A model generated the notes under the pieces. The model was not told where the DNA came from and searched no databases. It worked only from the letters and a program-made list of their open reading frames with translations. Positions 1 to 64,000 of a stretch of DNA of 64,000 nucleotides are shown one piece after another. Location: positions 124,001 through 188,000 of the forward strand of contig JBECUI020000032.1 of NCBI GenBank assembly GCA_040954595.2. The letters run 5' to 3'. Within the stretch, counting starts at the first letter, position 1; every line of letters begins with the position of its first letter. The position numbers and the translations under genes are program-made. The DNA is from Balanoglossus misakiensis. Its lineage: Eukaryota > Animalia > Hemichordata.

Positions 1-2021
1 TCATCTATATTCTCCGTTATGAGAAGCATGGAATCCCTGGGAAGCCATCCTTCTGTGCCGTAACCAGAACGGACCAGGCACCCCTTCTCGGTGATGGCCC
101 TAAGAGAAAGGGTGGTGCCCCTAGGAAGAAACAGAGCATCTGTGGCCGGAACGACACCGGGGATCTTTCTTAAAGGTTCAGAATCTTCAAGCACAACGGC
201 ATTGATTCGATGCCAGCGATTGTCGGTAATGAACATGACCCCTGTGGCGCCAAGAAACATCAACAAGGCAAAGACTCCAGAAATAATGGTCCGCTCTTTT
301 CTCTCCAAAAAGTAGAAAGCAAGAGCAAGCAGAACAAGGTTAGCGGTCATTAGCCAGATTGTAAATACTACCCAGGGGGGCCACAGTAGGGAGGGGGGAA
401 CCTGGTCTTCCAACTGGAGTTGGGCCTCAATGCTTTCCAGGGTTTGGTGCAACTTCTGATTCCCGGGCTTTAAATGCAGGGCTCGGCGAATGGCATAAAC
501 TGCCATATCCCCCCGGCCCTCTTCGTTCATCAAAATAGCTATGTCGTGGAGTATCCCCGGAGAGTTGGGAAATTTTTTCCAGAGTTCTTTATAAAGAGTC
601 AAGGCTTCTGCGGTTTGCCCCTTGTTTCCTGCCTCCATTGCGGCCGAAAAGGTTTCGGACTCTTTTGGAGACATGCGGACTACGGCAAAAAAGAGAGGGA
701 TAAAAATGAGAACTGACAGGGCCGCTGCCTTTTTTTTCTTCAGGTAGATCAGTAACGCGGCCACAAGCCCTGGAATAATGAAGAAAAAGCCCAGGGGATT
801 TCTCCAGGTAAACCATGCCTGCCGATACAGAAAGACATCAAATCCCAGAAGGGAAGAGAGTTTTTCGGTAGAAGGTTCAATGCTCTCAGGTAGCACTTCC
901 CCTGAAAATTCTCGCGCCCCTTCTCGATGAACTCGTCCCTCTCCGCGCTTATCCAGCCAGTACCACGGGGGAACAGAAATGGTGTAGGGGCCTGGTTCTT
1001 CAACTTGAAAATCGTAGCGAACCTCCCGCCATCCCTTGTAGCCCCCAGGGTCGGGGACGTAGGAAAAGCTATGGGATTCGCTGGTCAAAATAGCCCCCGG
1101 AATCTCTGGAATGGGGAGGCGCAAGAGATTGAGGTTTCCTGTCCCCTCGGCTCGAACCTGTACCGAAACAAGCTCTCCGGTGGGAAGAGGAGACTCGGGA
1201 ACCGAAAGAACTAAGGAAAAAACACCTACCGCACCAGAAGCTTCCACCTCTTCCGGTAGGGCTCGGACGTTCACGGTAAAGCCTGGAACTTTTCGCTTTA
1301 GACCAGCTGCGGATACCTGGGCTCCGGGGAAATGAAGGCTGCCTGGCTTGTCGGGGGTCCATATCCAAGCATTGAGAGGCAGATCGTAAAGAACATCTTC
1401 TTCAAAAAGGCGGGTTTCTATGGAACCGTATCCATCGGCAGTTTCCATAAGGCCTGGAACAGCTTCTTCAAAATCAATTTTGTCTGCTATAGAGAGCAAA
1501 GTAAGGTCCCTGGCGGCAAGAACTATGGGATAGGCTTCTCCCTGCCACAGTTCTTGAGGGGGGGATCGATAAGCAAAGGTAACAGGATAGGAAAAGTTTT
1601 TTTCATCCTTAGCTACGGCGACAAGAGTTAGGGGTTCGGTAAGAATGTCGGTCTCTCCATCGCTAATAAGAAAGGCCCCTAAGGGATGGAAACCAGGTTC
1701 GTCAGCCAAAAGGGTAGCCAAAATTTCCACTTTTCGAATATGGTCTCCTTCGGGAGTTTCAAAGCTCCAGGGGCGGGCATAGGGAAGGGCCCACCATCGC
1801 AGAGGTTTTTCTAATTCAGGCCGCTCTATGGTAATGGCTGAGGTCCAGGAGATGTTTGTTCTAATCCTAAGGGGGATTTTTTCCTGTACAATGACCGGGG
1901 AGAAAGAGATATCTACCTGGGTGCTTTCCTGAGCCCCTCCCCCAACCAGGGTAAGGGTAAGAAAAATTCCCCCTACCAGTCGTCGACAGTAGTAGAGAGG
2001 GCCTCCGAAGCGGGAAGCCAT
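1..2021 (-). CDS. batD: BatD-like protein fused to a BatE-like TPR/TM/SH3 region (3' end runs off the window)
   Basis: Manual translation from ATG at 2021 stays open to position 1. It is absent from the ORF track because no stop lies in the window. It contains BatD-like SGAVGVFSL...VRAEGTGNL, then a TM segment, a TPR (EALTLYKELWKKFPNSPGILHD) and an SH3-like end (VRSGYGTEGWLP). It follows batC. Confidence 0.75.
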   Translation of the reverse strand, partial: MASRFGGPLYYCRRLVGGIFLTLTLVGGGAQESTQVDISFSPVIVQEKIPLRIRTNISWTSAITIERPELEKPLRWWALPYARPWSFETPEGDHIRKVEILATLLADEPGFHPLGAFLISDGETDILTEPLTLVAVAKDEKNFSYPVTFAYRSPPQELWQGEAYPIVLAARDLTLLSIADKIDFEEAVPGLMETADGYGSIETRLFEEDVLYDLPLNAWIWTPDKPGSLHFPGAQVSAAGLKRKVPGFTVNVRALPEEVEASGAVGVFSLVLSVPESPLPTGELVSVQVRAEGTGNLNLLRLPIPEIPGAILTSESHSFSYVPDPGGYKGWREVRYDFQVEEPGPYTISVPPWYWLDKRGEGRVHREGAREFSGEVLPESIEPSTEKLSSLLGFDVFLYRQAWFTWRNPLGFFFIIPGLVAALLIYLKKKKAAALSVLIFIPLFFAVVRMSPKESETFSAAMEAGNKGQTAEALTLYKELWKKFPNSPGILHDIAILMNEEGRGDMAVYAIRRALHLKPGNQKLHQTLESIEAQLQLEDQVPPSLLWPPWVVFTIWLMTANLVLLALAFYFLERKERTIISGVFALLMFLGATGVMFITDNRWHRINAVVLEDSEPLRKIPGVVPATDALFLPRGTTLSLRAITEKGCLVRSGYGTEGWLPRDSMLLITENID

Positions 2022-2557
2022 GTTTGGGACTCCTTTCTTTTGATGTACTCAAGTAGACGTAAAGTGTCTTCTTCTCGGGTGGCCTCGGACTCCTCTGGGG
2101 GAAGAAGTGAAGTCGGTGTCGGGGAGTTGACGGGAATTCTGGCAAAGGCCAATTCCAAGTTGATTTTGGCATCACGACTTGTGGGCTCCAGGAGAAGGGC
2201 CTGCTGAAACGATAGGTAGGCCTTTTCAAATCGTCCCCAATGATAGTACAGTACTCCCCAGTTAAAATGAATCCGGAAGAGGATTTCCTTGTCCTGGGTA
2301 ATTTCCTCTGCCCGTGCCCAGCTGTTCAGGGCTGCCTCTCCTTCTCCCAAAGCATAATAGACATTGCCCAGATTGTAATGAACGACATCACCCCCGACTT
2401 GGGAATCAACCCTGAGATAGTAGAGAATGGCCCTGTGGTAGCGTCCCTGCCTGAGGGCATAATTTCCAGCCAAAATTTTAAAAATCGGCCCCGTTTCCTG
2501 GCAGGAATTTAACAGGATGATGAAAAAGAGCACAGCAATACCCCATAGCCGTTTCAA
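1973..2557 (-). CDS. batC: TPR protein, BatC-like
   Basis: TPR motifs (HYNLGNVYY, DAKINLELA); position in the bat operon. Confidence 0.75.
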   Translation of the reverse strand: MKRLWGIAVLFFIILLNSCQETGPIFKILAGNYALRQGRYHRAILYYLRVDSQVGGDVVHYNLGNVYYALGEGEAALNSWARAEEITQDKEILFRIHFNWGVLYYHWGRFEKAYLSFQQALLLEPTSRDAKINLELAFARIPVNSPTPTSLLPPEESEATREEDTLRLLEYIKRKESQTWLPASEALSTTVDDW

Positions 2558-3543
2558 GATTTTCTTCCCCAGGAAATCATCGATAAAAAAAAGGCAGCCA
2601 AAAGAAAGAGTAGTCCCGGTATGAGAAAGCTTCGATAACGGCTTACCGACCGGAATTGGATGCCCTTAGTTTCGGTGAAATCTATTTGCTCTTTTACTTC
2701 CTTGACCAAAATCGCCGCTGCCCCAGTTTTGTTTAGATCGGTAAAGGTTCCGTAAGTCTCCTCAGCCAGGCGCTTGAGGATCTCGGTGTTTGCCTTACTA
2801 AGCACAATCATGTCCTTGCTGTCTTTGATATAAGAAGCATCTGGAAGGCGAATGGGGGAACCCTGGCTGCTTCCCACGGCTACGGTGTGAATGACTATAC
2901 CTTCCAGGGCCATCTCTCGAGCAACTTTTTCTACCCGTCCTTCCAGATGTTCACCATCACTAAACAGCACCAGTATTTTCTGCCTTCTGCCGGGGGGAAA
3001 GGCCTCTCGGCCCTGACGCAGCGCTGCCTCCAAGTTGGTCCCAGGAACCGTGGAGATTCCTGGTCCCAGCCGGTTGAACCATGAATCCAGGACGACCCTG
3101 TCTTCCGTCATGGGTACGGCAATAAATGCCTCGCCCTTAAAGGGAACAAGAGAATACCGGGTCTGCCCCAGAGAACGAGAGAGCAAACGTGCTGTAGATA
3201 TGGCTTTCCCCAAACGGTTTGGCTCCATATCTTCCGCCAACATGCTTCGGGAAACATCCATAACCAGAACCATATCCAATCCTTGGGATAATTCAGGAAA
3301 GGGTTTCCTCCCTCCTTGAGGATCCGCTGCTGCAAAGATAACAAGAACCACAAAAACGAGCAAGAAAAAATCCCTGAAGAACTTCTGAACAAGCCAGGAG
3401 GTCATAGCTGACTTGGACTTAGGGTTAGTACCAAAAAAAACAGGCAGTTTCCCTCGAAACCGCAACCAATTCAGTAGGGGAAGCAAAGTAAGAGGAAGGA
3501 GCAGCAAGAGTATCCATAGAGTTTCAGGATAGGTCCACTTCAC
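2554..3543 (-). CDS. batB: vWA domain protein, BatB-like
   Basis: MIDAS motif DVSRSM, PNRL, SDGE; probable GTG start at 3543 overlapping the batA stop (ORF track extends to 3729). Confidence 0.85.
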   Translation of the reverse strand: MKWTYPETLWILLLLLPLTLLPLLNWLRFRGKLPVFFGTNPKSKSAMTSWLVQKFFRDFFLLVFVVLVIFAAADPQGGRKPFPELSQGLDMVLVMDVSRSMLAEDMEPNRLGKAISTARLLSRSLGQTRYSLVPFKGEAFIAVPMTEDRVVLDSWFNRLGPGISTVPGTNLEAALRQGREAFPPGRRQKILVLFSDGEHLEGRVEKVAREMALEGIVIHTVAVGSSQGSPIRLPDASYIKDSKDMIVLSKANTEILKRLAEETYGTFTDLNKTGAAAILVKEVKEQIDFTETKGIQFRSVSRYRSFLIPGLLFLLAAFFLSMISWGRKS

Positions 3544-4544
3544 GATATTTCTCCCAGGATTCCCTTTCTTATAAAAAAAGCCGTCAGAATGAGGGACAGG
3601 GCCAGTAACAGAAAAGAACGGTGCAGCGGGTCCCGATTTATTTTTAGACTCACACGCTTCTCTACGTTTTCCAGGGAGTCTACGGCCTGGAAAACCGTTT
3701 CCAGGGCTCCAGGACTGGCGGCTCGCCAATAGCCTCCGTTGGTCTTTTCGGCAATGCTTCGCAGCATTGCTTCGTCAAACCGTGTTCGGATAAGGCCCCT
3801 GGTAAGCTTTCCTGTGTCGGGGTCGATTAACTCAACCGAAGACTCTCCCTCCCTTCCTATACCTATACTGTAGATTTTTATTCTCTTCCCCACTGCTAAG
3901 GTAGCGGCGGTCTCTGGGCGTATTTCTCCAGAGTTGTCATCTCCATCGGTAAGAAGAAGAATCATTTTATTGCTTGCTGTACTGTCGCTCAAATGTAAAA
4001 TGGCCACCGCAAGTCCCATGCCTATAGCAGTTTTGTCTCCCAAGGTTCGAATTTCCAGTTCATTCAAACGCTTCAGGAGCCAAGAATAGTTTTCTGTGGG
4101 GGGCGATAACAATACGGCTTCTTCAGCAAAACTCACCAGTCCTATGGCGTCACCGCTGCGGCCTTCTACAAATCGGTAGATCATCTCTCGGGCAGTATCA
4201 AAGCGATTGACGGGAGGAAAGTCTCTGGCAGCCATGCTGGGAGATTGGTCTAAGACTATCATAATATCGATTCCCCGGCTTAGCAGCGTTTCTTCCCGAT
4301 GAGTTTTGACTGGTTCCGCCAATGCCAGCAGGAGCAGCGAAACTCCGATCCAACTGCATAAGTCAGTAAGAAAGATCACTATGGCTCCCAATCTTGTGCC
4401 GCTAGGTGCGTATCCTTCACCTTCCCAAATACGAAAGGGAAAACGAAGGCTCCGTCTCCGGCCTGGCCAGAAATATCGGAGAATAAACAGGGGTGGAACA
4501 ATGGTTAAAAGAACCAACCAGCCAGGCTCGTTAAAGCTTAGCAA
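3540..4544 (-). CDS. batA: vWA domain protein BatA
   Basis: N-terminal BatA TM segment, DQSPSM, TAIGMGL, LLTDG. Confidence 0.9.
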   Translation of the reverse strand: MLSFNEPGWLVLLTIVPPLFILRYFWPGRRRSLRFPFRIWEGEGYAPSGTRLGAIVIFLTDLCSWIGVSLLLLALAEPVKTHREETLLSRGIDIMIVLDQSPSMAARDFPPVNRFDTAREMIYRFVEGRSGDAIGLVSFAEEAVLLSPPTENYSWLLKRLNELEIRTLGDKTAIGMGLAVAILHLSDSTASNKMILLLTDGDDNSGEIRPETAATLAVGKRIKIYSIGIGREGESSVELIDPDTGKLTRGLIRTRFDEAMLRSIAEKTNGGYWRAASPGALETVFQAVDSLENVEKRVSLKINRDPLHRSFLLLALSLILTAFFIRKGILGEIS

Positions 4545-5412
4545 TTTCTTCTTCCTTTCTTAAGTTTTCTGTGGCCTTCTCCACAAGGCTCAGGGTTTGC
4601 CGACGTTCCTCCTCTGTCATTTCTTTTCCAGCAAATTTAACAAGATCGCCATCTCTTAAAACCTTTAGGAGTTCTCCCCGAGGGCTGTCAAAGACCTCAA
4701 AGCCTGGGAGCTGCGCAATCTCGGCCGTGGTTGCACTTCGGCAGTCCTGTTGTGTAAGGCCTTCCAGATAATACCGTAAGGCCTCGGTCAGTAGCGTGTA
4801 CCACTGCATGGAGGGTTTGTCGATGTGATCGTTCCCCAACCATTTAAGAAGTTTTTTTAGTTTTCTCCCAGGTTTCCTACGGAGGAAACGCCGCTGGAGC
4901 TTTCGTATCCATTGGGAAAGAAACAGAAAACTCGTGAAACACAGCGGCGGCACAGCCACCGTCAGGGTCAGAAGCAGGGCCAGGACCAGCCGTGTTCCAG
5001 AGAGCAGAATGGGGGGGCGAATTCCCTTGAGACCCTGGTTCCCCTCGGTTAGCAAAGACTCCGTAAAAATTTTAATTCCCTCCAGGTGAAGGGATTTCAA
5101 GTCCAGGGGAGGAAGAGTATGGGCCCCAGGGGCAAAGGGAATAAAATTTATAATAACCTTGGCCGTGTTTTCCTCCATTTCGGTTCTGATACTGCTTATC
5201 TTGGCCCAATCCGATTTGGGAAGATTGGGAGGGGGGAGCAGTTCCATATCCTGGTCAATCTGCAAAAGCAGGCGGGCTTCTACGGAATCCCCTACGGTAA
5301 ACGATGGGGGGATAAGCTGTATGTCCAGGATTATCGATTCCGCCATTGCCAGGGGAGAGGAAAGGAGAAGCATGAGAATTATTTTCCCCCAGCCTCGGCA
5401 TTGGAAAGTCAT
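4531..5412 (-). CDS. Bat-operon membrane protein (hypothetical)
   Basis: Signal peptide, one TM helix, DLVKFA motif typical of the gene upstream of batA. Confidence 0.75.
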   Translation of the reverse strand: MTFQCRGWGKIILMLLLSSPLAMAESIILDIQLIPPSFTVGDSVEARLLLQIDQDMELLPPPNLPKSDWAKISSIRTEMEENTAKVIINFIPFAPGAHTLPPLDLKSLHLEGIKIFTESLLTEGNQGLKGIRPPILLSGTRLVLALLLTLTVAVPPLCFTSFLFLSQWIRKLQRRFLRRKPGRKLKKLLKWLGNDHIDKPSMQWYTLLTEALRYYLEGLTQQDCRSATTAEIAQLPGFEVFDSPRGELLKVLRDGDLVKFAGKEMTEEERRQTLSLVEKATENLRKEEEIAKL

Positions 5413-6281
5413 GTGCCTTTTCTCCGCTGGAAAAAATGCTGCAAGCGGACCACAGGATCATCATTGGTGTCAACTTCCAGGGTATCGACTCCTACAGAAC
5501 GGCAGTGGGACAACCAAGCTAAGCGTTTGGCCTCCCAAAAGTCTGAATAACGTTGCTGGAAGCGACGTGAACGACTCCATACCGTCATATCCTTGCCTGT
5601 TTCAGGGTCTTTAACCTTATACATTCCCAACGGAGGAAAATGGGAATCGAGAACATCGGTAAGCCGGATGGCTATCACATCGTGTTTCCGGGCAAGTAGG
5701 GAAAGTTCCAGCTGATAGGATTCTGTTCGAAAATCAGAGAGAATGACGATGGTACTTTTTCTCTTCAGGTGCTCCATGGTGGCTCGTAAAGCCAGGGCCA
5801 AATTAGATCCCCTCCCTTGAGCTACAAAACCCAGGACCTCACTTATCTGCCTGAGGACATGCCTGCGTCCCTTTTTGGGAGGTACCTGCCTTTCTATCAG
5901 GTCAGAGAAAAGTAGGCTTCCAACCCTGTCGTTGTTGGCTACAGCGGCCAAGGCAAGAAGGGCAAAAAGGATTCCTGCACTGTCTCGCTTACTACGAATG
6001 CCCGAACCAAAATCAAGGGATGAAGAAAGATCGACCAGGACCATAAGTATAAGCTCCCGTTCTTCCCTGAATACTTTAGAATAAGGAGAGGCCATCCTGG
6101 ACGAAACATTCCAATCGATGAACCGGATATCGTCCCCGGGGATGTATTCCCTGACCTCATCAAACTCAAGGCCAGGCCCTTTAAATACCGAATGGTAGCT
6201 GCCGGCAAAAAAGCCCTCCATCAATTTTCGGGACTTAACGTGGAGACGCCGAACGCGGGCAGAGAGATCCCCCTCCTTCAT
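5409..6281 (-). CDS. DUF58 domain protein
   Basis: GLEFDEVREYIPGDDIRFIDWNVS signature; follows moxR. Confidence 0.92.
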   Translation of the reverse strand: MKEGDLSARVRRLHVKSRKLMEGFFAGSYHSVFKGPGLEFDEVREYIPGDDIRFIDWNVSSRMASPYSKVFREERELILMVLVDLSSSLDFGSGIRSKRDSAGILFALLALAAVANNDRVGSLLFSDLIERQVPPKKGRRHVLRQISEVLGFVAQGRGSNLALALRATMEHLKRKSTIVILSDFRTESYQLELSLLARKHDVIAIRLTDVLDSHFPPLGMYKVKDPETGKDMTVWSRSRRFQQRYSDFWEAKRLAWLSHCRSVGVDTLEVDTNDDPVVRLQHFFQRRKGT

Positions 6282-6283
6282 AG

Positions 6284-7276
6284 TCAGGGTACCGACACCG
6301 CCCCAAGAAGGTCGACGATCACCGAGTCAGCGTCTCTCTCTTCCGCTTCGGCCTCGTAGGATAGCACAATGCGGTGGCGCAGAACATCTGGGGCCACCGC
6401 CTTTACATCCTCTGGGAGAACAAAGGTGCGTCCTTCGTAGAGTGCCTGTACCCGAGAACAACTGTAGAGAGCCAGAGAGGCTCGGGGAGAAGCTCCATAC
6501 TCGATGTACCGGGTAAAGGGGAACTTCTGTCGATCACTGACCCGGGAAACTGCTACCAGGGATACGATGTATTTACGAATAGCCTCCTCAACCTTTATAG
6601 CTTCAACAGCATCCCTGAGTTCCTTGATGTCCTCTCTTTGAAGGACTTTTTCCAAAGGGATTTCGGGGTTGTCGGCCATACGACCCAGAATGGCAAGTTC
6701 TTCAACAGGGCTGGGATAAGCTACTGTGAGTTTGAGTAAGAAACGGTCCAGCTGGGCCTCGGGAAGTTGATAGGTTCCCTCCTGTTCTATGGGGTTCTGG
6801 GTAGCCATCACAAAGAATGGCTCGGAAAGTTTGTGAGACTCATTTCCAATGGTCACCTGCCTCTCGGACATGGCTTCCAGCAAGGCAGACTGGACTTTTG
6901 CCGGCGCCCGGTTAATTTCATCTGCCAGAACAACGTTGGTAAAGAGAGGACCTTTGCGGACTACAAATTCACCTGTCTGCTGACGGTAAATCATGGTGCC
7001 TGTTAAGTCCGCTGGTAGCAGGTCTGGAGTAAATTGTATTCTCTTGAAGTCACAGGAAAGCACATCTGCCATGGCCTGGACGGTCATGGTTTTTGCGAGT
7101 CCTGGCACACCTTCTACCAATACGTGCCCTCTGGAAATAATTCCCATGAGTAAACCATTGACCAGGGAACTCTGTCCCACTATTCGGCAGGCAATCTCCT
7201 TTCTTATACGGTCAAGGATATTCTTGGCTCGTGCTACCTGGTCTTCATTATTCTTGTTCGCTTTATTCTTTTTCAT
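6284..7276 (-). CDS. moxR: MoxR family AAA+ ATPase
   Basis: EGVPGLAKT, RIQFTPDLLPAD, DEINRAPAKVQSALLEAM, ATQNPIEQEGTY. Confidence 0.95.
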   Translation of the reverse strand: MKKNKANKNNEDQVARAKNILDRIRKEIACRIVGQSSLVNGLLMGIISRGHVLVEGVPGLAKTMTVQAMADVLSCDFKRIQFTPDLLPADLTGTMIYRQQTGEFVVRKGPLFTNVVLADEINRAPAKVQSALLEAMSERQVTIGNESHKLSEPFFVMATQNPIEQEGTYQLPEAQLDRFLLKLTVAYPSPVEELAILGRMADNPEIPLEKVLQREDIKELRDAVEAIKVEEAIRKYIVSLVAVSRVSDRQKFPFTRYIEYGASPRASLALYSCSRVQALYEGRTFVLPEDVKAVAPDVLRHRIVLSYEAEAEERDADSVIVDLLGAVSVP

Positions 7277-7282
7277 TGTATT

Positions 7283-8587
7283 TTATGTCCGGTAATCAGC
7301 ATTGATTTTTACGTATTCTTCTGATAGATCCGAGGCAAGAATTGTTATGGAAGGCCCATCTCTTTCTCCCTCAATATGAATCTCCACCCGCCCTTCATGG
7401 GTAGGCCATGTTTTTGCTGGTACAGGGAGTTCCATGGAGATCAGATAGTCATGGAGTTTTTCTTCCTTATCAGCATTAAGCGAAAATTCCCCATTGTTGT
7501 AGACTGTTTCGCTTCCTACGGTAATTTTTAGCTTCCTGGGGTCTAAGCAGATTCCGGAAAGCTCTACCTGGGCCCCCAAGGCCTGGAGTATACGCCCTAC
7601 ATTCGGGTCATTTCCCCGAAGAGCAGTTTTTACCAGAAGGGAATTGGCAACGGAACGAGCCAACTTTTCGGCGATCAGAGAATCTCCTACCCTGGAAACA
7701 GTAAGACGCATAACATGAGAGGTACCTTCGCCGTTTCGAACCACATCCTCGGCCAGTGACCCGGCCACCTTTCGGAGGGATTCGGTAAAAACCTCATCTC
7801 CAGGGTAGGGGCGTTGTCCTGAGGCAAAGAGATAAACCGCATCACTGGTGCTACTGCATCCGTCTACGGAAATACGATTGAAGGTGGTATCGCAGACCTC
7901 AGACAACAGGCGTCGACCCGCCTCTCGGGGAAGGGCAACATCGGTCATTAAAAAGGCTAGCATGGTGGCCAAATGGGGTTCCACCATTCCCGCTCCCTTG
8001 ACAATGCCGGTAATCCGACCCTCCCCACATGGTTGAGAACGAACCTTGGGCCAGGCATCCGTGGTCATAATGGCCTCGGATAATGGGAGAGCGCTGTGCC
8101 CTTGTAGCCCCGCAACCAGATCGGGGAGAGCGCGAACCATCTCTTTATAGGGAAGTTTCCACCCTATAATTCCAGTGGAAGAAGGAAAATAGGGTTCAAT
8201 GTCCCCGGTAAGCTCCTTTAAAGACTGCATGAGGGACAGGACAGTTTTTTCTCCTTCTGCCACCCCTACATTGGCTATTTGATTATTTACCAGAATCCCC
8301 CGGATAACAGGCTGCTCCAGCAGTTTCCGGCCCATCAACACCGGGAAACCAGGAAAGGCATTCTTTGTAAAAACCACGGCAAAGGATTCACTGCACCGAT
8401 CCAAGCGAATAAGGCCCAGGTTCATACGGAATTTCCCTGAGCTAGTCTTTTCCCGGGGAATAAAGTCCAGAGTAGTTCGGGAAGTCCTGAAGCCCAAGGG
8501 GAGTCTGGCATCATTCTCTAGACGGCGACGGTAAGAGGCTTCATCATGATATTTGATCATTATTAACATCATAGTGAAGCGTAACAT
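7283..8587 (-). CDS. argJ: Bifunctional ornithine acetyltransferase/N-acetylglutamate synthase
   Basis: KGAGMVEPHLATML autoproteolysis motif, SSTGIIG, NGEGTS, NADYRT C-terminus; true start may be slightly downstream. Confidence 0.92.
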   Translation of the reverse strand: MLRFTMMLIMIKYHDEASYRRRLENDARLPLGFRTSRTTLDFIPREKTSSGKFRMNLGLIRLDRCSESFAVVFTKNAFPGFPVLMGRKLLEQPVIRGILVNNQIANVGVAEGEKTVLSLMQSLKELTGDIEPYFPSSTGIIGWKLPYKEMVRALPDLVAGLQGHSALPLSEAIMTTDAWPKVRSQPCGEGRITGIVKGAGMVEPHLATMLAFLMTDVALPREAGRRLLSEVCDTTFNRISVDGCSSTSDAVYLFASGQRPYPGDEVFTESLRKVAGSLAEDVVRNGEGTSHVMRLTVSRVGDSLIAEKLARSVANSLLVKTALRGNDPNVGRILQALGAQVELSGICLDPRKLKITVGSETVYNNGEFSLNADKEEKLHDYLISMELPVPAKTWPTHEGRVEIHIEGERDGPSITILASDLSEEYVKINADYRT

Positions 8588-8786
8588 TATAGTCTAGCTG
8601 AACCATCCTCCAGACAAGGGAGGGGGTGGTCTGGACTATGGAGTTATCCAGGGTGGCAGGATTTCTTTTTATGGCTAGTTTGAAATTGTATAAGGTTTCC
8701 CTTTAACAGGGAAAAATGCGAAGGCAAAGCCCGAAATATTTGTTTGGTGTCTACCCTTTGGAGAATACTAGGAGTATGCTTCTTTT

Positions 8787-9659
8787 GTGAACTCGGAAAT
8801 TCTTTTTTGGGGCCTGCCCCTTGTTCTCCTAGGGGTTTTGTTGCTGATCATCCTGACTCTGCTTCTGTCTCGTCAGAGAAAGCTTACCCGAACACCGGTT
8901 GATTCGGAAAGTTTTGAGCTTATTCGAAGAATCTCCAGACGTCTGGATGCCTTGGAAGAGATTGGAGGCAAGATCGAAGGCCTGGATAGGGCTTTTCGAA
9001 TACCCCGAATCCGGGGGGGGCTGGGGGAATCACTTTTGGAGGAGCTTCTACGGAACTGGCTTCCCCGGGGAGCCTGGACGCCTCAGTTCGCTTTTCCCAA
9101 TGGGACTCGGGCGGATGCAGTAATCCGCATGGGATCTTCTCTGGTGGCGGTTGATGCTAAGTTCCCCTTGGAACAACTCGGAGAATGGCTGGAATCAGAG
9201 AAGCCTGAAATCCCGGCCAAGATAAGGCGGCTGTTAATCGGCTATGCTGGAGACATTGCCGAGAAATACATTCAACCTGAAGCAGGAACTCTGTCCTTTG
9301 CCTTGCTGTATCTGCCTGCTGAAGGTCTGTATTATCGTTTACTACAGGACGATTCGGGAGAAGTTCTTAGAGAATGCCTGCGGCTGGGGGTGATTCCAGT
9401 GGGTCCTACAAGCCTGTTTGCTTATCTTCAAACCGTAGCCTATGGGCTTAAAGGTTTTACCCCACCCCGAGAGGGGCGGGAATTACGACAAAGAGTTGAG
9501 CAACTCCGAAGAGATTTCATGGTCCTGACTAAGCTTCTGAGCACGGCATCTACTCACATGAAGAATCTCAAGAAAGCCTGGGAAGCCATTGACCACCAGT
9601 GGAACCGGACAGAATATAGTTTGGAGGTTTTGGATTCGAGAGATACAGAAAATCTATAA
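8787..9659 (+). CDS. rmuC: DNA recombination protein RmuC
   Basis: RGGLGE, RADAVI, VDAKFPL, LYLPAEGLY. Confidence 0.88.
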   Translation: MNSEILFWGLPLVLLGVLLLIILTLLLSRQRKLTRTPVDSESFELIRRISRRLDALEEIGGKIEGLDRAFRIPRIRGGLGESLLEELLRNWLPRGAWTPQFAFPNGTRADAVIRMGSSLVAVDAKFPLEQLGEWLESEKPEIPAKIRRLLIGYAGDIAEKYIQPEAGTLSFALLYLPAEGLYYRLLQDDSGEVLRECLRLGVIPVGPTSLFAYLQTVAYGLKGFTPPREGRELRQRVEQLRRDFMVLTKLLSTASTHMKNLKKAWEAIDHQWNRTEYSLEVLDSRDTENL

Positions 9660-9827
9660 ATTGTATCCAATTACACCCAGATTAGACCTTGATAGTTTCG
9701 ATATGAAAGCCTAAGGACGTTTTTGAGTCTCCGTCTCATCATGCACTTCAAGGGTAAAATGTACGGCTTGGGTTTGCGGATTGAGGCTTGATGGAAGCCC
9801 CTCTGCAGATCCCTCCAGGGACTAAAA

Positions 9828-10724
9828 TTACTCGTTGTGTTTCTCACAGGCATTAAGAATGGCAGACAACTTTTCCCTCTCCTCCTTTCCCAGAGGGTAA
9901 AGAGGTGAACGGACATGCTGGCCTATCTTTTTTTCCAGATGGAGCAGCGTCTTGACGGCAAGGGGGTTATTTCCGATATTCAGCAGTCCCCGCATGAGAT
10001 CCAACCATTGGAAATGCAGGTCTCTGGCCTGGTCCAGATCCTTTTCCTCCAAAGCATTTACGAGTTTCCGCATTACCTTAGGTCTCAGATTCCCAAGCAC
10101 CGATACCCCACCGTCACCGCCGAGAAGCATCATATGGAAAACCAGGCTGTCATCACCACTGAGCACGGAAAATCTCTTGGGAGTTTTGCGGACAACATCG
10201 CTAATCTGGTCCAGATCGCCGCTGGCTTCCTTGACGCCAGAAATATTAGGACAGGCATCAATAAGGCGTAGTAAAGTAGGAGTTTCCAGATTAACTGCCG
10301 TGCGCCCTTTGATGTTGTAAAGCAGGATTGGACGTTCGGTCATGGCGGCCAGGCTACTGAAGTGATGAAAGAGTCCTTCCTGGGTAGGTTTGTTGTAATA
10401 GGGGTTCACAATCATCATGCCATCGACATCCAACTGATCACAGAGCCGGGTTTCTTCCTTGGAGAATGCAGTGTCATTGTTGCCCGTTCCGATGATCAGC
10501 TGGCAGATACCAGAAGTCTGCCGACGGACAAAGCTTACCAGGTCTTTCATTTCCTTGTCATAAATCACCGGACTCTCCCCTGTAGTCCCCATGACAACAA
10601 GTCCATCTATCTCGGCCTGAGCTTGTTCGGCAATCAGGCGTTCCAATGCGGCAAAATCAAGGCGGTTATCATCTGTAAATGGTGTGATCAAAGCCGTGTA
10701 TAGTCCACGGAAAAATTTTTTCAT
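9828..10724 (-). CDS. dapA: 4-hydroxy-tetrahydrodipicolinate synthase
   Basis: GTTGES, PYYNKPTQEG, LYNIKGRT, GVKEASG. Confidence 0.95.
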   Translation of the reverse strand: MKKFFRGLYTALITPFTDDNRLDFAALERLIAEQAQAEIDGLVVMGTTGESPVIYDKEMKDLVSFVRRQTSGICQLIIGTGNNDTAFSKEETRLCDQLDVDGMMIVNPYYNKPTQEGLFHHFSSLAAMTERPILLYNIKGRTAVNLETPTLLRLIDACPNISGVKEASGDLDQISDVVRKTPKRFSVLSGDDSLVFHMMLLGGDGGVSVLGNLRPKVMRKLVNALEEKDLDQARDLHFQWLDLMRGLLNIGNNPLAVKTLLHLEKKIGQHVRSPLYPLGKEEREKLSAILNACEKHNE

Positions 10725-11367
10725 AGGCAGCCTTCCTTACTCTTAGGTTTCTTAAAATAGGATACAAGGATTAACCGATGGAAAGCAAACCGTCTTTCTG
10801 AAAATTACGGAGTTTACATGCCAGATACCCCTGACTGCGCTGAGATTCCAGAGAGTTTATTGGCCGTATGATGGTGATGAAGGTGGGCACACAACTCCAG
10901 TCCCGTACAGGAGATAATAGAAAAAATCAAAAATTACTTTAGCTCAGAGCTTAGGTGATTTCTTTATTGTCTGCGATATTTGCCAGGTCTTAACCCCAAT
11001 TCCTGTCAGGATGCCAGAATAAATTGGTTGGGAGTGTTTCTGGAAATTCTATGCATAAAAAGTGAGTTCTTGAATTTCCCGATTTCGGGGTTTTTCAAGT
11101 AGATTTCTATGTAGAAAAGAAGAATCTCCTGTTTCTGACTGATATCTGAGCTTGGCTCATGGTAAATGAGTCATGGGAAGGTAGAGGTTTCTGATATTCA
11201 ATACGGGGTGGGTATTTAACATTTCTTCTAAAAAAGTAGTTAGGAGACCAGGGGACAAAACTCCCCCTTCACCTTCGAATAACGGGATTGCCCTAACTTT
11301 CCAGGTGAAACCGCATCATTTTCCTTATAACCTGTATCGTAATAGGAAAAGCAGAAAAATCCGATGT

Positions 11368-11931
11368 CTAGTTCAACTCACTGCGCGTGTTAATAATTCT
11401 GGAAATCAGTCCATATTCCAGGGCCTCTCCTGCTGATAACCAGTAATCCCTATCGGTATCCTGAGCTACCTTTTCAACATTCTGGTTAGTCTCTTGGGAG
11501 ATCAGAAGATTGATTTTTTCCCGTAGTTTTTCCACTTCTTTAGCGTGAATTTCTATATCGGTGGCCACTCCTCGCATACTGCTCAAGGGCTGATGAATAA
11601 GAAAATGGGCATTGGGTAGACTCATGCGGTTTTCTTTTTTTGCTGCCAGGAGAATCAAAGCTGCGGCACTGGCCACTGTACCCATGCCTATGGTCAGAAC
11701 TTTGGGTTTAATGAAGCGAAGTATGTCGAAAATGGCATAGCCGGCATCGACATCTCCTCCAGGAGAGTCAATAAAAACCTTAATAGTGGAATCGTCATCC
11801 GCTTCCATCAACAGCAGCTGTTTAATTACCTTCTCTGCCAGTTCCTTGTCTACAGCTCCAGAAAGAAGGAGAGTTCTAGTCTGCAGAAGCTTTGAAGTCA
11901 GAGTGAATTCGTTTCCAAATTTTTCTACCAT
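11368..11931 (-). CDS. clpP: ATP-dependent Clp protease proteolytic subunit
   Basis: IDSPGG, VASAAA (Ser), IHQP (His), DTDRDYW; ATG at 11931 preferred, ORF open to 12003. Confidence 0.93.
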   Translation of the reverse strand: MVEKFGNEFTLTSKLLQTRTLLLSGAVDKELAEKVIKQLLLMEADDDSTIKVFIDSPGGDVDAGYAIFDILRFIKPKVLTIGMGTVASAAALILLAAKKENRMSLPNAHFLIHQPLSSMRGVATDIEIHAKEVEKLREKINLLISQETNQNVEKVAQDTDRDYWLSAGEALEYGLISRIINTRSELN

Positions 11932-12075
11932 ATTGTTTCCATTGTCTAAAAATGGCACGATAAACCTCGCTAATTTACAATTTTGACCCCGAAGAGCACC
12001 CATTAACTGGAAGATTTATTATTTTACCTATCCAGCAATAAAAAGAATATAGTGATTCAGGGAAAAGGAGACAAG

Positions 12076-12981
12076 ATGAAGTGTGGATTTATTGTTCTGG
12101 CAGGCCGTCCATCTGTAGGAAAGTCTACCCTGCTTAATGCCCTCTGTGAGAAACAAGTGGCCATTACTTCTCCAGTACCCCAGACCACGAGAAGATCTGT
12201 CAGGGGAATTGTTAATCGTCGGGAAGGCCAGCTGATATTTTTAGACACACCTGGTTATCATGCCTCAAACCGCAAATTCAATAACTACCTGAAAAATGTG
12301 TTACACCGTTCTCTGAACGATGCCGACCTGGTTCTCTACGTACTCGATGCCTCCAGGGAGCCGGGACAAGAGGAAGAGGCGCTTATGGAGTTGTTGGTTG
12401 CAGCTAAACTCCCGGTAGTGGTGGCAGTGAATAAGATTGATCTAGCCTCTTCTTCCTTAGAGTTTCTCCGGGGACTGGTTCTGACAAATCTAAAACCTTT
12501 TGCTATGGTCAATATCTCGGCAATTCAGGGGGAGGGGTTAGAAGCTCTGGTTGACGCTCTTCTGGACTGCTGTCCAGAAGGGAAGCCCCATTATCCTGAA
12601 GATTTTTATACAGATCAGGAACCGGAATTCCGTATTGCTGAACTTATTCGAGAACAGGCCATTGCCCGCACCAGTAAAGAAGTTCCCCATGCCATTTATG
12701 TAGAAATTGCCGATATGGAATTCAGAGAGCATACTTCGTCCCCCCAAAACCCTGCTCCTAGAAAACGGCTATGGGTTAGGGCTTTTATCATGGTAGAAAG
12801 TACCTCGCAGGTAGGAATTATCGTGGGTAAGAGAGGGGATCGGATCAAGGCAATACGGTTGGGAACACAGCAGATGTTGAAAAAGATCTTCCCTTGGAAA
12901 ATCGAGTTGGATCTCCGAGTCAAGGTGAATCCAAGATGGCGCCGAAAAGATGCTTTGCTGAAAAAAATGCTTGGAGCTTAG
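12076..12981 (+). CDS. era: GTPase Era
   Basis: GRPSVGKST, PQTTR, DTPG, NKID and a KH domain; AAGGAG upstream of ATG 12076. Confidence 0.95.
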   Translation: MKCGFIVLAGRPSVGKSTLLNALCEKQVAITSPVPQTTRRSVRGIVNRREGQLIFLDTPGYHASNRKFNNYLKNVLHRSLNDADLVLYVLDASREPGQEEEALMELLVAAKLPVVVAVNKIDLASSSLEFLRGLVLTNLKPFAMVNISAIQGEGLEALVDALLDCCPEGKPHYPEDFYTDQEPEFRIAELIREQAIARTSKEVPHAIYVEIADMEFREHTSSPQNPAPRKRLWVRAFIMVESTSQVGIIVGKRGDRIKAIRLGTQQMLKKIFPWKIELDLRVKVNPRWRRKDALLKKMLGA

Positions 12982-14573
12982 TTTTGACAAAGAAGTGCCG
13001 CTGCCTTTGTTCTGCCAATGGTATGAAGGAACGGTATGAGCCTTGGCCCTTTATTTTTTCCAATCAGACTCTGATACACGGCCGGGAAAAATTCCTCCGA
13101 TTTTAGATTCATTTCCTTCATCAAATCATAAAATTTCGTGCTGAATTCCTTTTCTGGGATGTCTCCCAGGCTGGTTTCTATAAGACCCCCCAGAGCTTTT
13201 ACGGCCTCTTGAAGATCTTTACGGAGAGGAGCGGGGGGGGTTGAGATTTCTCTTAAATCAAAGCGGAAATCTTCTGGTGCGTAGGTTTTTATCCAGTTCC
13301 ATGCACAGTTTGCCCGGCGGTGTAATCGTTTTTTCTGTTCTTCCCGCAAGTCTGTTAATCCTGCAAAAACCGCCGTTATATCACCTCCGTGGATTTGTAA
13401 AAGGGTGGTCAAATGGCGGTAGCTAAGTTGGTATGGCAGAGTTTCTGGGGCGTCGTCCACTTGGGAAAGCTTGTATATCCTGGCGTCCTTTTCCCATTTT
13501 TTTAATTTTTTTGGCTCCTTGGGTTTGTTGAAATATGCCCGTTCAATCTTGTCATAGTCTTCCACAATTTTGAGCACATCCAGATCAAAACTGATGGCAA
13601 ATTCACTGTTTGGACGGGTACTGGCAAAAAGGAAACGAATGACTTCAGGCTGGTAGATTTCCAGGACCTCTGCTAGGGAAATTACTTCTCCAGTGGATGA
13701 GCTGATTTTTCCGCCCCGACCTTTGATACGAACAAAATCATAGGAAAAGGTTATCGGGGGCTCATGAGCATACACTTCTTTGGAAATGCTTCTTGCGGTA
13801 TCAAAACTTCCCCCTTCAGAGTGGTGATCTTTGCCAGCAGGTTCAAAGTCCACCCCTTCATACTGCCAGCGCATGGGCCAGTCTATCCGCCAGGGCAGTT
13901 TGACCAGGGAAGTCTTTCTGAGATCTACTGTCTCATCATGTCCGCAAGACTCACAAGAGTAGTAGAGTTCCCAGTCTCTTGGGCGTTCCTTTACCACAGT
14001 GGTATCTCTATCGCAGCTACCACAAAACACAATGATGGGCCACCAGTCTTCTTCCAGAGGAGAAGTTCTGTGGGCATCCAAAAGCTTCCGGATAAGGTCA
14101 TGGTTATCTAATGCCTGTTTGATGCCCTGGGCGTAGGCGGAAGCCCGATAACGTTCTGCTTGATAGCGGTAAACAGGCTCTATTCCCAGCTCCGGTAGCA
14201 GGCATTCAAGAGCTTTCTCATTATGAGTTGCATAGTTCGCCTTGTCTCCTACAACGTCGGGGACCATAGTAATGGGTTTCCTCAGATAGTCCTTTAGTTT
14301 CTCTTGTTGAGGCATGTTCTGAGGAACTTTCCGAAACACATCATAATCATCCCAGGAATAAAGGAAAAAAACCTCCTTACCCCTATCCCTTAATGCCCGC
14401 ACCACAAGTTCTACCGAAATGATCTCTCGAAAATTTCCTATGTGTACTGTTCCTGATGGGGTAATACCTGAGGCACAAATGTAAGAAGACTTATCACCTC
14501 GATCACGAATAATCCTGTCTGCTGTTACATCGGCCCAATGACTGCTCAATGGACCCTGATAGTTTTCCTTCAT
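12978..14573 (-). CDS. lysS: Lysine--tRNA ligase, class I
   Basis: SGITPSGTVHIGN, DWPMRW, GKDH, KISSS. Confidence 0.96.
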   Translation of the reverse strand: MKENYQGPLSSHWADVTADRIIRDRGDKSSYICASGITPSGTVHIGNFREIISVELVVRALRDRGKEVFFLYSWDDYDVFRKVPQNMPQQEKLKDYLRKPITMVPDVVGDKANYATHNEKALECLLPELGIEPVYRYQAERYRASAYAQGIKQALDNHDLIRKLLDAHRTSPLEEDWWPIIVFCGSCDRDTTVVKERPRDWELYYSCESCGHDETVDLRKTSLVKLPWRIDWPMRWQYEGVDFEPAGKDHHSEGGSFDTARSISKEVYAHEPPITFSYDFVRIKGRGGKISSSTGEVISLAEVLEIYQPEVIRFLFASTRPNSEFAISFDLDVLKIVEDYDKIERAYFNKPKEPKKLKKWEKDARIYKLSQVDDAPETLPYQLSYRHLTTLLQIHGGDITAVFAGLTDLREEQKKRLHRRANCAWNWIKTYAPEDFRFDLREISTPPAPLRKDLQEAVKALGGLIETSLGDIPEKEFSTKFYDLMKEMNLKSEEFFPAVYQSLIGKNKGPRLIPFLHTIGRTKAAALLCQN

Positions 14574-14911
14574 GAGAAGGGATATTAGCCAGAATTCTAA
14601 GAGGCTTTCAAGATGCTTGCGTATATACTTAGAGAACAGTCAATTCAGTTTTACTTCTTTTTTTCAGCTTTTATCATAACTATCAGAAGCTATGCCCCCC
14701 CGATAGATTATTCACAGGAGAAACATGTTATGCTATTTTTTATGGCGAATTCAGCAAAGAACAGGAAACTCTACTGTATCTGTCATTGTTAAAATACAGA
14801 ACCTGCAAAATGGTGGTATGAATTGATCCATCCTTACCTTGGGATCTTGGGTGTCACCAAGCTCTAACCTAGAACAGCATTACTCCACCATGGAGAAACT
14901 TTAAGACCTGA

Positions 14912-15523
14912 ATGAGAAAAACCGACTATAGACATATGGAGATTTCACGTTTCACTTTAATTATTATTTTATTATTGCTCCCCTTCTCCGTCACTGCATG
15001 GGAAGAAGAGGGGATTGCTTCATGGTATGGGGGGAAATTTCAGGGGCGTAAAACCGCCAATGGAGAAATTTATGATATTTACGGCTTTACTGCCGCCCAC
15101 AAGACCCTTCCCTTTGGAACCATGGTGGAGGTTGTCCGTCCAGATAATGGCATGTCTGTAATGGTACGCATCAATGACCGTGGACCTTTTGTTGAGGGAC
15201 GTATTATTGACTTGACCTATGCTGCTGCTAAGAGCATTGATATGATCCGCAATGGCACGGTGAAGGTAATTGTACGAACAAAAACAAAACTTGAATTTCC
15301 CAAGGTGAAGTTTACCATACAAATAGGAGCCTGGAGCGACATGGAAAATGCTTCTAAGAGTCGTCGGAAGCTTGAAACTGTCGGTCTGACACCTCAAGCC
15401 ACGCTAGGGCCGGGGAACATTGTCCGCCTCGCTCTTTACGAAATAGAAGAACAGGAGATTAACGGTATTGTGGAGAAATTAGAATCTTTGGGCTACAGCA
15501 ATTTGTGGATTCACCAGAAATAG
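14912..15523 (+). CDS. rlpA: Septal ring lytic transglycosylase RlpA with SPOR domain
   Basis: [31 protein letters not shown]; C-terminal IQIGAW (SPOR). Confidence 0.92.
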
Positions 15524-15707
15524 TGACTGCGTTTGGAATCTTCCTGATTTTAACCTTTGAAAGAAAGTTCATACACAGGTAGCTAGTTCCCCAGGTTATC
15601 ATTGTGAAAAATCCGAGACACTTCACCAAAGGGGACAGTTTCTCTTTTCCTAAGTTTCATGAGAGATTGGGGAGGAGGCATTCCTGGAGTCTTTATCTTC
15701 TATTGTT

Positions 15708-17357
15708 TTAGCCCTGTCGGCTGGCAACTTCCTCTGTGGCCCGAAGCAACACGGGAAGGAGTTGTTTTTTTCTGGAGAGAATACCCGGGAGGGAGTACAG
15801 ATCTTTAGCTATGGCTTCATAGGGAAGCAGCGCTGCAGCCTCTTCTAGCCCCCGTACTATAAGAATGCTATCCCCGTGGACAACATCTGTGAGTAAAAGC
15901 ATGGCCCCTACTAAACCCATTTGGGACCGCTGGTGGTCCAGGGCAGCTTTGAAACCTTCCAGAACCCCCTCAATGCCTGCTAATGTCTGAACTTCCGCCT
16001 GCCCAATGCCAAATTTGACTTTCCCCGAATCATAGGTTTTAAAATCGGCCGCTACTGCAGTTGGGGGCTTTAGATCTTCCGGGCGGGATTCGGCAGAGAA
16101 CATATCTCCTCCCCAAACTTTCCAGTCAATACCAGCATGTCGGGCTAATGACTCCACCACTTTTCTGTCCTCAGCTGTTGCCGTGGGTGATTTAAAAAGC
16201 ACGGTATCTGACAGTATGGCCGATAACATGAGTAGTGCAATCTCTGTAGGGATGGCTACAGCATGTTGTTTATAAAGGCTGTGAAGGATGGTGCAGGTAC
16301 TTCCCACGGGACGTACATTGAGAGTGAAGGGTTCCCGGGACATAAAGGATCCGACCCTGTGGTGATCAATAATCTCCACAATTTCTGCTATTCCAGCACC
16401 AGGGATGCTTTGCTCTATTTCGTTGTGGTCTACTAAGATCAATCGCTTTTTAGGTTTGTTCAGGAAGGAACCTCTTGAGACAATTCCTACAAATTCATCC
16501 TTGTCAAACACAGGAAGTCCCCGGTACCCAGAATTCGCAAGAACTTTTTTGGCTTCCTCAAAATCATCATGAATGTCCAAACATTCGGTTTCCCGTTCGA
16601 AAATATCATGGAGTGGGGTGCTGAAACGGAGCAGCCTTATGGTTTCGGAAGTATCAACATCGGAAAGGAAAATGGCTCCAGAGTAATTTTCTAATTTCAA
16701 TTTTGCAAGTTCTTCTTCTTTGGTCCCGGTAAGTACCAAGGCGGGTACTTTGTGTTGGCTGACAAAGTTGATTAAATCCTTCCGCATTCCCACGATAAAG
16801 AGGGGAGAATTGTCTTCTAAAGCCTCCATTTGTTGGATGCTCTGTTCGTAAGGCATGGCCCCAATCATCATAGGAGAGATAAATTCTTCCTGCTTCCCCC
16901 GACTGATAAGTCTTCCAGGCACCACCTTAGCTAAGTTTTCTACCAAAAAGCGGTATTGGGGTCTGGCGCCAAAGGTCTCTCGGATAAGGAAATGACTGAT
17001 TTCGACGCTCGAGATTATCCCCAAGAAACGGTTATTCTCATCAAAAACTGGCAGGATGCTCAAGCCTGTATCGTCAAGTTGAACTATAGCCTTTTGTAAG
17101 GGATCGGTGACGATAAGCTTGGGAACTTCCCGAATGACCACATCTTCTACTTTAGGAAACACATCATGGCGATACACCGGTACATCAATCTTTAACTTTC
17201 CATAAATCATTTGGGTTTGGGCATTGAGATTTCCACAGCGGATGGGTATGTATGAAGTTTCCCGATCTATATGCCCCAAGAGATGGGCATAAACAACGGC
17301 TGCAGCAATAGAATCGAAATCAGGGTTGCGATGACCAGTTACATAAACAATGTTCAA
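15708..17357 (-). CDS. ppaC: Mn-dependent inorganic pyrophosphatase with CBS/DRTGG insert
   Basis: GHRNPDFDS, LVDHNE, IIDHH, LSDT, SRKKQ; CBS domains. Confidence 0.9.
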   Translation of the reverse strand: MNIVYVTGHRNPDFDSIAAAVVYAHLLGHIDRETSYIPIRCGNLNAQTQMIYGKLKIDVPVYRHDVFPKVEDVVIREVPKLIVTDPLQKAIVQLDDTGLSILPVFDENNRFLGIISSVEISHFLIRETFGARPQYRFLVENLAKVVPGRLISRGKQEEFISPMMIGAMPYEQSIQQMEALEDNSPLFIVGMRKDLINFVSQHKVPALVLTGTKEEELAKLKLENYSGAIFLSDVDTSETIRLLRFSTPLHDIFERETECLDIHDDFEEAKKVLANSGYRGLPVFDKDEFVGIVSRGSFLNKPKKRLILVDHNEIEQSIPGAGIAEIVEIIDHHRVGSFMSREPFTLNVRPVGSTCTILHSLYKQHAVAIPTEIALLMLSAILSDTVLFKSPTATAEDRKVVESLARHAGIDWKVWGGDMFSAESRPEDLKPPTAVAADFKTYDSGKVKFGIGQAEVQTLAGIEGVLEGFKAALDHQRSQMGLVGAMLLLTDVVHGDSILIVRGLEEAAALLPYEAIAKDLYSLPGILSRKKQLLPVLLRATEEVASRQG

Positions 17358-18022
17358 GAGTCTACTCCAGAGTTATCCTATCGAAAGTAATAAGAGCTTA
17401 ATTCTCTTAGGGCTGATTGACAAGGAGATGTTTCCAGATCGGTACGTGATAGAAAGGGAAAGAGGGGATGAAGAAAATCGGTTTCCCGGTACATATTTCT
17501 CCACTGACATATTGCTAATGGGCATCATGGAACTGGTAGGAATAGAAATTTTGGAATCGGACAAGAGATTCTTCTTTTCAGCAAGGTTTCTTACTATAGA
17601 TTTGATATTAAGATGCATCAAAATGGGCTCGGAATTCCCAAGATTTCTTCTTTGAGTAACTTGCTTCTCATGGCGCCAAATAAAGCAGCTTCGATATGCA
17701 TAACAAATCTCCAGGACACGCTTTTAGTTTATCTTAGGTACTTTTTTGACTCTGTCAACTGAAAAACCGAAATTCTGGTTAAGTACCCAGAGAATCGCCT
17801 CTTCCCTATATCCTTTAATTGCTTAATTAATTTTGCTTTAAAACCAGAAATTTTTCCTAACTGCAGATAAGTTAACACCAAATAAAGAAGGTGTTGTGTA
17901 GGGATGAGAGTTCTATTGTCAGGAAGAAGGTTAAACCGTCTTATAAACTCTGATCAAGTTTTCCGAATGTAGTCTCCCTGATTTTTTTAATCTAATCTGA
18001 TATCATAGGATTGGAGGCTGTT

Positions 18023-19000
18023 ATGAAATTTACCAGGCTGAGACCTTCTCGATTTTTCACAGTGGTATTTTTATTTTTTGTAGGTCTTCTCTTTTTAAAT
18101 GCCCAGGAGGAACACAAAGCTACCATTGTGACAATCCTGGAAAGATATACTGAGTTGATGAAAATGGAGTTGGATCAAGAGGAAGATTTGCCGTTGGAAA
18201 CCTGGAAAACTATTCTGCAGGCTATAAACAATGGATTTCTACGATTTTCGGTGAATCCAGATATGGAGGGTTTATTGATTGATGGAGTCGTTTTTCAGGT
18301 GAATCCCCGACAAGAGATTCAGCATATCATATTTTCTCCGAGTTTCTTGAACCTCCATGAAAACCATCCTGCCGCTGTTTACGCCGTTTTGACCAGAGAA
18401 TTCAAAAGTGCCCGGGATTTTTTTATGAATCCCCAGTCCTATATTCGGAGTTTTCAAGATCCTCTGGCTCAGGCTATTCTCCGCATAGATGCCGCCCTTG
18501 TTGAGACCTTATTCATTCGGGATAGATTGATCAATTCAGAGTATGAGATTGGACTTTACGAACAGTTTCTCCTAGACAGTCTGGAAAAAGATGGTCTGAC
18601 CAGTGCCCTTATTTTTCTGGAACATCTTTCTCTGCCTATGGCAACAAGTCTGGAAGCTGTAAGGCTTAATTTCGAAGAGGATAACGATGAAGAGGTTCTT
18701 AGAAATTTTGTCCTTGAACTGGGAGAGCAGATCCAAGAGGAATGGAAGGCTATAAATAAGGAAGACGCAAGTCTTGTTTACCCTGCTGTCGTGCTTATTT
18801 ATTCCTGGCTTGAATTTACCCCCTGGATTATTTCCCGTATCCATAATAAAGAAGCAGAGGCTAGGGACTTTAAGGAGATTCTGGAAATTGAGACCGATTA
18901 CCAGAATCTCTACCAAAATTTCCTTAATATCAGAGAGCAGGAAAACTTTCTTATGGAACAGGTCTATATGGAAATCAGAAAGGGGTTCTATCCTAGCTAG
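18023..19000 (+). CDS. Hypothetical exported acidic protein
   Basis: Long ORF with signal peptide; GGAGG upstream of ATG 18023. Confidence 0.75.
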   Translation: MKFTRLRPSRFFTVVFLFFVGLLFLNAQEEHKATIVTILERYTELMKMELDQEEDLPLETWKTILQAINNGFLRFSVNPDMEGLLIDGVVFQVNPRQEIQHIIFSPSFLNLHENHPAAVYAVLTREFKSARDFFMNPQSYIRSFQDPLAQAILRIDAALVETLFIRDRLINSEYEIGLYEQFLLDSLEKDGLTSALIFLEHLSLPMATSLEAVRLNFEEDNDEEVLRNFVLELGEQIQEEWKAINKEDASLVYPAVVLIYSWLEFTPWIISRIHNKEAEARDFKEILEIETDYQNLYQNFLNIREQENFLMEQVYMEIRKGFYPS

Positions 19001-20175
19001 TTTTTAAAAGCTTTGACCATTAGTTCCAACCCTTTGGCTAACATCGATTGGGGACATGCGATGTTGAGCCGCAGATGCCCTTGGCCTCCAGTACCAAAGA
19101 GGGAACCCATGCTAGGCCAAAAACCGATGTCAAAGAAGACTTGCTGCATTTCTTTGTCTTTCATTCCCAGAGGGCGCATGTCCAGCCATTCCAAATAAGT
19201 CCCTTCTAGGGGGACCGCCGAGACTTCTGGCAACTCATGCCTGAGGAACTCTCGAAGGAAATCATCGTTCTTTCTAAGGTAGGCAAGCAGAGCCTCCAGC
19301 CAAGCTTCGCTTTTTTCCCAGGCGGCTTCGGCAGCCACATAGGAAAAAACAGCCCCGGAGCCACGGGAAAATCCTATTGAGGCCATCAGTTTTTTCAGCC
19401 TATCCCGAAGATCTTCCTGAGACACAACCGCATAGGCTAGAGGAAGGCCAGGAATGTTAAAGCTTTTCGTAGGCGAAAAAAGGGTTATGGACCGAGAGTT
19501 CTCCTTGGCGAAAAGGGGCCATGGAAGATGTTTGTGGGGAGTGTAAACCAGATCAGCATGAATTTCGTCGCTAATAACTATAACTTCATGAGCCCTGCAA
19601 AGTGCTTCAAGTTGAACCAATTCTTCTCTTTCCCAGACCCGTGCCACAGGATTATGCGGATTGCAAAACACAAGGAGACGGGCATTGTTTTCCTGTATAG
19701 ATTTTTCCAGACCCAAGAAGTCTATATGCCAGCGATTGTCATTTCCCTTGTAAAGGGGATTAGAGACCACTGTCCTATCGTTGGTCTCTATGGCCCATCG
19801 GAAGGGATAGTAGACTGGTTCCTGAATTACTACCGCCTCTCCTGGTTCTGTCAAGTTCTGAATCAACAAATGTATGGCAGAAACAATTCCAGGGAGTTCT
19901 ATCAAATGATCTCGACTTGGTTGCCATCCATAACGCCGTTCCAACCAGGAGAGAAAAGCCTCAGCAAGACTTTCGGGAGCCTCATGATAACCAAAAATTC
20001 CATGCCCCAAGCGTTGTTGAAGAGCCTCCCGTATGGGTTTAGCGGCCAGAAACTCCATGTCGGCAATCCAGAAAGGCAGAAGTTCCTTTCCCTGAGTTCG
20101 TTGTTTCCCCCGATCCCACTTTACACAAGCTGAATCCCGTCTATTAATAATGCAATCAAAGTCTATTTTGTCCAT
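18997..20175 (-). CDS. patB: MalY/PatB family PLP-dependent cystathionine beta-lyase
   Basis: WIADMEF, CNPHNP, SDEIHADL, SPTKSFNIPGL. Confidence 0.9.
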   Translation of the reverse strand: MDKIDFDCIINRRDSACVKWDRGKQRTQGKELLPFWIADMEFLAAKPIREALQQRLGHGIFGYHEAPESLAEAFLSWLERRYGWQPSRDHLIELPGIVSAIHLLIQNLTEPGEAVVIQEPVYYPFRWAIETNDRTVVSNPLYKGNDNRWHIDFLGLEKSIQENNARLLVFCNPHNPVARVWEREELVQLEALCRAHEVIVISDEIHADLVYTPHKHLPWPLFAKENSRSITLFSPTKSFNIPGLPLAYAVVSQEDLRDRLKKLMASIGFSRGSGAVFSYVAAEAAWEKSEAWLEALLAYLRKNDDFLREFLRHELPEVSAVPLEGTYLEWLDMRPLGMKDKEMQQVFFDIGFWPSMGSLFGTGGQGHLRLNIACPQSMLAKGLELMVKAFKN

Positions 20176-20297
20176 AATCCTCCAAGCCTCTGTTAATACA
20201 AAATAACGAAAATTTTTTTTTATGTAACCATACTCTTTTCAGAGATATTTTGAAACAAGGGATAACATCGTTCCGTAAGTTAAGCTAGGAGGTCTTC

Positions 20298-20942
20298 ATG
20301 ATTCTAATTAAAACCGGAAATATTTCGAGTCCAAAAGGCCTGGCCCCGAAATTTTGCCCTAATCCGAAGTGTAGAAATCATTCTCAGCCCTCAGGAAAAG
20401 CATGGTTTTGCTTTCGGGGACTTAAAAAGAACAATCGACATGGGACTGTCAGGAATTACTTGTGTTATTTGTGCGGCAGGTCTTTTTCTTCTCCATCTTT
20501 TTTAATTTCCTATTACGAGAAGGTCTCAATTTCTTATGACGTCATATTGTCCCATGTTCGTAAGGACATCAATCTGCAGGAGTGGGCTAGGGAGGTTGGA
20601 ACTAGACCGGGCACGCTAAAGCTGCGGCTCTGTAAAATTGGAGCTGTAATGTTAGAGGAACTATCTTCACAATGTCTCCCTGCGGCGGTGACACTGATCG
20701 TGGAGATACATAAAATGGTACAACAAGGGGTAAAGCCTTATCGTATTCTCAGAGAGCTCATTCTGAGGATGAAAGAGTTATTGGTTATAATCCATGAGAA
20801 GTTCTCAAAATCCAGAGCTTTTTTAAGTTCTTTGTTAGCTGAAAAGAAGAAACTCTTTTGCCAGCTAAGACTCCTCTGTTGTAGTTGGTGCTACAGGATG
20901 AGTAGAGGGGGCTTCTACTATACGAGATATCAATGGGAATGA
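20298..20942 (+). CDS. Zn-ribbon/HTH protein, possibly a transposase N-terminal remnant
   Basis: CPNPKC...CYLCGRSFS followed by an HTH-like segment; AGGAGG RBS; no recognisable DDE domain. Confidence 0.5.
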   Translation: MILIKTGNISSPKGLAPKFCPNPKCRNHSQPSGKAWFCFRGLKKNNRHGTVRNYLCYLCGRSFSSPSFLISYYEKVSISYDVILSHVRKDINLQEWAREVGTRPGTLKLRLCKIGAVMLEELSSQCLPAAVTLIVEIHKMVQQGVKPYRILRELILRMKELLVIIHEKFSKSRAFLSSLLAEKKKLFCQLRLLCCSWCYRMSRGGFYYTRYQWE

Positions 20943-20987
20943 CAAAAAGAGCAAACACCTCCCAACAACTCTAGTGACAATATTTTG

Positions 20988-21722
20988 CTAACGAATCTGC
21001 CTGTTTTCCCTTCTTGGGAGACTTGCAATTTGCTCCACATTATATCTAATCACGTCTTCTATTTCTTTGGTGTTCTTTAGCCCCGGGAAATTAAGAAAAC
21101 TAAGGTAGTGATTTTCTGGTAACACCTTCAAAAGGGGAGTAGCTATGGGGTTATGGATGTTATCAATGATAAATTCAGATCGCTGCTTAGCTAAACGAGA
21201 GATATCTCCTGGACCGAGTGGTCCTGGTCCAAAAATATCTACGATGTGAAAACCAAGTTCTTTGAGAATATCCACATGAAAAAAATGAGCAAGCACCCTA
21301 GCTCCCTGATATTCAGAAAGTTCTTCCCGAGCTTTGCTATAAATATTTTCAAACTTTTCGAACGTAGCGGGAAGCAATTGATCTTTTCCCAAAGTTTGAG
21401 CCACATGAGCCAAAGATAGCTTGAGTTTGTTTTTTTTGTAGCTGGTGTCCACCCTGATAAGCTTAGATTTGTATTCCTTTTCAAGAAAGGAAGCCATCGC
21501 TTCGTAACCTGCGTAAAAAATATGATCAGCCTCTTCAAGCAAAACTATGTCCGAGGGGACAAGCTCGTATTCCGTGGGATGGAGAAAAACAGCCGGTGCA
21601 AGAAATTCAACTGGTTTATCCGAGATTTCTCTCACTATCGCTGCGACCCAACCTGTTGTGGTGACCAAGTTCTGGGGGTATAAAACCATCGGTGTACATA
21701 GAAAGAGAAGAAATCTTTTCAT
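20988..21722 (-). CDS. Metal (Zn/Mn) ABC transporter substrate-binding protein
   Basis: HPTEYELVPSD, YAGYE; ZnuA/TroA-like. Confidence 0.8.
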   Translation of the reverse strand: MKRFLLFLCTPMVLYPQNLVTTTGWVAAIVREISDKPVEFLAPAVFLHPTEYELVPSDIVLLEEADHIFYAGYEAMASFLEKEYKSKLIRVDTSYKKNKLKLSLAHVAQTLGKDQLLPATFEKFENIYSKAREELSEYQGARVLAHFFHVDILKELGFHIVDIFGPGPLGPGDISRLAKQRSEFIIDNIHNPIATPLLKVLPENHYLSFLNFPGLKNTKEIEDVIRYNVEQIASLPRRENRQIR

Positions 21723-21901
21723 TTATTCCTCTTGATTCTCAATATTCAAAAAAATTTATGGTGGATCGAGAACCTTTGTATGGCAAAAGAAATTACCATA
21801 TAAGCCAAGAATAGAAAAGAAATAAATCGTAGTAGAGCTTTTTCGCTGACTCCTTATAGATCTCTTGATTTTTAGTAATTTTAGAGATAACATAAAAGAC
21901 G

Positions 21902-23611
21902 ATGGGTCGTTTTATTTTACTATGTCTTTCCACTGCATGGATCTTCTTAGCAAGCTGCTCTCCCCCCCCCTCTGTTCACGTAAATTCTGATGCTAGTCTG
22001 ATCGAACTTCAAGTGAGTATTGGCTGGCAGGAATACACGGCATCCATTGAGGGAACCGTAGCTACGATTGTAGGAGGCGGCCGCCCTGGACATCTCCGTG
22101 CAAAACTGGATAAAGTTACCCTCCCCTCGAATGCTTCCTCCTACCCTGCCGAAGGAGGGTTGATAATCTTTATTGACGGCGAGTCTCATATGGTAGTGAC
22201 GGCTCAAGATGGAACAGAAGAGAGCTATACAATAGTAATTACCCGAGCCCCATATTTTTACACAGATATATTAGAGCTAGACCTGAGTATTAACGGAATA
22301 ATCTACAACATAATACCTCAAGACAACAAACCTACTATCAGAGGGTTGTTTGGCCCAGAGCCATTTGAAGTGTTTTTGGAATCGATAGACTTACCAACTG
22401 GGGCTCGTTCCATACCCAGCATGAACGAATCATTGGGCCTTGTTTGGGATGAAGCTACCCTTACCGTAGTCGCAGAGGACAACACTACCACCCAACAATA
22501 CCAAATCAACTTTGATAACGAATTTCGTTATACGAGTATTCTCAACAGCATAAACAAACTTACCCTCAACCTGGAGGGCAGAGACTATGTTGCATCCATA
22601 GAAGGGACCTCCTTAGTAATTACTGGATTTTTTGCGGATTCACAATCACCGGAAGGGATTGTAAAGGAAATTGGCTTGGTTTCTCCCTTGGACATCGAAA
22701 GCGCACCTGCCGTAGGAGAAACTATTTCTTTTGACAAGGGAAAGGCTAACATTATTATAGAAAGTAGACTCAAGAAGCAACCGGAAGTCTACACATTAAG
22801 CCTTGTTGCTCCTGATGATTTTGTTCAGGTAGAAGGAGATAGTTTTATTATGGGTAGTGAGACAAATAACAACGGTTGGGAGAAACAGCATGTAGTGACG
22901 GTGAGTAATTTTTATTTACAGAAGTATGAAGTAACGCACATGCAGTATGAAAATTTCTTAAATGATTCAGGCGTATTGCCAACAGGAGTGAAAGACGGTG
23001 AATTGTATATAGAACTGAACAATTCAGGAATCCAACATGACGGCACAAATTTTGTGATCTCCCCCTCTGCAAAGTATCACCCTGTAACAGGGGTAACCTG
23101 GATTGGAGCAATGGCTTATAGTGAGTGGGTGGCAAGTACTGAAAAGTATGGGACAATTATACCTGGGGAAGAAGCTTTTAATGTATACGGAAAACTTCCT
23201 ACTGAAGCGGAATGGGAGTATGCAGCTCGGGGAGGCAACAAAAGTGCAGATTACATCTATTCTGGTAGCAACATCCCGGGTAATGTAGCCTGGTACAAAA
23301 TAAACAGAGATCCTTCTACTCAACCAGTGGGGAAGAAGGAACCCAATGAACTTGGGTTTTACGATATGAGTGGTAATGTCTGGGAATGGTGTTCAGACTT
23401 CTTTGAAGGAACTTTTTATGACAACAGTCCACCGGTAGATCCGGAAGGACCTTTATTTGGTCTGGAACGTGTGTTACGAGGGGGAAGTTTCTCTAGTCAA
23501 CTTGAGCATGAACTCCAAGTAAGTCATCGTAATTATCACCTACCAGGGGATTCCCAAAAGAATATTGGTTTTCGTCCCACTATCAAGTTGCGTGCTGTCA
23601 ATACGCCCTAG
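21902..23611 (+). CDS. Lipoprotein with Ig-like repeats and a C-terminal FGE-sulfatase (SUMF1) domain
   Basis: Lipobox LASC; VTAQDG/VAEDN beta-sandwich repeats; LPTEAEWEYAARGG, NELGFYDMSGNVWEWC, RVLRGGS, IGFR. Confidence 0.9.
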   Translation: MGRFILLCLSTAWIFLASCSPPPSVHVNSDASLIELQVSIGWQEYTASIEGTVATIVGGGRPGHLRAKLDKVTLPSNASSYPAEGGLIIFIDGESHMVVTAQDGTEESYTIVITRAPYFYTDILELDLSINGIIYNIIPQDNKPTIRGLFGPEPFEVFLESIDLPTGARSIPSMNESLGLVWDEATLTVVAEDNTTTQQYQINFDNEFRYTSILNSINKLTLNLEGRDYVASIEGTSLVITGFFADSQSPEGIVKEIGLVSPLDIESAPAVGETISFDKGKANIIIESRLKKQPEVYTLSLVAPDDFVQVEGDSFIMGSETNNNGWEKQHVVTVSNFYLQKYEVTHMQYENFLNDSGVLPTGVKDGELYIELNNSGIQHDGTNFVISPSAKYHPVTGVTWIGAMAYSEWVASTEKYGTIIPGEEAFNVYGKLPTEAEWEYAARGGNKSADYIYSGSNIPGNVAWYKINRDPSTQPVGKKEPNELGFYDMSGNVWEWCSDFFEGTFYDNSPPVDPEGPLFGLERVLRGGSFSSQLEHELQVSHRNYHLPGDSQKNIGFRPTIKLRAVNTP

Positions 23612-23712
23612 ATTTGTGATAACTTCTACCTGTTTCAAAAAATCCGCAGAGAAAAAACTCTCAACGATGGCAGGGACTTCCCTTACTGCTCTTGTGTTTT
23701 TCAAAAAGATTT

Positions 23713-24339
23713 ATGAATGATTATTTGAGAATGGAAGAAGTTTCCATTCTCAAACAACATCGCTTTGTCTTAGATTCGATAACTTTCCATCTTAGCCGTG
23801 GTCAGGGAGTCTTGATCTCTGGCGAAAACGGATCGGGGAAGACAACGCTACTTCGAAGTATTTTAGGATTTGAAAAGCTTAGTAGCGGGAGTATCTTATT
23901 AAACGGTGAAGAACCTAGTAGATTCCTGCGCCGAGGGGGAAGAATTTCCTATGTACCCCAAGATTCCCACAAGGGAAATTTCCCCGTCAGCGTTGAAGAG
24001 ATACTGCGCTTCAGCGGTCATCGAACTCAAAAGGAAGCTCAAAGAGCTTTGGCAAGATTCAACGGCGATGCCCTTTTTTTCAAAAACTACAACACACTCT
24101 CAGGAGGAGAAAAACAGAAAGTGCAGTTGACTCGCTGTCTTTTGGAGGATGCCTGTCTGATCTTGCTGGATGAACCTAGCCATTTCCTTGATCAAAACAG
24201 CAAAAATGAACTAAAAAACATCATTCTGGAATTGAAAGAAGAAGGGAACAGGACCATTTTACTAACTTCCCATAACAAGGACTGGGGCAAGGGGCTAAAA
24301 TGGGATTCTAAAATTCTTTGTGGGGGGAAACTATGCTAG
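23713..24339 (+). CDS. Metal ABC transporter ATP-binding protein
   Basis: GENGSGKT, LSGGEKQ, LLDEP. Confidence 0.88.
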   Translation: MNDYLRMEEVSILKQHRFVLDSITFHLSRGQGVLISGENGSGKTTLLRSILGFEKLSSGSILLNGEEPSRFLRRGGRISYVPQDSHKGNFPVSVEEILRFSGHRTQKEAQRALARFNGDALFFKNYNTLSGGEKQKVQLTRCLLEDACLILLDEPSHFLDQNSKNELKNIILELKEEGNRTILLTSHNKDWGKGLKWDSKILCGGKLC

Positions 24340-25163
24340 AACTTCTGAGTTATCCCCCATCCTCAAAGGAATTTGTTTGACCATTGTTGCTGGAGCAAGT
24401 TTGCCCGTTACAGGCCTATTCGTTCTTCGTCTTCAGTTCTTTACTTTACGATTTCTTCTGATGCATGGAGGTCTGTTGGGAGGGATTTTGGCCCAACTTC
24501 TGGGCCTGCCCTCCAGTTTTGTGATTATTATTGTGAACCTATTGATTGCTCACGGGGTCTTTCTACTATCCCGGGATAATATGCAGTTAGGTTCCTCCAT
24601 AATCACGGCCTTTATGGTGATCACTTTAGCCCTGACCTCCATCTTGAGTACCCTACAGGAGGTGCCGGGAAAAGAAATTCTTTCCCTACTCTGGGTAGCG
24701 TCTACATTGTACACTGGGGGGAGGTAGTCGCGGTAATAGTTTTTTCTTTGCTGCTAAACGGTCTGGCCTTTCTGCATTTAGACAAATTGAATGCGGTGCT
24801 ATTTTTCTCCGGAAATAGCCAGATCAAATGGAATCAATGACAGGCTCTACATCTACATCATTATCATGGGCATTAGTTTTGCCGTAGGTTTTGCCATACC
24901 CATTACCGGCATACTCTTGCTTGATGCCCTCATGCTCCTACCGGCACTTATTGCCATGCAGTGGGGGAAAAGTATGTATGGAACCATGGTCAGTGCTATT
25001 TTTATTGGACTTGGAATCAGTCTGGTAGGCACTCTGCTCTCTCTGACCCTGAACCTTCCCACCTGGAGGGATGATAGCACTAGTTGGAGGTGTAGGCCTT
25101 GTTGGAGTTCATTTGATGAAGCACAGCATTAGTTCCTGGATGCAGAAAAGAAGAAGTTCCTAG
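24333..25163 (+). pseudogene. Metal ABC transporter permease (ZnuB-like), frameshifted as assembled
   Basis: Fragments MLELLSY / LMHGGLLG / GILLLDALMLLPA / GGMIALV are joined by about four 1-bp indels (near 24357, 24694, 24804, 25061). Confidence 0.7.
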
Positions 25164-25233
25164 TTATACCACAGTTTCCTTAGTCTACAAAACGCATATT
25201 TCGGAAAGAACCGAGTCAGAAAAGAAGAAGTTT

Positions 25234-26086
25234 CTAACCTTTAAGAGCTCCACTGGTAAGACCCTTAATAATTTGTTCGTGCATTAGAATATAAACCAAA
25301 ACCAATGGCACAATGGTCAACACGATAGCAGCAAACATAGAAGTATAGTCGGTAAAGAATTGGCTAGTAAAGAAACGAATGCCTAACTGCAAGGTCCGAG
25401 AATCTGGATGCGAGGTGAGCAATAAAGCATAAAGAAATTCATTCCAACTAAAAAGGAAACAAAAGTCCCTGCGGTTACCAGGCCCTGACGGCTTAGGGGT
25501 AAGACTATTTTCCAATAACGACCAGCAAATCCTGTGCCGTCCATAATGGCTGCTTCTTCTAATTCCTTTGGCAGGGTTTTCATAAACCCATAGAGAAGAA
25601 AGGTGGAAATAGGAATGTTGATGGCAGCGTAGGTAAGGATCAACGCTCCTAGAGTATCATAAATTCCTAAGGCATTAACTAGCCGAAAATAAGGAGCCAT
25701 CAGGGCAATAATGGGCACCAGAACCCCAGCAATAATCATATTCAACAGGGTTTGACGAAAAGGAAAATGCTCCCGGGCAAAAACGAATCCTCCAAGAGAA
25801 GTAACGAAAATGGTCAAGACTGTGGACATGGTAGAGACAATAATGCTGTTGAGAAATAGCCTGGGCAGTCCTGAAATTTCTATGGCATTGAGATAATTCT
25901 TGAATTGCCAGATTTCGGGAAAGGCAAAGGGACGATTGTGCAATTCCAGATTAGTTTTGAAACTGGAAATAATTAGCCATATCAGGGTAGAAAGGTAAGG
26001 ATGAAGAAAAAGACCAGCACGGTCCATTTGGCGATAAGGCCTAGAAAAGTAGGAAAAGTTGTGGGGTTTTTTGTGGATGTGGGCAT
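25234..26086 (-). pseudogene. Carbohydrate ABC permease (MalG-like), frameshifted as assembled
   Basis: EAA motif ELEEAAIMDG, C-terminal GLTSGALKG; split over ORFs 25234-25515 and 25383-26027. Confidence 0.75.
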
Positions 26087-26095
26087 GAAGAACCT

Positions 26096-26985
26096 CTATT
26101 GTGTCAAGTCGGAGGCTGAACTTTGTCGTCCGATGGTAGAACGGATAGTAACAATCATTATTACCCCCAGAACCACAAGAGTAACACCCAAAGTAGCGGC
26201 TTTGCCGTAGTCCAAGGAACTAAGCCGCTTGTACTGAAGTATCCCAAGGACTGACGTGGTGTTAGCAGGACCTCCGTTGGTAAGAAGAAAAGTCGCCTCG
26301 AAATGACGCAAACCAAAGGCCATTGCCAAGGTCATGGCAGTGATCAGAATATCTTTAATCATGGGCAGGGTAATGGCAAATTCCTGCTGCCAGATCGTAG
26401 CCCCATCAATTTCGGCTGCCTCGTAGAGACTTTTGGGGATAACCATGACAGAGGCAAGAACAATGATCATGAAATAACCAATATAGAAAATTTGCTGGAC
26501 AAGAATAGCCGGTAGAGCGGTATTGATTTCTCCAAGCCAGCTACGGGTCAGATGCTCCAAACCCAATTTGTCAAGAATTGGTTAATAGCACCGAATTCAG
26601 CATTATACAGAGCGGCCCACATCATGGCAATGGCGACCTGGCTAATAACATTGGGAAGGAAATAGACGGTCCGTAAGAAACGCCAGCCCTTGGGTTGGCG
26701 AGCAAGGATCAGAGCCACTGTAGTGGCCATGCCTATCTGAAGAATACCGTGGGCAAAGAGCCAAACAATGTTGTTGCGTACAGATAGCAGAAAGGTTCTA
26801 TTTCTGAAATTTTCAGTAAAGTTTTTTAGTCCTACAAACTTGGCATCGACAATACCATTCCATTCCAAAGTACTTGTGACAAAAAGGAAAATCAAAGGAT
26901 AGAGGAAATACAAGACATACAAAACAAGAACAGGTGTAAGAAACAAAACTATCCACCCGCCACGTTTTCTGTTTTTGACAATCAC
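26096..26985 (-). pseudogene. Carbohydrate ABC permease (MalF-like), frameshifted as assembled
   Basis: FVGLKNF, LYEAAEIDGA, TNGGPANTT; split near 26560. Confidence 0.75.
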
Positions 26986-27078
26986 AGCCCTATCTTCCTC
27001 CCTCTGAAATAATGTCCCAGCTTTAAAGGCGGCCTCTCCCAAGACCGCCTGCCCTATTCTACTAGTTACTGAAATTTG

Positions 27079-28348
27079 TTATTGGGCATCAATAAGCATT
27101 TGAACAAATTCCTCCGGACTAGCCCTTCCCAAAGCCATGGCTTCAAGTGACGGACCAAACTGCTGAGTAACAGCAATATCTACCTGACTCTGGAAATGAC
27201 CAATAACAAAGGTAGCTTCACTAGCAACTCGAACAAATTCTTTTTGAAGGGGATCCGCAGCATCACCTAATTCATATTTAACAGCAAACAAGGCGCCTGC
27301 CATTTCGCTGATGTATTTGACATTTTCAGGGGCTGTGAGAAACTTCATAAAGGCTACAACAGCCTCACGTCGTCGAGGGTTGTCTGTATTGGCTGCCGCT
27401 AAGTTGGAAAGCATGAAGCCCACTTGATGACCATGGTATTGACCTACCTTAGGGGCTACAGCCAATTTAGTAGCAGCATGGGTTTCGGGTGCATCTTTTT
27501 TAATGCGGCCAATATACCAAGGGCCGTTAATGAAAGTAGCCGGTATTCTGATTCATGTAATGCCCCCCGGAAATACCGGCATCACCCCCCAAGGCATCTC
27601 GAGTGGTGTTCCCCTCAGCATAAAGCTTCTGCAGCCTCGGCTCCCTGCACATAAATAGGATTAGTCAATGGCTGTTTCCAGACTTCTGGACCGCCTAGGC
27701 TGCCCATGATGTGGCTGTACCAAAGCATGCTGGTCCAGGCATTGATTCCCCCGGTCATCTGGCTACCGGGAACAATTCCAGCGGCCTTCAGCTTTTGGGG
27801 CGACGGGCCCCCCCCCAGAATGCCTCTATTGTTTCAGGGAAGCTTTCAATTCCAGCCTTTTTGAATAGAGCGAGTTGTACCAAATCGGGGTGATTCAATC
27901 TCGAAGGGTACAGATTTGGTTCGACCATCTTTCGTACTCTCCATAACATAACTTTCTACAAACTCATCCCGCCAGGAACTCTGTAGTTCATCAGTAAAGT
28001 CCAAAAGAATATCACTTTGGTAATACTGAAAGGTAGTGGGATCGTGGGTTAAAAACAAAGATGTCAGGTGCCCTACCTGAAGACAACTGGGTATTCAATT
28101 TATCTCTGTAACCATCAACATCGGGGTTGGGTTCAATGACCACTTTGATGGCACCAGCATTCTGGCTGTTAAACTTCTCCAGAAGCACCTCCAGAGGAGC
28201 AGACTTAGAGTCCTGCCCTACCCAGAAGGTTGGGAAATTTAAAACGATCTCCCCCTCTTCCATCATTTCCACTTCACCCCCGGCAAAGGCTGGAAGAATG
28301 ACAAAAGACATAAAAAGCACTATAAAAACACGAACGTTTACTTTGCAT
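27079..28348 (-). pseudogene. Carbohydrate ABC substrate-binding protein, multiply frameshifted as assembled
   Basis: Signal peptide FAGG, LSSGRAPDIF, FMKFLT; fragments in several frames; AAGGAG before ATG 28348. Confidence 0.7.
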
Positions 28349-28486
28349 AACCTTACTCCTTTTGATTCTTATTATAATAACAGGACCTCAATCTCCTTTA
28401 AATAAATGCATTGCTTTCTTAACGACAACATCCATTACCTTAGTCACTATTTTATGCCCCAATTCTATGCCTAATAATAAAACAGC

Positions 28487-29245
28487 TTATGTTGTTATTT
28501 CTTTTGATTCCCCCTTTAGGAAATCAGTGTTTTTATCTCCTACCCAGTATCTTTCTCCAGCAATGCACCAGATAAAACACAGCGGACTGGTATCACTGAA
28601 AACAGGATGATAATTTAAAAAGGGAATAGTCACATGGTCACCAACGGAAACAGAGGTGACAAAGGTTTGGTTTGCATCGTTTTCATAAACGGTCATTGCT
28701 CCACTACCCTGAATAAAACTGTAGACTTCCTCCTGGTCCGTATGGTTGTGAGGAGGCCAGGCCCGGGTAGATTTTTCATAAAAGGTATATCCCGCTATAA
28801 ACTTATTGGCATCTTCAGAGACATCGAACATTTTGTACACTACCTTTTTCTTCAGGTAACGAATCCTACTTTCAGTTTTCTTTGCCTCCTCAAAACGAGA
28901 ATGAAATACCGGATAGATCTTATCTCCCACAGCCCTATAGACATAAAGCTTCCCTTCCGATTCTCCACTGTGACTCACACTAAACCCTGTCCCTACAGGC
29001 ACATACAACACGTCGTAATAGGCCAAATCATATTTTTCTCCGGCTACACGACAACTGACAGGACCGCCTAAATTAAACAGAAGAACCTCTTCGCCTTGAA
29101 AAGCAAATGAGGGACTATCAGCCTCCCGAATAAGGAGTTCTGCTGCACTTAGGTAATCCAGTCCGCTGTTTCGCTTGTTGAATATTTCCCGAAATTCACA
29201 ACAGCTGTTTCTAGAGTTGAATTTCTTTCCTGGTTTAACCATCAT
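28487..29245 (-). CDS. KduI/IolB-like cupin sugar isomerase
   Basis: YDVLYVP, WPPHNH, QEEVY, YHPV, FIWCIAG. Confidence 0.72.
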   Translation of the reverse strand: MMVKPGKKFNSRNSCCEFREIFNKRNSGLDYLSAAELLIREADSPSFAFQGEEVLLFNLGGPVSCRVAGEKYDLAYYDVLYVPVGTGFSVSHSGESEGKLYVYRAVGDKIYPVFHSRFEEAKKTESRIRYLKKKVVYKMFDVSEDANKFIAGYTFYEKSTRAWPPHNHTDQEEVYSFIQGSGAMTVYENDANQTFVTSVSVGDHVTIPFLNYHPVFSDTSPLCFIWCIAGERYWVGDKNTDFLKGESKEITT

Positions 29246-29577
29246 TTCATCCTTATAGACAATGAGGCTTGCTTATTATTTATTTTCTATAAGTAATTAT
29301 ACAGAACACCAATAAAAGTGCAACAACTTTTTAAAAAAATGTTCATCATAAAATTCTGAAAATCTTTGTGGCTTGAGGGTTCTAAGGCAGCAAAACTGTT
29401 ATTTGACCAAGTGGAGAATTTTGGGGGCTTAAAGCTGAGATTTAGGAACTTGGAAGAAAGAAAAACACCGGCAAAGCCCGCCAGGAAGTCCAGAAAAGAA
29501 GAAACTCCTGTTTTTGGATGCTACGATGCTTTAAGAAATAATACCACTCCTCCGTTTTTGCAAGAGGAATGGAAGGG

Positions 29578-32046
29578 TTAGAGAATGGGATGGTTGGGCT
29601 GACCCGGGACCTCTGTGCTTGTACCGGATTGGAGTATATGGGGGTGGTAGGCAGGATCGGCATTGACAAGGCTGGTGATGAGCCAGTCGTTGCTGTCCCA
29701 GCCCAAAGTGGCAGTGTACCAGCTTGGGGTTTTCAGTTGAGATAGCGTAACGGGGCTACCTTCAGTATTTGGACTGGAGTGGGGACTACCATCAAGGTTA
29801 GTAATATTCTGGTTCTCATAACGGTAGTGATTAATAAGGCCGCTACCGTTATTCTCTCCAAATAGACCGCCTATGTTCTCATCATCACCTGAGACATTCC
29901 CGGTAGCATAACAGCCACTGATCGTACCGTTGCTCGTGCTTCCTGCCAAACCACCTGTGCTACTGGAACCCGAGATGTTTCCTGTGGCATAGCTGCTCCT
30001 TATGGTGCCTTCATTGTTGTATCCGACTAGACCGCCTGTTCGGTCGAGTCCTGAAACATCTCCGAGACTATAACTGTTGGTCACAAAACCTTTATCGATT
30101 CTTCCAACCAGACCTCCTGTTCTGTAGATTCCCAAAACAGTTGCGGTACTGAAACTACCTGTTAAGGTGCCCTTGTCATTCCATCCGATTATACCCCCTA
30201 CCCGCCCCTGCCCCGAGACGGTTCCAGTGGTATAGCTATTAATTACCATGCCTTGGTAATTATGTCCGACTAAGCCTCCCGTGTACCAAAGACCCACAAC
30301 TTCAGATTCCAAGAGTCTAAGTTTTTTGATTTCTCCACCATCTCCTAGAGTGCCAAACAAGCCGACCGCATTGGTATTGGAGGCTACGATGTTCATGCCG
30401 CTAATGCTGTGGTCATTGCCGTCAAAGTGGCCGTTATAACCACCGTTTTTGTACTCATTATACTCACCGTACATTCCGATGGTAAGGGGATCCCAGTTTC
30501 CGTTTGCAGCGTTCTGATCGTTATCGTAAGGGTCATCCTGTATTCCGTCGTTGTTGGCATCGGCGAAGTTAAGGTCCTTTTCTAGTATGTAATCCCAACC
30601 AGGAGGATAATTCTCCATATCTACTCCGATTTTGGCCAGCTCGCTTAAACGGTGAATGTGCTGTGTGCCATTGGGGGTAGGGATAAGGGGAGTGGAGTAG
30701 GTGTACACGGAATTTCCACCAACCAGGATGAGGCGTAGATAGTAAGTGGTACGATCAGTAAGTCCCGTTATTTCTTGATATATAAAACTGCCTGCCCCTA
30801 GGAAGCTGGATTCATTGGTAATGGTGTTAAATCCAACATCCGTGGATAGCTGCATCTTGGCTGTTACTCCGTTGGGAGCCCCAACTCTGGCTCCTATTGT
30901 TGTTGACCGGGGTATGGCATCAAGAATGCCCAGACTAAAAGGCTGATGAGGATTGCCGTCAATTTCCATCCAATTGTTTGTTTCTCCCAGAGAGTTTTCT
31001 CCCAGGACCCGGAGGTAATAGGAAGTGCCGCCAACCAGGTTGCTAAGGTTTATGTCTTGGGGACTCTCTGTGATCGTGATGGGATCTGAGGATATTCCCC
31101 GATCTGAGAAATCTTCTTGGGTGTGGGCCGATACGGTAATACTGACGCCAGGTAGGGCCGTGACTGTAACCGTGATGGTTTCTATTTTACTTTCGACCTT
31201 TGTTACAGTGACTTCAGGGTTGGCCCGGGGAATGTAGGGAGGATTATGGGGGGGTGATATCCAGTTACTGACGTCCCCCTGCTGGCTCATGCCCCGGACT
31301 CGAAGATAATAAGAAGTTCCATTGTTCAGACCGGTAAGGCTCAAACCAAGGGGAGCTTGGGGGGTCGACTCAAAATCAGCTAGTATTCCTTCATCGGAAA
31401 AATCTTGTTCCTTATGAGCTACGATAAGGTATGTCACATTAGCTAGGTTTTTGAGAGCAAGGGTGAGGCTCTTGTATCCTATTCTCACATCTTCTATGAC
31501 TTGGGGATCAAGATATGGGGTTTGATTCTCAAAACCATTCCAGGGAGTAAGGTCATAACCTGTCCCTCCAATGGAATAACTGAGGGAAATTTGCTCCTGA
31601 GAGCTGGAAAAGGTTTCAGCAAAGCTGGAAGCAAGGGCGGGGGGCTGGGGTGCTAAGATGATCACACTGGATAAAGCCGTATTCGTAAAGGCTAGATGAC
31701 CTATAAAGGCCACTCCAGTTCCCATCTCTACCTCTGTAAGAGATTCAGTATGATTGAATGCCTCATTCTCTATGATGCTCACGCTGTCAGGGATGCTTAC
31801 CTTGGTCAGGCTAGATCCTTTAAAGGCGGCCTGGGCGATTTTCGTGACCGGTTTATCCTTAATACGAGAGGGAATTTCCAGGATACTGCTAGCCTGGCCC
31901 TGTTCCGAGAGACCGGTTATGGTTATGTTTTCTCCTACTTCAAGGTAGTTAACATCTTCATATTGGCCAGATGGTATCGACGAAACGGCACATCCAGCCA
32001 AAAAAAGAATTAAGAAAGCCAGAAAGATTGTAGAATTAAACTTCAT
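29578..32046 (-). CDS. Surface lipoprotein: BspA-type LRR, Fn3-like domains and six GLUG-type repeats (divergent paralog of the array)
   Basis: Lipobox LAGC; IPDSVSIIENEAF; LTGLNNGTSYYLRV; GGLVG repeats; intact 822-aa ORF. Confidence 0.88.
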   Translation of the reverse strand: MKFNSTIFLAFLILFLAGCAVSSIPSGQYEDVNYLEVGENITITGLSEQGQASSILEIPSRIKDKPVTKIAQAAFKGSSLTKVSIPDSVSIIENEAFNHTESLTEVEMGTGVAFIGHLAFTNTALSSVIILAPQPPALASSFAETFSSSQEQISLSYSIGGTGYDLTPWNGFENQTPYLDPQVIEDVRIGYKSLTLALKNLANVTYLIVAHKEQDFSDEGILADFESTPQAPLGLSLTGLNNGTSYYLRVRGMSQQGDVSNWISPPHNPPYIPRANPEVTVTKVESKIETITVTVTALPGVSITVSAHTQEDFSDRGISSDPITITESPQDINLSNLVGGTSYYLRVLGENSLGETNNWMEIDGNPHQPFSLGILDAIPRSTTIGARVGAPNGVTAKMQLSTDVGFNTITNESSFLGAGSFIYQEITGLTDRTTYYLRLILVGGNSVYTYSTPLIPTPNGTQHIHRLSELAKIGVDMENYPPGWDYILEKDLNFADANNDGIQDDPYDNDQNAANGNWDPLTIGMYGEYNEYKNGGYNGHFDGNDHSISGMNIVASNTNAVGLFGTLGDGGEIKKLRLLESEVVGLWYTGGLVGHNYQGMVINSYTTGTVSGQGRVGGIIGWNDKGTLTGSFSTATVLGIYRTGGLVGRIDKGFVTNSYSLGDVSGLDRTGGLVGYNNEGTIRSSYATGNISGSSSTGGLAGSTSNGTISGCYATGNVSGDDENIGGLFGENNGSGLINHYRYENQNITNLDGSPHSSPNTEGSPVTLSQLKTPSWYTATLGWDSNDWLITSLVNADPAYHPHILQSGTSTEVPGQPNHPIL

Positions 32047-32380
32047 ACTATGTGTTTGTCTGTTACTCCTTCTTATTATTATCGCATCTTTGGAATAATA
32101 ACAGATTTATTTTTATCAAGTTTTTATTTATCGGCGCCTGATTTTCCTGCGGTGGAGGGAAATTATTTTGACTAGCATAGGTGGGAACCTCCAAGCAGTC
32201 TGGACCTGCACCAGGGAGAAAATGGACAATGAAGTCATTTTATTGGCATCCCGGCAGGTAAATTCCACCAAGATTAGCCTCAAATCGGCATTACAGCTAA
32301 AGGAAATTTCAAGAGTTTTCCTGTAGGGGTAATGGGGATAAGAAATGGGGCTTGGCCCGAAATCTCTGTGACCGTTCAGG

Positions 32381-32500
32381 TTAGGGGTAACGAGAGGGGT
32401 AGGCGGGAGAGCTAACTGACTGATCGGAGTTGTTCCACTCAATGGTTCCCGTGTAGCAGCCTGGGATTTGGAATTCGGCTAGGGTGACAATGCTGCCTGA
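32381..32500 (-). pseudogene. Remnant C-terminus of a GLUG lipoprotein paralog
   Basis: Translates as GSIVTLAEFQIPGCYTGTIEWN...PAY, compared with GSPVTLSQLKTPSWYTATLGWD...PAY in the intact paralog. Confidence 0.5.
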
Positions 32501-32793
32501 TAAGTGGGGTATCATGGAAAGTGAAGCTACACATAGCTGTCGTTGCCCCTTATGAAAGCTTCCAACCGACCAAAAAACCTGTGTTGTTATTGACAGGGAT
32601 ACCCACCTGATCAGTCCAGAATCCCTATTGTTCCAGCTATGGTGTTTTTTGAAGTATTTTTCTTTTTGAGATGGCTCATGGGAAAACCTTTAAGTTCTTT
32701 AGGCGGGGGGAATACGGACTCAAGGCCTGTGGATTTGGCTTGGAGTGCTCAAGCAGACTTGGGGAATTCAGGGAGCGTGACCCTAAGGAGAAT

Positions 32794-32870
32794 CCCCTGC
32801 GTCAGGGATTGGAGGGGCGCCGGAGGCGGTCCGATAGGACCGTAGCCCCGCAAAGCCCGCCCGGACGCCC
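32794..32870 (+). repeat. GC-rich palindromic REP/MITE-like element, copy 1
   Basis: CCCCTGCGTCAGGGATTGGAGGGGCGCCG...AAAGCCCGCCCGGACGCCC, near-identical to 48850-48927. Confidence 0.85.
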
Positions 32871-32954
32871 AGAAAAGAAGAAGTTACTGCATTTTTGATA
32901 CTGCGATATTTCTGTAGAAGAAACATCCCGCTTTTACATGTAAGTGAGGAGAAG

Positions 32955-33050
32955 TTAGTTGGGTTGGTGGGCTGGCCCAGAACTTCTATGCTTGCTCCGA
33001 TTTGAAGTGTATGGGGGTGCTAGGAAGGAGTGGCGTTGATAAGACCAGAA
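32955..33050 (-). pseudogene. Remnant 3' end of a paralog of the 29578-32046 gene
   Basis: Nucleotide similarity to about 29580-29680 (GGGCTG.CCC.G.AC.TCT.TGCTTG...TATGGGGGTG.TAGG). Confidence 0.5.
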
Positions 33051-33200
33051 AGTTGCCAATCGGTGGTGGAGCAATTTAGCTTACCAAATCCTCCAGAAAA
33101 AGGCCCAGAAAAGAAGAAGTTACTGTATTAAGGGCAAGGAATCTGCTTTATCAAGCAGAATCCACTTCTGCCGGAGTAACGTGCAAGCTAAGAAATGAAC

Positions 33201-33776
33201 TTAGGGAAGGGAGCTGCTGAGCTGATCGGGAAAGTCTGGGACCTGAGGGGCGTAGGGGATTTCCCTCTACCCGATGTCGATGAGACAAGAGTTTATGGGC
33301 CAAGCAACACAATAACCCACAAAAAACTTCCTTAATGCTGTGGTTCTTACCATCAAAGCTCCCAGCATATCCGCCGCTTTGGTAGGTTCCAGCTTCGTCA
33401 GGAGTTCCACGAACCAGGGGGGGGGTAAGTTCTCATTATTGCTAAGGTCGTCGCTATCGTAGGGGGCATCCATAAACCTGTTGTTGTCGGCGTCAGCAAA
33501 GTTGAGATCCAACCTTCACTCATAGTTCCAGCTAGGACTAGAGTTTTAAAAGGCTTCCCTGGCTATGGCCACAACCGATTTGCCCTGAATGTCAGAGGGA
33601 ATTGTCAGTAAGGTGATCCCTTGGCTTGCCAGGCCTGTTATGGTGATTCCCCCGCCTTCGTTCTGTTAGGTGATTGTTCCGAATGTATGGGTAACGGTGA
33701 GATTGCTGCAGGAAGTCATCATATAAAGGGCCAAGAGCACAATGCCGACTGCTATGAGAAAAGCTTTCCTACGCAT
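33201..33776 (-). pseudogene. Internally deleted LRR/GLUG lipoprotein pseudogene
   Basis: AAGGAG plus ATG 33776: MRRKAFLIAVGIVLLALYMMTSC...ITITGL...TIPSDIQGKSVVAIAREAF*NSSPSWNYE*RLDLNFADAD; in-frame stops and large deletions. Confidence 0.75.
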
Positions 33777-33986
33777 GCTTTAAAACTCCTTTATCCCCTC
33801 TTGAAGGTAATCAAAAAACTCAAGGAAAATGATGGAATAAGGCAAACAGTCACTCGATTTAGGGCCCTATGGGTCCAGAAGCCCCCAAAGACCCTCCCAG
33901 GTGGGCCCGGGAATGAGGAACTCCAGGGGAAATGGTGATTGAAGATAAAAACAGCCCCCTTCCGTAAAGACGGGGTAGCTTGATGG

Positions 33987-36384
33987 CTAGGGGGTTGGCA
34001 GGGGGGTGTCGGGCTGGCCGGGAAAGTTGTTGATGTGGGGGTGGTAGGCGGGACTGCCGTCCACCCGGCCTTCAATGACCCAATCGTTGGCGGACCAGCC
34101 TAGCCTGCCAGTGTTGGTCCCGGTGTACCAGCTTGGGGTTTTTAGTTGATCCAGGCTGACGGTGCTGCCTAGGGTGCTGGGTGTAGGGTGGGCATTGCCG
34201 TCAGGGGCCGTGATACTCTGATTCGCATAGCGGTAGCTGTTCGTTATGGTTCCTGGGGCACGAATAGTTCCAACCAAACCACCCACCTGGGTGGTGTCTC
34301 TCTGACCCAAGACATTCCCTGTAGCATAGCTATTCGTTAGGGTACCTCCATCGAGGAATCCTATCAAACCACCTACCTGAGAACCCTGCCCCGAGACATC
34401 TCCAGTAGCATAGCTGCCTGTTATGTGAGCAGTGAGCTGTCCAACCAAACCACCCACGTACTTATCCTGCCCCGAGACATCTCCAGTGGCATAGCTGCCT
34501 GTTATGCTACTAGCTATACTATTGTAGCTTCCTACCAAACCACCCACGCCGCTCCCTTGCCCCGAGACATCTCCGGTGGAATAGCTATCCCTTATGCTAC
34601 CGCCGCTGGACCCAGCCAAGCCTCCCACGTGACTCCCCTGCCCCGAGACATCTCCGGTGGAATAGCTATCCCTTATGCTACCGCCGCTGGACCCAGCCAA
34701 GCCTCCCACGTTATTTCCCTGTCCCGAGACATCTCCGGTGGAATAGCTATCCCTTATGCTGCCGCTGCTGGACCCAGTCAAGCCACCCACGCTGCTGCTA
34801 CCCGTGACAGAAGCCGCAGCATAGCTACCGCTTATGGTAGCCCAGGAGCGCCCGACCAAAGCACCCACATCGCGGTACCCCAAAACAGAGCCCCCAATCA
34901 GTCCCAGATCCTTTATCTCACTTCCACCAGTAACCGTGGCCCCGAAAAAACCAACTCCATCGGCTTCAGGAGTTGTGACGGTCATTCCCTCGATACTGTG
35001 GTTTTTACCATCAAAGTTCCCAGCATATCCACCGCTTAGGTAGTTGCCATCGTCGTCATAAGTCCAGGGCTAAGAGGGGTCCAGTTTCCGTTGTCGGCAT
35101 CATCGTCGCTGTCGAAGGGGTCATCCCTGATCCCATCGTTGTCGGCGTCAGCGAAGTTGAGGTCCATGCTTAGCTCGTAGTTCCAGTTATCGGGGTAGTT
35201 TTCCGTATCCACTCCGATTTTGGCCAGTTCACTCAGGCGGTGGATGTACTGCTTGCCATCGGCGGTGGGGATGAGGGGGGTGGTGTAACGGTATTCAGCG
35301 CTGCCGTCGCTGAGCTGGGCATGCAGGTAGTAGGCGGTCTCGGTTACTGACCCCGCTGAGTTCCACTGTCTGAGGGCCGGGGCTGCCTGTAAAGGAAACC
35401 TTCTTGACCATGATGTTTAAAGCCTGGTCGGTGAAGGCTTGGAGTTCTGCTTCTAGTCCTAGGGGAACGCCAACTTCACCATGATTTTTCCAGAACGGGG
35501 ACGGCATCGGTAATGACGATGCCATGGGGAGAGTAAGGATTAGGAAGCGTTATCCAATCCGTGGAGGCCTCCGGGAGACCTGATTCCCTTTGGCCCGCAG
35601 GCGGTAGGAGGTACCGTCGGTCAGGCCAGTCAAGCTTATCTCCTGGGATGTTGTTGCCGTCGGTTCGGAACAGCTGTTGCGGTAGCTTCACTGCTAAAGT
35701 CAGCTTCGGTGTGAGCTTCAACGGTAATGCCTAACGCCGGGTAGGGGCTTGAGGGTGATGATGAGGCTTTGGTAAGCCTGTCTTATGTTTTCAATGATAG
35801 CGGGGTCCAAGGCCCGTTCCGGACCGCCGAAGCCGCTCCAGAGGCCTTCAGTGTAGCCTGTTGTTTCTCCGATGGGGTAAAGGAGGGTGATCCCGGTCAA
35901 GGGGGCAGGAAAGGCCTCGGCGGGGCTGCCTATAAAGCTGGGGGCCTTGGGGGCCAGGATGGTCAGCTTGTTGAGAGCCGTTCCGGCGAAGGCCAGATTG
36001 CCGATGGAGGTGATACCGTTACCTATCTGCACTTCGCTCAAGGAGGCAGCTGAGTTGAAGGCCTCGTCTCCTATAGTTGTGACGCTGTTGGGAATATTTA
36101 TGCTGGTGAGGGTAGAGTTTTTAAAGGCTGCCTCGGCTATGGCCGTAACGGGCTTGTTGTGAATAAAAGAGGGTATGCTGAGGTCGGTGATGTCTCGTCT
36201 TGCCAGACCAGTTATAGTGATTTCCTGCCTTCGTCCTGGTAGGTAAGTGCGTCGAAACTAAGGGGGGCAGTAGGGTTGCTGCAGGAAGTTATCAGGTAGA
36301 ACACAAAAAGGAAAAAACCAACTTTGGCGGCTAGGGTTCCTCTATGTTGTCTTACGCGGGGAGAGGGTGAGTATCTAAATTCAT
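33987..36384 (-). pseudogene. Array copy A: LRR/Fn3-like/GLUG lipoprotein with 8 GLUG modules, frameshifted as assembled
   Basis: ATG 36384 after AAGGAG, lipobox ITSC; fragments 35718-36041, 35476-35721, 35295-35525, 33987-34985 are homologous to 45846-48746. Confidence 0.8.
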
Positions 36385-36416
36385 ATGTTGGATCTCCTTA
36401 CAAACTTGATTGGCCT

Positions 36417-36445
36417 ATCATATAGTAGGACTACGTTCTTGTCAA
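36417..36445 (-). promoter_or_regulatory. Sigma70-like promoter of copy A
   Basis: TTGACA-N17-TATGAT, with the -10 box about 32 bp upstream of the ATG. Confidence 0.7.
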
Positions 36446-36629
36446 AGCTTTGCCATAGCCTAAAAGCTTTGCCATAGGTAAAAGACTTTTGATTGAGCAG
36501 TGATATTGAATAATGACACTACGCTTCTAAAGTTTATTGCGTTTTAGAGGGAAAGCCAAGTTTTTTGGAATTATTCTCTGTTTTTTGGGGAAGACTTCGG
36601 GGTTGGGGCGGCGATGGAGAGGTCCAGGG

Positions 36630-37145
36630 GGGCTGGTTTGGGGAGATGAGCCTTCCAAGGCCCGCACGGACTGCGGGCCTTGGAGGGCGGGATTGCTGGT
36701 AGAGGCATCATCCCGCATTTGCGGGGGTGATGGCTAGGGGGGTGGTAGGGGGGGTGTCGGGCTGGCCGGGGAAGTTGGTGATGTGGGGCTGGTTGGGGGA
36801 GATTAGCCTTCCAAGGCCCGCACGGACTGCGGGGCTTGGAGGGCGGGATTGCTGGTAGAGGCATCATCCCCGCATTTGCGGGGGTGATGGCTAGGGGGTT
36901 GGCAGGGGGGTGTCGGGCTGGCCGGGGAAGTTGGTGATGTGGGGTGGTAGGCGGGGGTCGGGCTGGCCGAGGAAGTTGGTGATGTGGGGCTGGTTGGGGG
37001 AGATTAGCCTTCCAAGGCCCGCACGGACTGCGGGGATTGGAGGGCGGGATTGCTGGTAGAGGCATCATCCCCGCATTTGCGGGGGTGATGGCTAGGGGGT
37101 TGGTAGGGGGGTGTCGGGCTGGCCGGGGAAGTTGGTGATGTGGGG
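36630..37145. repeat. Triplicated ~155-bp unit (gene 3' end plus double hairpin)
   Basis: Three copies of GCCTTCCAAGGCCCGCACGGACTGCGGG...GGCATCATCCC(C)GCATTTGCGGGGGTGATGGCTAGGGG...GGAAGTTGGTGATGTGGGG, plus a ~40-bp partial copy. Confidence 0.85.
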
Positions 37146-39681
37146 GTGGTAGGCGGGACTGCCGTCCACCCGGCCTTCAATGACCCAATCGTTGACGGAC
37201 CAGCCTAGCTTGCCAATTTCGGTTCCGGTGTACCAGCTTGGGGTTTTTAGTTGATCCAGGCTGACGGTGCTGCCTAGGGTGCTGGGGTAGGGTGGCATTG
37301 CCGTCAGGGGCCGTGATACTCTGATTCGCATAGCGGTAGCTGTTCGTTATGGTGCCAGAAAAGGATGCTCCGACCAAACCACCCACCTGGGTGGAGGCAC
37401 TCTTCCCCACGACATTCCCTGTAGCATAGCTATTCGTTAGGGTACCTCCATCGAGGAATCCTATCAAACCACCCACACTAAAGGACCCCGAGACATCTCC
37501 AGTAGCATAGCTGCCTGTTATGCTAGCAGAGCTGTGCCCGGCCAAACCACCCACAGCATCGTTCCCCGAGACATCTCCAGTAGCATAGCTGCCTGTTATG
37601 CTAGCAGAGCTGTGCCCGGCCAAGCCGCCCACGTTGCTGCTACCCGTGACAGAACCCGTGGCATAGCTGCCTGTTATGCTAGCAGTGCTGAGCCCAGCCA
37701 AGCCGCCGACATACCCCTGACCCGAGACAACCCCAGTGGCATAGCTCTCTGTTATGACCCCACTATTTTCTCCAACCAAACCACCCACGTGACGCCCCTG
37801 CCCCGAGACATCTCCAGTGGCATAGCTAGCCCTTATGCTACCACCGCTGTACCCAGCCAAGCCTCCCACGTAACTCCCCTGCCCCGAGACATCTCCGGTG
37901 GAATAGCTATCCCTTATGCTGCCGCTGCTGGACCCAGCCAAGCCACCCACGTTGCTGCTACCCGTGACAGAACCCGTGGTATAGCTGCCTGTTATGGTTC
38001 CACCCGATACTCCAGCCAAACCACCAACGCTTCTGCTACCCGTGACAGAACCCGTAGCATAGCTGCCTATAATCTCTCCCTCGTTATACCCAACCAAACT
38101 ACCTACGTTAGAATTACCCGAGAAAGAGCCACCCAGCAGTGCCAGATCCTTAATTTGACCTCCAGCAAGCATAAAATTAAAAAACCGACTCTATTAGCTA
38201 AAGGTGTCGTGACGGTCATTCCCTCGATACTGTGGTTTTTACCATCAAAGTTCCCAGCATATCCACCGCTTAGGTAGTTTCCATCGTCGTCATAAGTTCC
38301 AGGGCTAAGAGGGGTCCAGTTTCCGTTGTCGGCATCATCGTCGCTGTCGAAGGGGTCATCCCTGATCCCGTCGTTGTCAGCGTCAGCGAAGTTGAGGTCC
38401 ATGCTTAGCTCGTAGTTCCAGTTATCGGGGTAGTTTTCCGTATCCACTCCGATTTTGGCCAGTTCGCTTAGGCGGTGGATGTACTGCTTGCCGTCGGCGG
38501 TGGGGATGAGGGGAGTGAATAGCGGTATTCAGCGCTGCCGTCGCTGAGCTGGGCACGCAGGTAGTAGAGCCTTTCATTGCTGACCCCGCTGAGTTCCACT
38601 GTCTGAGGGCCGGGGCTGCCTGTAAAGGAAACCTTCTTGACCATGATGCTTAAAGCCTGGTCGGTGAAGGCCTGGAGTTCTGCTTCTAGTCCTAGGGGAG
38701 CGTCAACTTCAACCATGATTTTTCCAGAACGGGGAACGGCATCGGTAATGGCGATGCCATAGGGAGAGTAAGGATTAGGAAGCGTTATCCAATCCGTGAA
38801 GGCCTCCGGGGAGACCTGGCTCCCTTTGGCCCGCAGGTGGTAGGAGGTACCGTCGGTCAGGCCAGTCAGGCTTATCTCCTGGGATGTTGTTGCCGTCGGT
38901 TCGGAAACTGCTGTTGCGGTGGTAGAGCCAGCTTCGGTGAGAGCTTCTACGGTAATGCTAACGCCGGGTAGGGGCTTGAGGGTGATAATGAGGCTTTGGT
39001 AAGCCTGTCTTATGTTTTCAATGACAGAGGGGTCCAAGGCCCGTTCTGGACCGCCAAAGCCGCTCCAGGGGGCTTCAGTGTAGCCTGTTGTTTCTCCGAT
39101 GGGGTAAAGGAGGGTGATCCCGGTCAAGGGGGCGGGAAAGGCCTCGGGAGGACTGCCTATAAAGCTGGGGGCCCTGGGGGCCAGGACGGTGAGTTTATTA
39201 AGGGCCGTTCCGGCGAAGGCCAGATTGCCGATGGAGGTGATACCGTTACCTATCTGCACTTCGCTCAAGGAGGCAGCTGAGTTGAAGGCCTCGTCTCCTA
39301 TAGTCCGTGACGCTGTTGGGAATATTTATGCTGGTGAGGGTAGAGTTTTTAAAGGCTGCCTCGGCTATGGGCCCGTAACGGGCTTGTTTATAAATGAAAG
39401 AGGTATGCTGAGGTCGGTGCTCTCTCGTCTTGCCAGACCAGTTATAGTGATTCCCTGCCTTCGTCCTGGTAGGTAAGTGCGTCGAAACTAGGGGGGCGGT
39501 GAGGTTGCTGCAGGAAGTTATCAGGTAGAAAACGAAAGGGAAAGACCAACTTTAGTGGCTAGGGTTTTTCTATGCTGTCTTACGCGGGGAAGTGAGTGAG
39601 TGAGTGAGTGAGTGAGTGAGTGAGTGAGTGAGTGAGTGAGTGAGTGAGTGAGTGAGTGAGTGAGTTGGTAAATAAATTCAT
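37092..39681 (-). pseudogene. Array copy B: LRR/Fn3-like/GLUG lipoprotein with 10 modules and (ACTC)18, out of frame as assembled
   Basis: ATG 39681 after AAGGAG; fragments 38468-39268, 38103-38447, 37177-38172, 37092-37331. Confidence 0.8.
39594..39665 (+). repeat. (GAGT)18 tract, read as (ACTC)18 on the coding strand of copy B
   Basis: 72 nt of perfect repeat beginning 16 nt after the first base of the ATG. Confidence 0.95.
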
Positions 39682-39713
39682 ATGCTGGATCTCCTTACAA
39701 ATTTGATTGGTCT

Positions 39714-39742
39714 ACCCTATCGTAGTTATTCTTTTTTGTCAA
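39714..39742 (-). promoter_or_regulatory. Sigma70-like promoter of copy B
   Basis: TTGACA-N17-TAGGGT. Confidence 0.55.
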
Positions 39743-40013
39743 GTCTTTGCCATAGGTAAAAGACTTTTTGATTGAGCAGTGATCTTGAATAAGGACACTA
39801 CGCTTCTAAAGCTTATGACGTTTTAGAGGGAATGCCAAGTTTTTTGGAATTATTTTCTGTTTTTGGGAAGACTTCAGGGTTGGGGTGGCGAGGGAGGGGT
39901 CCAGAGGGGGCTGGTTTGGGGAGATGAGCCTTACAAAGGCCCGCACGGACTGCGGGGCTTGGAGGGCAGGATTGCTGATAGAGGCATCATCCCCGCATTT
40001 GCGGGGGTGATGG

Positions 40014-42640
40014 CTAGGGGGTTGGCAGGGGGGTGTCGGGCTGGCCGGGGAAGTTGGTGATGTGGGGGTGGTAGGGGGGGCTGCCGTTCACCCGGCCTTC
40101 AATAATCCACTTGTCGGCGGCCCAGCCTAAGTTGCCGGTGTCGGTGTACCAGCTTGGGGTTTTTAGTTGATCCAGGCTGACGGTGCTGCCAGAGGTGTTG
40201 GGTGTAGCCTGGGCATTGCCGTCAGGGTCTGTGAAACTCTGATTCACATAGCGGTAGCTGTTGGTTATGGTGCCTGTATCAATTAGTCCTATCAAACCAC
40301 CCAGGTCGGCCCCTTGCCCCGAGACATTCCCAGTGGCATAGCTGTTTGTTATGCTACCAAAGTTGTGATGACCGACCAAACCACCCACGATGTTCCCTTG
40401 CCCCGAGAGATCCCCAGTGGCATAGCTGTTCTCTATGCTGCCTGTGTTGTATCCCACCAAGCCGCCCAACGCATTGCTGACCCCGAAACAGTACCGGTGG
40501 CATAGCTGTTTGTTATGGAACTAGCATTGCCTCCAAACCAAACCACCCACTTGATCGTCCCCCGAGACATCTCCAGTGGCATAGCTGTCGACATCTCCAG
40601 TGGCATAGCTGTCTGTTATGGTAGCACGGGCTCTGTCCAACCAAACCACCCACGCTGTCCTCCTGACCCGAGACATCTCCAGTGGCATAGCTGCCTGTTA
40701 TGGCAAAACCAATGTTGTTTCCAACCAAACCACCCACACCACCGAGCCCCGAAACAGTACCAGTGGCATAGCTGTCTGTTATGGGACCAATTTTGAGTCC
40801 GACCAAAACCACCTACACTGCTACTCTGCCCTGATACATTCCCGGTGGCATAGCTGCTCGTTATGCTGCCCATTTGCCCGCTGGATCCAACCAAACCACC
40901 CACGTAGTCCCCCTGACCCGAGACATCTCCAGTGGTATAGCTAGCCCTTATACTGCCGTTGCTGTACCCAGCCAAGCCTCCCACATACTCCTGCCCCGTG
41001 ACAGAAGCCGTAGCATAGCTGCCTATAATCTCTCCCTCGTTATCCCCAACCAAACTACCTACGAAAGAATTACCCGAGAAAGAGCCACCCAGCAGTTCCA
41101 GATCCTTAATTTGACCTCCAGCAACCGTGGTCCCCAAAAAACCGACTCTATTAGCTAAAGGTGTCGTGACGGTCATTCCCTCGATACTGTGGTTTTTACC
41201 ATCAAAACTCCCAGCATATCCACCGCTTAGGTAGTTGCCATCGTCGTCATAAGTTCCAGGGCTAAGAGGGGTCCAGTTTCCGTTGTCGGCATTGTTGTCG
41301 CTGTCAAAGGGGTCATTCTTAACCCCGTCGTTGTCGGCGTCGGCGAAGTGGAGGTTGCTTTTTAATTCGTAGTTCCAGTTATCGGGGTAGTTTTCACTAT
41401 CCACGCCGATTTTGGCCAGTTCGCTTAGGCGGTGGATGTACTGCTTGCCGTCGGCGGTGGGGATGAGGGGAGTGGAATAGCGGTATTCAGCGCTGCCGTC
41501 GCTGAGCAGGGCACGCAGGTAGTAGGGCCTTTCATTGCTGACCCCGCTGAGTTCCACTGTCTGAGGGCCGGGGCTGCCTGTAAAGGAAACCTTCTTGACC
41601 ATGATGCTTAAAGCCTGGTCGGTGAAGGCCTGGAGTTCTGCTTCTAGTCCTAGGGGAACGCCAACTTCAACCGTGATTTTTCCAGAACGGGGAACGGCAT
41701 CGGTAATGGCGATGCCATGGGGAGAGTAAGGATTAGGAAGCGTTATCCAATCCGTGGAGGCCTCCGGGGAGACCTGATTCCTTTGGCCCGCAGGCGGTAG
41801 GAGGTACCGTCGGTCAGGCCAGTCAGGCTTATCTCCTGGGATGTTGTTGCCGTCGGTTCGGAAACTGCTGTTGCGGTGGTAGATCCAGCTTCGGTGCGAG
41901 CTTCTACGGTAATGCTAACGCCGGGTAGGGGCTTGAGGGTGATGATGAGGCTTTGGTAAGCCTGTCTTATGTTTTCAATGACAGAGGGGTCCAAGGCCCG
42001 TTCCGGACCGCCGAAGCCGCTCCAGGGGGCTTCAGTGTAGCCTGTTGTTTCTCCGATGGGGTAAAGGAGGGTGATCCCGGTCAAGGAGGCGGGAAAGGCC
42101 TCGGCGGGGCTGCCTGTAAAGCTGGGGGCCCTGGGGGCCAGGACGGTGAGTTTATTAAGGGCCGTTCCGGCGAAGGCCAGATTGCCGATGGAGGTGTACC
42201 GTTACCTATCTGCACTTCGCTCAAGGAGGCAGCTGAGTTGAAGGCCTCGTCTCCTATAGTCGTGACGCTGTTGGGAATATTTATGCTGGTGAGAATGGAG
42301 TTTTTAAAGGCTGCCTCGGCTATGGCCGTAACGGGCTTGTTATAAATGAAAGAGGGTATGCTGAGGTCGGTGCTGTCTCGTCTTGCCAGACCAGTTATAG
42401 TGATTTCCCTGCCTTCGTCCTGGTAGGTAAGTGCGTCGAAACTAGGGGGGGCGGTGAGGTTGCTGCAGGAAGTTATCAGGTAGAAAACGAAAAGGGAAAG
42501 ACCAACTTTAGTGGCTAGGGTTTTTCTATGCTGTCTTACGCGGGGAAGTGGGAAGTGAGTGAGTGAGTGAGTGAGTGAGTGAGTGAGTGAGTGAGTGAGT
42601 GAGTGAGTGAGTGAGTGAGTGAGTTGGTAAATAAATTCAT
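40014..42640 (-). pseudogene. Array copy C: LRR/Fn3-like/GLUG lipoprotein with about 10 modules and (ACTC)17, out of frame as assembled
   Basis: ATG 42640 after AAGGAG; fragments 41743-42084, 40616-41602, 40513-40812, 40014-40469. Confidence 0.8.
42557..42624 (+). repeat. (GAGT)17 tract in copy C with an adjacent 7-bp GGGAAGT duplication
   Basis: 68 nt of perfect repeat, counted directly. Confidence 0.95.
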
Positions 42641-42672
42641 ATGCTGGATCTCCTTACAAATTTGATTGGTTT

Positions 42673-42701
42673 ATCCTATCGTAGTTATTCTTTTTTGTCA
42701 A
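42673..42701 (-). promoter_or_regulatory. Sigma70-like promoter of copy C
   Basis: TTGACA-N17-TAGGAT. Confidence 0.6.
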
Positions 42702-42973
42702 GTCTTTGCCATAGGTAAAAGACTTTTTGATTGAGCAGTGATATTGAATAATGACACTACGCTTCTAAAGCTTATTTGCTTTTTAGAGGGAAAACCAAAT
42801 TTTTTGGAATTATTTTCTGTTTTGGGGAAGACTTCGGGGTTGGGGTGGCGATGGAGAGGTCCAGGGGGGGGCAGGTTGGGGGAGATGAGCCTTACAAGGC
42901 CCGCACGGACTGCGGGGCTTGGAGGGCGGGATTGCTGGTAGAGGCATCATCCCCGCATTTGCGGGGGTGATGG

Positions 42974-45514
42974 CTAGGGGGTTGGTAGGGGGGTGTCGGG
43001 CTGGCCGGGGAAGTTGGTGATGTGGGGGTGGTAGGGGGGGCTGCCGTTCACCCGGCCTTCAATAATCCACTTGTCGGCGGCCCAGCCTAAGTTGCCGGTG
43101 TCGGTGTACCAGCTTGGGGTTTTTAGTTGATCCAGGCTGACGGTGCTGCCAGAGGTGTTGGGTGTAGCCTGGGCATTGCCGTCAGGGTCTGTGAAACTCT
43201 GATTCACATAGCGGTAGCTGTTGGTTATGGTGCCTGTATCAATTAGTCCTATCAAACCACCCAGGTCGGCCCCTTGCCCCGAGACATTCCCAGTGGCATA
43301 GCTGTTTGTTATGCTACCGAAGTTGTGATTACCGACCAAACCACCCACGATGTTCCCTTGCCCCGAGAGATCCCCAGTGGCATAGCTGTTCTCTATGCTG
43401 CCTGAGTTGACTCCCGCCAAGCCGCCCAACTCGTCGCTGACCCCCGAAACAGTACCGGTGGCATAGCTAGCCCTTATGCTGCTGGTGGTGTCTCCAACCA
43501 AACCACCCACTTGTGTCCCCTGACCCGAGACATCCCCAGTGGCATAGCTACCGCTTATGGTAGCCCAGGAGCGCCCCGACCAAACCACCCACACTACCGT
43601 CCCCCGAGACATCTCCAGTGGCATAGCTGTCTGTTATGGGAGCAAGGGTACGTCCGACCAAACCACCTACAAGGTCTCTCTGCCCTGAGACATTCCCGGT
43701 GGCATAGCTGCTCGTTATGCTGCCCCTTCTCCAGCTGAGTCCAACCAAACCACCCACGAAGACCCCTACATTGTTGCCCCCATGACCTGATACATCTCCA
43801 GTGGCATAGCTAGCCCTTATACTGCCGTTGCTGTACCCAGCCAAGCCTCCCACATACTCCTGCCCCGTGGCAGAAGCCGTAGAATAGCTGCCTATAATCT
43901 CTCCCTTGTTATCCCCAACCAAACTACCTACGTTAGAATTACCCGAGAAAGAGCCACCCAGCAGTGCCAGATCCTTAATTTGACCTCCAGCAACCATCAA
44001 ATTAAAAAAAACCGACTCTATTAGCTAAAGGTGTCGTGACGGTCATTCCCTCGATACTGTGGTTTTTACCATCAAAACTCCCACCATACCCACCGCTTAG
44101 GTAGTTTCCATCGTCGTCATAAATTCCAGGCTAAGAGGGGTCCAGTTTCCGTTGTCGGCATCATCGTCGCTGTCGTAATGGTCGTTCATTACCCCATCGT
44201 TGTCAGCGTCGGCGAAGTTGAGTCCCATGCTTAGCTCGTAGTTCCAGTTATCGGGGTAGTTTTCACTATCCACTCCGATTTTGGCCAGTTCACTCAGGCG
44301 GTGGATGTACTGCTTGCCGTCGGCGGTGGGGATGAGGGGAGTGGAATAGCGGTATTCAGCGCTGCCGTCGCTGAGCTGGGCACGCAGGTAGTAGGCGGTC
44401 TCGTTACTGACCCCGCTGAGTTCCACTGTCTGAGGGGCGAGGCTGCCTGTAAAGGAAACCTGCTTGACCATGATGTTTAAAGCCTGGTCGGTGAAGGCCT
44501 GGAGTTCTGCTTCTAGTCCTAGGGAATGCCAACTTCAACCATGATTTTTCCAGAACGGGGAACGGCATCGGTAATGACGATGCCATGGGGAGAGTAAGGA
44601 TTAGGAAGCGTTATCCAATCCGTGGAGGCCTCCGGGGAGACCTGATTCCCTTTGGCCCGCAGGCGGTAGGAGGTACCGTCGGTCAGGCCAGTCAGGCTTA
44701 TCTCCTGGGATGTTGTTGCCGTCGGTTCGGAAACTGCTGTTGCGGTGGTAGATCCAGCTTCGGTGTGAGCTTCTACGGTAATGCTAACGCCGGGTAGGGG
44801 CTTGAGGTGATGATGAGGCTTTGGTAAGCCTGTCTTATATTTTCAATGACAGAGGGGTCCAAGGCCCGTTCTGGACCGCCGAAGCCGCTCCAGGGGGCTT
44901 CAGTGTAGCCTGTTGTTTCTCCCGATGGGGTAAAGGAGGGTGATCCCGGTCAAGGGGGCAGGAAAGGCCTCGGCGGGGCTGCCTATAAAGCTGGGGGCCC
45001 TTGGGGCCAGGATGCTTAGCTTGTTGAGGGCCGTTCCGGCGAAGGCCAGATTGCCGATGGAGGTGATACCGTTACCTATCTGCACTTCGCTCAAGGAGGC
45101 AGCTGAGTTGAAGGCCTCGTCTCCTATAGTCGTGACGCTGTTGGGAATATTTATGCTGGTGAGAATGGAGTTTTTAAAGGCTGCCTCGGCTATGGCCGTA
45201 ACGGGCTTGTTATAAATGAAAGAGGGTATGCTGAGGTCGGTGCTGTCTTGTCTTGCCAGACCAGTTATAGTGATTTCCCTGCCTTCGTCCTGGTAGGTAA
45301 GTGCGTCGAAACTAGGGGGGCGGTGAGGTTGCTGCAGGAAGTTATCAGGTAGAAAACGAAAAGGGAAAGACCAACTTTAGTGGCTAGGGTTTTTCTATGT
45401 TGTCTTACGCGGGGAAGTGAGTGAGTGAGTGAGTGAGTGAGTGAGTGAGTGAGTGAGTGAGTGAGTGAGTGAGTGAGTGAGTGAGTGAGTGAGTGAGTTG
45501 ATAGATAAATTCAT
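42974..45514 (-). pseudogene. Array copy D: LRR/Fn3-like/GLUG lipoprotein with about 9 modules and (ACTC)20, out of frame as assembled
   Basis: ATG 45514 after AAGGAG; fragments 44900-45094, 44097-44471, 43548-44000, 42974-43624. Confidence 0.8.
45419..45498 (+). repeat. (GAGT)20 tract in copy D
   Basis: 80 nt of perfect repeat, counted directly. Confidence 0.95.
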
Positions 45515-45546
45515 ATGCTGGATCTCCTTACAAATTTGATTGGTCT

Positions 45547-45574
45547 ATCCTATCGTAGGTATTCTTTTTGTCAA
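45547..45574 (-). promoter_or_regulatory. Sigma70-like promoter of copy D
   Basis: TTGACA-N16-TAGGAT. Confidence 0.55.
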
Positions 45575-45760
45575 GTCTTTTCTATAGGTAAAAGACTTTT
45601 TGATTGAGCAGTGATATTGAATAATGACACTACGCTTCTAAAGCTTATTGCGTTTTAGAGGGAATGCCAAGTTTTTTGGAATTATTTTCTGTTTTTGGGA
45701 AAGACTTCGGGGTTGGGGTGGCGATGGAGAGGTCCAGGGGGGGCAGGTTGGGGGAGATGA

Positions 45761-45844
45761 GCCTTCCAAGGCCCGCACGGACTGCGGGGCTTGGAGGGCG
45801 GGATTGCTGGTAGAGGCATCATTCCCGCATTTGCGGGGGTGATG
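45761..45844 (-). terminator. Double GC-rich hairpin after copy E, also present after B, C and D
   Basis: GCCTTCCAAGGCCCGCA-CGGAC-TGCGGGGCTTGGAGGGC and CATCATTCCCGCA-TT-TGCGGGGGTGATG directly after the stop; no U-tract, so function is uncertain. Confidence 0.45.
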
Positions 45845-45845
45845 G

Positions 45846-48746
45846 CTAGGGGGTTGGGAGGGGGGTGTTGGGTTGGTTGGGGAAGTTGGTGATGTGGGGG
45901 TGGTAGGGGGGGGTACCGTTCACCCGGCCTTCAATAATCCACTTGTCGGCGGCCCAGCCTAAGTTGCCGGTGTCGGTGTACCAGCTTGGGGTTTTTAGTT
46001 GATCCAGGCTGACGGTGCTGCCAGAGGTGTTGGGGTTGGCTTTGGCATTGCCGTCAGGGTCTGTGATACTCTGATTCGCATAGCGGTAGCTGTTGGTTAT
46101 GGTGCCTGTATTAATTAGTCCTATCAAACCACCCAGGTCGGCCCCTTGCCCCGAGACATTCCCAGTGGCATAGCTGTTTGTTATGCTACCAAAGTTGTGA
46201 TTACCGACCAAACCACCCACGATGTTCCCTTGCCCCGAGACATTCCCAGTGGCATAGCTGTTTGTTATGCTACCGCCGTTGTTCCCAGCCAAGCCTCCCA
46301 CATACCACCCCCACCCCGAGACATCCCCTGTGGCATAGCTGCCTGTTATGCTACCGCCGCCGTTGTCCCCAGCCAAGCCTCCCACGAGACCCCCCTGAGT
46401 CGAGGTGACAACCCCAGTGGAATAGCTATCATTTATGCTGCCGCTGCTGGACCCAGCCAAGCCTCCCACGAGACCCCCCTGAGTCGAGGTGACAACCCCA
46501 GTGGAATAGCTCTCTGTTATGACCCCACTATTGTATCCAACCAAACCACCCACTTTATTCCACTGACCTGAGACATCTCCGGTGGAATAGCTATCACTTA
46601 TGCTGCCGCTGCTGGACCCAGCCAAGCCACCAACCTCATCCCACTGACCCGTGACAGAACCCGTAGCATAGCTGCCTGTTATGGTTCCACCCGATACTCC
46701 AGCCAAGCCACCAACGCTGCTGTTACCCCTAACATCTCCGGTGGAATAGCTATCACTTATGCTGCCGCTGCTGGACCCAGCCAAGCCACCAACCTCATCC
46801 CCCTGACCCGTGACAGAACCCGTAGCATAGCTGCCTGTTATGGTTCCACCCGATACTCCAGCCAAGCCACCAACGCTGCTGTTACCCCTGACATCTCCGG
46901 TGGAATGGCTATCACTTATGCTGCCGCTGCTGGACCCAGCCAAGCCACCAACCTCATCCCCCTGACCCGTGACAGAACCCGTAGCATAGCTGCCTGTTAT
47001 GGTTCCACCCGATACTCCAGCCAAGCCACCAACGCTGCTGCTACCCCTGACATCTCCGGTGGAATGGCTATCACTTATGCTGCCGCTGCTGGACCCAGCC
47101 AAGCCACCAACCTCATCCCCCTGACCCGTGACATCTCCGGTGGAATAGCTATCACTTATGCTGCCGCTGCTGGACCCAGCCAAGCCACCAACCTCATCCC
47201 CCTGACCCGTGACAGAACCCGTAGCATAGCTGCCTATGATCTCTCCCTCGTTATACCCAATCAAGCTACCTACGTTAGAATTCCCCGAGAAAGAGCCACC
47301 CAGCAGTTCCAGATCCTTAATTTGACCTCCAGCAAGCATAAAATTAAAAAAACCGACTCTATTAGCTGAAGCTGTCGTGATGGTCAGTCCCTCGATACTG
47401 TGGTTTTTACCATCAAAGTTCCCAGCATATCCACCGCTTAGGTAGTTTCCATCGTCGTCATAAGTTCCAGGGCTAAGAGGGGTCCAGTTTCCGTTGTCGG
47501 CATCATCGTCGCTGTCAAAGGGGTCATCCCTGATCCCGTCGTTGTTCGCGTCAGCGAAGTTGAGGTCCATGCTTAGCTCGTAGTTCCAGTTATCGGGGTA
47601 GTTTTCACTATCCACTCCGATTTTGGCCAGTTCACTCAGGCGGTGGATGTACTGCTTGCCATTGGCGGTGGGAATAAGGGGAGTGGAATAGCGGTATTCA
47701 GCGCTGCCGTCGCTGAGTAGGGCCCGCAGGTAGTAGGTGATTTCATTGCTGAGTCCGTCTATTTCCACCGTTGGAGAGTCGGGGTTAATTGTAAAGAAGA
47801 CTTCTTTGACCATCATGCTAAAATCCTTGTCGCTGAATGCCTGGAGTTTTGCTTCCATTTCTTCTGAGGCTCTTACTTCAGCAATAATTTTCCCTGTACG
47901 GGGGGTAGCATCGGCAATAAAGATACCGTGGGGTTTGTAGGGAGTGAGAAGTGGCACCCAGGCGCTGGGGGTGCCTGGAAAATTTTGGTATCCTCTGACC
48001 CGCAGATGGTAGAAGGTCCCTTCGCTAAGACCAGTCAGGGTTATCTCCTGGGTTGTCGTTGCCCTTGGGTTTGATTTTGCCGTTGCAACGGCATCGCCGG
48101 TGAAGTCGGCTTCTGTGTGGGCTTCTACGGTCAAGGTAGCGCCGTATAGGGGCTTGAGGCTGATGATGAGCTTTTGAAAACCCGTAGTTATTTTTTCAAT
48201 GACACTGGATCCCAGGAGAGGGATATGGCGACCGAAGTACCTCCAGGGGGCTCTGTCGTAACCTGTGCTCCCCAAAGGGTAAACCAGGGAGATTTCTCTT
48301 AGGGGAATGGGGAGGATTCCCTCAAGGGGAAAGCCTATGATCCTGGGGGCCTCTGGGGCCAGGATGGTGAGTGTGTTTAGGGATGTACCGGTAAAGGCTA
48401 GACTGCCTATCGATTTAATGCCGTTTCCTATCTGTACTTCGCTTAGGGAGGCAGATAAGTAAAAGGCTTCGTTTCCTATGGTAGTTACGCTGTCGGGAAT
48501 GCTTACCCTGCTAAGGGCAGTACCTCTAAAGGCTGCCCTGGCTATGGCGGTAACAGGCTTGTTGTGAATGAACGAAGGGATTGTTATGACGGTGCTGTTT
48601 TGGTTTACCAGACCAGTTATGGTGATTGTGCTACCTTCGTCCCGATGGGTGAACTCTCCGAGGTTGGGAGGGGCAGAGGGGTCGGCACAGGAAATTAGAA
48701 GGTAACAGAAAAAGTGTAAAATTCCGAAAACTTTGGGACACTTCAT
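45846..48746 (-). CDS. Array copy E: intact 966-aa surface lipoprotein with BspA-type LRR, Fn3-like domains and 15 GLUG-type modules
   Basis: Lipobox LISC; IPDSVTTIGNEAF; LTGLSEGTFYHLRV; FDGKNHSIEGL; (S/A)TG.V.G..VGGL(A/V)G repeats; no ACTC tract. Confidence 0.9.
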   Translation of the reverse strand: MKCPKVFGILHFFCYLLISCADPSAPPNLGEFTHRDEGSTITITGLVNQNSTVITIPSFIHNKPVTAIARAAFRGTALSRVSIPDSVTTIGNEAFYLSASLSEVQIGNGIKSIGSLAFTGTSLNTLTILAPEAPRIIGFPLEGILPIPLREISLVYPLGSTGYDRAPWRYFGRHIPLLGSSVIEKITTGFQKLIISLKPLYGATLTVEAHTEADFTGDAVATAKSNPRATTTQEITLTGLSEGTFYHLRVRGYQNFPGTPSAWVPLLTPYKPHGIFIADATPRTGKIIAEVRASEEMEAKLQAFSDKDFSMMVKEVFFTINPDSPTVEIDGLSNEITYYLRALLSDGSAEYRYSTPLIPTANGKQYIHRLSELAKIGVDSENYPDNWNYELSMDLNFADANNDGIRDDPFDSDDDADNGNWTPLSPGTYDDDGNYLSGGYAGNFDGKNHSIEGLTITTASANRVGFFNFMLAGGQIKDLELLGGSFSGNSNVGSLIGYNEGEIIGSYATGSVTGQGDEVGGLAGSSSGSISDSYSTGDVTGQGDEVGGLAGSSSGSISDSHSTGDVRGSSSVGGLAGVSGGTITGSYATGSVTGQGDEVGGLAGSSSGSISDSHSTGDVRGNSSVGGLAGVSGGTITGSYATGSVTGQGDEVGGLAGSSSGSISDSYSTGDVRGNSSVGGLAGVSGGTITGSYATGSVTGQWDEVGGLAGSSSGSISDSYSTGDVSGQWNKVGGLVGYNSGVITESYSTGVVTSTQGGLVGGLAGSSSGSINDSYSTGVVTSTQGGLVGGLAGDNGGGSITGSYATGDVSGWGWYVGGLAGNNGGSITNSYATGNVSGQGNIVGGLVGNHNFGSITNSYATGNVSGQGADLGGLIGLINTGTITNSYRYANQSITDPDGNAKANPNTSGSTVSLDQLKTPSWYTDTGNLGWAADKWIIEGRVNGTPPYHPHITNFPNQPNTPLPTP

Positions 48747-48849
48747 ACTTCATACTTTATCACTTGAGATGAAATAAAACCAGAGTAATGGCAATGTCTG
48801 CTCTTAACTCATAAGGAGGATTGGGAGATTTTAGGGGAACGGAAGAGGG

Positions 48850-48927
48850 CCCCTGCGTCAGGGATTGGAGGGGCGCCGAAGGCGGTCCGGCAGGACCGTT
48901 AGCCCCGGAAAGCCCGCCCGGACGCCC
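48850..48927 (+). repeat. GC-rich palindromic REP/MITE-like element, copy 2
   Basis: Direct repeat of 32794-32870 with few differences. Confidence 0.85.
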
Positions 48928-48977
48928 TAAAAAAGCTTGCCTATCGTGGGGTAAGAAGGAGCGTTCAGCTCTGAGGG

Positions 48978-50222
48978 CTAAAATCCCCTTTCTCTTTGCA
49001 TTTCCCGTTCTCGACGGGAATTTTTTACTTTTTCCATTTTCCGGTAGTAGTCGGAAGATTTTTTAATTTCCAGAACGTCGGAGGCATAGAGCCAGTTGCC
49101 TGTTATCTGAAGGTCCTTGTTTCCCATTAGTTTGGCTAGGGAGACTTTGCCTTCGGCTTTGGAAAGGCCTACCATGTTGATCAATTCGTTGGGCCCAAAG
49201 CCAAAGGTGTGGGCTTGGCGGGATGAAAGGTCTACCCGAGATTTCTCCAGTTCCAGGACAAGACGGTCATAAAGACGACCGACGGGATCTTCTATAAGGG
49301 CGTTGCCAAGCTGCCTGTTAAGAATCCATACCCTTTCGGCTAGCAAGACGGTCAGCCTGGAGATGACTTTGGGTTGATCCACGACCATGGCTTTGAAGTT
49401 GCTCCGACTTACGGCCATCATTACCGATTCTTCGTGGGCAATGGCTGAGGCACTGCGAGGTTTATTTTCTAAGAGGGCCATTTCTCCGAAGATGTCTCCA
49501 GGTTTGAGCAGGGCTAGCAGGACTTCGTTGTTGTCGACAATTTTGGTAATCCTAATGCTGCCTTTCTGGATAATATAGAGTTCTGGACCGGATTCTCCTT
49601 CGGAAAAAATCATGGTGTTCTTGGGGTAGGTGCGGATAAAGTCTGAAGAATTGGGGATGTCAAGGTTGGCTACGGTGGCATAGGGTTTGATTTTTTTCAT
49701 TCTCTCCTTGGCTACGGCAAGGTTGGTGCCAGTGGGGTTGGCTTGGCAGTATTTGTAATAGGCGTAGTAAGCTTGGTTAAATTGATTCTGCCGGGCATAG
49801 TACTCAGCGACGTTGAAGAGATGACGTTCGTCTATTTCTGCCGAACTTTTAAAGGTTATGCGAGTGAGGGCTTCGTCTAAACTTCTTACCAGCCGAGAAA
49901 AGTTGTTGATCATTTTCATGGCCACAGGAGTGTTGCGCTCGATTAACAAAGGATACTGGTGTGGGCGAACAGCAATAAAGGTGCAGTCTACTAAAGCCAG
50001 TGCAGTGTCAATGTGACTATGATTGGACATGGTGGAGACTACGCCAAAAAAATCTCCAGGCTTAAGAAGGTTGGAATCCCTTTCTTCGGGAATTTCCAAT
50101 TCCTTCTCAATCCTTACCCTGCCTGAGCGAATAATATAGAACTGGGTCGCATGTTTCCCCTCAATGGTAATATACGCTCCCTTATTGTATTTCACCAAAT
50201 CCAGTTGGAGGGGGTTCGGCAT
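48978..50222 (-). CDS. Tandem cyclic-nucleotide-binding domain protein (Crp-like, central TPR)
   Basis: Two cNMP domains (LKPGDFFG; LKPGDIFGEMALLENKPRSASA) and a TPR-like linker. Confidence 0.88.
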   Translation of the reverse strand: MPNPLQLDLVKYNKGAYITIEGKHATQFYIIRSGRVRIEKELEIPEERDSNLLKPGDFFGVVSTMSNHSHIDTALALVDCTFIAVRPHQYPLLIERNTPVAMKMINNFSRLVRSLDEALTRITFKSSAEIDERHLFNVAEYYARQNQFNQAYYAYYKYCQANPTGTNLAVAKERMKKIKPYATVANLDIPNSSDFIRTYPKNTMIFSEGESGPELYIIQKGSIRITKIVDNNEVLLALLKPGDIFGEMALLENKPRSASAIAHEESVMMAVSRSNFKAMVVDQPKVISRLTVLLAERVWILNRQLGNALIEDPVGRLYDRLVLELEKSRVDLSSRQAHTFGFGPNELINMVGLSKAEGKVSLAKLMGNKDLQITGNWLYASDVLEIKKSSDYYRKMEKVKNSRREREMQRERGF

Positions 50223-50316
50223 GATGCCTCCTATAATTACAAGCTTATTTTAGAGATGACAGAGAGAAACGTCAAGATCACATAAAACATAAACTTCTGC
50301 ATGTGGTTTTTCCTGC

Positions 50317-51633
50317 TCACAAAAAACTATTCCCAAATTCCTCATAGATGGGAAATCGGTCACAAAGCCTTTTTACTTCTACCTCGATGCCTTTAAGGAT
50401 CTTTCTATCACCACCACTCTTAAGAGCATCGATCATATAACGGGCAATCACTTCCATTTCCTGGATGCCCATGCCTCTAGTGGTAACAGCGGGCGTTCCA
50501 ATTCTAATGCCCGAGGTGATTTGGGGCGGAAGGGGATCAAAGGGAATGATGTTCTTGTTCACTGTCATTCCAGCAAATTCCAACCAGGTTTCCGCTTCTT
50601 TTCCCGTAATTGCCAAGGGGCTAAGGTCCAAGAGAAGCAGATGATTGTCCGTGCCTCCTGTTATCACCCGAATATTCCCTGTAATTAAAATTTTAGCTAG
50701 ATTCTTCGCATTTTCCAAGACCTTTTTCTGATAAACAGCAAATTTATCTTCAGCTGCTTCTTTTAGGGCCAGGGCCTTGGCGGCAATAATGTGCATGAGG
50801 GGACCGCCTTGTATTCCAGGAAAAACGGCGCTGTCGATGAGTTCTCCAATTCTCTTCATTCTGCCGGACTTGGGGGCAGTAATACCCATGTCGTTTTCTC
50901 TATCCTGGCCTACAAGGATCATGCCTCCGCGGGGGCCTCTAAGGGTTTTGTGGGTCGTGGTTGTAACGATGGCTGCATGGGGGATGGGAGAAGGATGGAG
51001 CCCTGTGGCAACAAGGCCAGCAATGTGGGCCATGTCGACAATCAAAAGGGCTCCGGCTTCATCGGCAATTTCCCGGAATTTAGCAAAGTCTATGCTGCGG
51101 GGATAAGCTGAGGCTCCAGCCAGAATGACCCGGGGCTTCATTTTCAGGGCCATTTGCCGCAGTTCGCCGTAATCTATGGTTTCAGTCTCTCTGTTGACTC
51201 CATAACTTGTCGCTTTGTAAAGTTTGCCGGAAAAATTGACATGGGAGCCGTGGGTCAAATGACCTCCATGGGCCAGGTTCATGCCTAAAATAAGGTCCCC
51301 AGGGGTCATGACGGCAGCATAAGCCCCCATGTTGGCCTGACTCCCTGAGTGAGGCTGGACATTGGCGTACTGGGCCTCAAAGAGCTTCTTTGCTCTTCTC
51401 TGGGCACATGCTTCCACCTCATCCATATGTTGACAGCCGCCGTAATAGCGCTTTGAAGGGTAACCTTCGGCATACTTGTTGGTAAAAACCGAACCGGCAA
51501 GTTCCATTACAGCTGGAGAAACCAGGTTCTCTGAGGCAATAAGCTCTAAACAATTTCTCTGACGATTCAATTCCTTGGCCAGGATGGCATGAATTTCAGG
51601 ATCGTATGAGGCGAGGCTCTCTATCGATGGCAT
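50317..51633 (-). CDS. glyA: Serine hydroxymethyltransferase
   Basis: [37 protein letters not shown]. Confidence 0.97.
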
Positions 51634-51720
51634 AATACTTCCTAGGAATACTCGACCATCCTATCTCATAGAATGGGAAGTGGCAAGCTTCTCCTAAAGG
51701 GAAGTTAACAAAAATGCCTT

Positions 51721-51748
51721 CTTTCCTCTTTCCTCTTTCCTCTTTCCA
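51721..51748 (+). repeat. Heptamer tandem repeat (CTTTCCT)x4, last unit imperfect, in the glyA-lon intergenic region
   Basis: ctttcct ctttcct ctttcct ctttcca. Confidence 0.7.
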
Positions 51749-51813
51749 TCTTAAATTATAATTAAGAGCACCTTGCTAAAAGGTATGTTATACATTTAAT
51801 TAATGGAGGTTAA

Positions 51814-54183
51814 ATGTCTGGTCAACAAATCATTCCTGTCACAGAGACCCTACCCCAGAAAATTTTCATAATTCCTTTGCAGGGAAAACCAATTTTCCCA
51901 GGAATTTTTACTCCTATCATGATTAGTGGGGCCGACGACATTGCTGTAGTAAAAAAGGCCATGGAGTCCGACAAGGTTATTGGCTTGGTTCTTACAACGG
52001 ATCCCGGAGCCGATGTTCCACACTCCACAAAACTCTACAAAGTGGGAACCGTCGCCAAGATCGTTAAGAAGATAAACCTTCCCGATGGAAGTATCAATGT
52101 GTTTATCAGCACCCTCAAGCGGTTCCGTATTCAGAAGATACTCAACGATAAAAACCCCTACGTGGCAGCAGTTTCCTACCTGGACGATAAGTTCCCCGGA
52201 GATGAACAGGAAATTAAAGCCCTGACCAGGGCCCTGCTTGTGGAGATGAAACAGTTAAGCGAGGACAATCCTCTTTTTTCCGAGGAAATGAGGCTTAACA
52301 TGATAAACATCGACAATCCAGGAAAAATTGCCGATTTCATTACCAGCATTCTTAATATTGATAGAGAACGCCAGCAGGAAATCCTGGAAACCATGGATGT
52401 GCGTGCCAGGATGGAGATTGTCCTGCTGTTCATCAGAAAAGAATACGAAGTAGCCAAAATTCAAAAAAAAATCTCCAGGGAACTCAACGATAAGATTGAA
52501 AAAAATCAGCGGGAATACTTTCTTAGAGAGGAGCTCAAGGCCATCAAGCAGGAGCTAGGTGAACCCTCTGATGCCCGTTCCGGTGAGTACCAAAAATTCA
52601 AGGAGGCCATAGATTCTTTTAATTTTGAAGAGGAAATAGCCGAGCAGGTGCAGCAGGAGCTGGAGAAATTTCGGGTAATGGAACCCTCTTCTTCGGAATT
52701 CATGGTAACCAGAAACTATCTGGATCTCATCGTCAATCTTCCCTGGAACATTGTCAGCGAAAAAAAAATGGAGATGAAATCGGCCCAGAGAATTCTTGAA
52801 AAAGATCACTATGGTCTTGAGGATGTGAAGGAACGCATCCTTGAATACCTGGCGGTGAGGAAGCTGAAAGGAGACACCAAAGGTTCTATTATTCTCCTGG
52901 TAGGTCCGCCGGGAGTGGGAAAAACTTCTATTGGGAAGTCTATTGCCAGGGCTATGAGAAGGCCCTTTTTCCGCTTTTCTGTTGGAGGAATGCGGGATGA
53001 GGCGGAGATTAAGGGACACCGGAGAACCTATGTAGGCGCCATGCCGGGGAAAATTCTTCAGGGATTGAAAATTGTGAAATCCCGGACGGCGGTTTTTATG
53101 ATAGACGAGATAGACAAGCTGGGAGTCAGCTACCAGGGCGACCCTTCTTCGGCCCTCCTGGAAGTTTTGGATCCAGAGCAGAATATTGCCTTCCGGGATC
53201 ATTACCTTGATCTTCCCTTCGATCTTTCTCACGTTGTTTTTATTGCAACGGCCAACACGGTGGACTCCATTCCAAGACCACTGCTTGATCGTATGGAACT
53301 TATCCGTCTTTCCGGTTACATCACCGAGGAAAAGATGGAGATTGCTAAGCGGTATGTTATTCTTAAAAGCCTGAAAAAACACGGGCTCCAACGTAACCAG
53401 ATTCGGTTCCACAAAACGGCATTAAAGGCCATTGCTGAAGGTTATGCCCGGGATGCAGGAATGCGGACCATGGAAAAGGCTGTGGACCGCATTCACCGCA
53501 AAGCAGCATGGCAGGTGGTCAATAATGAAACCGAACTCCCCATAATCATTACCACCAAGAACCTGGAAACCTATTTAAAACAACCTCCCTTTAAAGATGA
53601 TAATTTCAAGAAGGCCACAGTCCCCGGCATTACCTTGGGTTTGGCTTGGACCAGTTTAGGAGGCGATGTCCTGGTTATTGAGGCCGAGGCTATCAGAGGC
53701 AAAAGGGGCTTGAAACTTACCGGTCAAATGGGCGATGTCATGAAGGAATCGGCAGGAATAGCTCTTACCAGAGTCTGTGCCATTGCGGAAGACTACGGTA
53801 TCCTTAATGAGTATTTTGAAAAGCATACAATTCATCTTCATATTCCCGAAGGTGCCATCCCTAAAGATGGTCCTTCAGCGGGAATTACAATGGCTACAGC
53901 ACTACTCTCCCTGGCCACAAACACTCTCTTTAAACCTTCTCTTGCTATGACCGGGGAACTGAGCCTTACAGGAAGGGTTATGGGCATTGGCGGACTTAAG
54001 GAAAAAGTTATTGCCGCCCAAAGACATCAGATTAAGGAAATTATTATTCCAGAAAGCAATTTGCGGGATTTGGGCGAAATTCCCGAACATGTAAAAAAGG
54101 GAATTGTTTTTCACCCCATGGTAAATCTTAATCAGGTTATTGAACTGGCCCTTCCTCCTTTAACAAAACGGAACCTGCGGTAG
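51814..54183 (+). CDS. lon: Lon protease (endopeptidase La)
   Basis: GPPGVGKTS, GHRRTYVGAMPG, DEIDK, PKDGPSAG. Confidence 0.97.
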   Translation: MSGQQIIPVTETLPQKIFIIPLQGKPIFPGIFTPIMISGADDIAVVKKAMESDKVIGLVLTTDPGADVPHSTKLYKVGTVAKIVKKINLPDGSINVFISTLKRFRIQKILNDKNPYVAAVSYLDDKFPGDEQEIKALTRALLVEMKQLSEDNPLFSEEMRLNMINIDNPGKIADFITSILNIDRERQQEILETMDVRARMEIVLLFIRKEYEVAKIQKKISRELNDKIEKNQREYFLREELKAIKQELGEPSDARSGEYQKFKEAIDSFNFEEEIAEQVQQELEKFRVMEPSSSEFMVTRNYLDLIVNLPWNIVSEKKMEMKSAQRILEKDHYGLEDVKERILEYLAVRKLKGDTKGSIILLVGPPGVGKTSIGKSIARAMRRPFFRFSVGGMRDEAEIKGHRRTYVGAMPGKILQGLKIVKSRTAVFMIDEIDKLGVSYQGDPSSALLEVLDPEQNIAFRDHYLDLPFDLSHVVFIATANTVDSIPRPLLDRMELIRLSGYITEEKMEIAKRYVILKSLKKHGLQRNQIRFHKTALKAIAEGYARDAGMRTMEKAVDRIHRKAAWQVVNNETELPIIITTKNLETYLKQPPFKDDNFKKATVPGITLGLAWTSLGGDVLVIEAEAIRGKRGLKLTGQMGDVMKESAGIALTRVCAIAEDYGILNEYFEKHTIHLHIPEGAIPKDGPSAGITMATALLSLATNTLFKPSLAMTGELSLTGRVMGIGGLKEKVIAAQRHQIKEIIIPESNLRDLGEIPEHVKKGIVFHPMVNLNQVIELALPPLTKRNLR

Positions 54184-54233
54184 GGGAGAGCAAAGGACTT
54201 TAAACAGGGTACTCCTGCCAAAGTTAATTATAT

Positions 54234-55547
54234 ATGGAAATACAGGACATACATGAGCAGGTAGATCTGATCCGAGAAGTCTTTGCCTATACCGAAAGGT
54301 ACCAGGGGTCAACCTTTGTTATCAAAATTGATAATGCCCTTTTGGGACATCTGGCCTTTCCTCAACTGGTTAGGGATCTAGCCATGCTTCACCGAGTGGG
54401 AATACGCATGGTTCTGGTTCCTGGGGCAGGGCAACGTATCAAGGAGATTCTTGATCGCTTCAACGTTTCTCGGAACTATATCAATGCTACCCTCATCTGC
54501 CCTCCCGAGGCCATCGATCTTATAAAAATGGCCGCCTTTGATACGGCTCACCGGGTTATGACGGCTCTTTCAGGACAAAAAATAACGGCCGTCATAGGTA
54601 ACTGGGTGCGCGCCAGAGGTCTGGGGGTTGTCGATGGGGTGGATTCGGGCCGTACTGGAGTGGTGGATCGAATTCGCATCGATGCGGTTTTTCGTTCTCT
54701 TGAACAGGGACACATTCCCCTGTTTCCCTGCATAGGTCATAACGAGATAGGAGATCCCTACAACTTGTCATCCGATGAGCTGGCCAAGACTCTAGCACTG
54801 GCTTCAGGGGCTAAAAAACTCTTTTTTGTTGTTGACGATGTTCTACGCTTTCCTGATTGGAATATACCCCAGGGTATCAATCCCCTTGAAGATGGCCGGA
54901 TTTCCCGCATGTCTCTGAGCAAGGCCAAAGAGTTCCTCAGGATTAACCAGGAAAAAGCCGAAAACACCGTTTTGAACACGGCAATTTCTGCCTGCCAGGA
55001 GGGGGTAGAACGAACCCATCTTATTGATGGGAGGATTCCCGGGGTACTGCTGCAAGAAATTTTTTCCAATCTGGGAGTGGGTACCATGATTTTTTCCGAT
55101 TCCTACGACCAGATACGCCCGATGGAACATAAGGATATTCCCCGTGTATTGGATATTATGCGCCCCATGATAGACACGGGGCTGCTGTTAGAGCGTAGTC
55201 GCAACGACATAATAAAACAAATGGAGGACTATGTTGTTTATACGGCAGATGGGTCGGTTCATGGTTGTGCCGCCCTGCATTCCCTGGGCGATAGCGTCGG
55301 AGAAATTATCGGCTTGGTGGTCAATCCTCAATACAATCAGCTGGGCATTGGGGCCATAATTCTGGATCATCTGGAACAGCAGGCCCGGAACAGGGGGATC
55401 AAAAAGCTTCTGGTACTTACAATAAAAACCGCCGATTGGTTCCTGGCCAAGAAGTTCAAAAAAGGAGGGCTCCAGGATCTTCCTCCCGGGAAGTCCACTC
55501 TTTACAACAGGAAAAGAAATTCCCTAATTTTGGTTAAAGAGCTTTAA
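54234..55547 (+). CDS. argA: Amino-acid N-acetyltransferase (N-acetylglutamate synthase)
   Basis: AAK domain (TFVIKID, EIFSNLGVGTMI) plus GNAT domain (GCAALH, RNSLIL). Confidence 0.9.
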   Translation: MEIQDIHEQVDLIREVFAYTERYQGSTFVIKIDNALLGHLAFPQLVRDLAMLHRVGIRMVLVPGAGQRIKEILDRFNVSRNYINATLICPPEAIDLIKMAAFDTAHRVMTALSGQKITAVIGNWVRARGLGVVDGVDSGRTGVVDRIRIDAVFRSLEQGHIPLFPCIGHNEIGDPYNLSSDELAKTLALASGAKKLFFVVDDVLRFPDWNIPQGINPLEDGRISRMSLSKAKEFLRINQEKAENTVLNTAISACQEGVERTHLIDGRIPGVLLQEIFSNLGVGTMIFSDSYDQIRPMEHKDIPRVLDIMRPMIDTGLLLERSRNDIIKQMEDYVVYTADGSVHGCAALHSLGDSVGEIIGLVVNPQYNQLGIGAIILDHLEQQARNRGIKKLLVLTIKTADWFLAKKFKKGGLQDLPPGKSTLYNRKRNSLILVKEL

Positions 55548-55779
55548 GCCCAAGGTCAGAACTCTTTGAGCTTTTCTGTGTGGGGCAGCCGCCTTCCCCT
55601 CAGAGGGAGTTTACAAGGATAGACTTTGACTTTCTTTGAATCACAGCCATGCCCTTATTTTCTGTTGGGAAACTTACAAGATCTCATAGCCACCAGGGTA
55701 TTTCATCTGCGGCTAGATCGTACTGCATCGGCTTAAATTATATCAAAAGAGCCCATGAAAAAACCATCTGGTATGGATT

Positions 55780-56223
55780 TTACTTTCTTAAAAAACTTCT
55801 TAACCTACTCACAATACCAGTCCTGCTCCCCTCCTCATGCCTTCTTAAGAGGAGTTTTCTGTTTTTGTACCTAAAAACATCGGCACTCACATAACCCCCG
55901 CTACCCGCTACTTGCATTTCGACGATAATTTCTTTTGTGCCCTTGTTACCTATGTCCGTAATGCGTACATCAGAAATACTACCGTCTCGAAAACGAACCA
56001 CACCAGAGACAAAATTGTCGAATGGTGTTTGGGGGTCATACACTTCATAAATTCTAATACTGTAACTACCGACACTTCGTGGTTCCTCTTCCCCCTCGGC
56101 AACGATGGCAATAAGATTCCTGGCTAATGAATGATGCTGATAATATTGATTGAAATCTTGAGATTCATGCCCGTAAGCAGAAAAAGTAAGCAACAAAAAC
56201 CATACAATAAACCTGTTTCTCAT
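55780..56223 (-). CDS. pliI: PliI family periplasmic inhibitor of I-type lysozyme
   Basis: Signal peptide; VAEGEEEPRSVGSYSIRIY, RDGSI, AGSGGYVSAD match the PliI motifs. Confidence 0.82.
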   Translation of the reverse strand: MRNRFIVWFLLLTFSAYGHESQDFNQYYQHHSLARNLIAIVAEGEEEPRSVGSYSIRIYEVYDPQTPFDNFVSGVVRFRDGSISDVRITDIGNKGTKEIIVEMQVAGSGGYVSADVFRYKNRKLLLRRHEEGSRTGIVSRLRSFLRK

Positions 56224-56637
56224 CGTGATCACTTCGATGGTTTTAAAACCGCAGAGACACGATGGCAAAGAACAAAGCTGACTCCCGATAGCATTCATTT
56301 TAAGAATCGTTCCTCCATAATTCTCAATCTGCCTCTATCGGCATCATTGACGGGTATAAGCTTTAAGGAAATGAAAATCCCAAAATCGTGCCCCTACCCA
56401 TGTAAATCAAACCATAGAAGCATAGATTCTGACCTGCAAGGCCCCTATTATACCCTTTCCAGGTAAGGCTGCATATCCACTCAGTCAAGAACAGCATCAG
56501 CCCTGATAGAACCTCAGGTGGCTACTAGTTTTCAATCAGCTGTTAAGAAATAGATTTTCTTACTTGTGTCTATCAAGTAAGAGGGGCAAGGGCAACAAGG
56601 CAGACGAAGGGAAACACCGGTAAGGGGTTTCCAACTT

Positions 56638-57378
56638 CTATGATGAGGCCATTTCTGGGGCTAATGCCTCTTCGTCTATAAACAACTCAACGTGAGGATG
56701 GAGACGAAGCAGAGATACCGGCAGGCGGGTACTGATGGGAGCTTCTTTGAGTTGTTTGACTACCTGCCTTTTATATTGTCCATTAACAATGAGCAGAATT
56801 TCTTTTGACTGCATAAGTTGATCCATCCCCAGGGTAATCCCATGGCTGGGTTGTTCCGCCAGAGAGCTGAGCATGGGATGTTTTAAAGAATCTGCTGAGA
56901 GTGGAACAATATGGGCACCCCATGGTAGTGCATCAGAGGGTTCATTAAAGCCAATATGCCCATTTATCCCCAGACCCAAAATGGAAATATCTATCGGGCC
57001 ATGCTGACGGACAATTGTATCCATCCGTTCACATTCTCCGCTGTCCGGCATGGTGGTAAAACCAAAGTATCGCTGAGAAGGAATATTTAAAGGAACAATG
57101 ATTTCTTCTTGTATGAAACCTTCACAACTTGCCAGGCTATCAGATTGCACACCAACCCACTCATCCAGTTTTAAGATTTTCAGGTGGTCAATGTTGATTT
57201 TTTTCTTCTTGATAGAATCAACAAGCAGCTGATAGCTGAGCTTGGGAGAATTCCCCGAAGCCAGACAAAGCAGAAGATTCCTTGTATGTTTTATCCGCTC
57301 CGTAAGATATCTGGCTACAGCCCTGCTAAGTTCCTGGTAGTCCTTAAATATCCGAAGTCCCCAGCCCTGAGGCATCAC
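56638..57378 (-). CDS. Glucosamine/galactosamine-6-phosphate isomerase family protein (NagB/AgaI-like)
   Basis: LASGNSP, LDEWVG, LGLGINGHIGFNEP, ITLGM. Confidence 0.85.
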   Translation of the reverse strand: MMPQGWGLRIFKDYQELSRAVARYLTERIKHTRNLLLCLASGNSPKLSYQLLVDSIKKKKINIDHLKILKLDEWVGVQSDSLASCEGFIQEEIIVPLNIPSQRYFGFTTMPDSGECERMDTIVRQHGPIDISILGLGINGHIGFNEPSDALPWGAHIVPLSADSLKHPMLSSLAEQPSHGITLGMDQLMQSKEILLIVNGQYKRQVVKQLKEAPISTRLPVSLLRLHPHVELFIDEEALAPEMASS

Positions 57379-58304
57379 TGTATGGTTTTCCCTGTCGATT
57401 GTTGCATGCCCCAGCTAGCAGCCCCTAGCAAACCTGCCTGTTCTCCTAGCTGGCTATACTCCAGTTTCGGTACAAAGGGAATATGGGAGGCCATACACTC
57501 CTGTATCAGAGGAGCGAACAGGGCAAAATCCTTGGCAACCCCTCCCCCAAACACAATAATCGAAGGGTTGAGAACACAGCAGACATTAATCAGGTGCATA
57601 GCCAATTGAGTAAACATCTGCTTAACCCTGTCAAAGCTTTCTTTTAGGTCTGGAGATTGCTTACCTTGATGAATTGAAGCCATTTGGAACAATTCTTTCA
57701 TGGAAGAAGTTGGTGCATCAGCCATAATTTGGGATAGAGCCTTGCCGCTTACCTGTTCCTCAAGGGGAAATTTTCTATTGGCATGGCTTGCTAGTTCATC
57801 GATGTTCGACAAACAAAAGGCAATTTCCCCTGCATAGTTGTGAGCACCGGTAACAAGGGTTCCATGAATAACCGTTGTCATGCTAAGACCAGTACCTATA
57901 TTCACATAGATACTGCCTTCCTTGTGGTCTTGGAGTGCTCCCAGCCAGAGCTCTCCCATAGCAGCGGCCCTGACATCATTAATAAAGAATAGGGGAACAG
58001 AAACACCATAGTGCTTCAAAAGACATTGCTGCAGATTCTCCATCGAGATACCTGAGGCTATATTAGAAGCATTATACAGCTTCTGATCTTTCCCAACAAC
58101 AAAGGGCAGCGCCACAGTACACAAGACAGATTCCTGCTCATGTGTGTAATAAATCTCCGAAGCCAGCAGTTTCGTCAGCCGCTCAGCATCAAAGGCAAGG
58201 GATTCAATCCGGCAGCTTCTGCTTGTGAGGATCCTGCCGTTTTCATCAACCACGGCAGTGTCAAGATTCGTGCCTCCCAGATCTAAAGCACCATAGAGTT
58301 TCAT
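57375..58304 (-). CDS. ROK family sugar kinase
   Basis: DLGGT, NDVRAAAMGE, IGTGL, AGEI. Confidence 0.88.
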   Translation of the reverse strand: MKLYGALDLGGTNLDTAVVDENGRILTSRSCRIESLAFDAERLTKLLASEIYYTHEQESVLCTVALPFVVGKDQKLYNASNIASGISMENLQQCLLKHYGVSVPLFFINDVRAAAMGELWLGALQDHKEGSIYVNIGTGLSMTTVIHGTLVTGAHNYAGEIAFCLSNIDELASHANRKFPLEEQVSGKALSQIMADAPTSSMKELFQMASIHQGKQSPDLKESFDRVKQMFTQLAMHLINVCCVLNPSIIVFGGGVAKDFALFAPLIQECMASHIPFVPKLEYSQLGEQAGLLGAASWGMQQSTGKTIQ

Positions 58305-59143
58305 TATAGAGAAAGCTCCTCAATATAGTGTAAGTTACTTCGAGCACAGCGCAGGGATTGTCCTGGAGACACCTGCCGCATGTCCTGTTCCACCACAGCA
58401 TAACCCTTATATCCGATGGAATGCAAGAGTTCTTTCAACAGGCCAAAATCCAATGCTCCGTGCTCAAGTTCACACATGACACCTCGGTGGATGGCTTCTT
58501 CCAACGAAAGCTTTTCCTGTAAAGCTTGCTGCCTGACCTTGGCATCGATATTTTTAAGGTGAAGATATTCAATCCTATCCTGGTAGGTTTTAATAAACTC
58601 AAGGGGATCGGCACCAGTGTACATATGATGTCCAGTATCAAAGCAGAGATTATAATCGGTATCTTCCAGAAAGCGTATAATGTCTGTTTCCGTTTCAACG
58701 CATGTTCCCAGGTGGGGGTGAAACAGTACCTGGATATTCATCTTTGCCCCTCTTTCTTTTATTTTCTGAACGAAGGCGATCATTTTCTGCCAATTTTCCA
58801 GACAATTTTTGGCGCTATAGGCTTCAGATTCATCCATAATAATAAGATAAGGCACTCCTAGGGTTCTAAGAAGCTCGGCCATGGAAAGAAAGTCCTGAAA
58901 AAAACGCTCATGCTGGGAGGGCATGGCCAAGGCCCCCACAAGCGTTCCTCCGCAAATAGTTATGTTATGTGCCGCCAATTTGGCTTCTAACCGCTTTGCA
59001 TCCACCGGCATATAGCCAAAGGGGCCAAGCTCAGAGAACCGATACCCTGCTTCTTCCACCTCTTGGAGATATTGCTTCCATTCTGGCTTATCCGTAGGAT
59101 ACCAAATTCCCCATGAATCAGGAGCTGTGCCTATATGTATCAT
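58304..59143 (-). CDS. Sugar phosphate isomerase/epimerase, IolE-like TIM barrel
   Basis: TAPDSWGIW, ELGPFGY, FHPHLGT, DTGH, HLK, VEQD. Confidence 0.82.
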   Translation of the reverse strand: MIHIGTAPDSWGIWYPTDKPEWKQYLQEVEEAGYRFSELGPFGYMPVDAKRLEAKLAAHNITICGGTLVGALAMPSQHERFFQDFLSMAELLRTLGVPYLIIMDESEAYSAKNCLENWQKMIAFVQKIKERGAKMNIQVLFHPHLGTCVETETDIIRFLEDTDYNLCFDTGHHMYTGADPLEFIKTYQDRIEYLHLKNIDAKVRQQALQEKLSLEEAIHRGVMCELEHGALDFGLLKELLHSIGYKGYAVVEQDMRQVSPGQSLRCARSNLHYIEELSL

Positions 59144-59150
59144 GGATTAC

Positions 59151-60233
59151 CTACCCTTCCCTACGCAATTTCTGCAGTATCTGTTCAAAAAGAACAAAGT
59201 CTTCCATAGAATCTTCCAGATTAGTTTTGGGTTCAGTTCCTTCAACCATATGACTATGCAGTCTTTTTAGTTCGACCTCGAAAGCATCGGTATAGTAGGG
59301 TCCAAAACGCCTGGCAGAGGTTTCCGTGTCGGAACTTTCTTCAATTTCAAGGGTGGCTGGTAGGTTCCGGATGTAGGGGGTAGGATAATTCAGTTTTATT
59401 TTTTTTCTATCTGAGAAAATTTCAATTCCAGCATCAAAACGGGCAACATTGTTAATAAGGGCCTGATACACGGCACAGAAATGTCCGTAATCAAAAACAA
59501 TACTCAGGGCCTCACCATTCTTTTTCAAAACTGCGCTCACAACAGACTGCGGCATACCAAGCAGTTCCCGCATAGCGGAAAGACTATGGGAAGAAAGCCC
59601 CGTGAGAACCTGCCAGCCTCGTTTAACAGTGGCATCGCTTCCACAAATTTCCTGCAAATAACGATTCAGGAGTTCCCCACTGCTTTGAATAAGGGATTGG
59701 TCAATATCGCGGGGATAAAAAACAGGATTGGTCTGCCTGATGTAAAACGGACCTTCACATATAATATCCTGCACATGAACATGGTCATAGGCTGCTAGGC
59801 TTGGCAGCAAGTCCTTACAAGCCAGAAATGCCGGCGCATACCGGCGCATATATCCCACCATAACAGGTTTTTCCCTTGGGTGCTGACTCAACTTTTCTAG
59901 CTGCTTCCTTGTCAAACAGACAGGTTTTTCAATAAAGACATACTTCCCCGCATCCATAGCAGCCTTCGCATGGACATCATGATAATGATCCGGCGAGAGT
60001 ATCATTACCACATCGACATCAGGAGAAGAACACAGCTCCTCATAGTCCCGGCTTATCCAAGGAACGTTGTACCGCTTCTGTATATAATGGCAAAGTGAAT
60101 CAGAAACATCAAAAATATGCTCTACTGAATAAAGCCCCGATAATTTTTGTAATATAGGAAGGTGTATCAATTGAGCAACCTCCCCCAATCCGATAAGACC
60201 TACTCTGACCACCTTATCTCCAGTGGAATCCAT
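59151..60233 (-). CDS. Gfo/Idh/MocA family oxidoreductase
   Basis: GLIGLGEVA, EKP, VGYMRRY; ATG 60233 preferred. Confidence 0.88.
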   Translation of the reverse strand: MDSTGDKVVRVGLIGLGEVAQLIHLPILQKLSGLYSVEHIFDVSDSLCHYIQKRYNVPWISRDYEELCSSPDVDVVMILSPDHYHDVHAKAAMDAGKYVFIEKPVCLTRKQLEKLSQHPREKPVMVGYMRRYAPAFLACKDLLPSLAAYDHVHVQDIICEGPFYIRQTNPVFYPRDIDQSLIQSSGELLNRYLQEICGSDATVKRGWQVLTGLSSHSLSAMRELLGMPQSVVSAVLKKNGEALSIVFDYGHFCAVYQALINNVARFDAGIEIFSDRKKIKLNYPTPYIRNLPATLEIEESSDTETSARRFGPYYTDAFEVELKRLHSHMVEGTEPKTNLEDSMEDFVLFEQILQKLRREG

Positions 60234-60247
60234 GATGTAATCCTTAT

Positions 60248-61087
60248 TTATTTGTCTGCATTGTACCCTGCAGCACCGAGAAGATAGTATTTTTGTAAAA
60301 AGAAAAAGATCAATAAGGGCACAATAATGGTTGTTATAGCTGCGGCAGATAATTGATCCCAATTAGCAACAAAATGCCCGCGCAGCAGGGGAATTACCTG
60401 TACTGCCGTGTATTTTTCTGGGGTAAAAAGAAAAATTAGGGGAAAGAAAAAATCAATCCAGCTCCAAACAAACTGAAGAGTAAATACCGCTAGTAAAGCA
60501 GGATATATAGAAGGGAGAACAATCTTGTACAAGATCTGAAAAGGTCGGCATCCGTCAATTTTTGCTGCCTCTTCTATGGCAATATCCTGATTCCTGACAA
60601 AATTCATAATAAAAAAGACAATCCAGGGTAGAGCCGTGGCGGTATGCATAATGATAACCGAGAACAGATTGTTAAGGAGTTTCAAAGAAACCATTATTTG
60701 GAAGACGGGGACTATAAGCATTTGAAAAGGAAGGGCCATTAAAGACACGATGATTGTCAGGAGTATCTTTTTGCAAGGGATGTTATGACGAGCAAAAGAA
60801 TAACCCGCAATGGAGCCCAGTACCATGGGAATGCCAGAACCCAAAGTAGCAATAATAAAGGAATTAAGCAAAGGCCGCCACATGGAAATTGAAGAACTAA
60901 GCAGCACGGTCCGGTAGTTTTTGAGACTGAAGGTGATCTTCTCAAGATTCCACCATCCGTCAAGAATTTCCTCAGAGGGGCGCAGCGAAGCAACAAGCAG
61001 ACCAATCACCGGCAGCACCCACCCAACGGCAATAAGCAGGGCCAAGATAAAGCGGAGGGACAAAACGCCTGATTTGCTGTGTTTCAT
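60248..61087 (-). CDS. Carbohydrate ABC permease
   Basis: IEEAAKIDG; TM helices. Confidence 0.9.
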   Translation of the reverse strand: MKHSKSGVLSLRFILALLIAVGWVLPVIGLLVASLRPSEEILDGWWNLEKITFSLKNYRTVLLSSSISMWRPLLNSFIIATLGSGIPMVLGSIAGYSFARHNIPCKKILLTIIVSLMALPFQMLIVPVFQIMVSLKLLNNLFSVIIMHTATALPWIVFFIMNFVRNQDIAIEEAAKIDGCRPFQILYKIVLPSIYPALLAVFTLQFVWSWIDFFFPLIFLFTPEKYTAVQVIPLLRGHFVANWDQLSAAAITTIIVPLLIFFFLQKYYLLGAAGYNADK

Positions 61088-61935
61088 TGTCTGTCACTAA
61101 GCTGTGAACGTACAAAGTATATAATCGGCCCTAAGGAGAGCAGAGCCATAAGAACAGCAATCGCCGACCCCTTGTTAATATTGCCTTCTCTGAAAGAAAC
61201 ATTATACATTTCCAGAGCCAATAAGTTTGTCCGACCTCCGGGCCCTCCCCCCGTGGAAGCATAGACAATATCAAAGAGTTTCAATTCCCAGATAATACTC
61301 ATGGTAATAATTACCCCCGTTACCGTACGCAACAAAGGAAGGATAATGAAAATGAATCTCTGAAAAGAGTTAGCACCGTCTATGGCTGCTGCTTCATGTA
61401 TGGATATGGGAATTGTTGTCAGGGCGGAAAGATACATAATCATGCTATACCCGACCCATAACCATATAGAAATTGAAACAAGAGCCGGTAGGGCCAGAGC
61501 GACATCGGCAATCCAGTTGATATCCAGCTGTTCCAGTCCGATAAGACCAGCCAGGGAACTTACCATGCCAGAATTGTGCGAAAACAAAAAGCGAACCAAG
61601 ATACCCCCCACGACCATGGGAATAATCATTCCTATAAACAACATGGTTCGCAGAATCCCTCTGCCCGGCATTTCCCTGGACAGAAGCAGGGCAAAAAGCA
61701 GCCCCAAGAGGGTGGTGATTGGCAGATGCAGGAGTATCCAGACAAGGTTGTTTTGAAGGGCCTGAAGGAACCTTTCTTTTTGGAACAAAGAAAGGTATTC
61801 CCCCAGCCCCAAACTGCCATCTCTATACACGCTCAGCCACAGGTTAATAAGCACTGGGGCAAAGAGAAATACCCCTATAATGAGTAAAACAGGAAGAATG
61901 AACAGAAACTCTCGGAGCGTGTACTGCTTATTCAC
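61084..61935 (-). CDS. Carbohydrate ABC permease
   Basis: IHEAAAIDGA, TGGGPG. Confidence 0.9.
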   Translation of the reverse strand: MNKQYTLREFLFILPVLLIIGVFLFAPVLINLWLSVYRDGSLGLGEYLSLFQKERFLQALQNNLVWILLHLPITTLLGLLFALLLSREMPGRGILRTMLFIGMIIPMVVGGILVRFLFSHNSGMVSSLAGLIGLEQLDINWIADVALALPALVSISIWLWVGYSMIMYLSALTTIPISIHEAAAIDGANSFQRFIFIILPLLRTVTGVIITMSIIWELKLFDIVYASTGGGPGGRTNLLALEMYNVSFREGNINKGSAIAVLMALLSLGPIIYFVRSQLSDRQ

Positions 61936-61949
61936 GGTTAACCTATTGA

Positions 61950-63230
61950 TTACTGGTTACGCATGGCCATTGCTTCGACTTCTAGCCGTGCCAAAATCTC
62001 GTCAAGCACTTCTTCTGTCGGACGACTCCAAAGATAAGATAACTGATCCCAGAGCAACGATTGAAAAGTTCCCCCTATGGTATCATCCAGGTCGGGAAGA
62101 ACCGATATTCTGCTCAGTAGCTCCGTAATCGTTCTGTCGGCAGGCGGATAAAGTGAAGCCGGCACAGAAGTGCTGGTGGCAATTCTTCCTCCATTGGCAA
62201 CCTGTATTTCCTGTCCTCTGGTGGATAGGAATTTAAGCAGCATTTTGGCTTCTTCGGGATGTTTTGTGTATTGGGGTATGAACCAGAAGTCGTTCCACAG
62301 CGTTACTGATTCCTGTCCAGGCAGGAGGAGAACCCCTCTGTCCGTCGGCGGATCGACAATTTGCGCATCGGTGGAATCGCCAACAAAGAAGGCGTGTTTA
62401 CCTTCCCACATGGCTTTGAGCTGGGTTTCATATTCGTCGGGTTCGGAGAAGTAACCATCTCTGATCAGGGGAAGCAAGAAATTGCTGATCACCGCTCTTA
62501 CCTCTGGATCGGTCCAAGCTATGGTCCCTTTTGTTAGTCCTCTGTGCATATCGGAGGAACCAAAGGCAATAATCCAGGCTTCCAGAATGCTTGTGAAGGT
62601 CCAACCAACACCACCGCCGCTGGCAAGGGGTGCCGTTACACCCGGTAAGGCTTTTATTTTTGTTAGCAGATCAACAAATTCTTCTTTGGTTTTCAGATCT
62701 TCAGGACTTCCAAGTCCCATTTTTTGAAAAAAGGACTTTCTATATTCCGTAACGGTGATACCTCCAACACCAGGTGCTCCGTAAATAGTACCATTGAGGG
62801 AAACTTCATCCAGGGCTCCATCAATAAATTCTGAGGTACTGAACAAGTCATCCAAGGGAAGAACATGTCCTTTTTCAGCCTGCTGCCTGATGTACCATGC
62901 CCAAGGTAGATCAATAACGTCGGCCAGGGTGTTGCCAGCCTGAAACTGGATGGACAAAGGCGTTGCCAGATCTTCACCTTTCAACGTTTGATATTCCACC
63001 TTAATGGTTGGATTCTGAGCTTCAAATTCTTTAATGACAGGCAAAAAGCCGTCAAGTTCCTCATTTATCCATGGAATAATGATATTTAAGGTAACAATTT
63101 GTTCCTCGGCTTGCTTGGCAGCACTCTCACCACTACCTGCACTAGAAAAAACTAGGACCGCTGCAAGGACCAAAAAAACGTAGAAAACAACTCTTCTCAT
63201 TCCCATCTTTCCCATCTCCTTTTTTTTCAC
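61950..63230 (-). CDS. Carbohydrate ABC substrate-binding protein
   Basis: Signal peptide, FEAQNPTIKVEY, KHPEEAKMLLKFL; start may be one of the downstream Met codons. Confidence 0.88.
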   Translation of the reverse strand: MKKKEMGKMGMRRVVFYVFLVLAAVLVFSSAGSGESAAKQAEEQIVTLNIIIPWINEELDGFLPVIKEFEAQNPTIKVEYQTLKGEDLATPLSIQFQAGNTLADVIDLPWAWYIRQQAEKGHVLPLDDLFSTSEFIDGALDEVSLNGTIYGAPGVGGITVTEYRKSFFQKMGLGSPEDLKTKEEFVDLLTKIKALPGVTAPLASGGGVGWTFTSILEAWIIAFGSSDMHRGLTKGTIAWTDPEVRAVISNFLLPLIRDGYFSEPDEYETQLKAMWEGKHAFFVGDSTDAQIVDPPTDRGVLLLPGQESVTLWNDFWFIPQYTKHPEEAKMLLKFLSTRGQEIQVANGGRIATSTSVPASLYPPADRTITELLSRISVLPDLDDTIGGTFQSLLWDQLSYLWSRPTEEVLDEILARLEVEAMAMRNQ

Positions 63231-63517
63231 TCGAGATAAAAAATCTAAAAAATATCTGTCTCTACTATATCTTCAAGATAACATAGTGTCTAGTATTTCT
63301 TACACTATGTTGTGAAAACAAAGATGTTGAGTCCCTCGTCTACTTTCGGCTGGGAAAGCAGAGATTTCTAAGCATAGCAACCTTTTTCCAATAGTTGAAT
63401 TAAGCCATTGTAAGCACGAGATAAAATCTTGCCATTGCCAGGGATCTCTTGCACTTTCGGGGGGAGATTTTCCTTAAAACCTCTCCCTTGACCCGACATG
63501 AGGAAAAATCCAGACAC

Positions 63518-64000
63518 TCAGAATGCTGTGTTCATTTCCATGGCAATCTTATATCCAGTATTGAGAATTTCCCGGTTTACAATGTTATACTTCTGATTCC
63601 TTTGGGAAATGGCCTCATCCAGAGCCGCATCAATGGCTTCAAGAGAAATCATTTCTGGTTTCATGGCTATCAAGGCCCCAAGGGCCACCATGTTGGCACC
63701 TCTTTCTGATCCCTTGTTCAGGGAAATGTTTGTGGCATCCAGATTAAGAACACGGAGGTCTTTTCTTTTTGGTGGCAACTTAATCAGACTGGAATTCCAA
63801 ATAAGCAAACCACCCGGCCTGAGGCGAGGTTCAAACTTTCTTAACGAGGGTTCGTTCAGGGCAATGACCGTCCCGGGGTACTCTATGACCGGCGATGCCA
63901 CTTCTTCGTCAGAAACAATAACGGAACAGTTGGCGGTTCCCCCACGCATTTCTGCTCCATAGGAGGGAATGTGAGAAACATAAAGGTCCGACCGCATCCC
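63518..64000 (-). CDS. 2-oxoacid:acceptor oxidoreductase gamma subunit (5' end outside the window)
   Basis: PSYGAEMRGGTANCSV, ANMVALGA. Confidence 0.9.
   Translation of the reverse strand, partial: GMRSDLYVSHIPSYGAEMRGGTANCSVIVSDEEVASPVIEYPGTVIALNEPSLRKFEPRLRPGGLLIWNSSLIKLPPKRKDLRVLNLDATNISLNKGSERGANMVALGALIAMKPEMISLEAIDAALDEAISQRNQKYNIVNREILNTGYKIAMEMNTAF

Follow-up and report, generated by a model that had tools for sequence, protein, structure and literature searches.

A tandem family of predicted surface lipoprotein genes raises the question of how its members are used: whether each copy can be switched and remodelled, whether one copy is expressed and the others only donate sequence to it, or whether most of them have died. 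Such a family lies in the window, i.e. the 64,000-nucleotide stretch of contig JBECUI020000032.1 analyzed here as a whole, where five head-to-tail paralogs (A to E), each with LRR, Fn3-like and GLUG regions, occupy positions 33987-48746 on the minus strand. Their stops lie at 33987, 37092, 40014, 42974 and 45846, as an earlier note on this DNA had read them, and the period of about 2.9-3.1 kb that it gave corresponds to spacings of 2872, 2960, 2922 and 3105 bp; the SD-led ATGs of A, B, C and D are at 36384, 39681, 42640 and 45514. The near-identity noticed between the N-terminal halves of A-D amounts to 93.2-95.9% pairwise identity across a 1.4-kb 5' part, and copy E is indeed an intact, tract-free open frame. 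The divergent sixth paralog (F) is intact too, whereas instead of several decayed copies a single one was found, together with short duplications. The genes and their immediate surroundings are as follows.

45846..48746, minus strand: copy E, intact, 966 aa, lipobox LISC with Cys20, 14 GLUG rungs, no tract
42974..45514, minus strand: copy D, 8 GLUG rungs, frameshifted in the assembly
40014..42640, minus strand: copy C, nine complete GLUG rungs and a partial duplication of 24 nt, frameshifted in the assembly
37092..39681, minus strand: copy B, 9 GLUG rungs, frameshifted in the assembly
33987..36384, minus strand: copy A, 7 GLUG rungs, a single ACTC unit, out of frame in the assembly
29578..32046, minus strand: copy F, 822 aa, a divergent but intact paralog that lacks a tract and has a longer Fn3-like stalk
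33331..33746, minus strand: pseudogene remnant with signal peptide, part of the LRR and part of the beta-helix cap, with in-frame stops
36629..37157, no strand assigned: duplicated 3' ends and spacer pieces at the B/A junction, 156 bp x 2.1 and 201 bp x 2.1
45816..45844, minus strand: inverted repeat just past the stop, a candidate hairpin with no U run that recurs in each spacer

A neighbouring cNMP-binding gene marks the source organism of the array as a spirochaete: its relatives among the collected genomes, 14 in number and 53-66% identical, all carry the label Spirochaetota or that of a lower taxon within it. The GLUG part of F shares no exact stretch of at least 36 nt with A-E. The B/A junction contains the last codons, the hairpin that follows the stop and a piece of the spacer in triplicate, either as a real slippage scar or as an assembly error. 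The array has a GC content of 54.4% against 45.8% in the rest of the window, a difference that glycine-rich coding may explain. A 76-bp hairpin-rich element, 93% identical in its two occurrences, is found upstream of E (48850-48925) and between the remnant and F (32794-32868); in the public sequencing run X1 the summed depth at its bin is 85.8, compared with 7.2 around it, which suggests a dispersed repeat. Further away in the window, a predicted lipoprotein with cadherin-like and FGE-sulfatase domains and no tract is encoded at 21902-23611, and 20298-20942 is a 214-aa frame that matches no Pfam family, contains a CxxC pattern and resembles by eye an insertion-sequence fragment.

Concerning the encoded proteins and the LRR/Fn3/GLUG lipoprotein architecture proposed earlier, Pfam places GLUG (PF07581, 169 bits) and LRR_5 (48.4 bits, one 64-aa stretch at residues 65-128, a short LRR of the BspA type) on E above cut-off; the fn3 profile scores 16.7 bits on E and 24.8 bits on F, both under the cut-off of 25, and the Fn3-like region of E is not confidently folded in a single-sequence model. 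LRR proteins of the BspA type adhere to host ligands. Signal peptide and lipobox were read from the sequence, and both the lipid anchor and the beta-helix fold are predictions. A single-sequence model of E reached a pLDDT of 45, while the alignment-based model of residues 349-966 (16 sequences) reached 84.5 and is a beta-helix. Closest to it are BACOVA_03286 and the N-terminal domain of the M26 IgA1 proteases (Foldseek E 2.3e-4), the best structural match being an IgA1-protease-type beta-helix (Z 23.5, rmsd 2.9, 255 aligned); across PDB entries 3n6z, 7uvk and 6xja the modelled fold is the same, with Z 21.6-23.5 and rmsd 2.9-3.2. A PDB sequence search with the GLUG part returned no matches. In the M26 proteases the beta-helix acts as a moving gate for the substrate, according to the accessible part of PMC7695701. 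Those enzymes carry HExxH and protease domains and the array proteins have neither; no HExxH motif occurs in E, in F or in the three coding-strand frames of A-D, and IgA1 protease activity is therefore ruled out. The model is likely to represent a non-catalytic binding rod on a stalk.

The first property that sets some copies apart is a tetranucleotide tract close to the start of translation. Three copies carry it, as had been noticed before, and the tracts and the promoter-like sites in front of the genes are these:

39591..39665, minus strand: tract of copy B, (ACTC)18, pure, out of frame in the assembly
42554..42624, minus strand: tract of copy C, (ACTC)17, imperfect end, out of frame in the assembly
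45416..45498, minus strand: tract of copy D, (ACTC)20, in the signal-peptide n-region, out of frame in the assembly
36417..36445, minus strand: sigma-70-like promoter site of A, 11/12
39714..39742, minus strand: promoter-like site of B, TTGACA-17-TAGGGT, under the scanner threshold and read directly from the sequence
42673..42701, minus strand: sigma-70-like promoter site of C, 10/12
45547..45574, minus strand: sigma-70-like promoter site of D, 10/12

Apart from the imperfect end in C the tracts of B-D are 100% pure, begin 16 nt after the SD-led ATG, inside the signal-peptide region, and are the only 4-nt tracts of at least four units in the 64-kb window; copy A has one ACTC unit and no tract. 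The unit length of 4 nt is not divisible by 3, so one unit gained or lost in B-D changes the frame. The tract itself is open in all three frames and encodes the same tetrapeptide in each. In the assembly the 5' ends of A-D are all out of frame, and the tract lengths were read from an error-prone stretch; run X1 contains the tract junction too (loose end at 36362). Slippage of the tract would move the reading frame and switch each of B, C and D on or off, presumably at a high rate, and E and F would be the constantly made members of the family. All four copies A-D possess an SD, an ATG and a signal peptide with lipobox. The promoter-like sites of A, C and D lie about 30 nt upstream, and since the scanner returned 8 sites in a region where chance alone predicts 10.6, weight is given only to their position and repetition.

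The tract might instead tune the amount of protein, via transcript elongation or translation from an unrecognised start, without turning it on and off. An 8-nt tract in another spirochaete genome, described below, lies upstream of a second in-frame ATG, where a leader-type effect would be possible. Against this, C and D have no in-frame ATG, GTG or TTG between tract and lipobox, and the sequence from tract to lipobox in B is the same except for one indel; lacking a start of its own in the lipobox frame, C or D must be translated through the tract. The SD, moreover, precedes the upstream ATG, and we consider such tuning very unlikely.

Frameshifts are also numerous in A-D beyond the tracts, a point that the earlier note did not mention. 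Are these sequencing errors or decay? The shared 5' part of A-D holds 20 indel events, mostly in short homopolymers, 18 of them private to one copy and 19 of 1-2 bp, and further indels occur in the GLUG part. When the indel codons are masked, no stop is found in 4x469 codons, compared with 3.4 expected (115 segregating sites; P ~0.03), and dN/dS between the 5' parts is 0.29-0.46, which indicates purifying selection. Unique DNA next to the array behaves similarly: across 8.3 kb (24500-32832) the alignment of an X1 contig with the window shows 6 substitutions but 23 gaps, the latter amounting to an indel rate of 2.8 per kb, not different (p = 0.29) from the 3.9 per kb of A-D, which counts 22 copy-events including one in-frame 9-bp insertion. 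ABC-transporter genes at 24320-28320 are split by frameshifts into Pfam half-matches, probably also through assembly errors. X1 contigs are free of the frameshift at seven of the eight one-base sites in A (among 12 of 28 indel rows listed), at both sites examined in the 5' part of C and at one site in its GLUG part; the contigs over A-D are common to several paralogs and give no copy-specific proof, and X1 is a single study that may be the window's own source. Run X2 yielded short pieces only and X3 no matching records. By contrast, the in-frame stops of the remnant are unchanged in X1, where a 1207-nt contig is identical to it over 33331-33746. Most of the frameshifts of A-D outside the tracts are thus probably sequencing errors, and caution is advisable generally: most 'pseudogene' calls in the array and its neighbourhood in this assembly probably have the same origin.

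These data bear directly on a reading in which the array is a birth-and-death family, amplified and mixed by unequal crossing-over, with A-D recently dead, the tracts a by-product and only E and F in use. All of A-D are broken in the assembly, a real remnant adjoins them, and tandem GLUG arrays with no tract are found in other genomes (G047, G174 and G015, see below). E and F are free of frameshifts whereas A-D are not, and at a uniform error rate this would have P = 0.0003 and 0.001, respectively, meaning that either the error density is patchy or some of the indels in A-D are real. The masked copies nevertheless have no stop and a dN/dS near 0.3, their indels are private and match those of the neighbouring unique DNA in kind and rate, and pure tracts of 17-20 units are confined to one gene position. 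Recent death of A-D is accordingly unlikely, and the same absence of stops, dN/dS and private 1-bp indels argue against A-D being fixed pseudogenes, a possibility that the earlier note had kept in view.

The second property is the variation of the GLUG region, which the earlier note had rightly seen to differ among copies. Rung number ranges from 7 in A through 8 in D and 9 in B and in C (the latter with its partial unit) to 14 in E. There are 48 GLUG units, of which 42 are in frame and full length, and 39 of these 42 are distinct. Parsing 41 rungs shows a near-invariant core (<0.8 bits of entropy) and two short segments with 29 and 26 variants (4.4-4.7 bits), the first of which sits in a turn of the E model. 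The rows that bear on exchange and expansion in E are the following.

45846..47750, minus strand: 3' part of E homogenised with A-D, with an identity step at about 47750
46572..47133, no strand assigned: internal expansion in E of a two-rung unit, 159 bp x 3.5, 98% identical

Before this step the identity of copy E to A-D is 64-78%; beyond it the identity to B-D is 85-98%. For the last 420 nt of E the values are 95.5% against C and D but 81-82% against either A or B. Rungs of different number have exact blocks of 36-63 nt in common (for example B1 with E3/E5/E7, C4 with A4, B6/B7 with A5). In the 5' part of A-D all three 2:2 splits occur among the 33 informative sites (16, 13 and 4), and they are clustered, with 15 runs compared with 20.6 expected (P = 0.022); in the GLUG part a single split, D with C, dominates. 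The incompatible splits, the sharp conversion boundary in E and the two hypervariable segments per rung support recombination among the copies, as past exchange, since mosaicism gives no rate. Such recombination between and within copies would have altered how many rungs the beta-helix has, in which order they stand and what sequence their loops carry, and the varied loops may form a binding surface under pressure from host or phage.

Exchange into E suggests another arrangement, in which E is the sole expressed gene and A-D are silent cassettes that donate sequence to its beta-helix. The earlier note had pointed to spirochaete systems of this kind, the surface proteins VlsE/Vmp of Borrelia and TprK of Treponema pallidum, which vary by recombination (PMC4534519, in the part available). 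That E is intact and heads the array, that beyond about 47750 it has been homogenised with A-D, and that A-D are all off in the assembly would agree with this. In vlsE and tprK, however, one expression site is fed by silent cassettes, and the silent donors of vls and pilS described in the same part of PMC4534519 have no promoter, SD, ATG or signal peptide, whereas A, C and D have promoter-like sites (that of B is the one under the scanner threshold) and all of A-D have SD, ATG and signal peptide with lipobox. Furthermore, the 5' parts of A-D are under purifying selection, and exchange among A-D extends to a part that E does not share. Membership in the vlsE/tprK class is for these reasons rejected, the comparison was the wrong one, and a donor role for A-D is quite unlikely.

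The assembly could also have made an array from one or two genes: the stretch is rich in indel errors and the duplications at the B/A junction are odd. But divergence among the copies is 4-7%, biased towards synonymous changes, and each copy has its own set of rungs, on which grounds we reject an artefact as highly improbable. Where X1 contigs cover the 5' part common to the copies they reach depths of 49-72, compared with 7.24 in the flank, and the one of depth 63 extends into the tract; this hints at more copies, not fewer, although depth here is no copy number. Four of four GLUG inserts tested from X1 had no window match within 3 mismatches and may belong to more paralogs elsewhere in the genome or to another allele of the array. 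In the incomplete X1 record set, separate cover is missing for the tract-less 5' end of A, where only the tract-type contig was seen, and for the C-specific rungs near 40458-40553 and 40746-40841, which a different array content in X1 would fit; nothing is concluded from it. Run X2, for its part, contains short variant contigs of GLUG genes over 34122-36345 that continue unlike the window, and covers the unique flank in small pieces.

Relatives were sought in the sampled Spirochaetia genomes. The region before the helix was matched in 11 of 401, and the four examined more closely (G047, G174, G015 and G271) hold multi-copy families of GLUG lipoproteins, with tandem runs in G047 and G174; an (ACTC)8 was found in none of the 401. 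The search proposed earlier for the same array in related Spirochaetia recovered tandem GLUG arrays but not the ACTC tract. In G047 (L051-L056) there are 7-8 GLUG lipoprotein genes per 17-20 kb and at least 150 GLUG matches in a 1.8-Mb genome, and in G174 (L046-L048) the GLUG-type paralogs vary the length of the signal-peptide n-region through short in-frame degenerate repeats. The stalks of the other Spirochaetia GLUG lipoproteins are Mfa-like, cadherin-like or TSP3, unlike those of the array. No comparable tract was seen in the fetched parts of G047, G174 and G015 or at the 14 loci of the cNMP-binding gene, and the 5' half of E gave LRR-only matches in one of five genomes holding those loci. 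A full-length close homolog of E was absent from the best 120 of 562 matches, the best rows covering 5-27% of the query; a second search gave domain-level matches only (34-55% identity, among the 150 matches listed), and the one locus from a metagenome scan matched in GLUG alone and lay in a low-GC contig that is unrelated.

A different tract was found in G271, which has four close GLUG paralogs scattered in the genome, two of them with an 8-nt repeat at the 5' end:

L041:5560 and L042:6201: tract-bearing Mfa-like/GLUG lipoprotein paralogs of G271, (TCCCAGAG)14 and 21

One of the two long tracts is in frame and the other is not, and a second in-frame ATG follows; in a third paralog a single TCCCAGAG unit stands after the upstream ATG. 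We regard these tracts as a candidate for an independent repeat switch.

Opa products of Neisseria are outer-membrane beta-barrels encoded at scattered loci with a CTCTT repeat, whereas the array lies head-to-tail, repeats ACTC and encodes predicted lipoproteins with LRR and a GLUG beta-helix of 7-14 rungs. The likeness lies elsewhere: each opa paralog owes its switch to a repeat within the sequence coding for the signal peptide, while recombination reassorts hypervariable segments (PMC3960869 and PMC4534519, in the parts available), and here too the repeat is in the signal-peptide region and the exchange, a past one, is among variable segments. Tetranucleotide tracts just downstream of the start, slipping at ~1e-4 per generation, are described for Haemophilus influenzae as the usual switch in the accessible part of PMC2651432, and the hgp paralogs treated there carry 4-39 CCAA units, a length range similar to that of B-D. 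The same part attributes imperfect hgp tracts to recombination between paralogs, and by analogy the imperfect end in copy C may have arisen in this way. The hgp genes encode haemoglobin receptors of another family and phylum, with a CCAA unit and no shuffling of rungs. By this analogy the array likely works as opa and hgp do while being a member of neither.

Taken together, we assign a probability of roughly two in three to the array being a contingency locus of the opa/hgp type, combining a repeat switch with recombination among paralogs. Of the two-layer locus put forward in the earlier note, the anatomy stands and the sequence tests fit, while the likeness to vlsE/tprK does not; switching is what we infer from these, and the shuffling that the sequences record is a past one. 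The two-layer design was already known from opa and hgp, and repeat switching is no novelty among spirochaetes either, because the accessible part of PMC11868660 includes T. pallidum in its list of species that have SSR repertoires. What is new is the family of proteins, the lineage in which it occurs and the tandem arrangement. A search of the open-access literature gave, among the records listed, no description of phase-variable GLUG lipoproteins, and the main texts of two papers on invertebrate-associated spirochaetes mention neither GLUG nor phase variation nor lipoproteins, in line with the earlier statement that no such system was known.

A bolder and rather doubtful idea is that uncultured Spirochaetia coupled a slippage switch to GLUG beta-helix lipoproteins more than once (ACTC here, TCCCAGAG in G271) and that rungs are reshuffled fast within populations, yielding a combinatorial receptor repertoire on a beta-solenoid, with some ten copies in each genome, only some of them made at any one time and not always the same ones. 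If the switching proposed for B-D is true, two-layer surface variation of the opa/hgp type would be found in spirochaetes other than Borrelia and Treponema, and GLUG, a repeat that is poorly understood, would gain a role as a variable binding scaffold, in which the two variable segments of each rung are the residues to test for ligand binding.

Follow-up and report, generated by a model that had tools for sequence, protein, structure and literature searches.

Programmed gene conversion from donor copies into an expressed gene is known for vlsE of Borrelia, tprK of Treponema pallidum, and pilE/pilS. In vlsE and tprK, non-reciprocal recombination with homologous DNA close by alters the variable regions, in a layout that pairs a single expression site with donor cassettes lacking a promoter. 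The Pmp proteins of Chlamydia are paralogous surface proteins with a beta-helix passenger of short Gly-rich repeats, some of them switched by homopolymer or SSR frameshifts, and the pentamer of the Opa genes lies where the leader peptide is encoded. Recombination between paralogous genes for surface proteins is a textbook mechanism, familiar in bacteria; the gene family analysed here is undescribed.

Analysis of a 64,000-nucleotide stretch of contig JBECUI020000032.1 (the window), from an assembly deposited as Balanoglossus misakiensis, revealed an array of five tandem ~2.9 kb paralogues on the minus strand (A to E) and a sixth, outlying copy (F, 29578-32046), each coding for a predicted lipoprotein with BspA-type LRR and Fn3-like domains and a GLUG array. 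The array resembles vlsE and tprK in that putative surface antigens of a spirochaete have variable regions recombining with nearby homologues; unlike in those systems, all copies are complete gene units, and the variable part of the intact E mostly differs from that of the other copies. With Pmp it shares a paralogous surface family, a Gly-rich short-repeat beta-helix, and SSR frameshift switching of some members (the last two predicted in the array), whereas Pmp proteins are autotransporters with GGA(I,L,V)/FxxN motifs and the array products have no autotransporter barrel, lipid anchoring being predicted instead.

As with the Opa pentamer, the non-triplet repeat of the array lies in the region coding for the leader peptide. 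Neisseria Opa (PMC13183285, PMC3745409) is further like the array in that each genome has several paralogous loci, a constant scaffold bears two hypervariable surface loops, recombination between loci re-sorts the alleles, a short non-triplet repeat sets the frame, and the majority of loci are out of frame at a given time. However, Opa is a small beta-barrel porin-like protein encoded at scattered loci, whereas the array genes lie in tandem and code for a predicted lipoprotein that combines LRR, Fn3, and a GLUG solenoid; the array repeat is a tetramer and not a pentamer, variation recurs in every coil and not in two loops, and the array is known from one assembly.

Finally, the repeats are like the GLUG/IgA1-protease-type beta-helix (PF07581; PDB 3n6z, 6xja, 7jgj), as indicated by Pfam GLUG and by the best Foldseek rows, a putative IgA1 protease of Bacteroides (3n6z) and the beta-helix of the S. 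pneumoniae IgA1 protease (probability 1.00, E-values only 5e-3 to 0.1, which are weak). The ConSole paper ties the 3n6z repeats to GLUG (PMC4021314). Unlike the IgA1 proteases, the array products carry no peptidase domain.

Gene units and their predicted products

The annotated features are the following:

29578..32046, minus strand: paralogue F, intact, coding for a predicted 822-aa lipoprotein
33154..33534, minus strand: decayed piece of another copy, reduced to the D-rich linker region, between F and A
33987..36384, minus strand: copy A, ATG at 36384, without CTCA tract
34239-34904, minus strand: GLUG array of A, 1+7 modules
36571..37157, minus strand: tandem triplication between B and A, period 156/201 bp, 95-96% matches
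37095..39681, minus strand: copy B, ATG at 39681
37342-38142, minus strand: GLUG array of B, 1+9 modules, every one in frame
39593..39664, minus strand: (CTCA)18 of B, in the ORF, 17 nt past the ATG and ahead of the predicted lipoprotein signal peptide, out of frame as assembled
40014..42640, minus strand: copy C, ATG at 42640
40260-41098, minus strand: GLUG array of C, 1+9 modules, with C3, C5, C7, and C8 frameshifted
40566-40613, minus strand: 24-bp scaffold duplication within the GLUG array of C
42556..42623, minus strand: (CTCA)17 of C, 17 nt past the ATG, out of frame as assembled
42974..45514, minus strand: copy D, ATG at 45514
43220-43967, minus strand: GLUG array of D, 1+8 modules, with D4 frameshifted
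45418..45497, minus strand: (CTCA)20 of D, 17 nt past the ATG, out of frame as assembled
45574-45547, minus strand: promoter-like TTGACA-16-TAGGAT of D
45846..48746, minus strand: copy E, 966 aa, the sole intact open frame of the array, without CTCA tract
46092-47309, minus strand: GLUG array of E, 1+14 modules
at 48978: cNMP-binding gene, beyond E

Paralogue F shows the architecture of A to E (LRR_5, Fn3-like domains, 4-5 GLUG coils, and the same tail) and is 37-48% identical to E, and the decayed piece between F and A is 75% identical to nucleotides 1359-1556 of E. The unit triplicated between B and A consists of the last ~45 nt of the gene and the hairpin-rich region downstream, and the GLUG array of E holds a two-module unit of 159 bp with 3.5 repeats at 98%. 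An AAGGAG ribosome-binding site was found ahead of each ATG, and promoter-like TTGACA-16/17-TAGGAT sequences upstream of C and D.

Pfam analysis of E detected GLUG (2.2e-51), LRR_5 (1.1e-12), and, weakly, fn3. The GLUG profile (PF07581, cut-off 20.5 bits) scored 169 bits in E, along 7 stretches, 146 in B, 115 in A, and 64 in F, and the LRR_5 profile (PF13306, cut-off 27.7 bits) scored 48.4 in E and 47.3 in F. Lipobox cysteines, located by eye only, are present at MKCPKVFGILHFFCYLLISC in E, ..KVGLSLFVFYLITSC in A to D, and ..FLILFLAGC in F, the lipoboxes reading LLISC, LITSC, and FLAGC in the translations. From these motifs, the products are predicted to be bacterial lipoproteins with a putative lipid anchor. 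The protein would resemble an adhesin at the cell surface.

A beta-solenoid, as the earlier note had supposed, was also predicted by AF2 from a 34-row alignment (pLDDT 90.8, pTM 0.89), with regular short strands in each 27-aa coil; the single-sequence AF2 model was set aside (pLDDT 55.6 versus 90.8). According to the alignment-based model, each coil would comprise the short strands SIx-SYA, xVxG, and VGGLxGxx, and the variable residues, which had been proposed to lie on one face of the solenoid, are predicted in two turns, one before and one after the VGGLxG strand.

No relatives of the family were found in genome contigs queried with E, nor in metagenome contigs queried with the 266-aa ORF of B and a 3-row linker alignment. 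A phmmer search with residues 150-470 of E against 1.84 billion representatives returned 62 matches at E <= 0.001 (best identity 34%), with no family relative among them, and the phmmer search of PDB sequences gave 0 matches. GLUG itself is abundant (7648 of 7993 candidates scored at E <= 0.001), being present in thousands of large surface proteins, yet the literature on it is sparse and most of the listed titles with "GLUG" mean something else. No LRR_5 was detected in the 120 GLUG proteins listed, and no GLUG in the 120 LRR_5 proteins listed.

Sharing of modules and recombination between copies

A DNA profile built from the E modules and run with nhmmer over the whole window gave 57 matches: 15 in E (a cryptic first module plus 14), 10 in B, 9 in D, 8 in A, 4 in F, and 11 in C (1 + 9 plus a stub of 21-24 nt), matching the counts previously given for A (8), B (10), C (about 10), D (about 9), and E (15). 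The peptides that the earlier note had listed as shared were searched exactly in all six frames; every one was recovered in the copies named for it and in those alone, with no plus-strand match. In this way, RSWATISGSYA is confined to A and D; FLDGGTLTNSY and NDWVIEGRVDG to A and B; NSGVITESY and FFNFMLAGG to B and E, where VSGGTITGSY occurs once and three times, respectively; QEYVGGLAGYSNGSIRASY to C and D; and HNFGSITNSY and WAADKW to C, D, and E. Shared modules are 0.86-1.00 identical at the DNA level, compared with ~0.70-0.78 for unrelated modules; thus, the sharing is not due to chance. Modules B1 and B4 are common to B and E, and B2, B3, B8, and B9 to B and A. Identities reach 0.96-0.98 among C9, D7, and E13 and 0.99-1.00 among C10, D8, and E14, and stay at or below 0.87 between E1-E12 and any module of the other copies. 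The maximum likelihood tree of 47 modules clustered them by type across genes and not by gene (28 label changes versus a shuffled mean of 28.1), and the PHI test on the 39 distinct modules gave p = 0.0003 at both w = 5 and w = 10, and 0.06 at w = 15.

Identity between copies also showed abrupt breaks along the genes. Copy E differs from A to D at 28% of sites up to ~47720 and at 3% beyond, its identity to them changing there from 68% to ~92-95%, with 292 private sites in 1026 before alignment column 1960 versus 14 in 484 after it (Fisher p = 2.5e-38 for both) and a branch length of 0.75 in the 5' part versus 0.035 in columns 1960-2300. At ~46240, the identity of E to C/D rises from at most 80% to 96-99%, and the segments of E that are 0.96-0.99 identical to C/D are limited to E13, E14, and the tail. 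Copy A presents its own break at ~34978: its first module and the preceding cap (~34978 downstream to 34827) have 35% private sites, the counts being 26/1363 versus 51/147 after column 2300 (p = 1.2e-36).

Different parts of the genes gave different relationships. The tail tree splits AB from CDE with 100/100 support, and in the 5' part A to D form an unresolved star. The A-B pair has the lowest identity there (0.933), yet the highest over columns 1960-2300 (0.970) and over the tail (0.955), and dS among A to D is 0.05-0.12 upstream versus 0.15-0.28 in columns 1960-2300. The PHI test gave p = 0.0002 for the 5' part plus tail, p = 0.0004 for A to D alone, and p = 0.05 for the 5' part of all five copies, with 48%-64% of informative site pairs incompatible, although rate heterogeneity and within-codon linkage of sites can inflate this test. 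Compatible sites are clustered along the alignment, the nearest relative of a copy changes abruptly, and the partition trees conflict. Therefore, the identity breaks of E and A, the conflicting splits, and the PHI results give good support to recombination between copies, and the sharing is, as had been proposed, not tree-like. In our view, the patchwork of A to E, documented in five sequences from one assembly, probably arose by homologous recombination between the copies, including gene conversion and unequal crossing-over.

Plain duplication and divergence, under a single whole-gene history with loss and gain of coils, uneven rates, and no exchange, could fit the presence and absence of module types alone, as these mostly follow ((A,B),(C,D),E) and the types restricted to B and E could be losses in A and C/D; a conserved scaffold with variable turns is, moreover, typical of any solenoid repeat. 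However, this history would require E to evolve at ~10 times the rate of A to D over 1 kb and then at the A-D rate from one column on, and A to undergo the reverse rate shift over 150 bp. The inverted ranking of the A-B pair, the dS values of A to D, and the significant PHI tests speak against it as well, as does a 35-nt exact match that links the first module of A, out of register, to D4. We thus regard it as highly unlikely. Off-register exact matches of 30-37 nt were detected across coil junctions.

Below the level of the module, B1, E10, and E2 are chimeric: B1 combines the first 27 nt of an E1-type module with an E3-type remainder, and E10 an E11-type body with a second loop of the E1/A1/B2 type. 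The proposal that scaffold DNA provides the crossover points agrees with the E12/E13 break, which falls in scaffold DNA, but the test is nearly circular because breaks can only be mapped to stretches of identical sequence.

Under recombination between copies, unequal exchange at coil junctions would change the number of coils (from 8 to 15), and the recent 159-bp expansion in E and the 24-bp duplication in C may be traces of it. Longer conversion tracts would carry blocks from copy to copy: a C/D-type copy may have supplied E13-E14 and the tail of E, an A-D-type copy the part of E ahead of its repeats, and a donor outside the array the first module of A. The array shows, in this sense, coil number and coil blocks moving between paralogues.

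Variation in the two turns and its source

Per-column entropy was calculated on 39 distinct modules, drawn from the 42 in-frame modules among 48 (C3, C5, C7, C8, D4, and the C6 stub were excluded). Two maxima were found, at the 2-3 residues preceding VGG (2.9-3.6 bits) and at the 3-4 residues following GGLxG (2.1-3.3 bits), and length changes are located at both as well; coils span 26-31 residues, typically 27, and positions S1, G23, G24, L25, and G27 are invariant. The idea that variation is focused at two loop positions is borne out by these peaks but is slightly too narrow, as positions 6 and 39 also vary. Such a pattern of conserved scaffold and variable turns is also expected under ordinary solenoid constraints. 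The array offers a natural within-genome contrast between coil positions open to change, in the two turns next to VGGLxG, and positions that are not. Synonymous third positions of the scaffold Gly, Thr, and Val codons vary, so the tracts of identity between unrelated coils are mostly short.

The earlier note had assigned to gene conversion the role of diversifying the loops. Our results do not support this, as for ~40 of the 47 clusters of loop differences that separate homologous modules no part of the array contains an exact donor, and the long shared tracts mostly make the copies more alike. The lack of array donors for most loop differences speaks against shuffling as the chief origin of variety in the loops. 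Among homologous module pairs, pN/pS was 1.42 for loop codons (48.2 nonsynonymous and 7.8 synonymous), a value not demonstrated to exceed 1, the pairs sharing modules, and 0.41 for scaffold codons; the 5' halves of A to D showed dN/dS of 0.3-0.6 and zero nonsense substitutions. The loops would change chiefly through substitutions of single bases and through small indels, with selection on them relaxed or diversifying, and recombination would re-sort them only occasionally. No diversity-generating retroelement or site-specific recombinase was detected among the 49 ORFs of the window scanned against Pfam/NCBIfam.

Frame status, read support, and leader tracts

As assembled, and as a correction to the earlier note, only E and F are open frames, A to D being broken by many 1-2 base indels; in total, these four copies carry ~30 single-base homopolymer indels, A has ~8 frame-breaking indels in its 5' half, and B has ~8 in its 5' half plus a 2-nt loss in the tail. 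The frameshifts are concentrated in A to D and one ABC operon, and homopolymer content is even (0.08-0.10 across the window), making uniform sequencing error unconvincing as the cause of all of them.

Logan short-read contigs of the sample cannot link copies and lose minority paths, so only copy-specific contradictions at indel sites were counted. Two frameshifts were contradicted by such contigs, at 38178 in B (X1, X2) and at 36223 in A (X2, depth 2.4), and those at 35342, 38516, and 35668 were contradicted by contigs possibly derived from other copies. Contigs at >=98% likeness cover 27 of the 30 bins of 34900-39600 (A-B), bins without cover in X1 (36156-36469 and 39296-39452) not being taken as evidence. 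Two contigs specific to B, 109 and 123 nt long (38142-38265, 0 other letters), contain a patch that is first C/D-like, then E-like, and then D-like, and a 1190-nt contig (47688-48877) extends 32 nt beyond the E break. Joints between copies within contigs, which have short sides or extra letters, are most simply explained by other family members or graph paths.

The quality of the assembly across the array is doubtful, and the mosaics could in principle be chimeras of strains or distant paralogues that a long-read metagenome assembler had put together and that never lay on one molecule. The sample is metagenome- or host-like, with 1.9 million contigs and a unique depth of only ~6-9x near the array, further module variants missing from the window are present among its contigs, and the ~30 homopolymer indels of A to D include the two contradicted by copy-specific contigs and the three contradicted by ambiguous ones. 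However, base-level errors cannot yield 1-kb blocks at 30% divergence beside blocks at 3%, and the contigs reproduce the copy-specific sequence of A-B, the mosaic patch of B, and the 5' junction of E. The units are also regular, each with ribosome-binding site, ATG, and tail, and promoter-like sites are present, so that we consider an assembly artefact unlikely.

The indels and the out-of-frame CTCA tracts mean that A to D, as assembled, may not be expressed. E being the only open copy among A to E, it could act as a single expression site rewritten by programmed gene conversion from A to D as donor pseudogenes, in an organism that belongs to the spirochaetes, a group with such systems; the near-identity of E13-E14 and the tail, and of the 500 bp preceding the repeats of E, to A-D-type sequence would agree with this. 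Nevertheless, A to D are full-length genes that have promoter-like sites (C, D), ribosome-binding site, ATG, and signal peptide, and not donors devoid of promoter and start; their dN/dS and absence of nonsense substitutions point in the same direction, and at least two of their frameshifts are absent from the reads. Furthermore, modules E1-E12 are not near-identical to those of A to D, unlike a site written from cassettes. Taken together, such an arrangement is distinctly improbable.

The repeat unit of the tracts of B, C, and D is not a triplet, and the tracts lie within the ORF after the start codon and ahead of the main protein sequence, as in SSR contingency loci. Counted from the ATG, the signal-peptide codons lie at a distance of 1 (D), 2 (C), and 2 (B) modulo 3, each tract being one CTCA unit short of or beyond the correct frame, and no alternative in-frame start codon exists downstream of the tracts in these copies. 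Sample contigs end at all three tracts. Slippage of (CTCA)n between ATG and signal peptide is, on this arrangement, predicted to toggle translation of B, C, and D. A complete contingency system, in which 3-4 promoter-bearing copies are switched independently by such slippage and coil recombination, with family members elsewhere in the genome included, re-tiles two exposed turns of the solenoid, is a tentative reading to which we give some, but limited, credence. If it were true, a clonal population would present binding or antigenic surfaces in many combinations, an Opa-like strategy on a solenoid, outside the classical pathogens.

The mosaic and the leader-peptide tetranucleotide tracts suggest contingency-locus biology in the organism carrying the array, which is a spirochaete of an uncultured Spirochaetaceae lineage without sequenced relatives and is probably host-associated. 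The SHMT gene adjoining the array is only 59% identical to its best relative.

Histories of the five copies

The array lies at 33.9-48.9 kb of the minus strand and consists of five head-to-tail units of ~2.9 kb each, corresponding to the paralogous lipoprotein genes A to E, and a lipoprotein-type signal peptide was judged by eye to be present at the start of every copy. The sole open frame within the array, the other family members and a repeated intergenic region are located as follows:

29578-32046, minus strand: paralogue F, adjoining A and more distant than A-E
33154-33534, minus strand: short, decayed piece of the D-rich linker region from a further member of the family, between F and A
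36571-37157: tandem triplication of the gene-end ~45 nt and the hairpin-rich downstream region, between B and A (periods of 156 and 201 bp, 95-96% matches)
45846-48746, minus strand: copy E, 966 aa, the sole open frame within the array

Pfam analysis of E returned LRR_5 (BspA type), a weak fn3 match and GLUG (169 bits in 7 stretches); F has the same domain make-up and is 37-48% identical to E over its full length.

Over the alignable 5' part as far as alignment column 1960 (window ~47720), 292 of 1026 sites were private to copy E among the five, versus just 14 of 484 sites beyond that column (Fisher 2.5e-38). The opposite pattern was found in copy A, with 26 private sites in 1363 followed by 51 in 147 from column 2300 (~34978) through its first module (1.2e-36). 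Pairwise likeness among A-D was 0.933-0.972 in the 5' kilobase, where A and B were the least alike pair, and the same two were the most alike in columns 1960-2300 (0.970) and in the tail (0.955); synonymous divergence among these four copies was 0.05-0.12 upstream versus 0.15-0.28 in columns 1960-2300. Partition trees ranged from a star for the 5' part, unresolved and with E on a branch of 0.75, through a tree with E nested on a branch of 0.035 for the next partition, to an AB|CDE split with 100/100 support for the tail.

The earlier note had claimed that sharing among copies is not tree-like, and these breaks and conflicting trees bear it out, as does the PHI test that it had proposed. In our own implementation, PHI gave p = 0.0002 for the 5' part plus tail of the five copies, 0.0004 for A-D alone and 0.05 for the 5' part of the five copies, with between one half and two thirds of the informative pairs of sites incompatible. 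A maximum-likelihood tree of 47 modules, also proposed there, grouped them by type across genes, not by gene (28 label changes versus a shuffled mean of 28.1); thus, the coil types (a coil being one ~27-residue GLUG module) are older than the present copies. Within-gene concerted evolution is limited to a recent 159-bp expansion in E and to modules B5-B7.

Taken alone, the presence or absence of types could be made to fit ((A,B),(C,D),E) by assuming losses, but a single history is excluded because of the identity breaks and the branch lengths. Plain duplication and divergence was rejected, as it is contradicted by the identity breaks, the shift in A-D synonymous divergence and the conflicting partition trees. 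Chimeric assembly may account for the order of the units; however, it cannot make kilobase-scale identity breaks, and short-read contigs reproduce copy-specific sequence, a small mosaic patch in B and the 5' junction of E.

Modules, loops and predicted structure

A DNA profile built from the modules of E detected 57 modules in the window (15 in E, 9 in D, 10 plus a stub in C, 10 in B, 8 in A and 4 in F), the units measuring 78-102 nt when cut at each AGCTAT. The stub arises from a short duplication:

40566-40613: perfect 24-bp tandem duplication in the scaffold (the constant module residues) of copy C, adding an in-frame SYATGDVD stub

The peptides listed earlier as shared were each recovered by exact search, in the named copies only, and DNA identity was 0.86-1.00 for shared modules versus ~0.7-0.78 for unrelated ones. 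The repeat arrays of A and B are collinear (A1=B2, A2/A3=B3, A6=B8, A7=B9), and so are those of C and D (C1=D1, C2~D2, C3=D3, C8=D6, C9=D7, C10=D8). The early module types of E are common to B and A (identity 0.85-0.87), its last two modules and tail match C/D at 0.96-0.99, and the switch to C/D-like sequence falls within scaffold DNA where E12 meets E13. Contigs from sequencing runs X1 and X2 of the sample (over 32500-50500) carried loop sequences absent from the 64-kb window, even at up to 3 substitutions, in contigs that match the scaffold on both sides; therefore, the family is larger than the array, and further members or strain variants exist in the sample.

Among 39 distinct in-frame modules (five frameshifted modules and one stub omitted), entropy peaked directly before VGG and directly after GGLxG, the same places where length changes occur. 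Variation had been described as focused at these two loops, which holds for the peaks, but positions 6 and 39 vary too. AF2 run on a single sequence gave a poor model (pLDDT 55.6), and with a 34-row alignment, residues 436-966 of E reached pLDDT 90.8 and pTM 0.89. This model places short strands in each coil at SIx, YA, xVxG, VG and xGxx, with no strand in the QGxx segment ahead of VGG or in the turn that follows GGLxGxx; accordingly, the variable positions are predicted to be two turns flanking the VGGLxG strand. In Foldseek, the top rows were a putative IgA1 protease of Bacteroides (3n6z) and the IgA1 protease of the pneumococcus, followed by other right-handed beta-helices, all with weak E-values; an excerpt of PMC4021314 links 3n6z to GLUG repeats.

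Gene conversion had been suggested as what diversifies the loops. Some sub-module chimeras agree with this: B1 opens with 27 nt of E1 type and continues with a remainder of E3 type, E10 carries a second loop of E1/A1/B2 type in an E11-type body, and E2 is similar. An exact, out-of-register match of 35 nt also joins the first module of A to D4, and PHI on the module alignment, a test open to bias from linkage between sites of one codon, gave 0.0003 at w = 5 and 10 and 0.06 at w = 15. Against it, ~40 of 47 clusters of at least 3 differences between homologous modules had no exact copy elsewhere in the array, and several of the remaining ones were trivial, matching only recent duplicates within E. 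Between homologous modules, pN/pS was nominally 1.42 in loop codons (48.2 nonsynonymous, 7.8 synonymous, from pairs that share modules) and 0.41 in scaffold codons. Most loop change would come from substitutions and small indels while selection is relaxed or diversifying, and recombination would mostly move or homogenise larger blocks and alter coil number.

The scaffold codons AGC-TAT, TTG and ATA were invariant (39/39, 37/37, 39/39, 37/37) in the distinct modules of arrays A-E (34239-47309). Across 18 housekeeping genes from the window, AGC, TAT, TTG and ATA account for just 17, 56, 15 and 23% of codon use in their respective families; third positions of scaffold Gly, Thr and Val codons show free variation. 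Such invariance would favour some constraint at the DNA level.

Expression signals and reading frames

An AAGGAG site and an ATG are present in each of A-D, and a scan located TTGACA-16/17-TAGGAT sites for C and D. Three copies carry a CTCA tract inside the ORF, beginning 17 nt downstream of the ATG and ahead of the signal peptide:

39593-39664, minus strand: (CTCA)18 tract of B
42556-42623, minus strand: (CTCA)17 tract of C
45418-45497, minus strand: (CTCA)20 tract of D

No alternative start was found after the tract in B, C or D. As assembled, these copies are out of frame by 2, 2 and 1 nt, and a one-unit change in tract length would bring each back into frame. The tract is lost in A, which is out of frame, and E has a different 5' end without it. 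Judged from their sequence, B, C and D have the apparent layout of a translational phase-variation locus; short-read contigs break at the three tracts. An expression site with silent cassettes was rejected, as two defining features failed, namely donors without promoter or start and variable segments near-identical to donors.

Copies A-D as assembled contain ~30 frame-breaking indels, nearly all of ±1 base in homopolymers. Real decay is countered by dN/dS values of 0.3-0.6, a very high indel-to-substitution ratio, the lack of nonsense substitutions in ~430 codons, and copy-specific short-read contigs that restore the frame at 38178 (B) and 36223 (A, depth just 2.4). Contigs contradict the indels at 35342, 38516 and 35668 too, but another copy may be the source of those contigs, since the majority path is what a Logan contig retains. 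Sequencing error alone is countered by an even homopolymer content throughout the window, by open frames in the housekeeping genes checked, and by an operon, unrelated to the array and not repeated in the window, that is also broken:

24300-28400, minus strand: sugar ABC transporter operon (binding protein and two permeases), split into at least 8 ORF pieces by frameshifts

The split operon reflects either gene decay or locally poor assembly. For A-D, consensus errors where polishing was poor seem to us the somewhat likelier cause.

Bacterial source

The neighbours of the array are ordinary chromosomal genes (ArgJ, ClpP, Era, class-I LysRS, SHMT, Lon and sugar ABC transporters). Since Lon is at most 75% identical to any entry of the protein collection and its named matches are all Spirochaetales, Spirochaetaceae or Spirochaetota records, the bacterial owner of this DNA would be an undescribed spirochaete.

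Paralogous surface-protein genes with phase variation are well known to recombine with one another, as in Opa (PMC13183285). Pmp, vls and tprK are further examples. What is new is the LRR_5-Fn3-GLUG lipoprotein family of an undescribed spirochaete, a family for which no relatives were found in the collections searched, together with the mapping of variable GLUG positions at the level of single coils.

Two further genes of the window are:

12978-14573, minus strand: lysyl-tRNA synthetase, class I (archaeal) type (TIGR00467, 557 bits)
55780-56298, minus strand: ORF matching PliI, the periplasmic inhibitor of I-type (invertebrate-type) lysozyme (Pfam E = 6e-30)

Class I lysyl-tRNA synthetase is associated with spirochaetes, and its presence here fits such a bacterium. 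The PliI match hints at a spirochaete living with an invertebrate host.

Follow-up and report, generated by a model that had tools for sequence, protein, structure and literature searches.

ACTC repeat tracts as candidate slipped-strand switches of tandem lipoprotein genes in an uncultured member of Spirochaetia

Introduction

Translational switching by tetranucleotide tracts at the 5' ends of genes is textbook material for Haemophilus, Neisseria and Moraxella, and it has mostly been discussed for small-genome, host-adapted pathogens. The tetranucleotide contingency loci of Haemophilus influenzae include lic1A with (CAAT)n, the hgp genes with (CCAA)n and mod with (AGTC)n. The opa genes of Neisseria carry (CTCTT)n in the region that codes for the leader peptide. 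In Neisseria meningitidis, autA and autB are switched by AAGC repeats located just past the start codon, within the DNA of the signal sequence; as described for this species, most isolates are OFF, and some have additional downstream disruptions (PMC5118866). Repeat-mediated phase variation has also been described in a spirochaete, Treponema pallidum, where poly-G tracts lie upstream of tpr genes (PMC7864442).

The locus described here lies in a stretch of 64,000 nucleotides (the window, to which all coordinates refer) and comprises three adjacent paralogous genes, copies B, C and D, each with its own (ACTC)n tract near the start codon. An earlier note had proposed that these tracts cause translational phase variation. 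As in autA and autB (PMC5118866), changes in unit number would set the reading frame. The locus differs from autA and autB in its unit (ACTC instead of AAGC), in its product (a lipoprotein with LRR_5 and GLUG repeats instead of an autotransporter) and in its setting, since the three adjacent paralogues belong to an uncultured member of Spirochaetia and are known from sequence alone. The proposed arrangement resembles that of opa, a paralogous surface-protein family in which independent coding-repeat switches at the signal peptide lead to combinatorial expression; however, the opa pentamer is located within the leader's hydrophobic core and the opa loci are scattered, whereas the tetramer here lies ahead of the charged n-region and the copies are in tandem. 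Perfect 5' tetranucleotide tracts are shared with the Haemophilus influenzae loci, where about 15-40 units turn translation ON and OFF by slipped-strand mispairing; those loci belong to another host lineage and other gene families and have other units. The Haemophilus tracts have been shown to vary among isolates and colonies, whereas the variation here is among paralogues. Like the tpr genes, the copies would be candidate surface-protein genes of a spirochaete under repeat-mediated phase variation; the tpr homopolymers, as described, lie in promoters and act on transcription, whereas the tetranucleotide here is part of the coding path, and its proposed effect would be on translation.

Results

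Tracts and start regions of copies B, C and D

The motif (ACTC)4 occurs 46 times in the window, always on the minus strand and in three clusters, against 0.00 expected from 100 shuffles. Tandem Repeats Finder detected three arrays of period 4, each with 100% matches, at 39591-39665, 42554-42624 and 45416-45498. Given this excess and the purity of the arrays, the tracts are real and are not due to chance. All are on the minus strand, and by exact count they hold 18 units in copy B (39594..39665), 17 in copy C (42557..42624) and 20 in copy D (45419..45498); perfect tracts of 17, 18 and 20 units are long enough to be expected to be hypermutable. In copy C the tract is followed by a 7-nt duplication at 42543-42557, which was also detected by Tandem Repeats Finder. 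The sole other non-trivial repeat in the window with a unit of 2-8 nt and at least four copies is (TCTTTCC)4 at 51720.

Each tract opens a gene on the minus strand. Copy B (37092..39681; ATG at 39681, stop at 37092) is an LRR_5/FN3-like/GLUG lipoprotein gene, and copies C (40014..42640; ATG at 42640, stop at 40014) and D (42974..45514; ATG at 45514, stop at 42974) are its paralogues. In all three, AAGGAG stands 9 nt upstream of the ATG, the tract lies 16 nt from the ATG, and a predicted lipoprotein signal peptide follows; the order given in the earlier note (AAGGAG, ATG plus 13 nt, 18, 17 or 20 units, signal peptide) was thus borne out. The count of 92, 95 and 100 nt ahead of the CCC-CGC codons of B, C and D was likewise reproduced, which puts each of the three genes out of frame in the assembly. 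The frame of the ATG ends a few codons past the tract, at TAA in B and C and at TAG in D, as had been noted. Both parts of the argument that ribosomes must cross the repeat hold: the tract has no stop in any frame, and in B, C and D alike, ATG, GTG and TTG are absent from the 28 codons that run from CCC to beyond the Cys of the lipobox. Reading from the ATG can therefore reach the signal peptide only through the tract, whose 4-nt unit is not a multiple of 3. The proposed frame rule, n mod 3 = 1, is correct for B and D; in copy C the 7-nt duplication changes it to n mod 3 = 0. Finding all three genes OFF is uninformative, as the chance of this is 8 in 27. Moreover, the exact counts, and hence the all-OFF state, are insecure because the assembly probably carries consensus errors.

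A promoter-like site precedes the start codons, also on the minus strand. It reads TTGACA, 17 nt, TAGGAT in copy C (42673..42701), recurs as the same module in copy D (45547-45574) and reads TTGACA, 17 nt, TATGAT in a further paralogue, copy A (36417-36445); copy B retains TTGACA with a poorer second hexamer. Overall, TTGACA-16/17-TAGGAT, AAGGAG and the ATG are preserved among the copies.

Signal peptide and encoded protein

The signal peptide of copy C (42465..42545, minus strand) reads PRVRQHRKTLATKVGLSLFVFYLITSC and ends in the lipobox I-T-S-C. The corresponding modules, also on the minus strand, lie at 45334-45414 in copy D and at 39510-39589 in copy B, where the module is 1 nt short owing to the deletion that had been noted there (T4 to T3 at 39537). 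In C and D a charged PRVRQHRKTLATK is followed by the hydrophobic VGLSLFVFYL and then by I-T-S-C, which conforms to the lipobox rule [LVI][ASTVI][GAS]C. With its charged n-region, h-region and lipobox Cys, the segment is a predicted substrate of signal peptidase II. In copy C the signal peptide and the C7 run that follows share one frame, and directly past the lipobox B and D have C6 in place of C7.

Pfam domains were scored on two intact paralogues, copies E and F, and copies B-D were placed by tblastn to E. Glug and LRR_5 scored above the gathering score in copy E (169 and 48 bits) and in copy F (64 and 47 bits), with a weak fn3 in the latter. The tblastn pieces of B-D have 41-81% identity to E, and the longest unique pieces 55-81%. 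By the domains of E and F, the family is predicted to consist of surface lipoproteins with BspA-type LRR (PF13306) and GLUG (PF07581) repeats. A terminator scan gave no convincing intrinsic terminator after the genes. Two GC-rich hairpins lacking a U-tract (z = -2.5) follow the stop of copy C.

Other members of the array

The array includes a fourth paralogue, copy A (33987..36384, minus strand), which was absent from the earlier note. It has the same 5' module of promoter-like site, RBS, ATG and signal peptide with one ACTC unit, and with 23 nt before CCC-CGC it is also out of frame. Over the 1.7 kb after the tract, B-D are 92.3-95.0% identical to one another and carry 17, 18 and 20 units; copy A, at 89-90% identity, has one unit, which indicates that the tract has grown and altered since the array arose. 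Copy E (P0001; 45846..48746, minus strand) is intact, encodes 966 aa, and has a different 5' end without a tract and the lipobox LLISC. Copy F (29578..32046, minus strand) is also intact and without a tract, and encodes 822 aa.

Further frameshifts

According to the earlier note, gain of one unit in B or C, or loss of one in D, would turn the genes ON. This does not hold for the genes as assembled, since copies B-D each contain 4 to at least 8 more frameshifts of 1-2 nt, which, apart from the one at 39537 in copy B, the note did not list. In copy B there are at least 8 (39537, 39496, 39452, 39372, 39306, 38517, 38176 and one near 37340-37180), in copy C there are 4 (42196, 41781, about 40802 and about 40626), and in copy D at least 6 (45320, 44923, 44807, 44524, 44130 and one between 43633 and 43551); copy A has at least 8. 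The next break after the tract falls inside the signal peptide in B, 9 codons past the lipobox Cys in D and about 115 codons in in C. Because of these frameshifts, no copy as assembled yields a full protein at any tract length.

Host lineage and search for relatives

The host is an uncultured member of Spirochaetia; in a comparison of Lon protease, environmental MAGs came closest to it. The tract (ACTC)7 was found in 0 of 38 genomes in the order of genome G002. The 966-aa protein of copy E was matched in 3 of 5 relatives' genomes, in its repeat domains only. Among genome contigs, 28 pattern matches to copy E gave 0 confirmed homologues, and among metagenome contigs 32 matches included no close homologue and one distant relative with 32% identity in the GLUG part. 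An exact 26-nt pattern spanning the RBS and the ATG had 0 matches in metagenome contigs. In a protein collection searched at E <= 1e-10, there was no close homologue among the best 120 of 351 matches, nearly all of which cover the LRR part only (5-18% of the query); among these 120, a 968-aa GLUG protein covers 27%. The open frame of tract plus signal peptide gave 205 protein matches; the 6 examined are unrelated low-complexity (T/S-H-S-L)n sequences without a match to the signal peptide. No report of ACTC or GAGT tracts tied to phase variation was found in the literature searched.

Discussion

Consensus errors or decay of the copies

We lean towards reading the extra frameshifts as consensus errors, such as a metagenome assembly of low depth would contain, in which case genes B-D are probably intact in the cell. 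It is rather unlikely that copies A-D are instead real pseudogenes, whose ACTC tracts, as neutral microsatellites or as remnants of a switch that once worked, no longer control anything. Such decay would account for the 4 to at least 8 breaks per copy besides the tract, and for copy A being out of frame even without one. It is also consistent with a truncated and clearly degenerate family member at about 33154-33779, which is matched by a contig of sequencing run X1 with 0 differences. However, the 503 codons shared by the four copies contain no in-frame stop, where about 4 (4.0) would be expected from 157 lineage-specific substitutions (P of none = 0.014). Values of dN/dS among A-D (0.40-0.54) resemble those against intact E (0.36-0.44), indicating that the bodies of A-D evolved under constraint. 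The indels are too many for the number of substitutions (in copy D, 5 against 21 lineage-specific ones), and of the 21 copy-specific indels of 1-2 nt in the first 1.7 kb, 16 are deletions and 19 lie in homopolymer runs of at least 2 bases. The longest run, C7, is one base short in 2 of the 3 tract-bearing copies. Decay also fits poorly with the preserved promoter-like site, RBS and ATG.

Runs X1 and X2 were examined as k=31 contigs, which end at the ACTC tracts. A 123-nt contig of run X2 fits copy B at 38145-38265 with 0 mismatches, against 4 for the nearest paralogue, and carries an additional base at 38178, the site of a break in B; a B-specific unbroken version thus argues against decay at this site. 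The extra base is present in all contig depth there, in X1 and X2. The contigs with this base may nevertheless derive from elsewhere, as the X1 contig has a depth of 56, compared with about 8 in single-copy DNA, and might represent other copies or strains. Breaks of the same type occur outside the family: the ABC permease genes at 25246-25985 and 26099-27018, both single-copy, have one frameshift each and no stop, and their orthologues in genome G003 are whole (287 and 309 aa). The frameshifts are clustered, at 24.3-28.5 kb and at 32-45.8 kb, and no breaks were seen among long open frames in the rest of the window. Breaks confined to particular loci, with whole flanking genes, are what locus-wise decay would also give. 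Nor is the assembly error-prone everywhere, as the X1 contigs agree with unique stretches of the window with 1 difference over about 3.2 kb, including the degenerate family remnant (32804-34010).

Proposed switch and competing readings

On balance, we lean towards the view that the ACTC tracts of B, C and D act as slipped-strand on/off switches of translation. The anatomy fits this part of the earlier proposal, because each tract is perfect and long, has a unit that is not a multiple of 3 and lies inside the sole reading path; the part that did not stand, as assembled, is the ON state after a change of one unit. Tract-length variation is seen among paralogues only (17, 18 and 20 units). Gain or loss of one 4-nt unit at replication would move the frame of the ATG onto or off the signal peptide, with B and D ON at n = 16, 19 or 22 and C at n = 15, 18 or 21. 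A gene that is ON would encode a precursor in which the lipoprotein signal peptide, itself ordinary, is preceded by 32 further residues: six residues, six Ser-Leu-Thr-His units and a final Ser-Leu. The resulting surface protein would carry BspA-type leucine-rich repeats together with an FN3-like part and GLUG repeats. With three switches acting independently, a population would mix up to eight expression states.

If the assembled lengths of these real tracts were wrong or a population average, the genes could instead simply be in frame and constitutive; their N-termini would be extended by an invariable (Ser-Leu-Thr-His)n, and no switching would take place. Small indel discrepancies of the sort that consensus error produces are numerous in the window, so that the count of 17-20 could be off, and the tract is open in all frames. 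This reading is nevertheless improbable: the consensus errors in the window are of 1-2 nt in homopolymers and not of 4-nt units, n differs among the three copies by non-multiples of 3, and perfect tetranucleotide tracts of such length are reportedly highly unstable. We give still less weight to the idea that the tandem copies serve as silent cassettes from which an expressed paralogue is altered by gene conversion, as with vls, tprK and pilS, the tracts being incidental. It would agree with a tandem array of 89-95% identity with variable GLUG-repeat regions, and with X1 contigs that join paralogues one or two array units apart (among them skips of 2954, 2972 and 5706 nt); such joints, however, are expected of a k=31 graph at shared words and may stem from other strains. 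Silent cassettes lack the promoter-like site, RBS, ATG and signal peptide that each copy has of its own, and at the DNA level the intact copies E and F share no more than 75-77% identity with B-D.

Beyond switching by the three tracts, one can tentatively picture an uncultured spirochaete, kin to free-living aquatic lineages, that runs a true contingency-locus array of at least three (perhaps several more, by contig depth) tandem lipoprotein genes, each gated by (ACTC)n, with the C6/C7 run after the lipobox as a possible second gate; we regard this as doubtful.

Significance

The kind of system is known; what is new here is the ACTC unit, the gene family (BspA-type LRR and GLUG lipoproteins) and the lineage (uncultured Spirochaetia). 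Frameshift-rich stretches of low-depth metagenome assemblies call for caution, as they can both mimic and mask ON and OFF states. If the tracts vary in reads, the locus would be a clear case in uncultured Spirochaetia, with an unreported unit and in an LRR_5 and GLUG family, and tract-length histograms from long-read metagenomes would offer a simple marker for bet-hedging in natural communities. If the contingency array is true, it would extend pathogen-style combinatorial phase variation of the surface to bacteria that are not host-adapted, for example against phages or grazers.

ACTC tracts and the 5′ module

Matches to (ACTC)4 occur 46 times in the window, all on the minus strand and in three clusters, against 0.00 expected from 100 shuffles, and Tandem Repeats Finder calls three arrays of period 4, each with 100% matches. 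All three clusters share one 5′ module on the minus strand, in which a promoter-like site is followed by a ribosome-binding site, an ATG, the tract and a signal peptide. The promoter-like site reads TTGACA, 16-17 nt, TAGGAT, with a poorer second hexamer in copy B. The spacing of the module is AAGGAG, 9 nt, ATG, 13 nt, (ACTC)n and ACTT, after which the codons CCC CGC GTA AGA and those that follow encode the lipoprotein signal peptide PRVRQHRKTLATKVGLSLFVFYLITSC, whose lipobox is I-T-S-C. Copy B has n = 18 (tract 39594-39665, ATG at 39681, minus strand), with 92 nt before the CCC-CGC codons that open the signal peptide. Copy C has n = 17 (tract 42557-42624, ATG at 42640, minus strand) and a 7-nt duplication, found by Tandem Repeats Finder at 42543-42557, giving 95 nt. 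Copy D has n = 20 (tract 45419-45498, ATG at 45514, minus strand) and 100 nt. The only other repeat of such a kind in the window is (TCTTTCC), with 4.6 copies at 51720-51752, in the intergenic region from which a minus-strand SHMT gene and the plus-strand lon gene diverge.

Since 92, 95 and 100 are not divisible by 3, copies B, C and D are out of frame as assembled, and the frame of the ATG ends at TAA or TAG shortly 3′ of the tract. Among the 28 codons that run from CCC beyond the lipobox Cys, none is ATG, GTG or TTG in any of the three copies, and the tract itself contains no stop codon in any sense frame. An earlier note on this DNA had placed the tracts between start codon and signal peptide and had read them as a translational switch. 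Its description and arithmetic are right, since the counts, frames, absent starts and absent tract stops all match; the out-of-frame distances and the early TAA or TAG are likewise as it gave them.

The lipoprotein gene array

Copies B, C and D are tandem paralogues (92.3-95.0% identical over 1.7 kb from the signal-peptide start) that form part of a minus-strand array with six or more members: copy F (29578-32046; intact, 822 aa), copy A (33987-36384), copy B (37092-39681), copy C (40014-42640), copy D (42974-45514) and copy E (45846-48746; intact, 966 aa, protein P0001). The intact members open with short lipoprotein signal peptides and carry many GLUG motifs besides an FN3-like part and an LRR_5 domain of the BspA type. 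Between F and A the array also includes a truncated family member on the same strand (about 33154-33779). Its lipobox is MMTSC; behind the signal peptide come a short LRR start and the Asp-rich middle, with an in-frame stop and frameshifts. This remnant is really degenerate, because a contig of sequencing run X1 (examined as k=31 contigs) matches 32804-34010 with 0 differences.

Copy A has the promoter-like site, ribosome-binding site, ATG and signal peptide of B-D but only one ACTC unit; its CCC-CGC is preceded by 23 nt, which leaves A out of frame too. The single unit in A against the long tracts in B-D indicates that the tract expanded, or collapsed in A, during the history of the array, among whose copies A-D dS is 0.08-0.20. 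The start of copy E lies inside a 7-nt repeat that includes the ATG (2.6 copies, 48740-48757, minus strand). A 7-nt step separates two ATGs there, which differ in frame: the first opens a 40-aa frame and the second the 966-aa frame.

A GC-rich module that contains a pair of strong hairpins lies 3′ of the stop of every copy (36629-37157; e.g. 39800-40016) and in part repeats the Pro/Thr-rich C-terminal coding end. After copy C its fold z is -2.5, and the module that follows copy B is present as a tandem duplication (periods 156 and 201 nt). X1 contig depth is 30-134 over the array (32000-49000) versus 7-9 in the unique flanks, the contig of the copy C 5′ coding module having a depth of 63, and some X1 contigs link paralogues one or two array units apart. 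The depth and the linking contigs suggest additional copies, either at other places in the genome or in strains that co-occur, or may be graph artefacts.

Frameshifts in the gene bodies and their origin

As assembled, the first 1.7 kb of the A-D bodies contains 21 copy-specific indels of 1-2 nt and one complex T-run site. Eight of the indels are in copy A; B has six, C two and D five, and the count over the GLUG parts of B, C and D adds one, two and one further breaks respectively. Frameshift sites lie at 39537, 39496, 39452, 39372, 39306, 38517 and 38176 in B, at 42196, 41781, about 40802 and about 40626 in C, and at 45320, 44923, 44807, 44524 and 44130 in D. The signal peptide of copy B is itself broken (T4 to T3 at 39537). 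The run 3′ of the lipobox is C6 instead of C7 in B (39496) and D (45320), so that the frame is lost 9 codons past the Cys, and copy C stays in frame for about 115 codons until 42196. In copy C the poly-C run directly 3′ of the lipobox (42451, minus strand) is C7 and in frame, and the C6 of B and D is out of frame; this difference may come from systematic miscalling of homopolymers, or the run may be a second switch, of homopolymeric type. Because of the further frameshifts in B, C and D, the assembled sequence gives a full-length protein at no tract length, and the earlier statement that one unit switches the genes ON is wrong as it stands.

On balance, most of the frameshift sites are probably consensus errors. 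In the alignment of the copies 19 of the 21 indels lie inside runs of at least two identical bases, and 16 are deletions. The 503 codons shared by A-D contain no in-frame stop, where about 4.0 would be expected were the 157 lineage-specific substitutions neutral (P of none = 0.014), and about 5.3 from all 223 variable sites (P = 0.004). The dN/dS among A-D (0.40-0.54) is in the same range as that against the intact copy E (0.36-0.44). The source of the window appears to be a metagenome; run X1 comprises 1.9 million contigs and covers single-copy parts of the window at depth 7-9. At 38178, a T run broken in B, all X1 and X2 contig depth carries one extra base, and a 123-nt contig of the second run, X2, has 0 mismatches to B over 38145-38265, against 4 to the nearest paralogue. 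A 260-nt X1 contig of depth 63 matches 42298-42545 without gaps and represents the unbroken copy C version where B and D break. An ABC transporter cluster at 24299-28368 is likewise in pieces, comprising an ABC-3 permease (plus strand), two single-copy BPD_transp_1 permeases (25246-25985 and 26099-27018, minus strand) and a solute-binding protein gene (minus strand). Each of the two BPD_transp_1 genes is split by one frameshift without any stop (at 25428-25554 in the first and about 26570 in the second), and their orthologues in genome G003 are whole (287 and 309 aa, 60-79% identity); the breaks in this cluster reflect either local consensus error or recent decay.

Set against consensus error is the reading that the frameshifts are real. 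The breaks all fall at either 24.3-28.5 kb or 32-45.8 kb, and none of the long open frames elsewhere in the window was seen broken. X1 contigs differ from the window at one position over 3.2 kb of unique sequence, the degenerate remnant at 32804-34010 included, and the contigs with corrected bases have depths far above 8 and may therefore come from other copies or strains. If consensus error is the cause, less trust can also be put in the exact unit counts and hence in the all-OFF state; in any case, finding all three genes OFF is no surprise, as its chance is 8 in 27.

Proposed switch and known systems

Slipped-strand translational switching of the classical type is the best reading of the tracts, and it is partly supported: what the sequence shows (a perfect tract, where it lies, the reading frames, no other start) fits phase variation, but the assembled sequence does not bear out ON by a single unit. 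Slipped-strand mispairing in a perfect tetranucleotide tract of 68-80 nt would change n by whole units, and each change would shift the frame of the ATG relative to the signal peptide. By computation, the ATG shares the frame of the signal peptide at n = 16, 19 or 22 in copies B and D, and at n = 15, 18 or 21 in copy C. An in-frame tract would yield a precursor with a 32-residue extension ahead of the charged n-region, consisting, when D is read minus one unit, of six residues, six Ser-Leu-Thr-His units and Ser-Leu. With an out-of-frame tract, translation would yield a peptide of about 30-35 residues and then stop. We infer that the tracts are unstable, that the genes switch and that the extended precursor is exported.

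Cross-strain comparison is the usual proof of a contingency locus. Among the best 80 loci for the window's Lon protease in genome_contigs, identity does not exceed 75%, and the best matches are all from uncultured Spirochaetia or Spirochaetaceae MAGs. (ACTC)7 was found in none of 38 genomes of the order of the best Lon matches, the genomes of five relatives contain only distant GLUG or LRR proteins, and searches of genome_contigs, metagenome_contigs and the protein collection turned up no close homologue of the lipoprotein family. Literature searches for ACTC or GAGT with phase variation, and for tetranucleotide phase variation in spirochaetes, returned no such locus.

The mode of switching of autA/autB of Neisseria meningitidis is shared by the opa genes and by the tetranucleotide loci of Haemophilus. 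Of the described cases consulted, autA/autB come closest to the ACTC genes, with AAGC repeats that directly follow the start codon and lie in the signal-sequence DNA; they are OFF in most isolates, and some isolates have further disruptions (PMC5118866). In spirochaetes, as far as the consulted account goes, the repeat switches known are poly-G tracts, located in promoters of the tpr genes of Treponema pallidum (PMC7864442). With the observation confirmed and the interpretation partly supported, the ACTC lipoprotein genes may be a further case of a known switch type, and one that would become more interesting if reads showed tract-length variation together with intact gene bodies.
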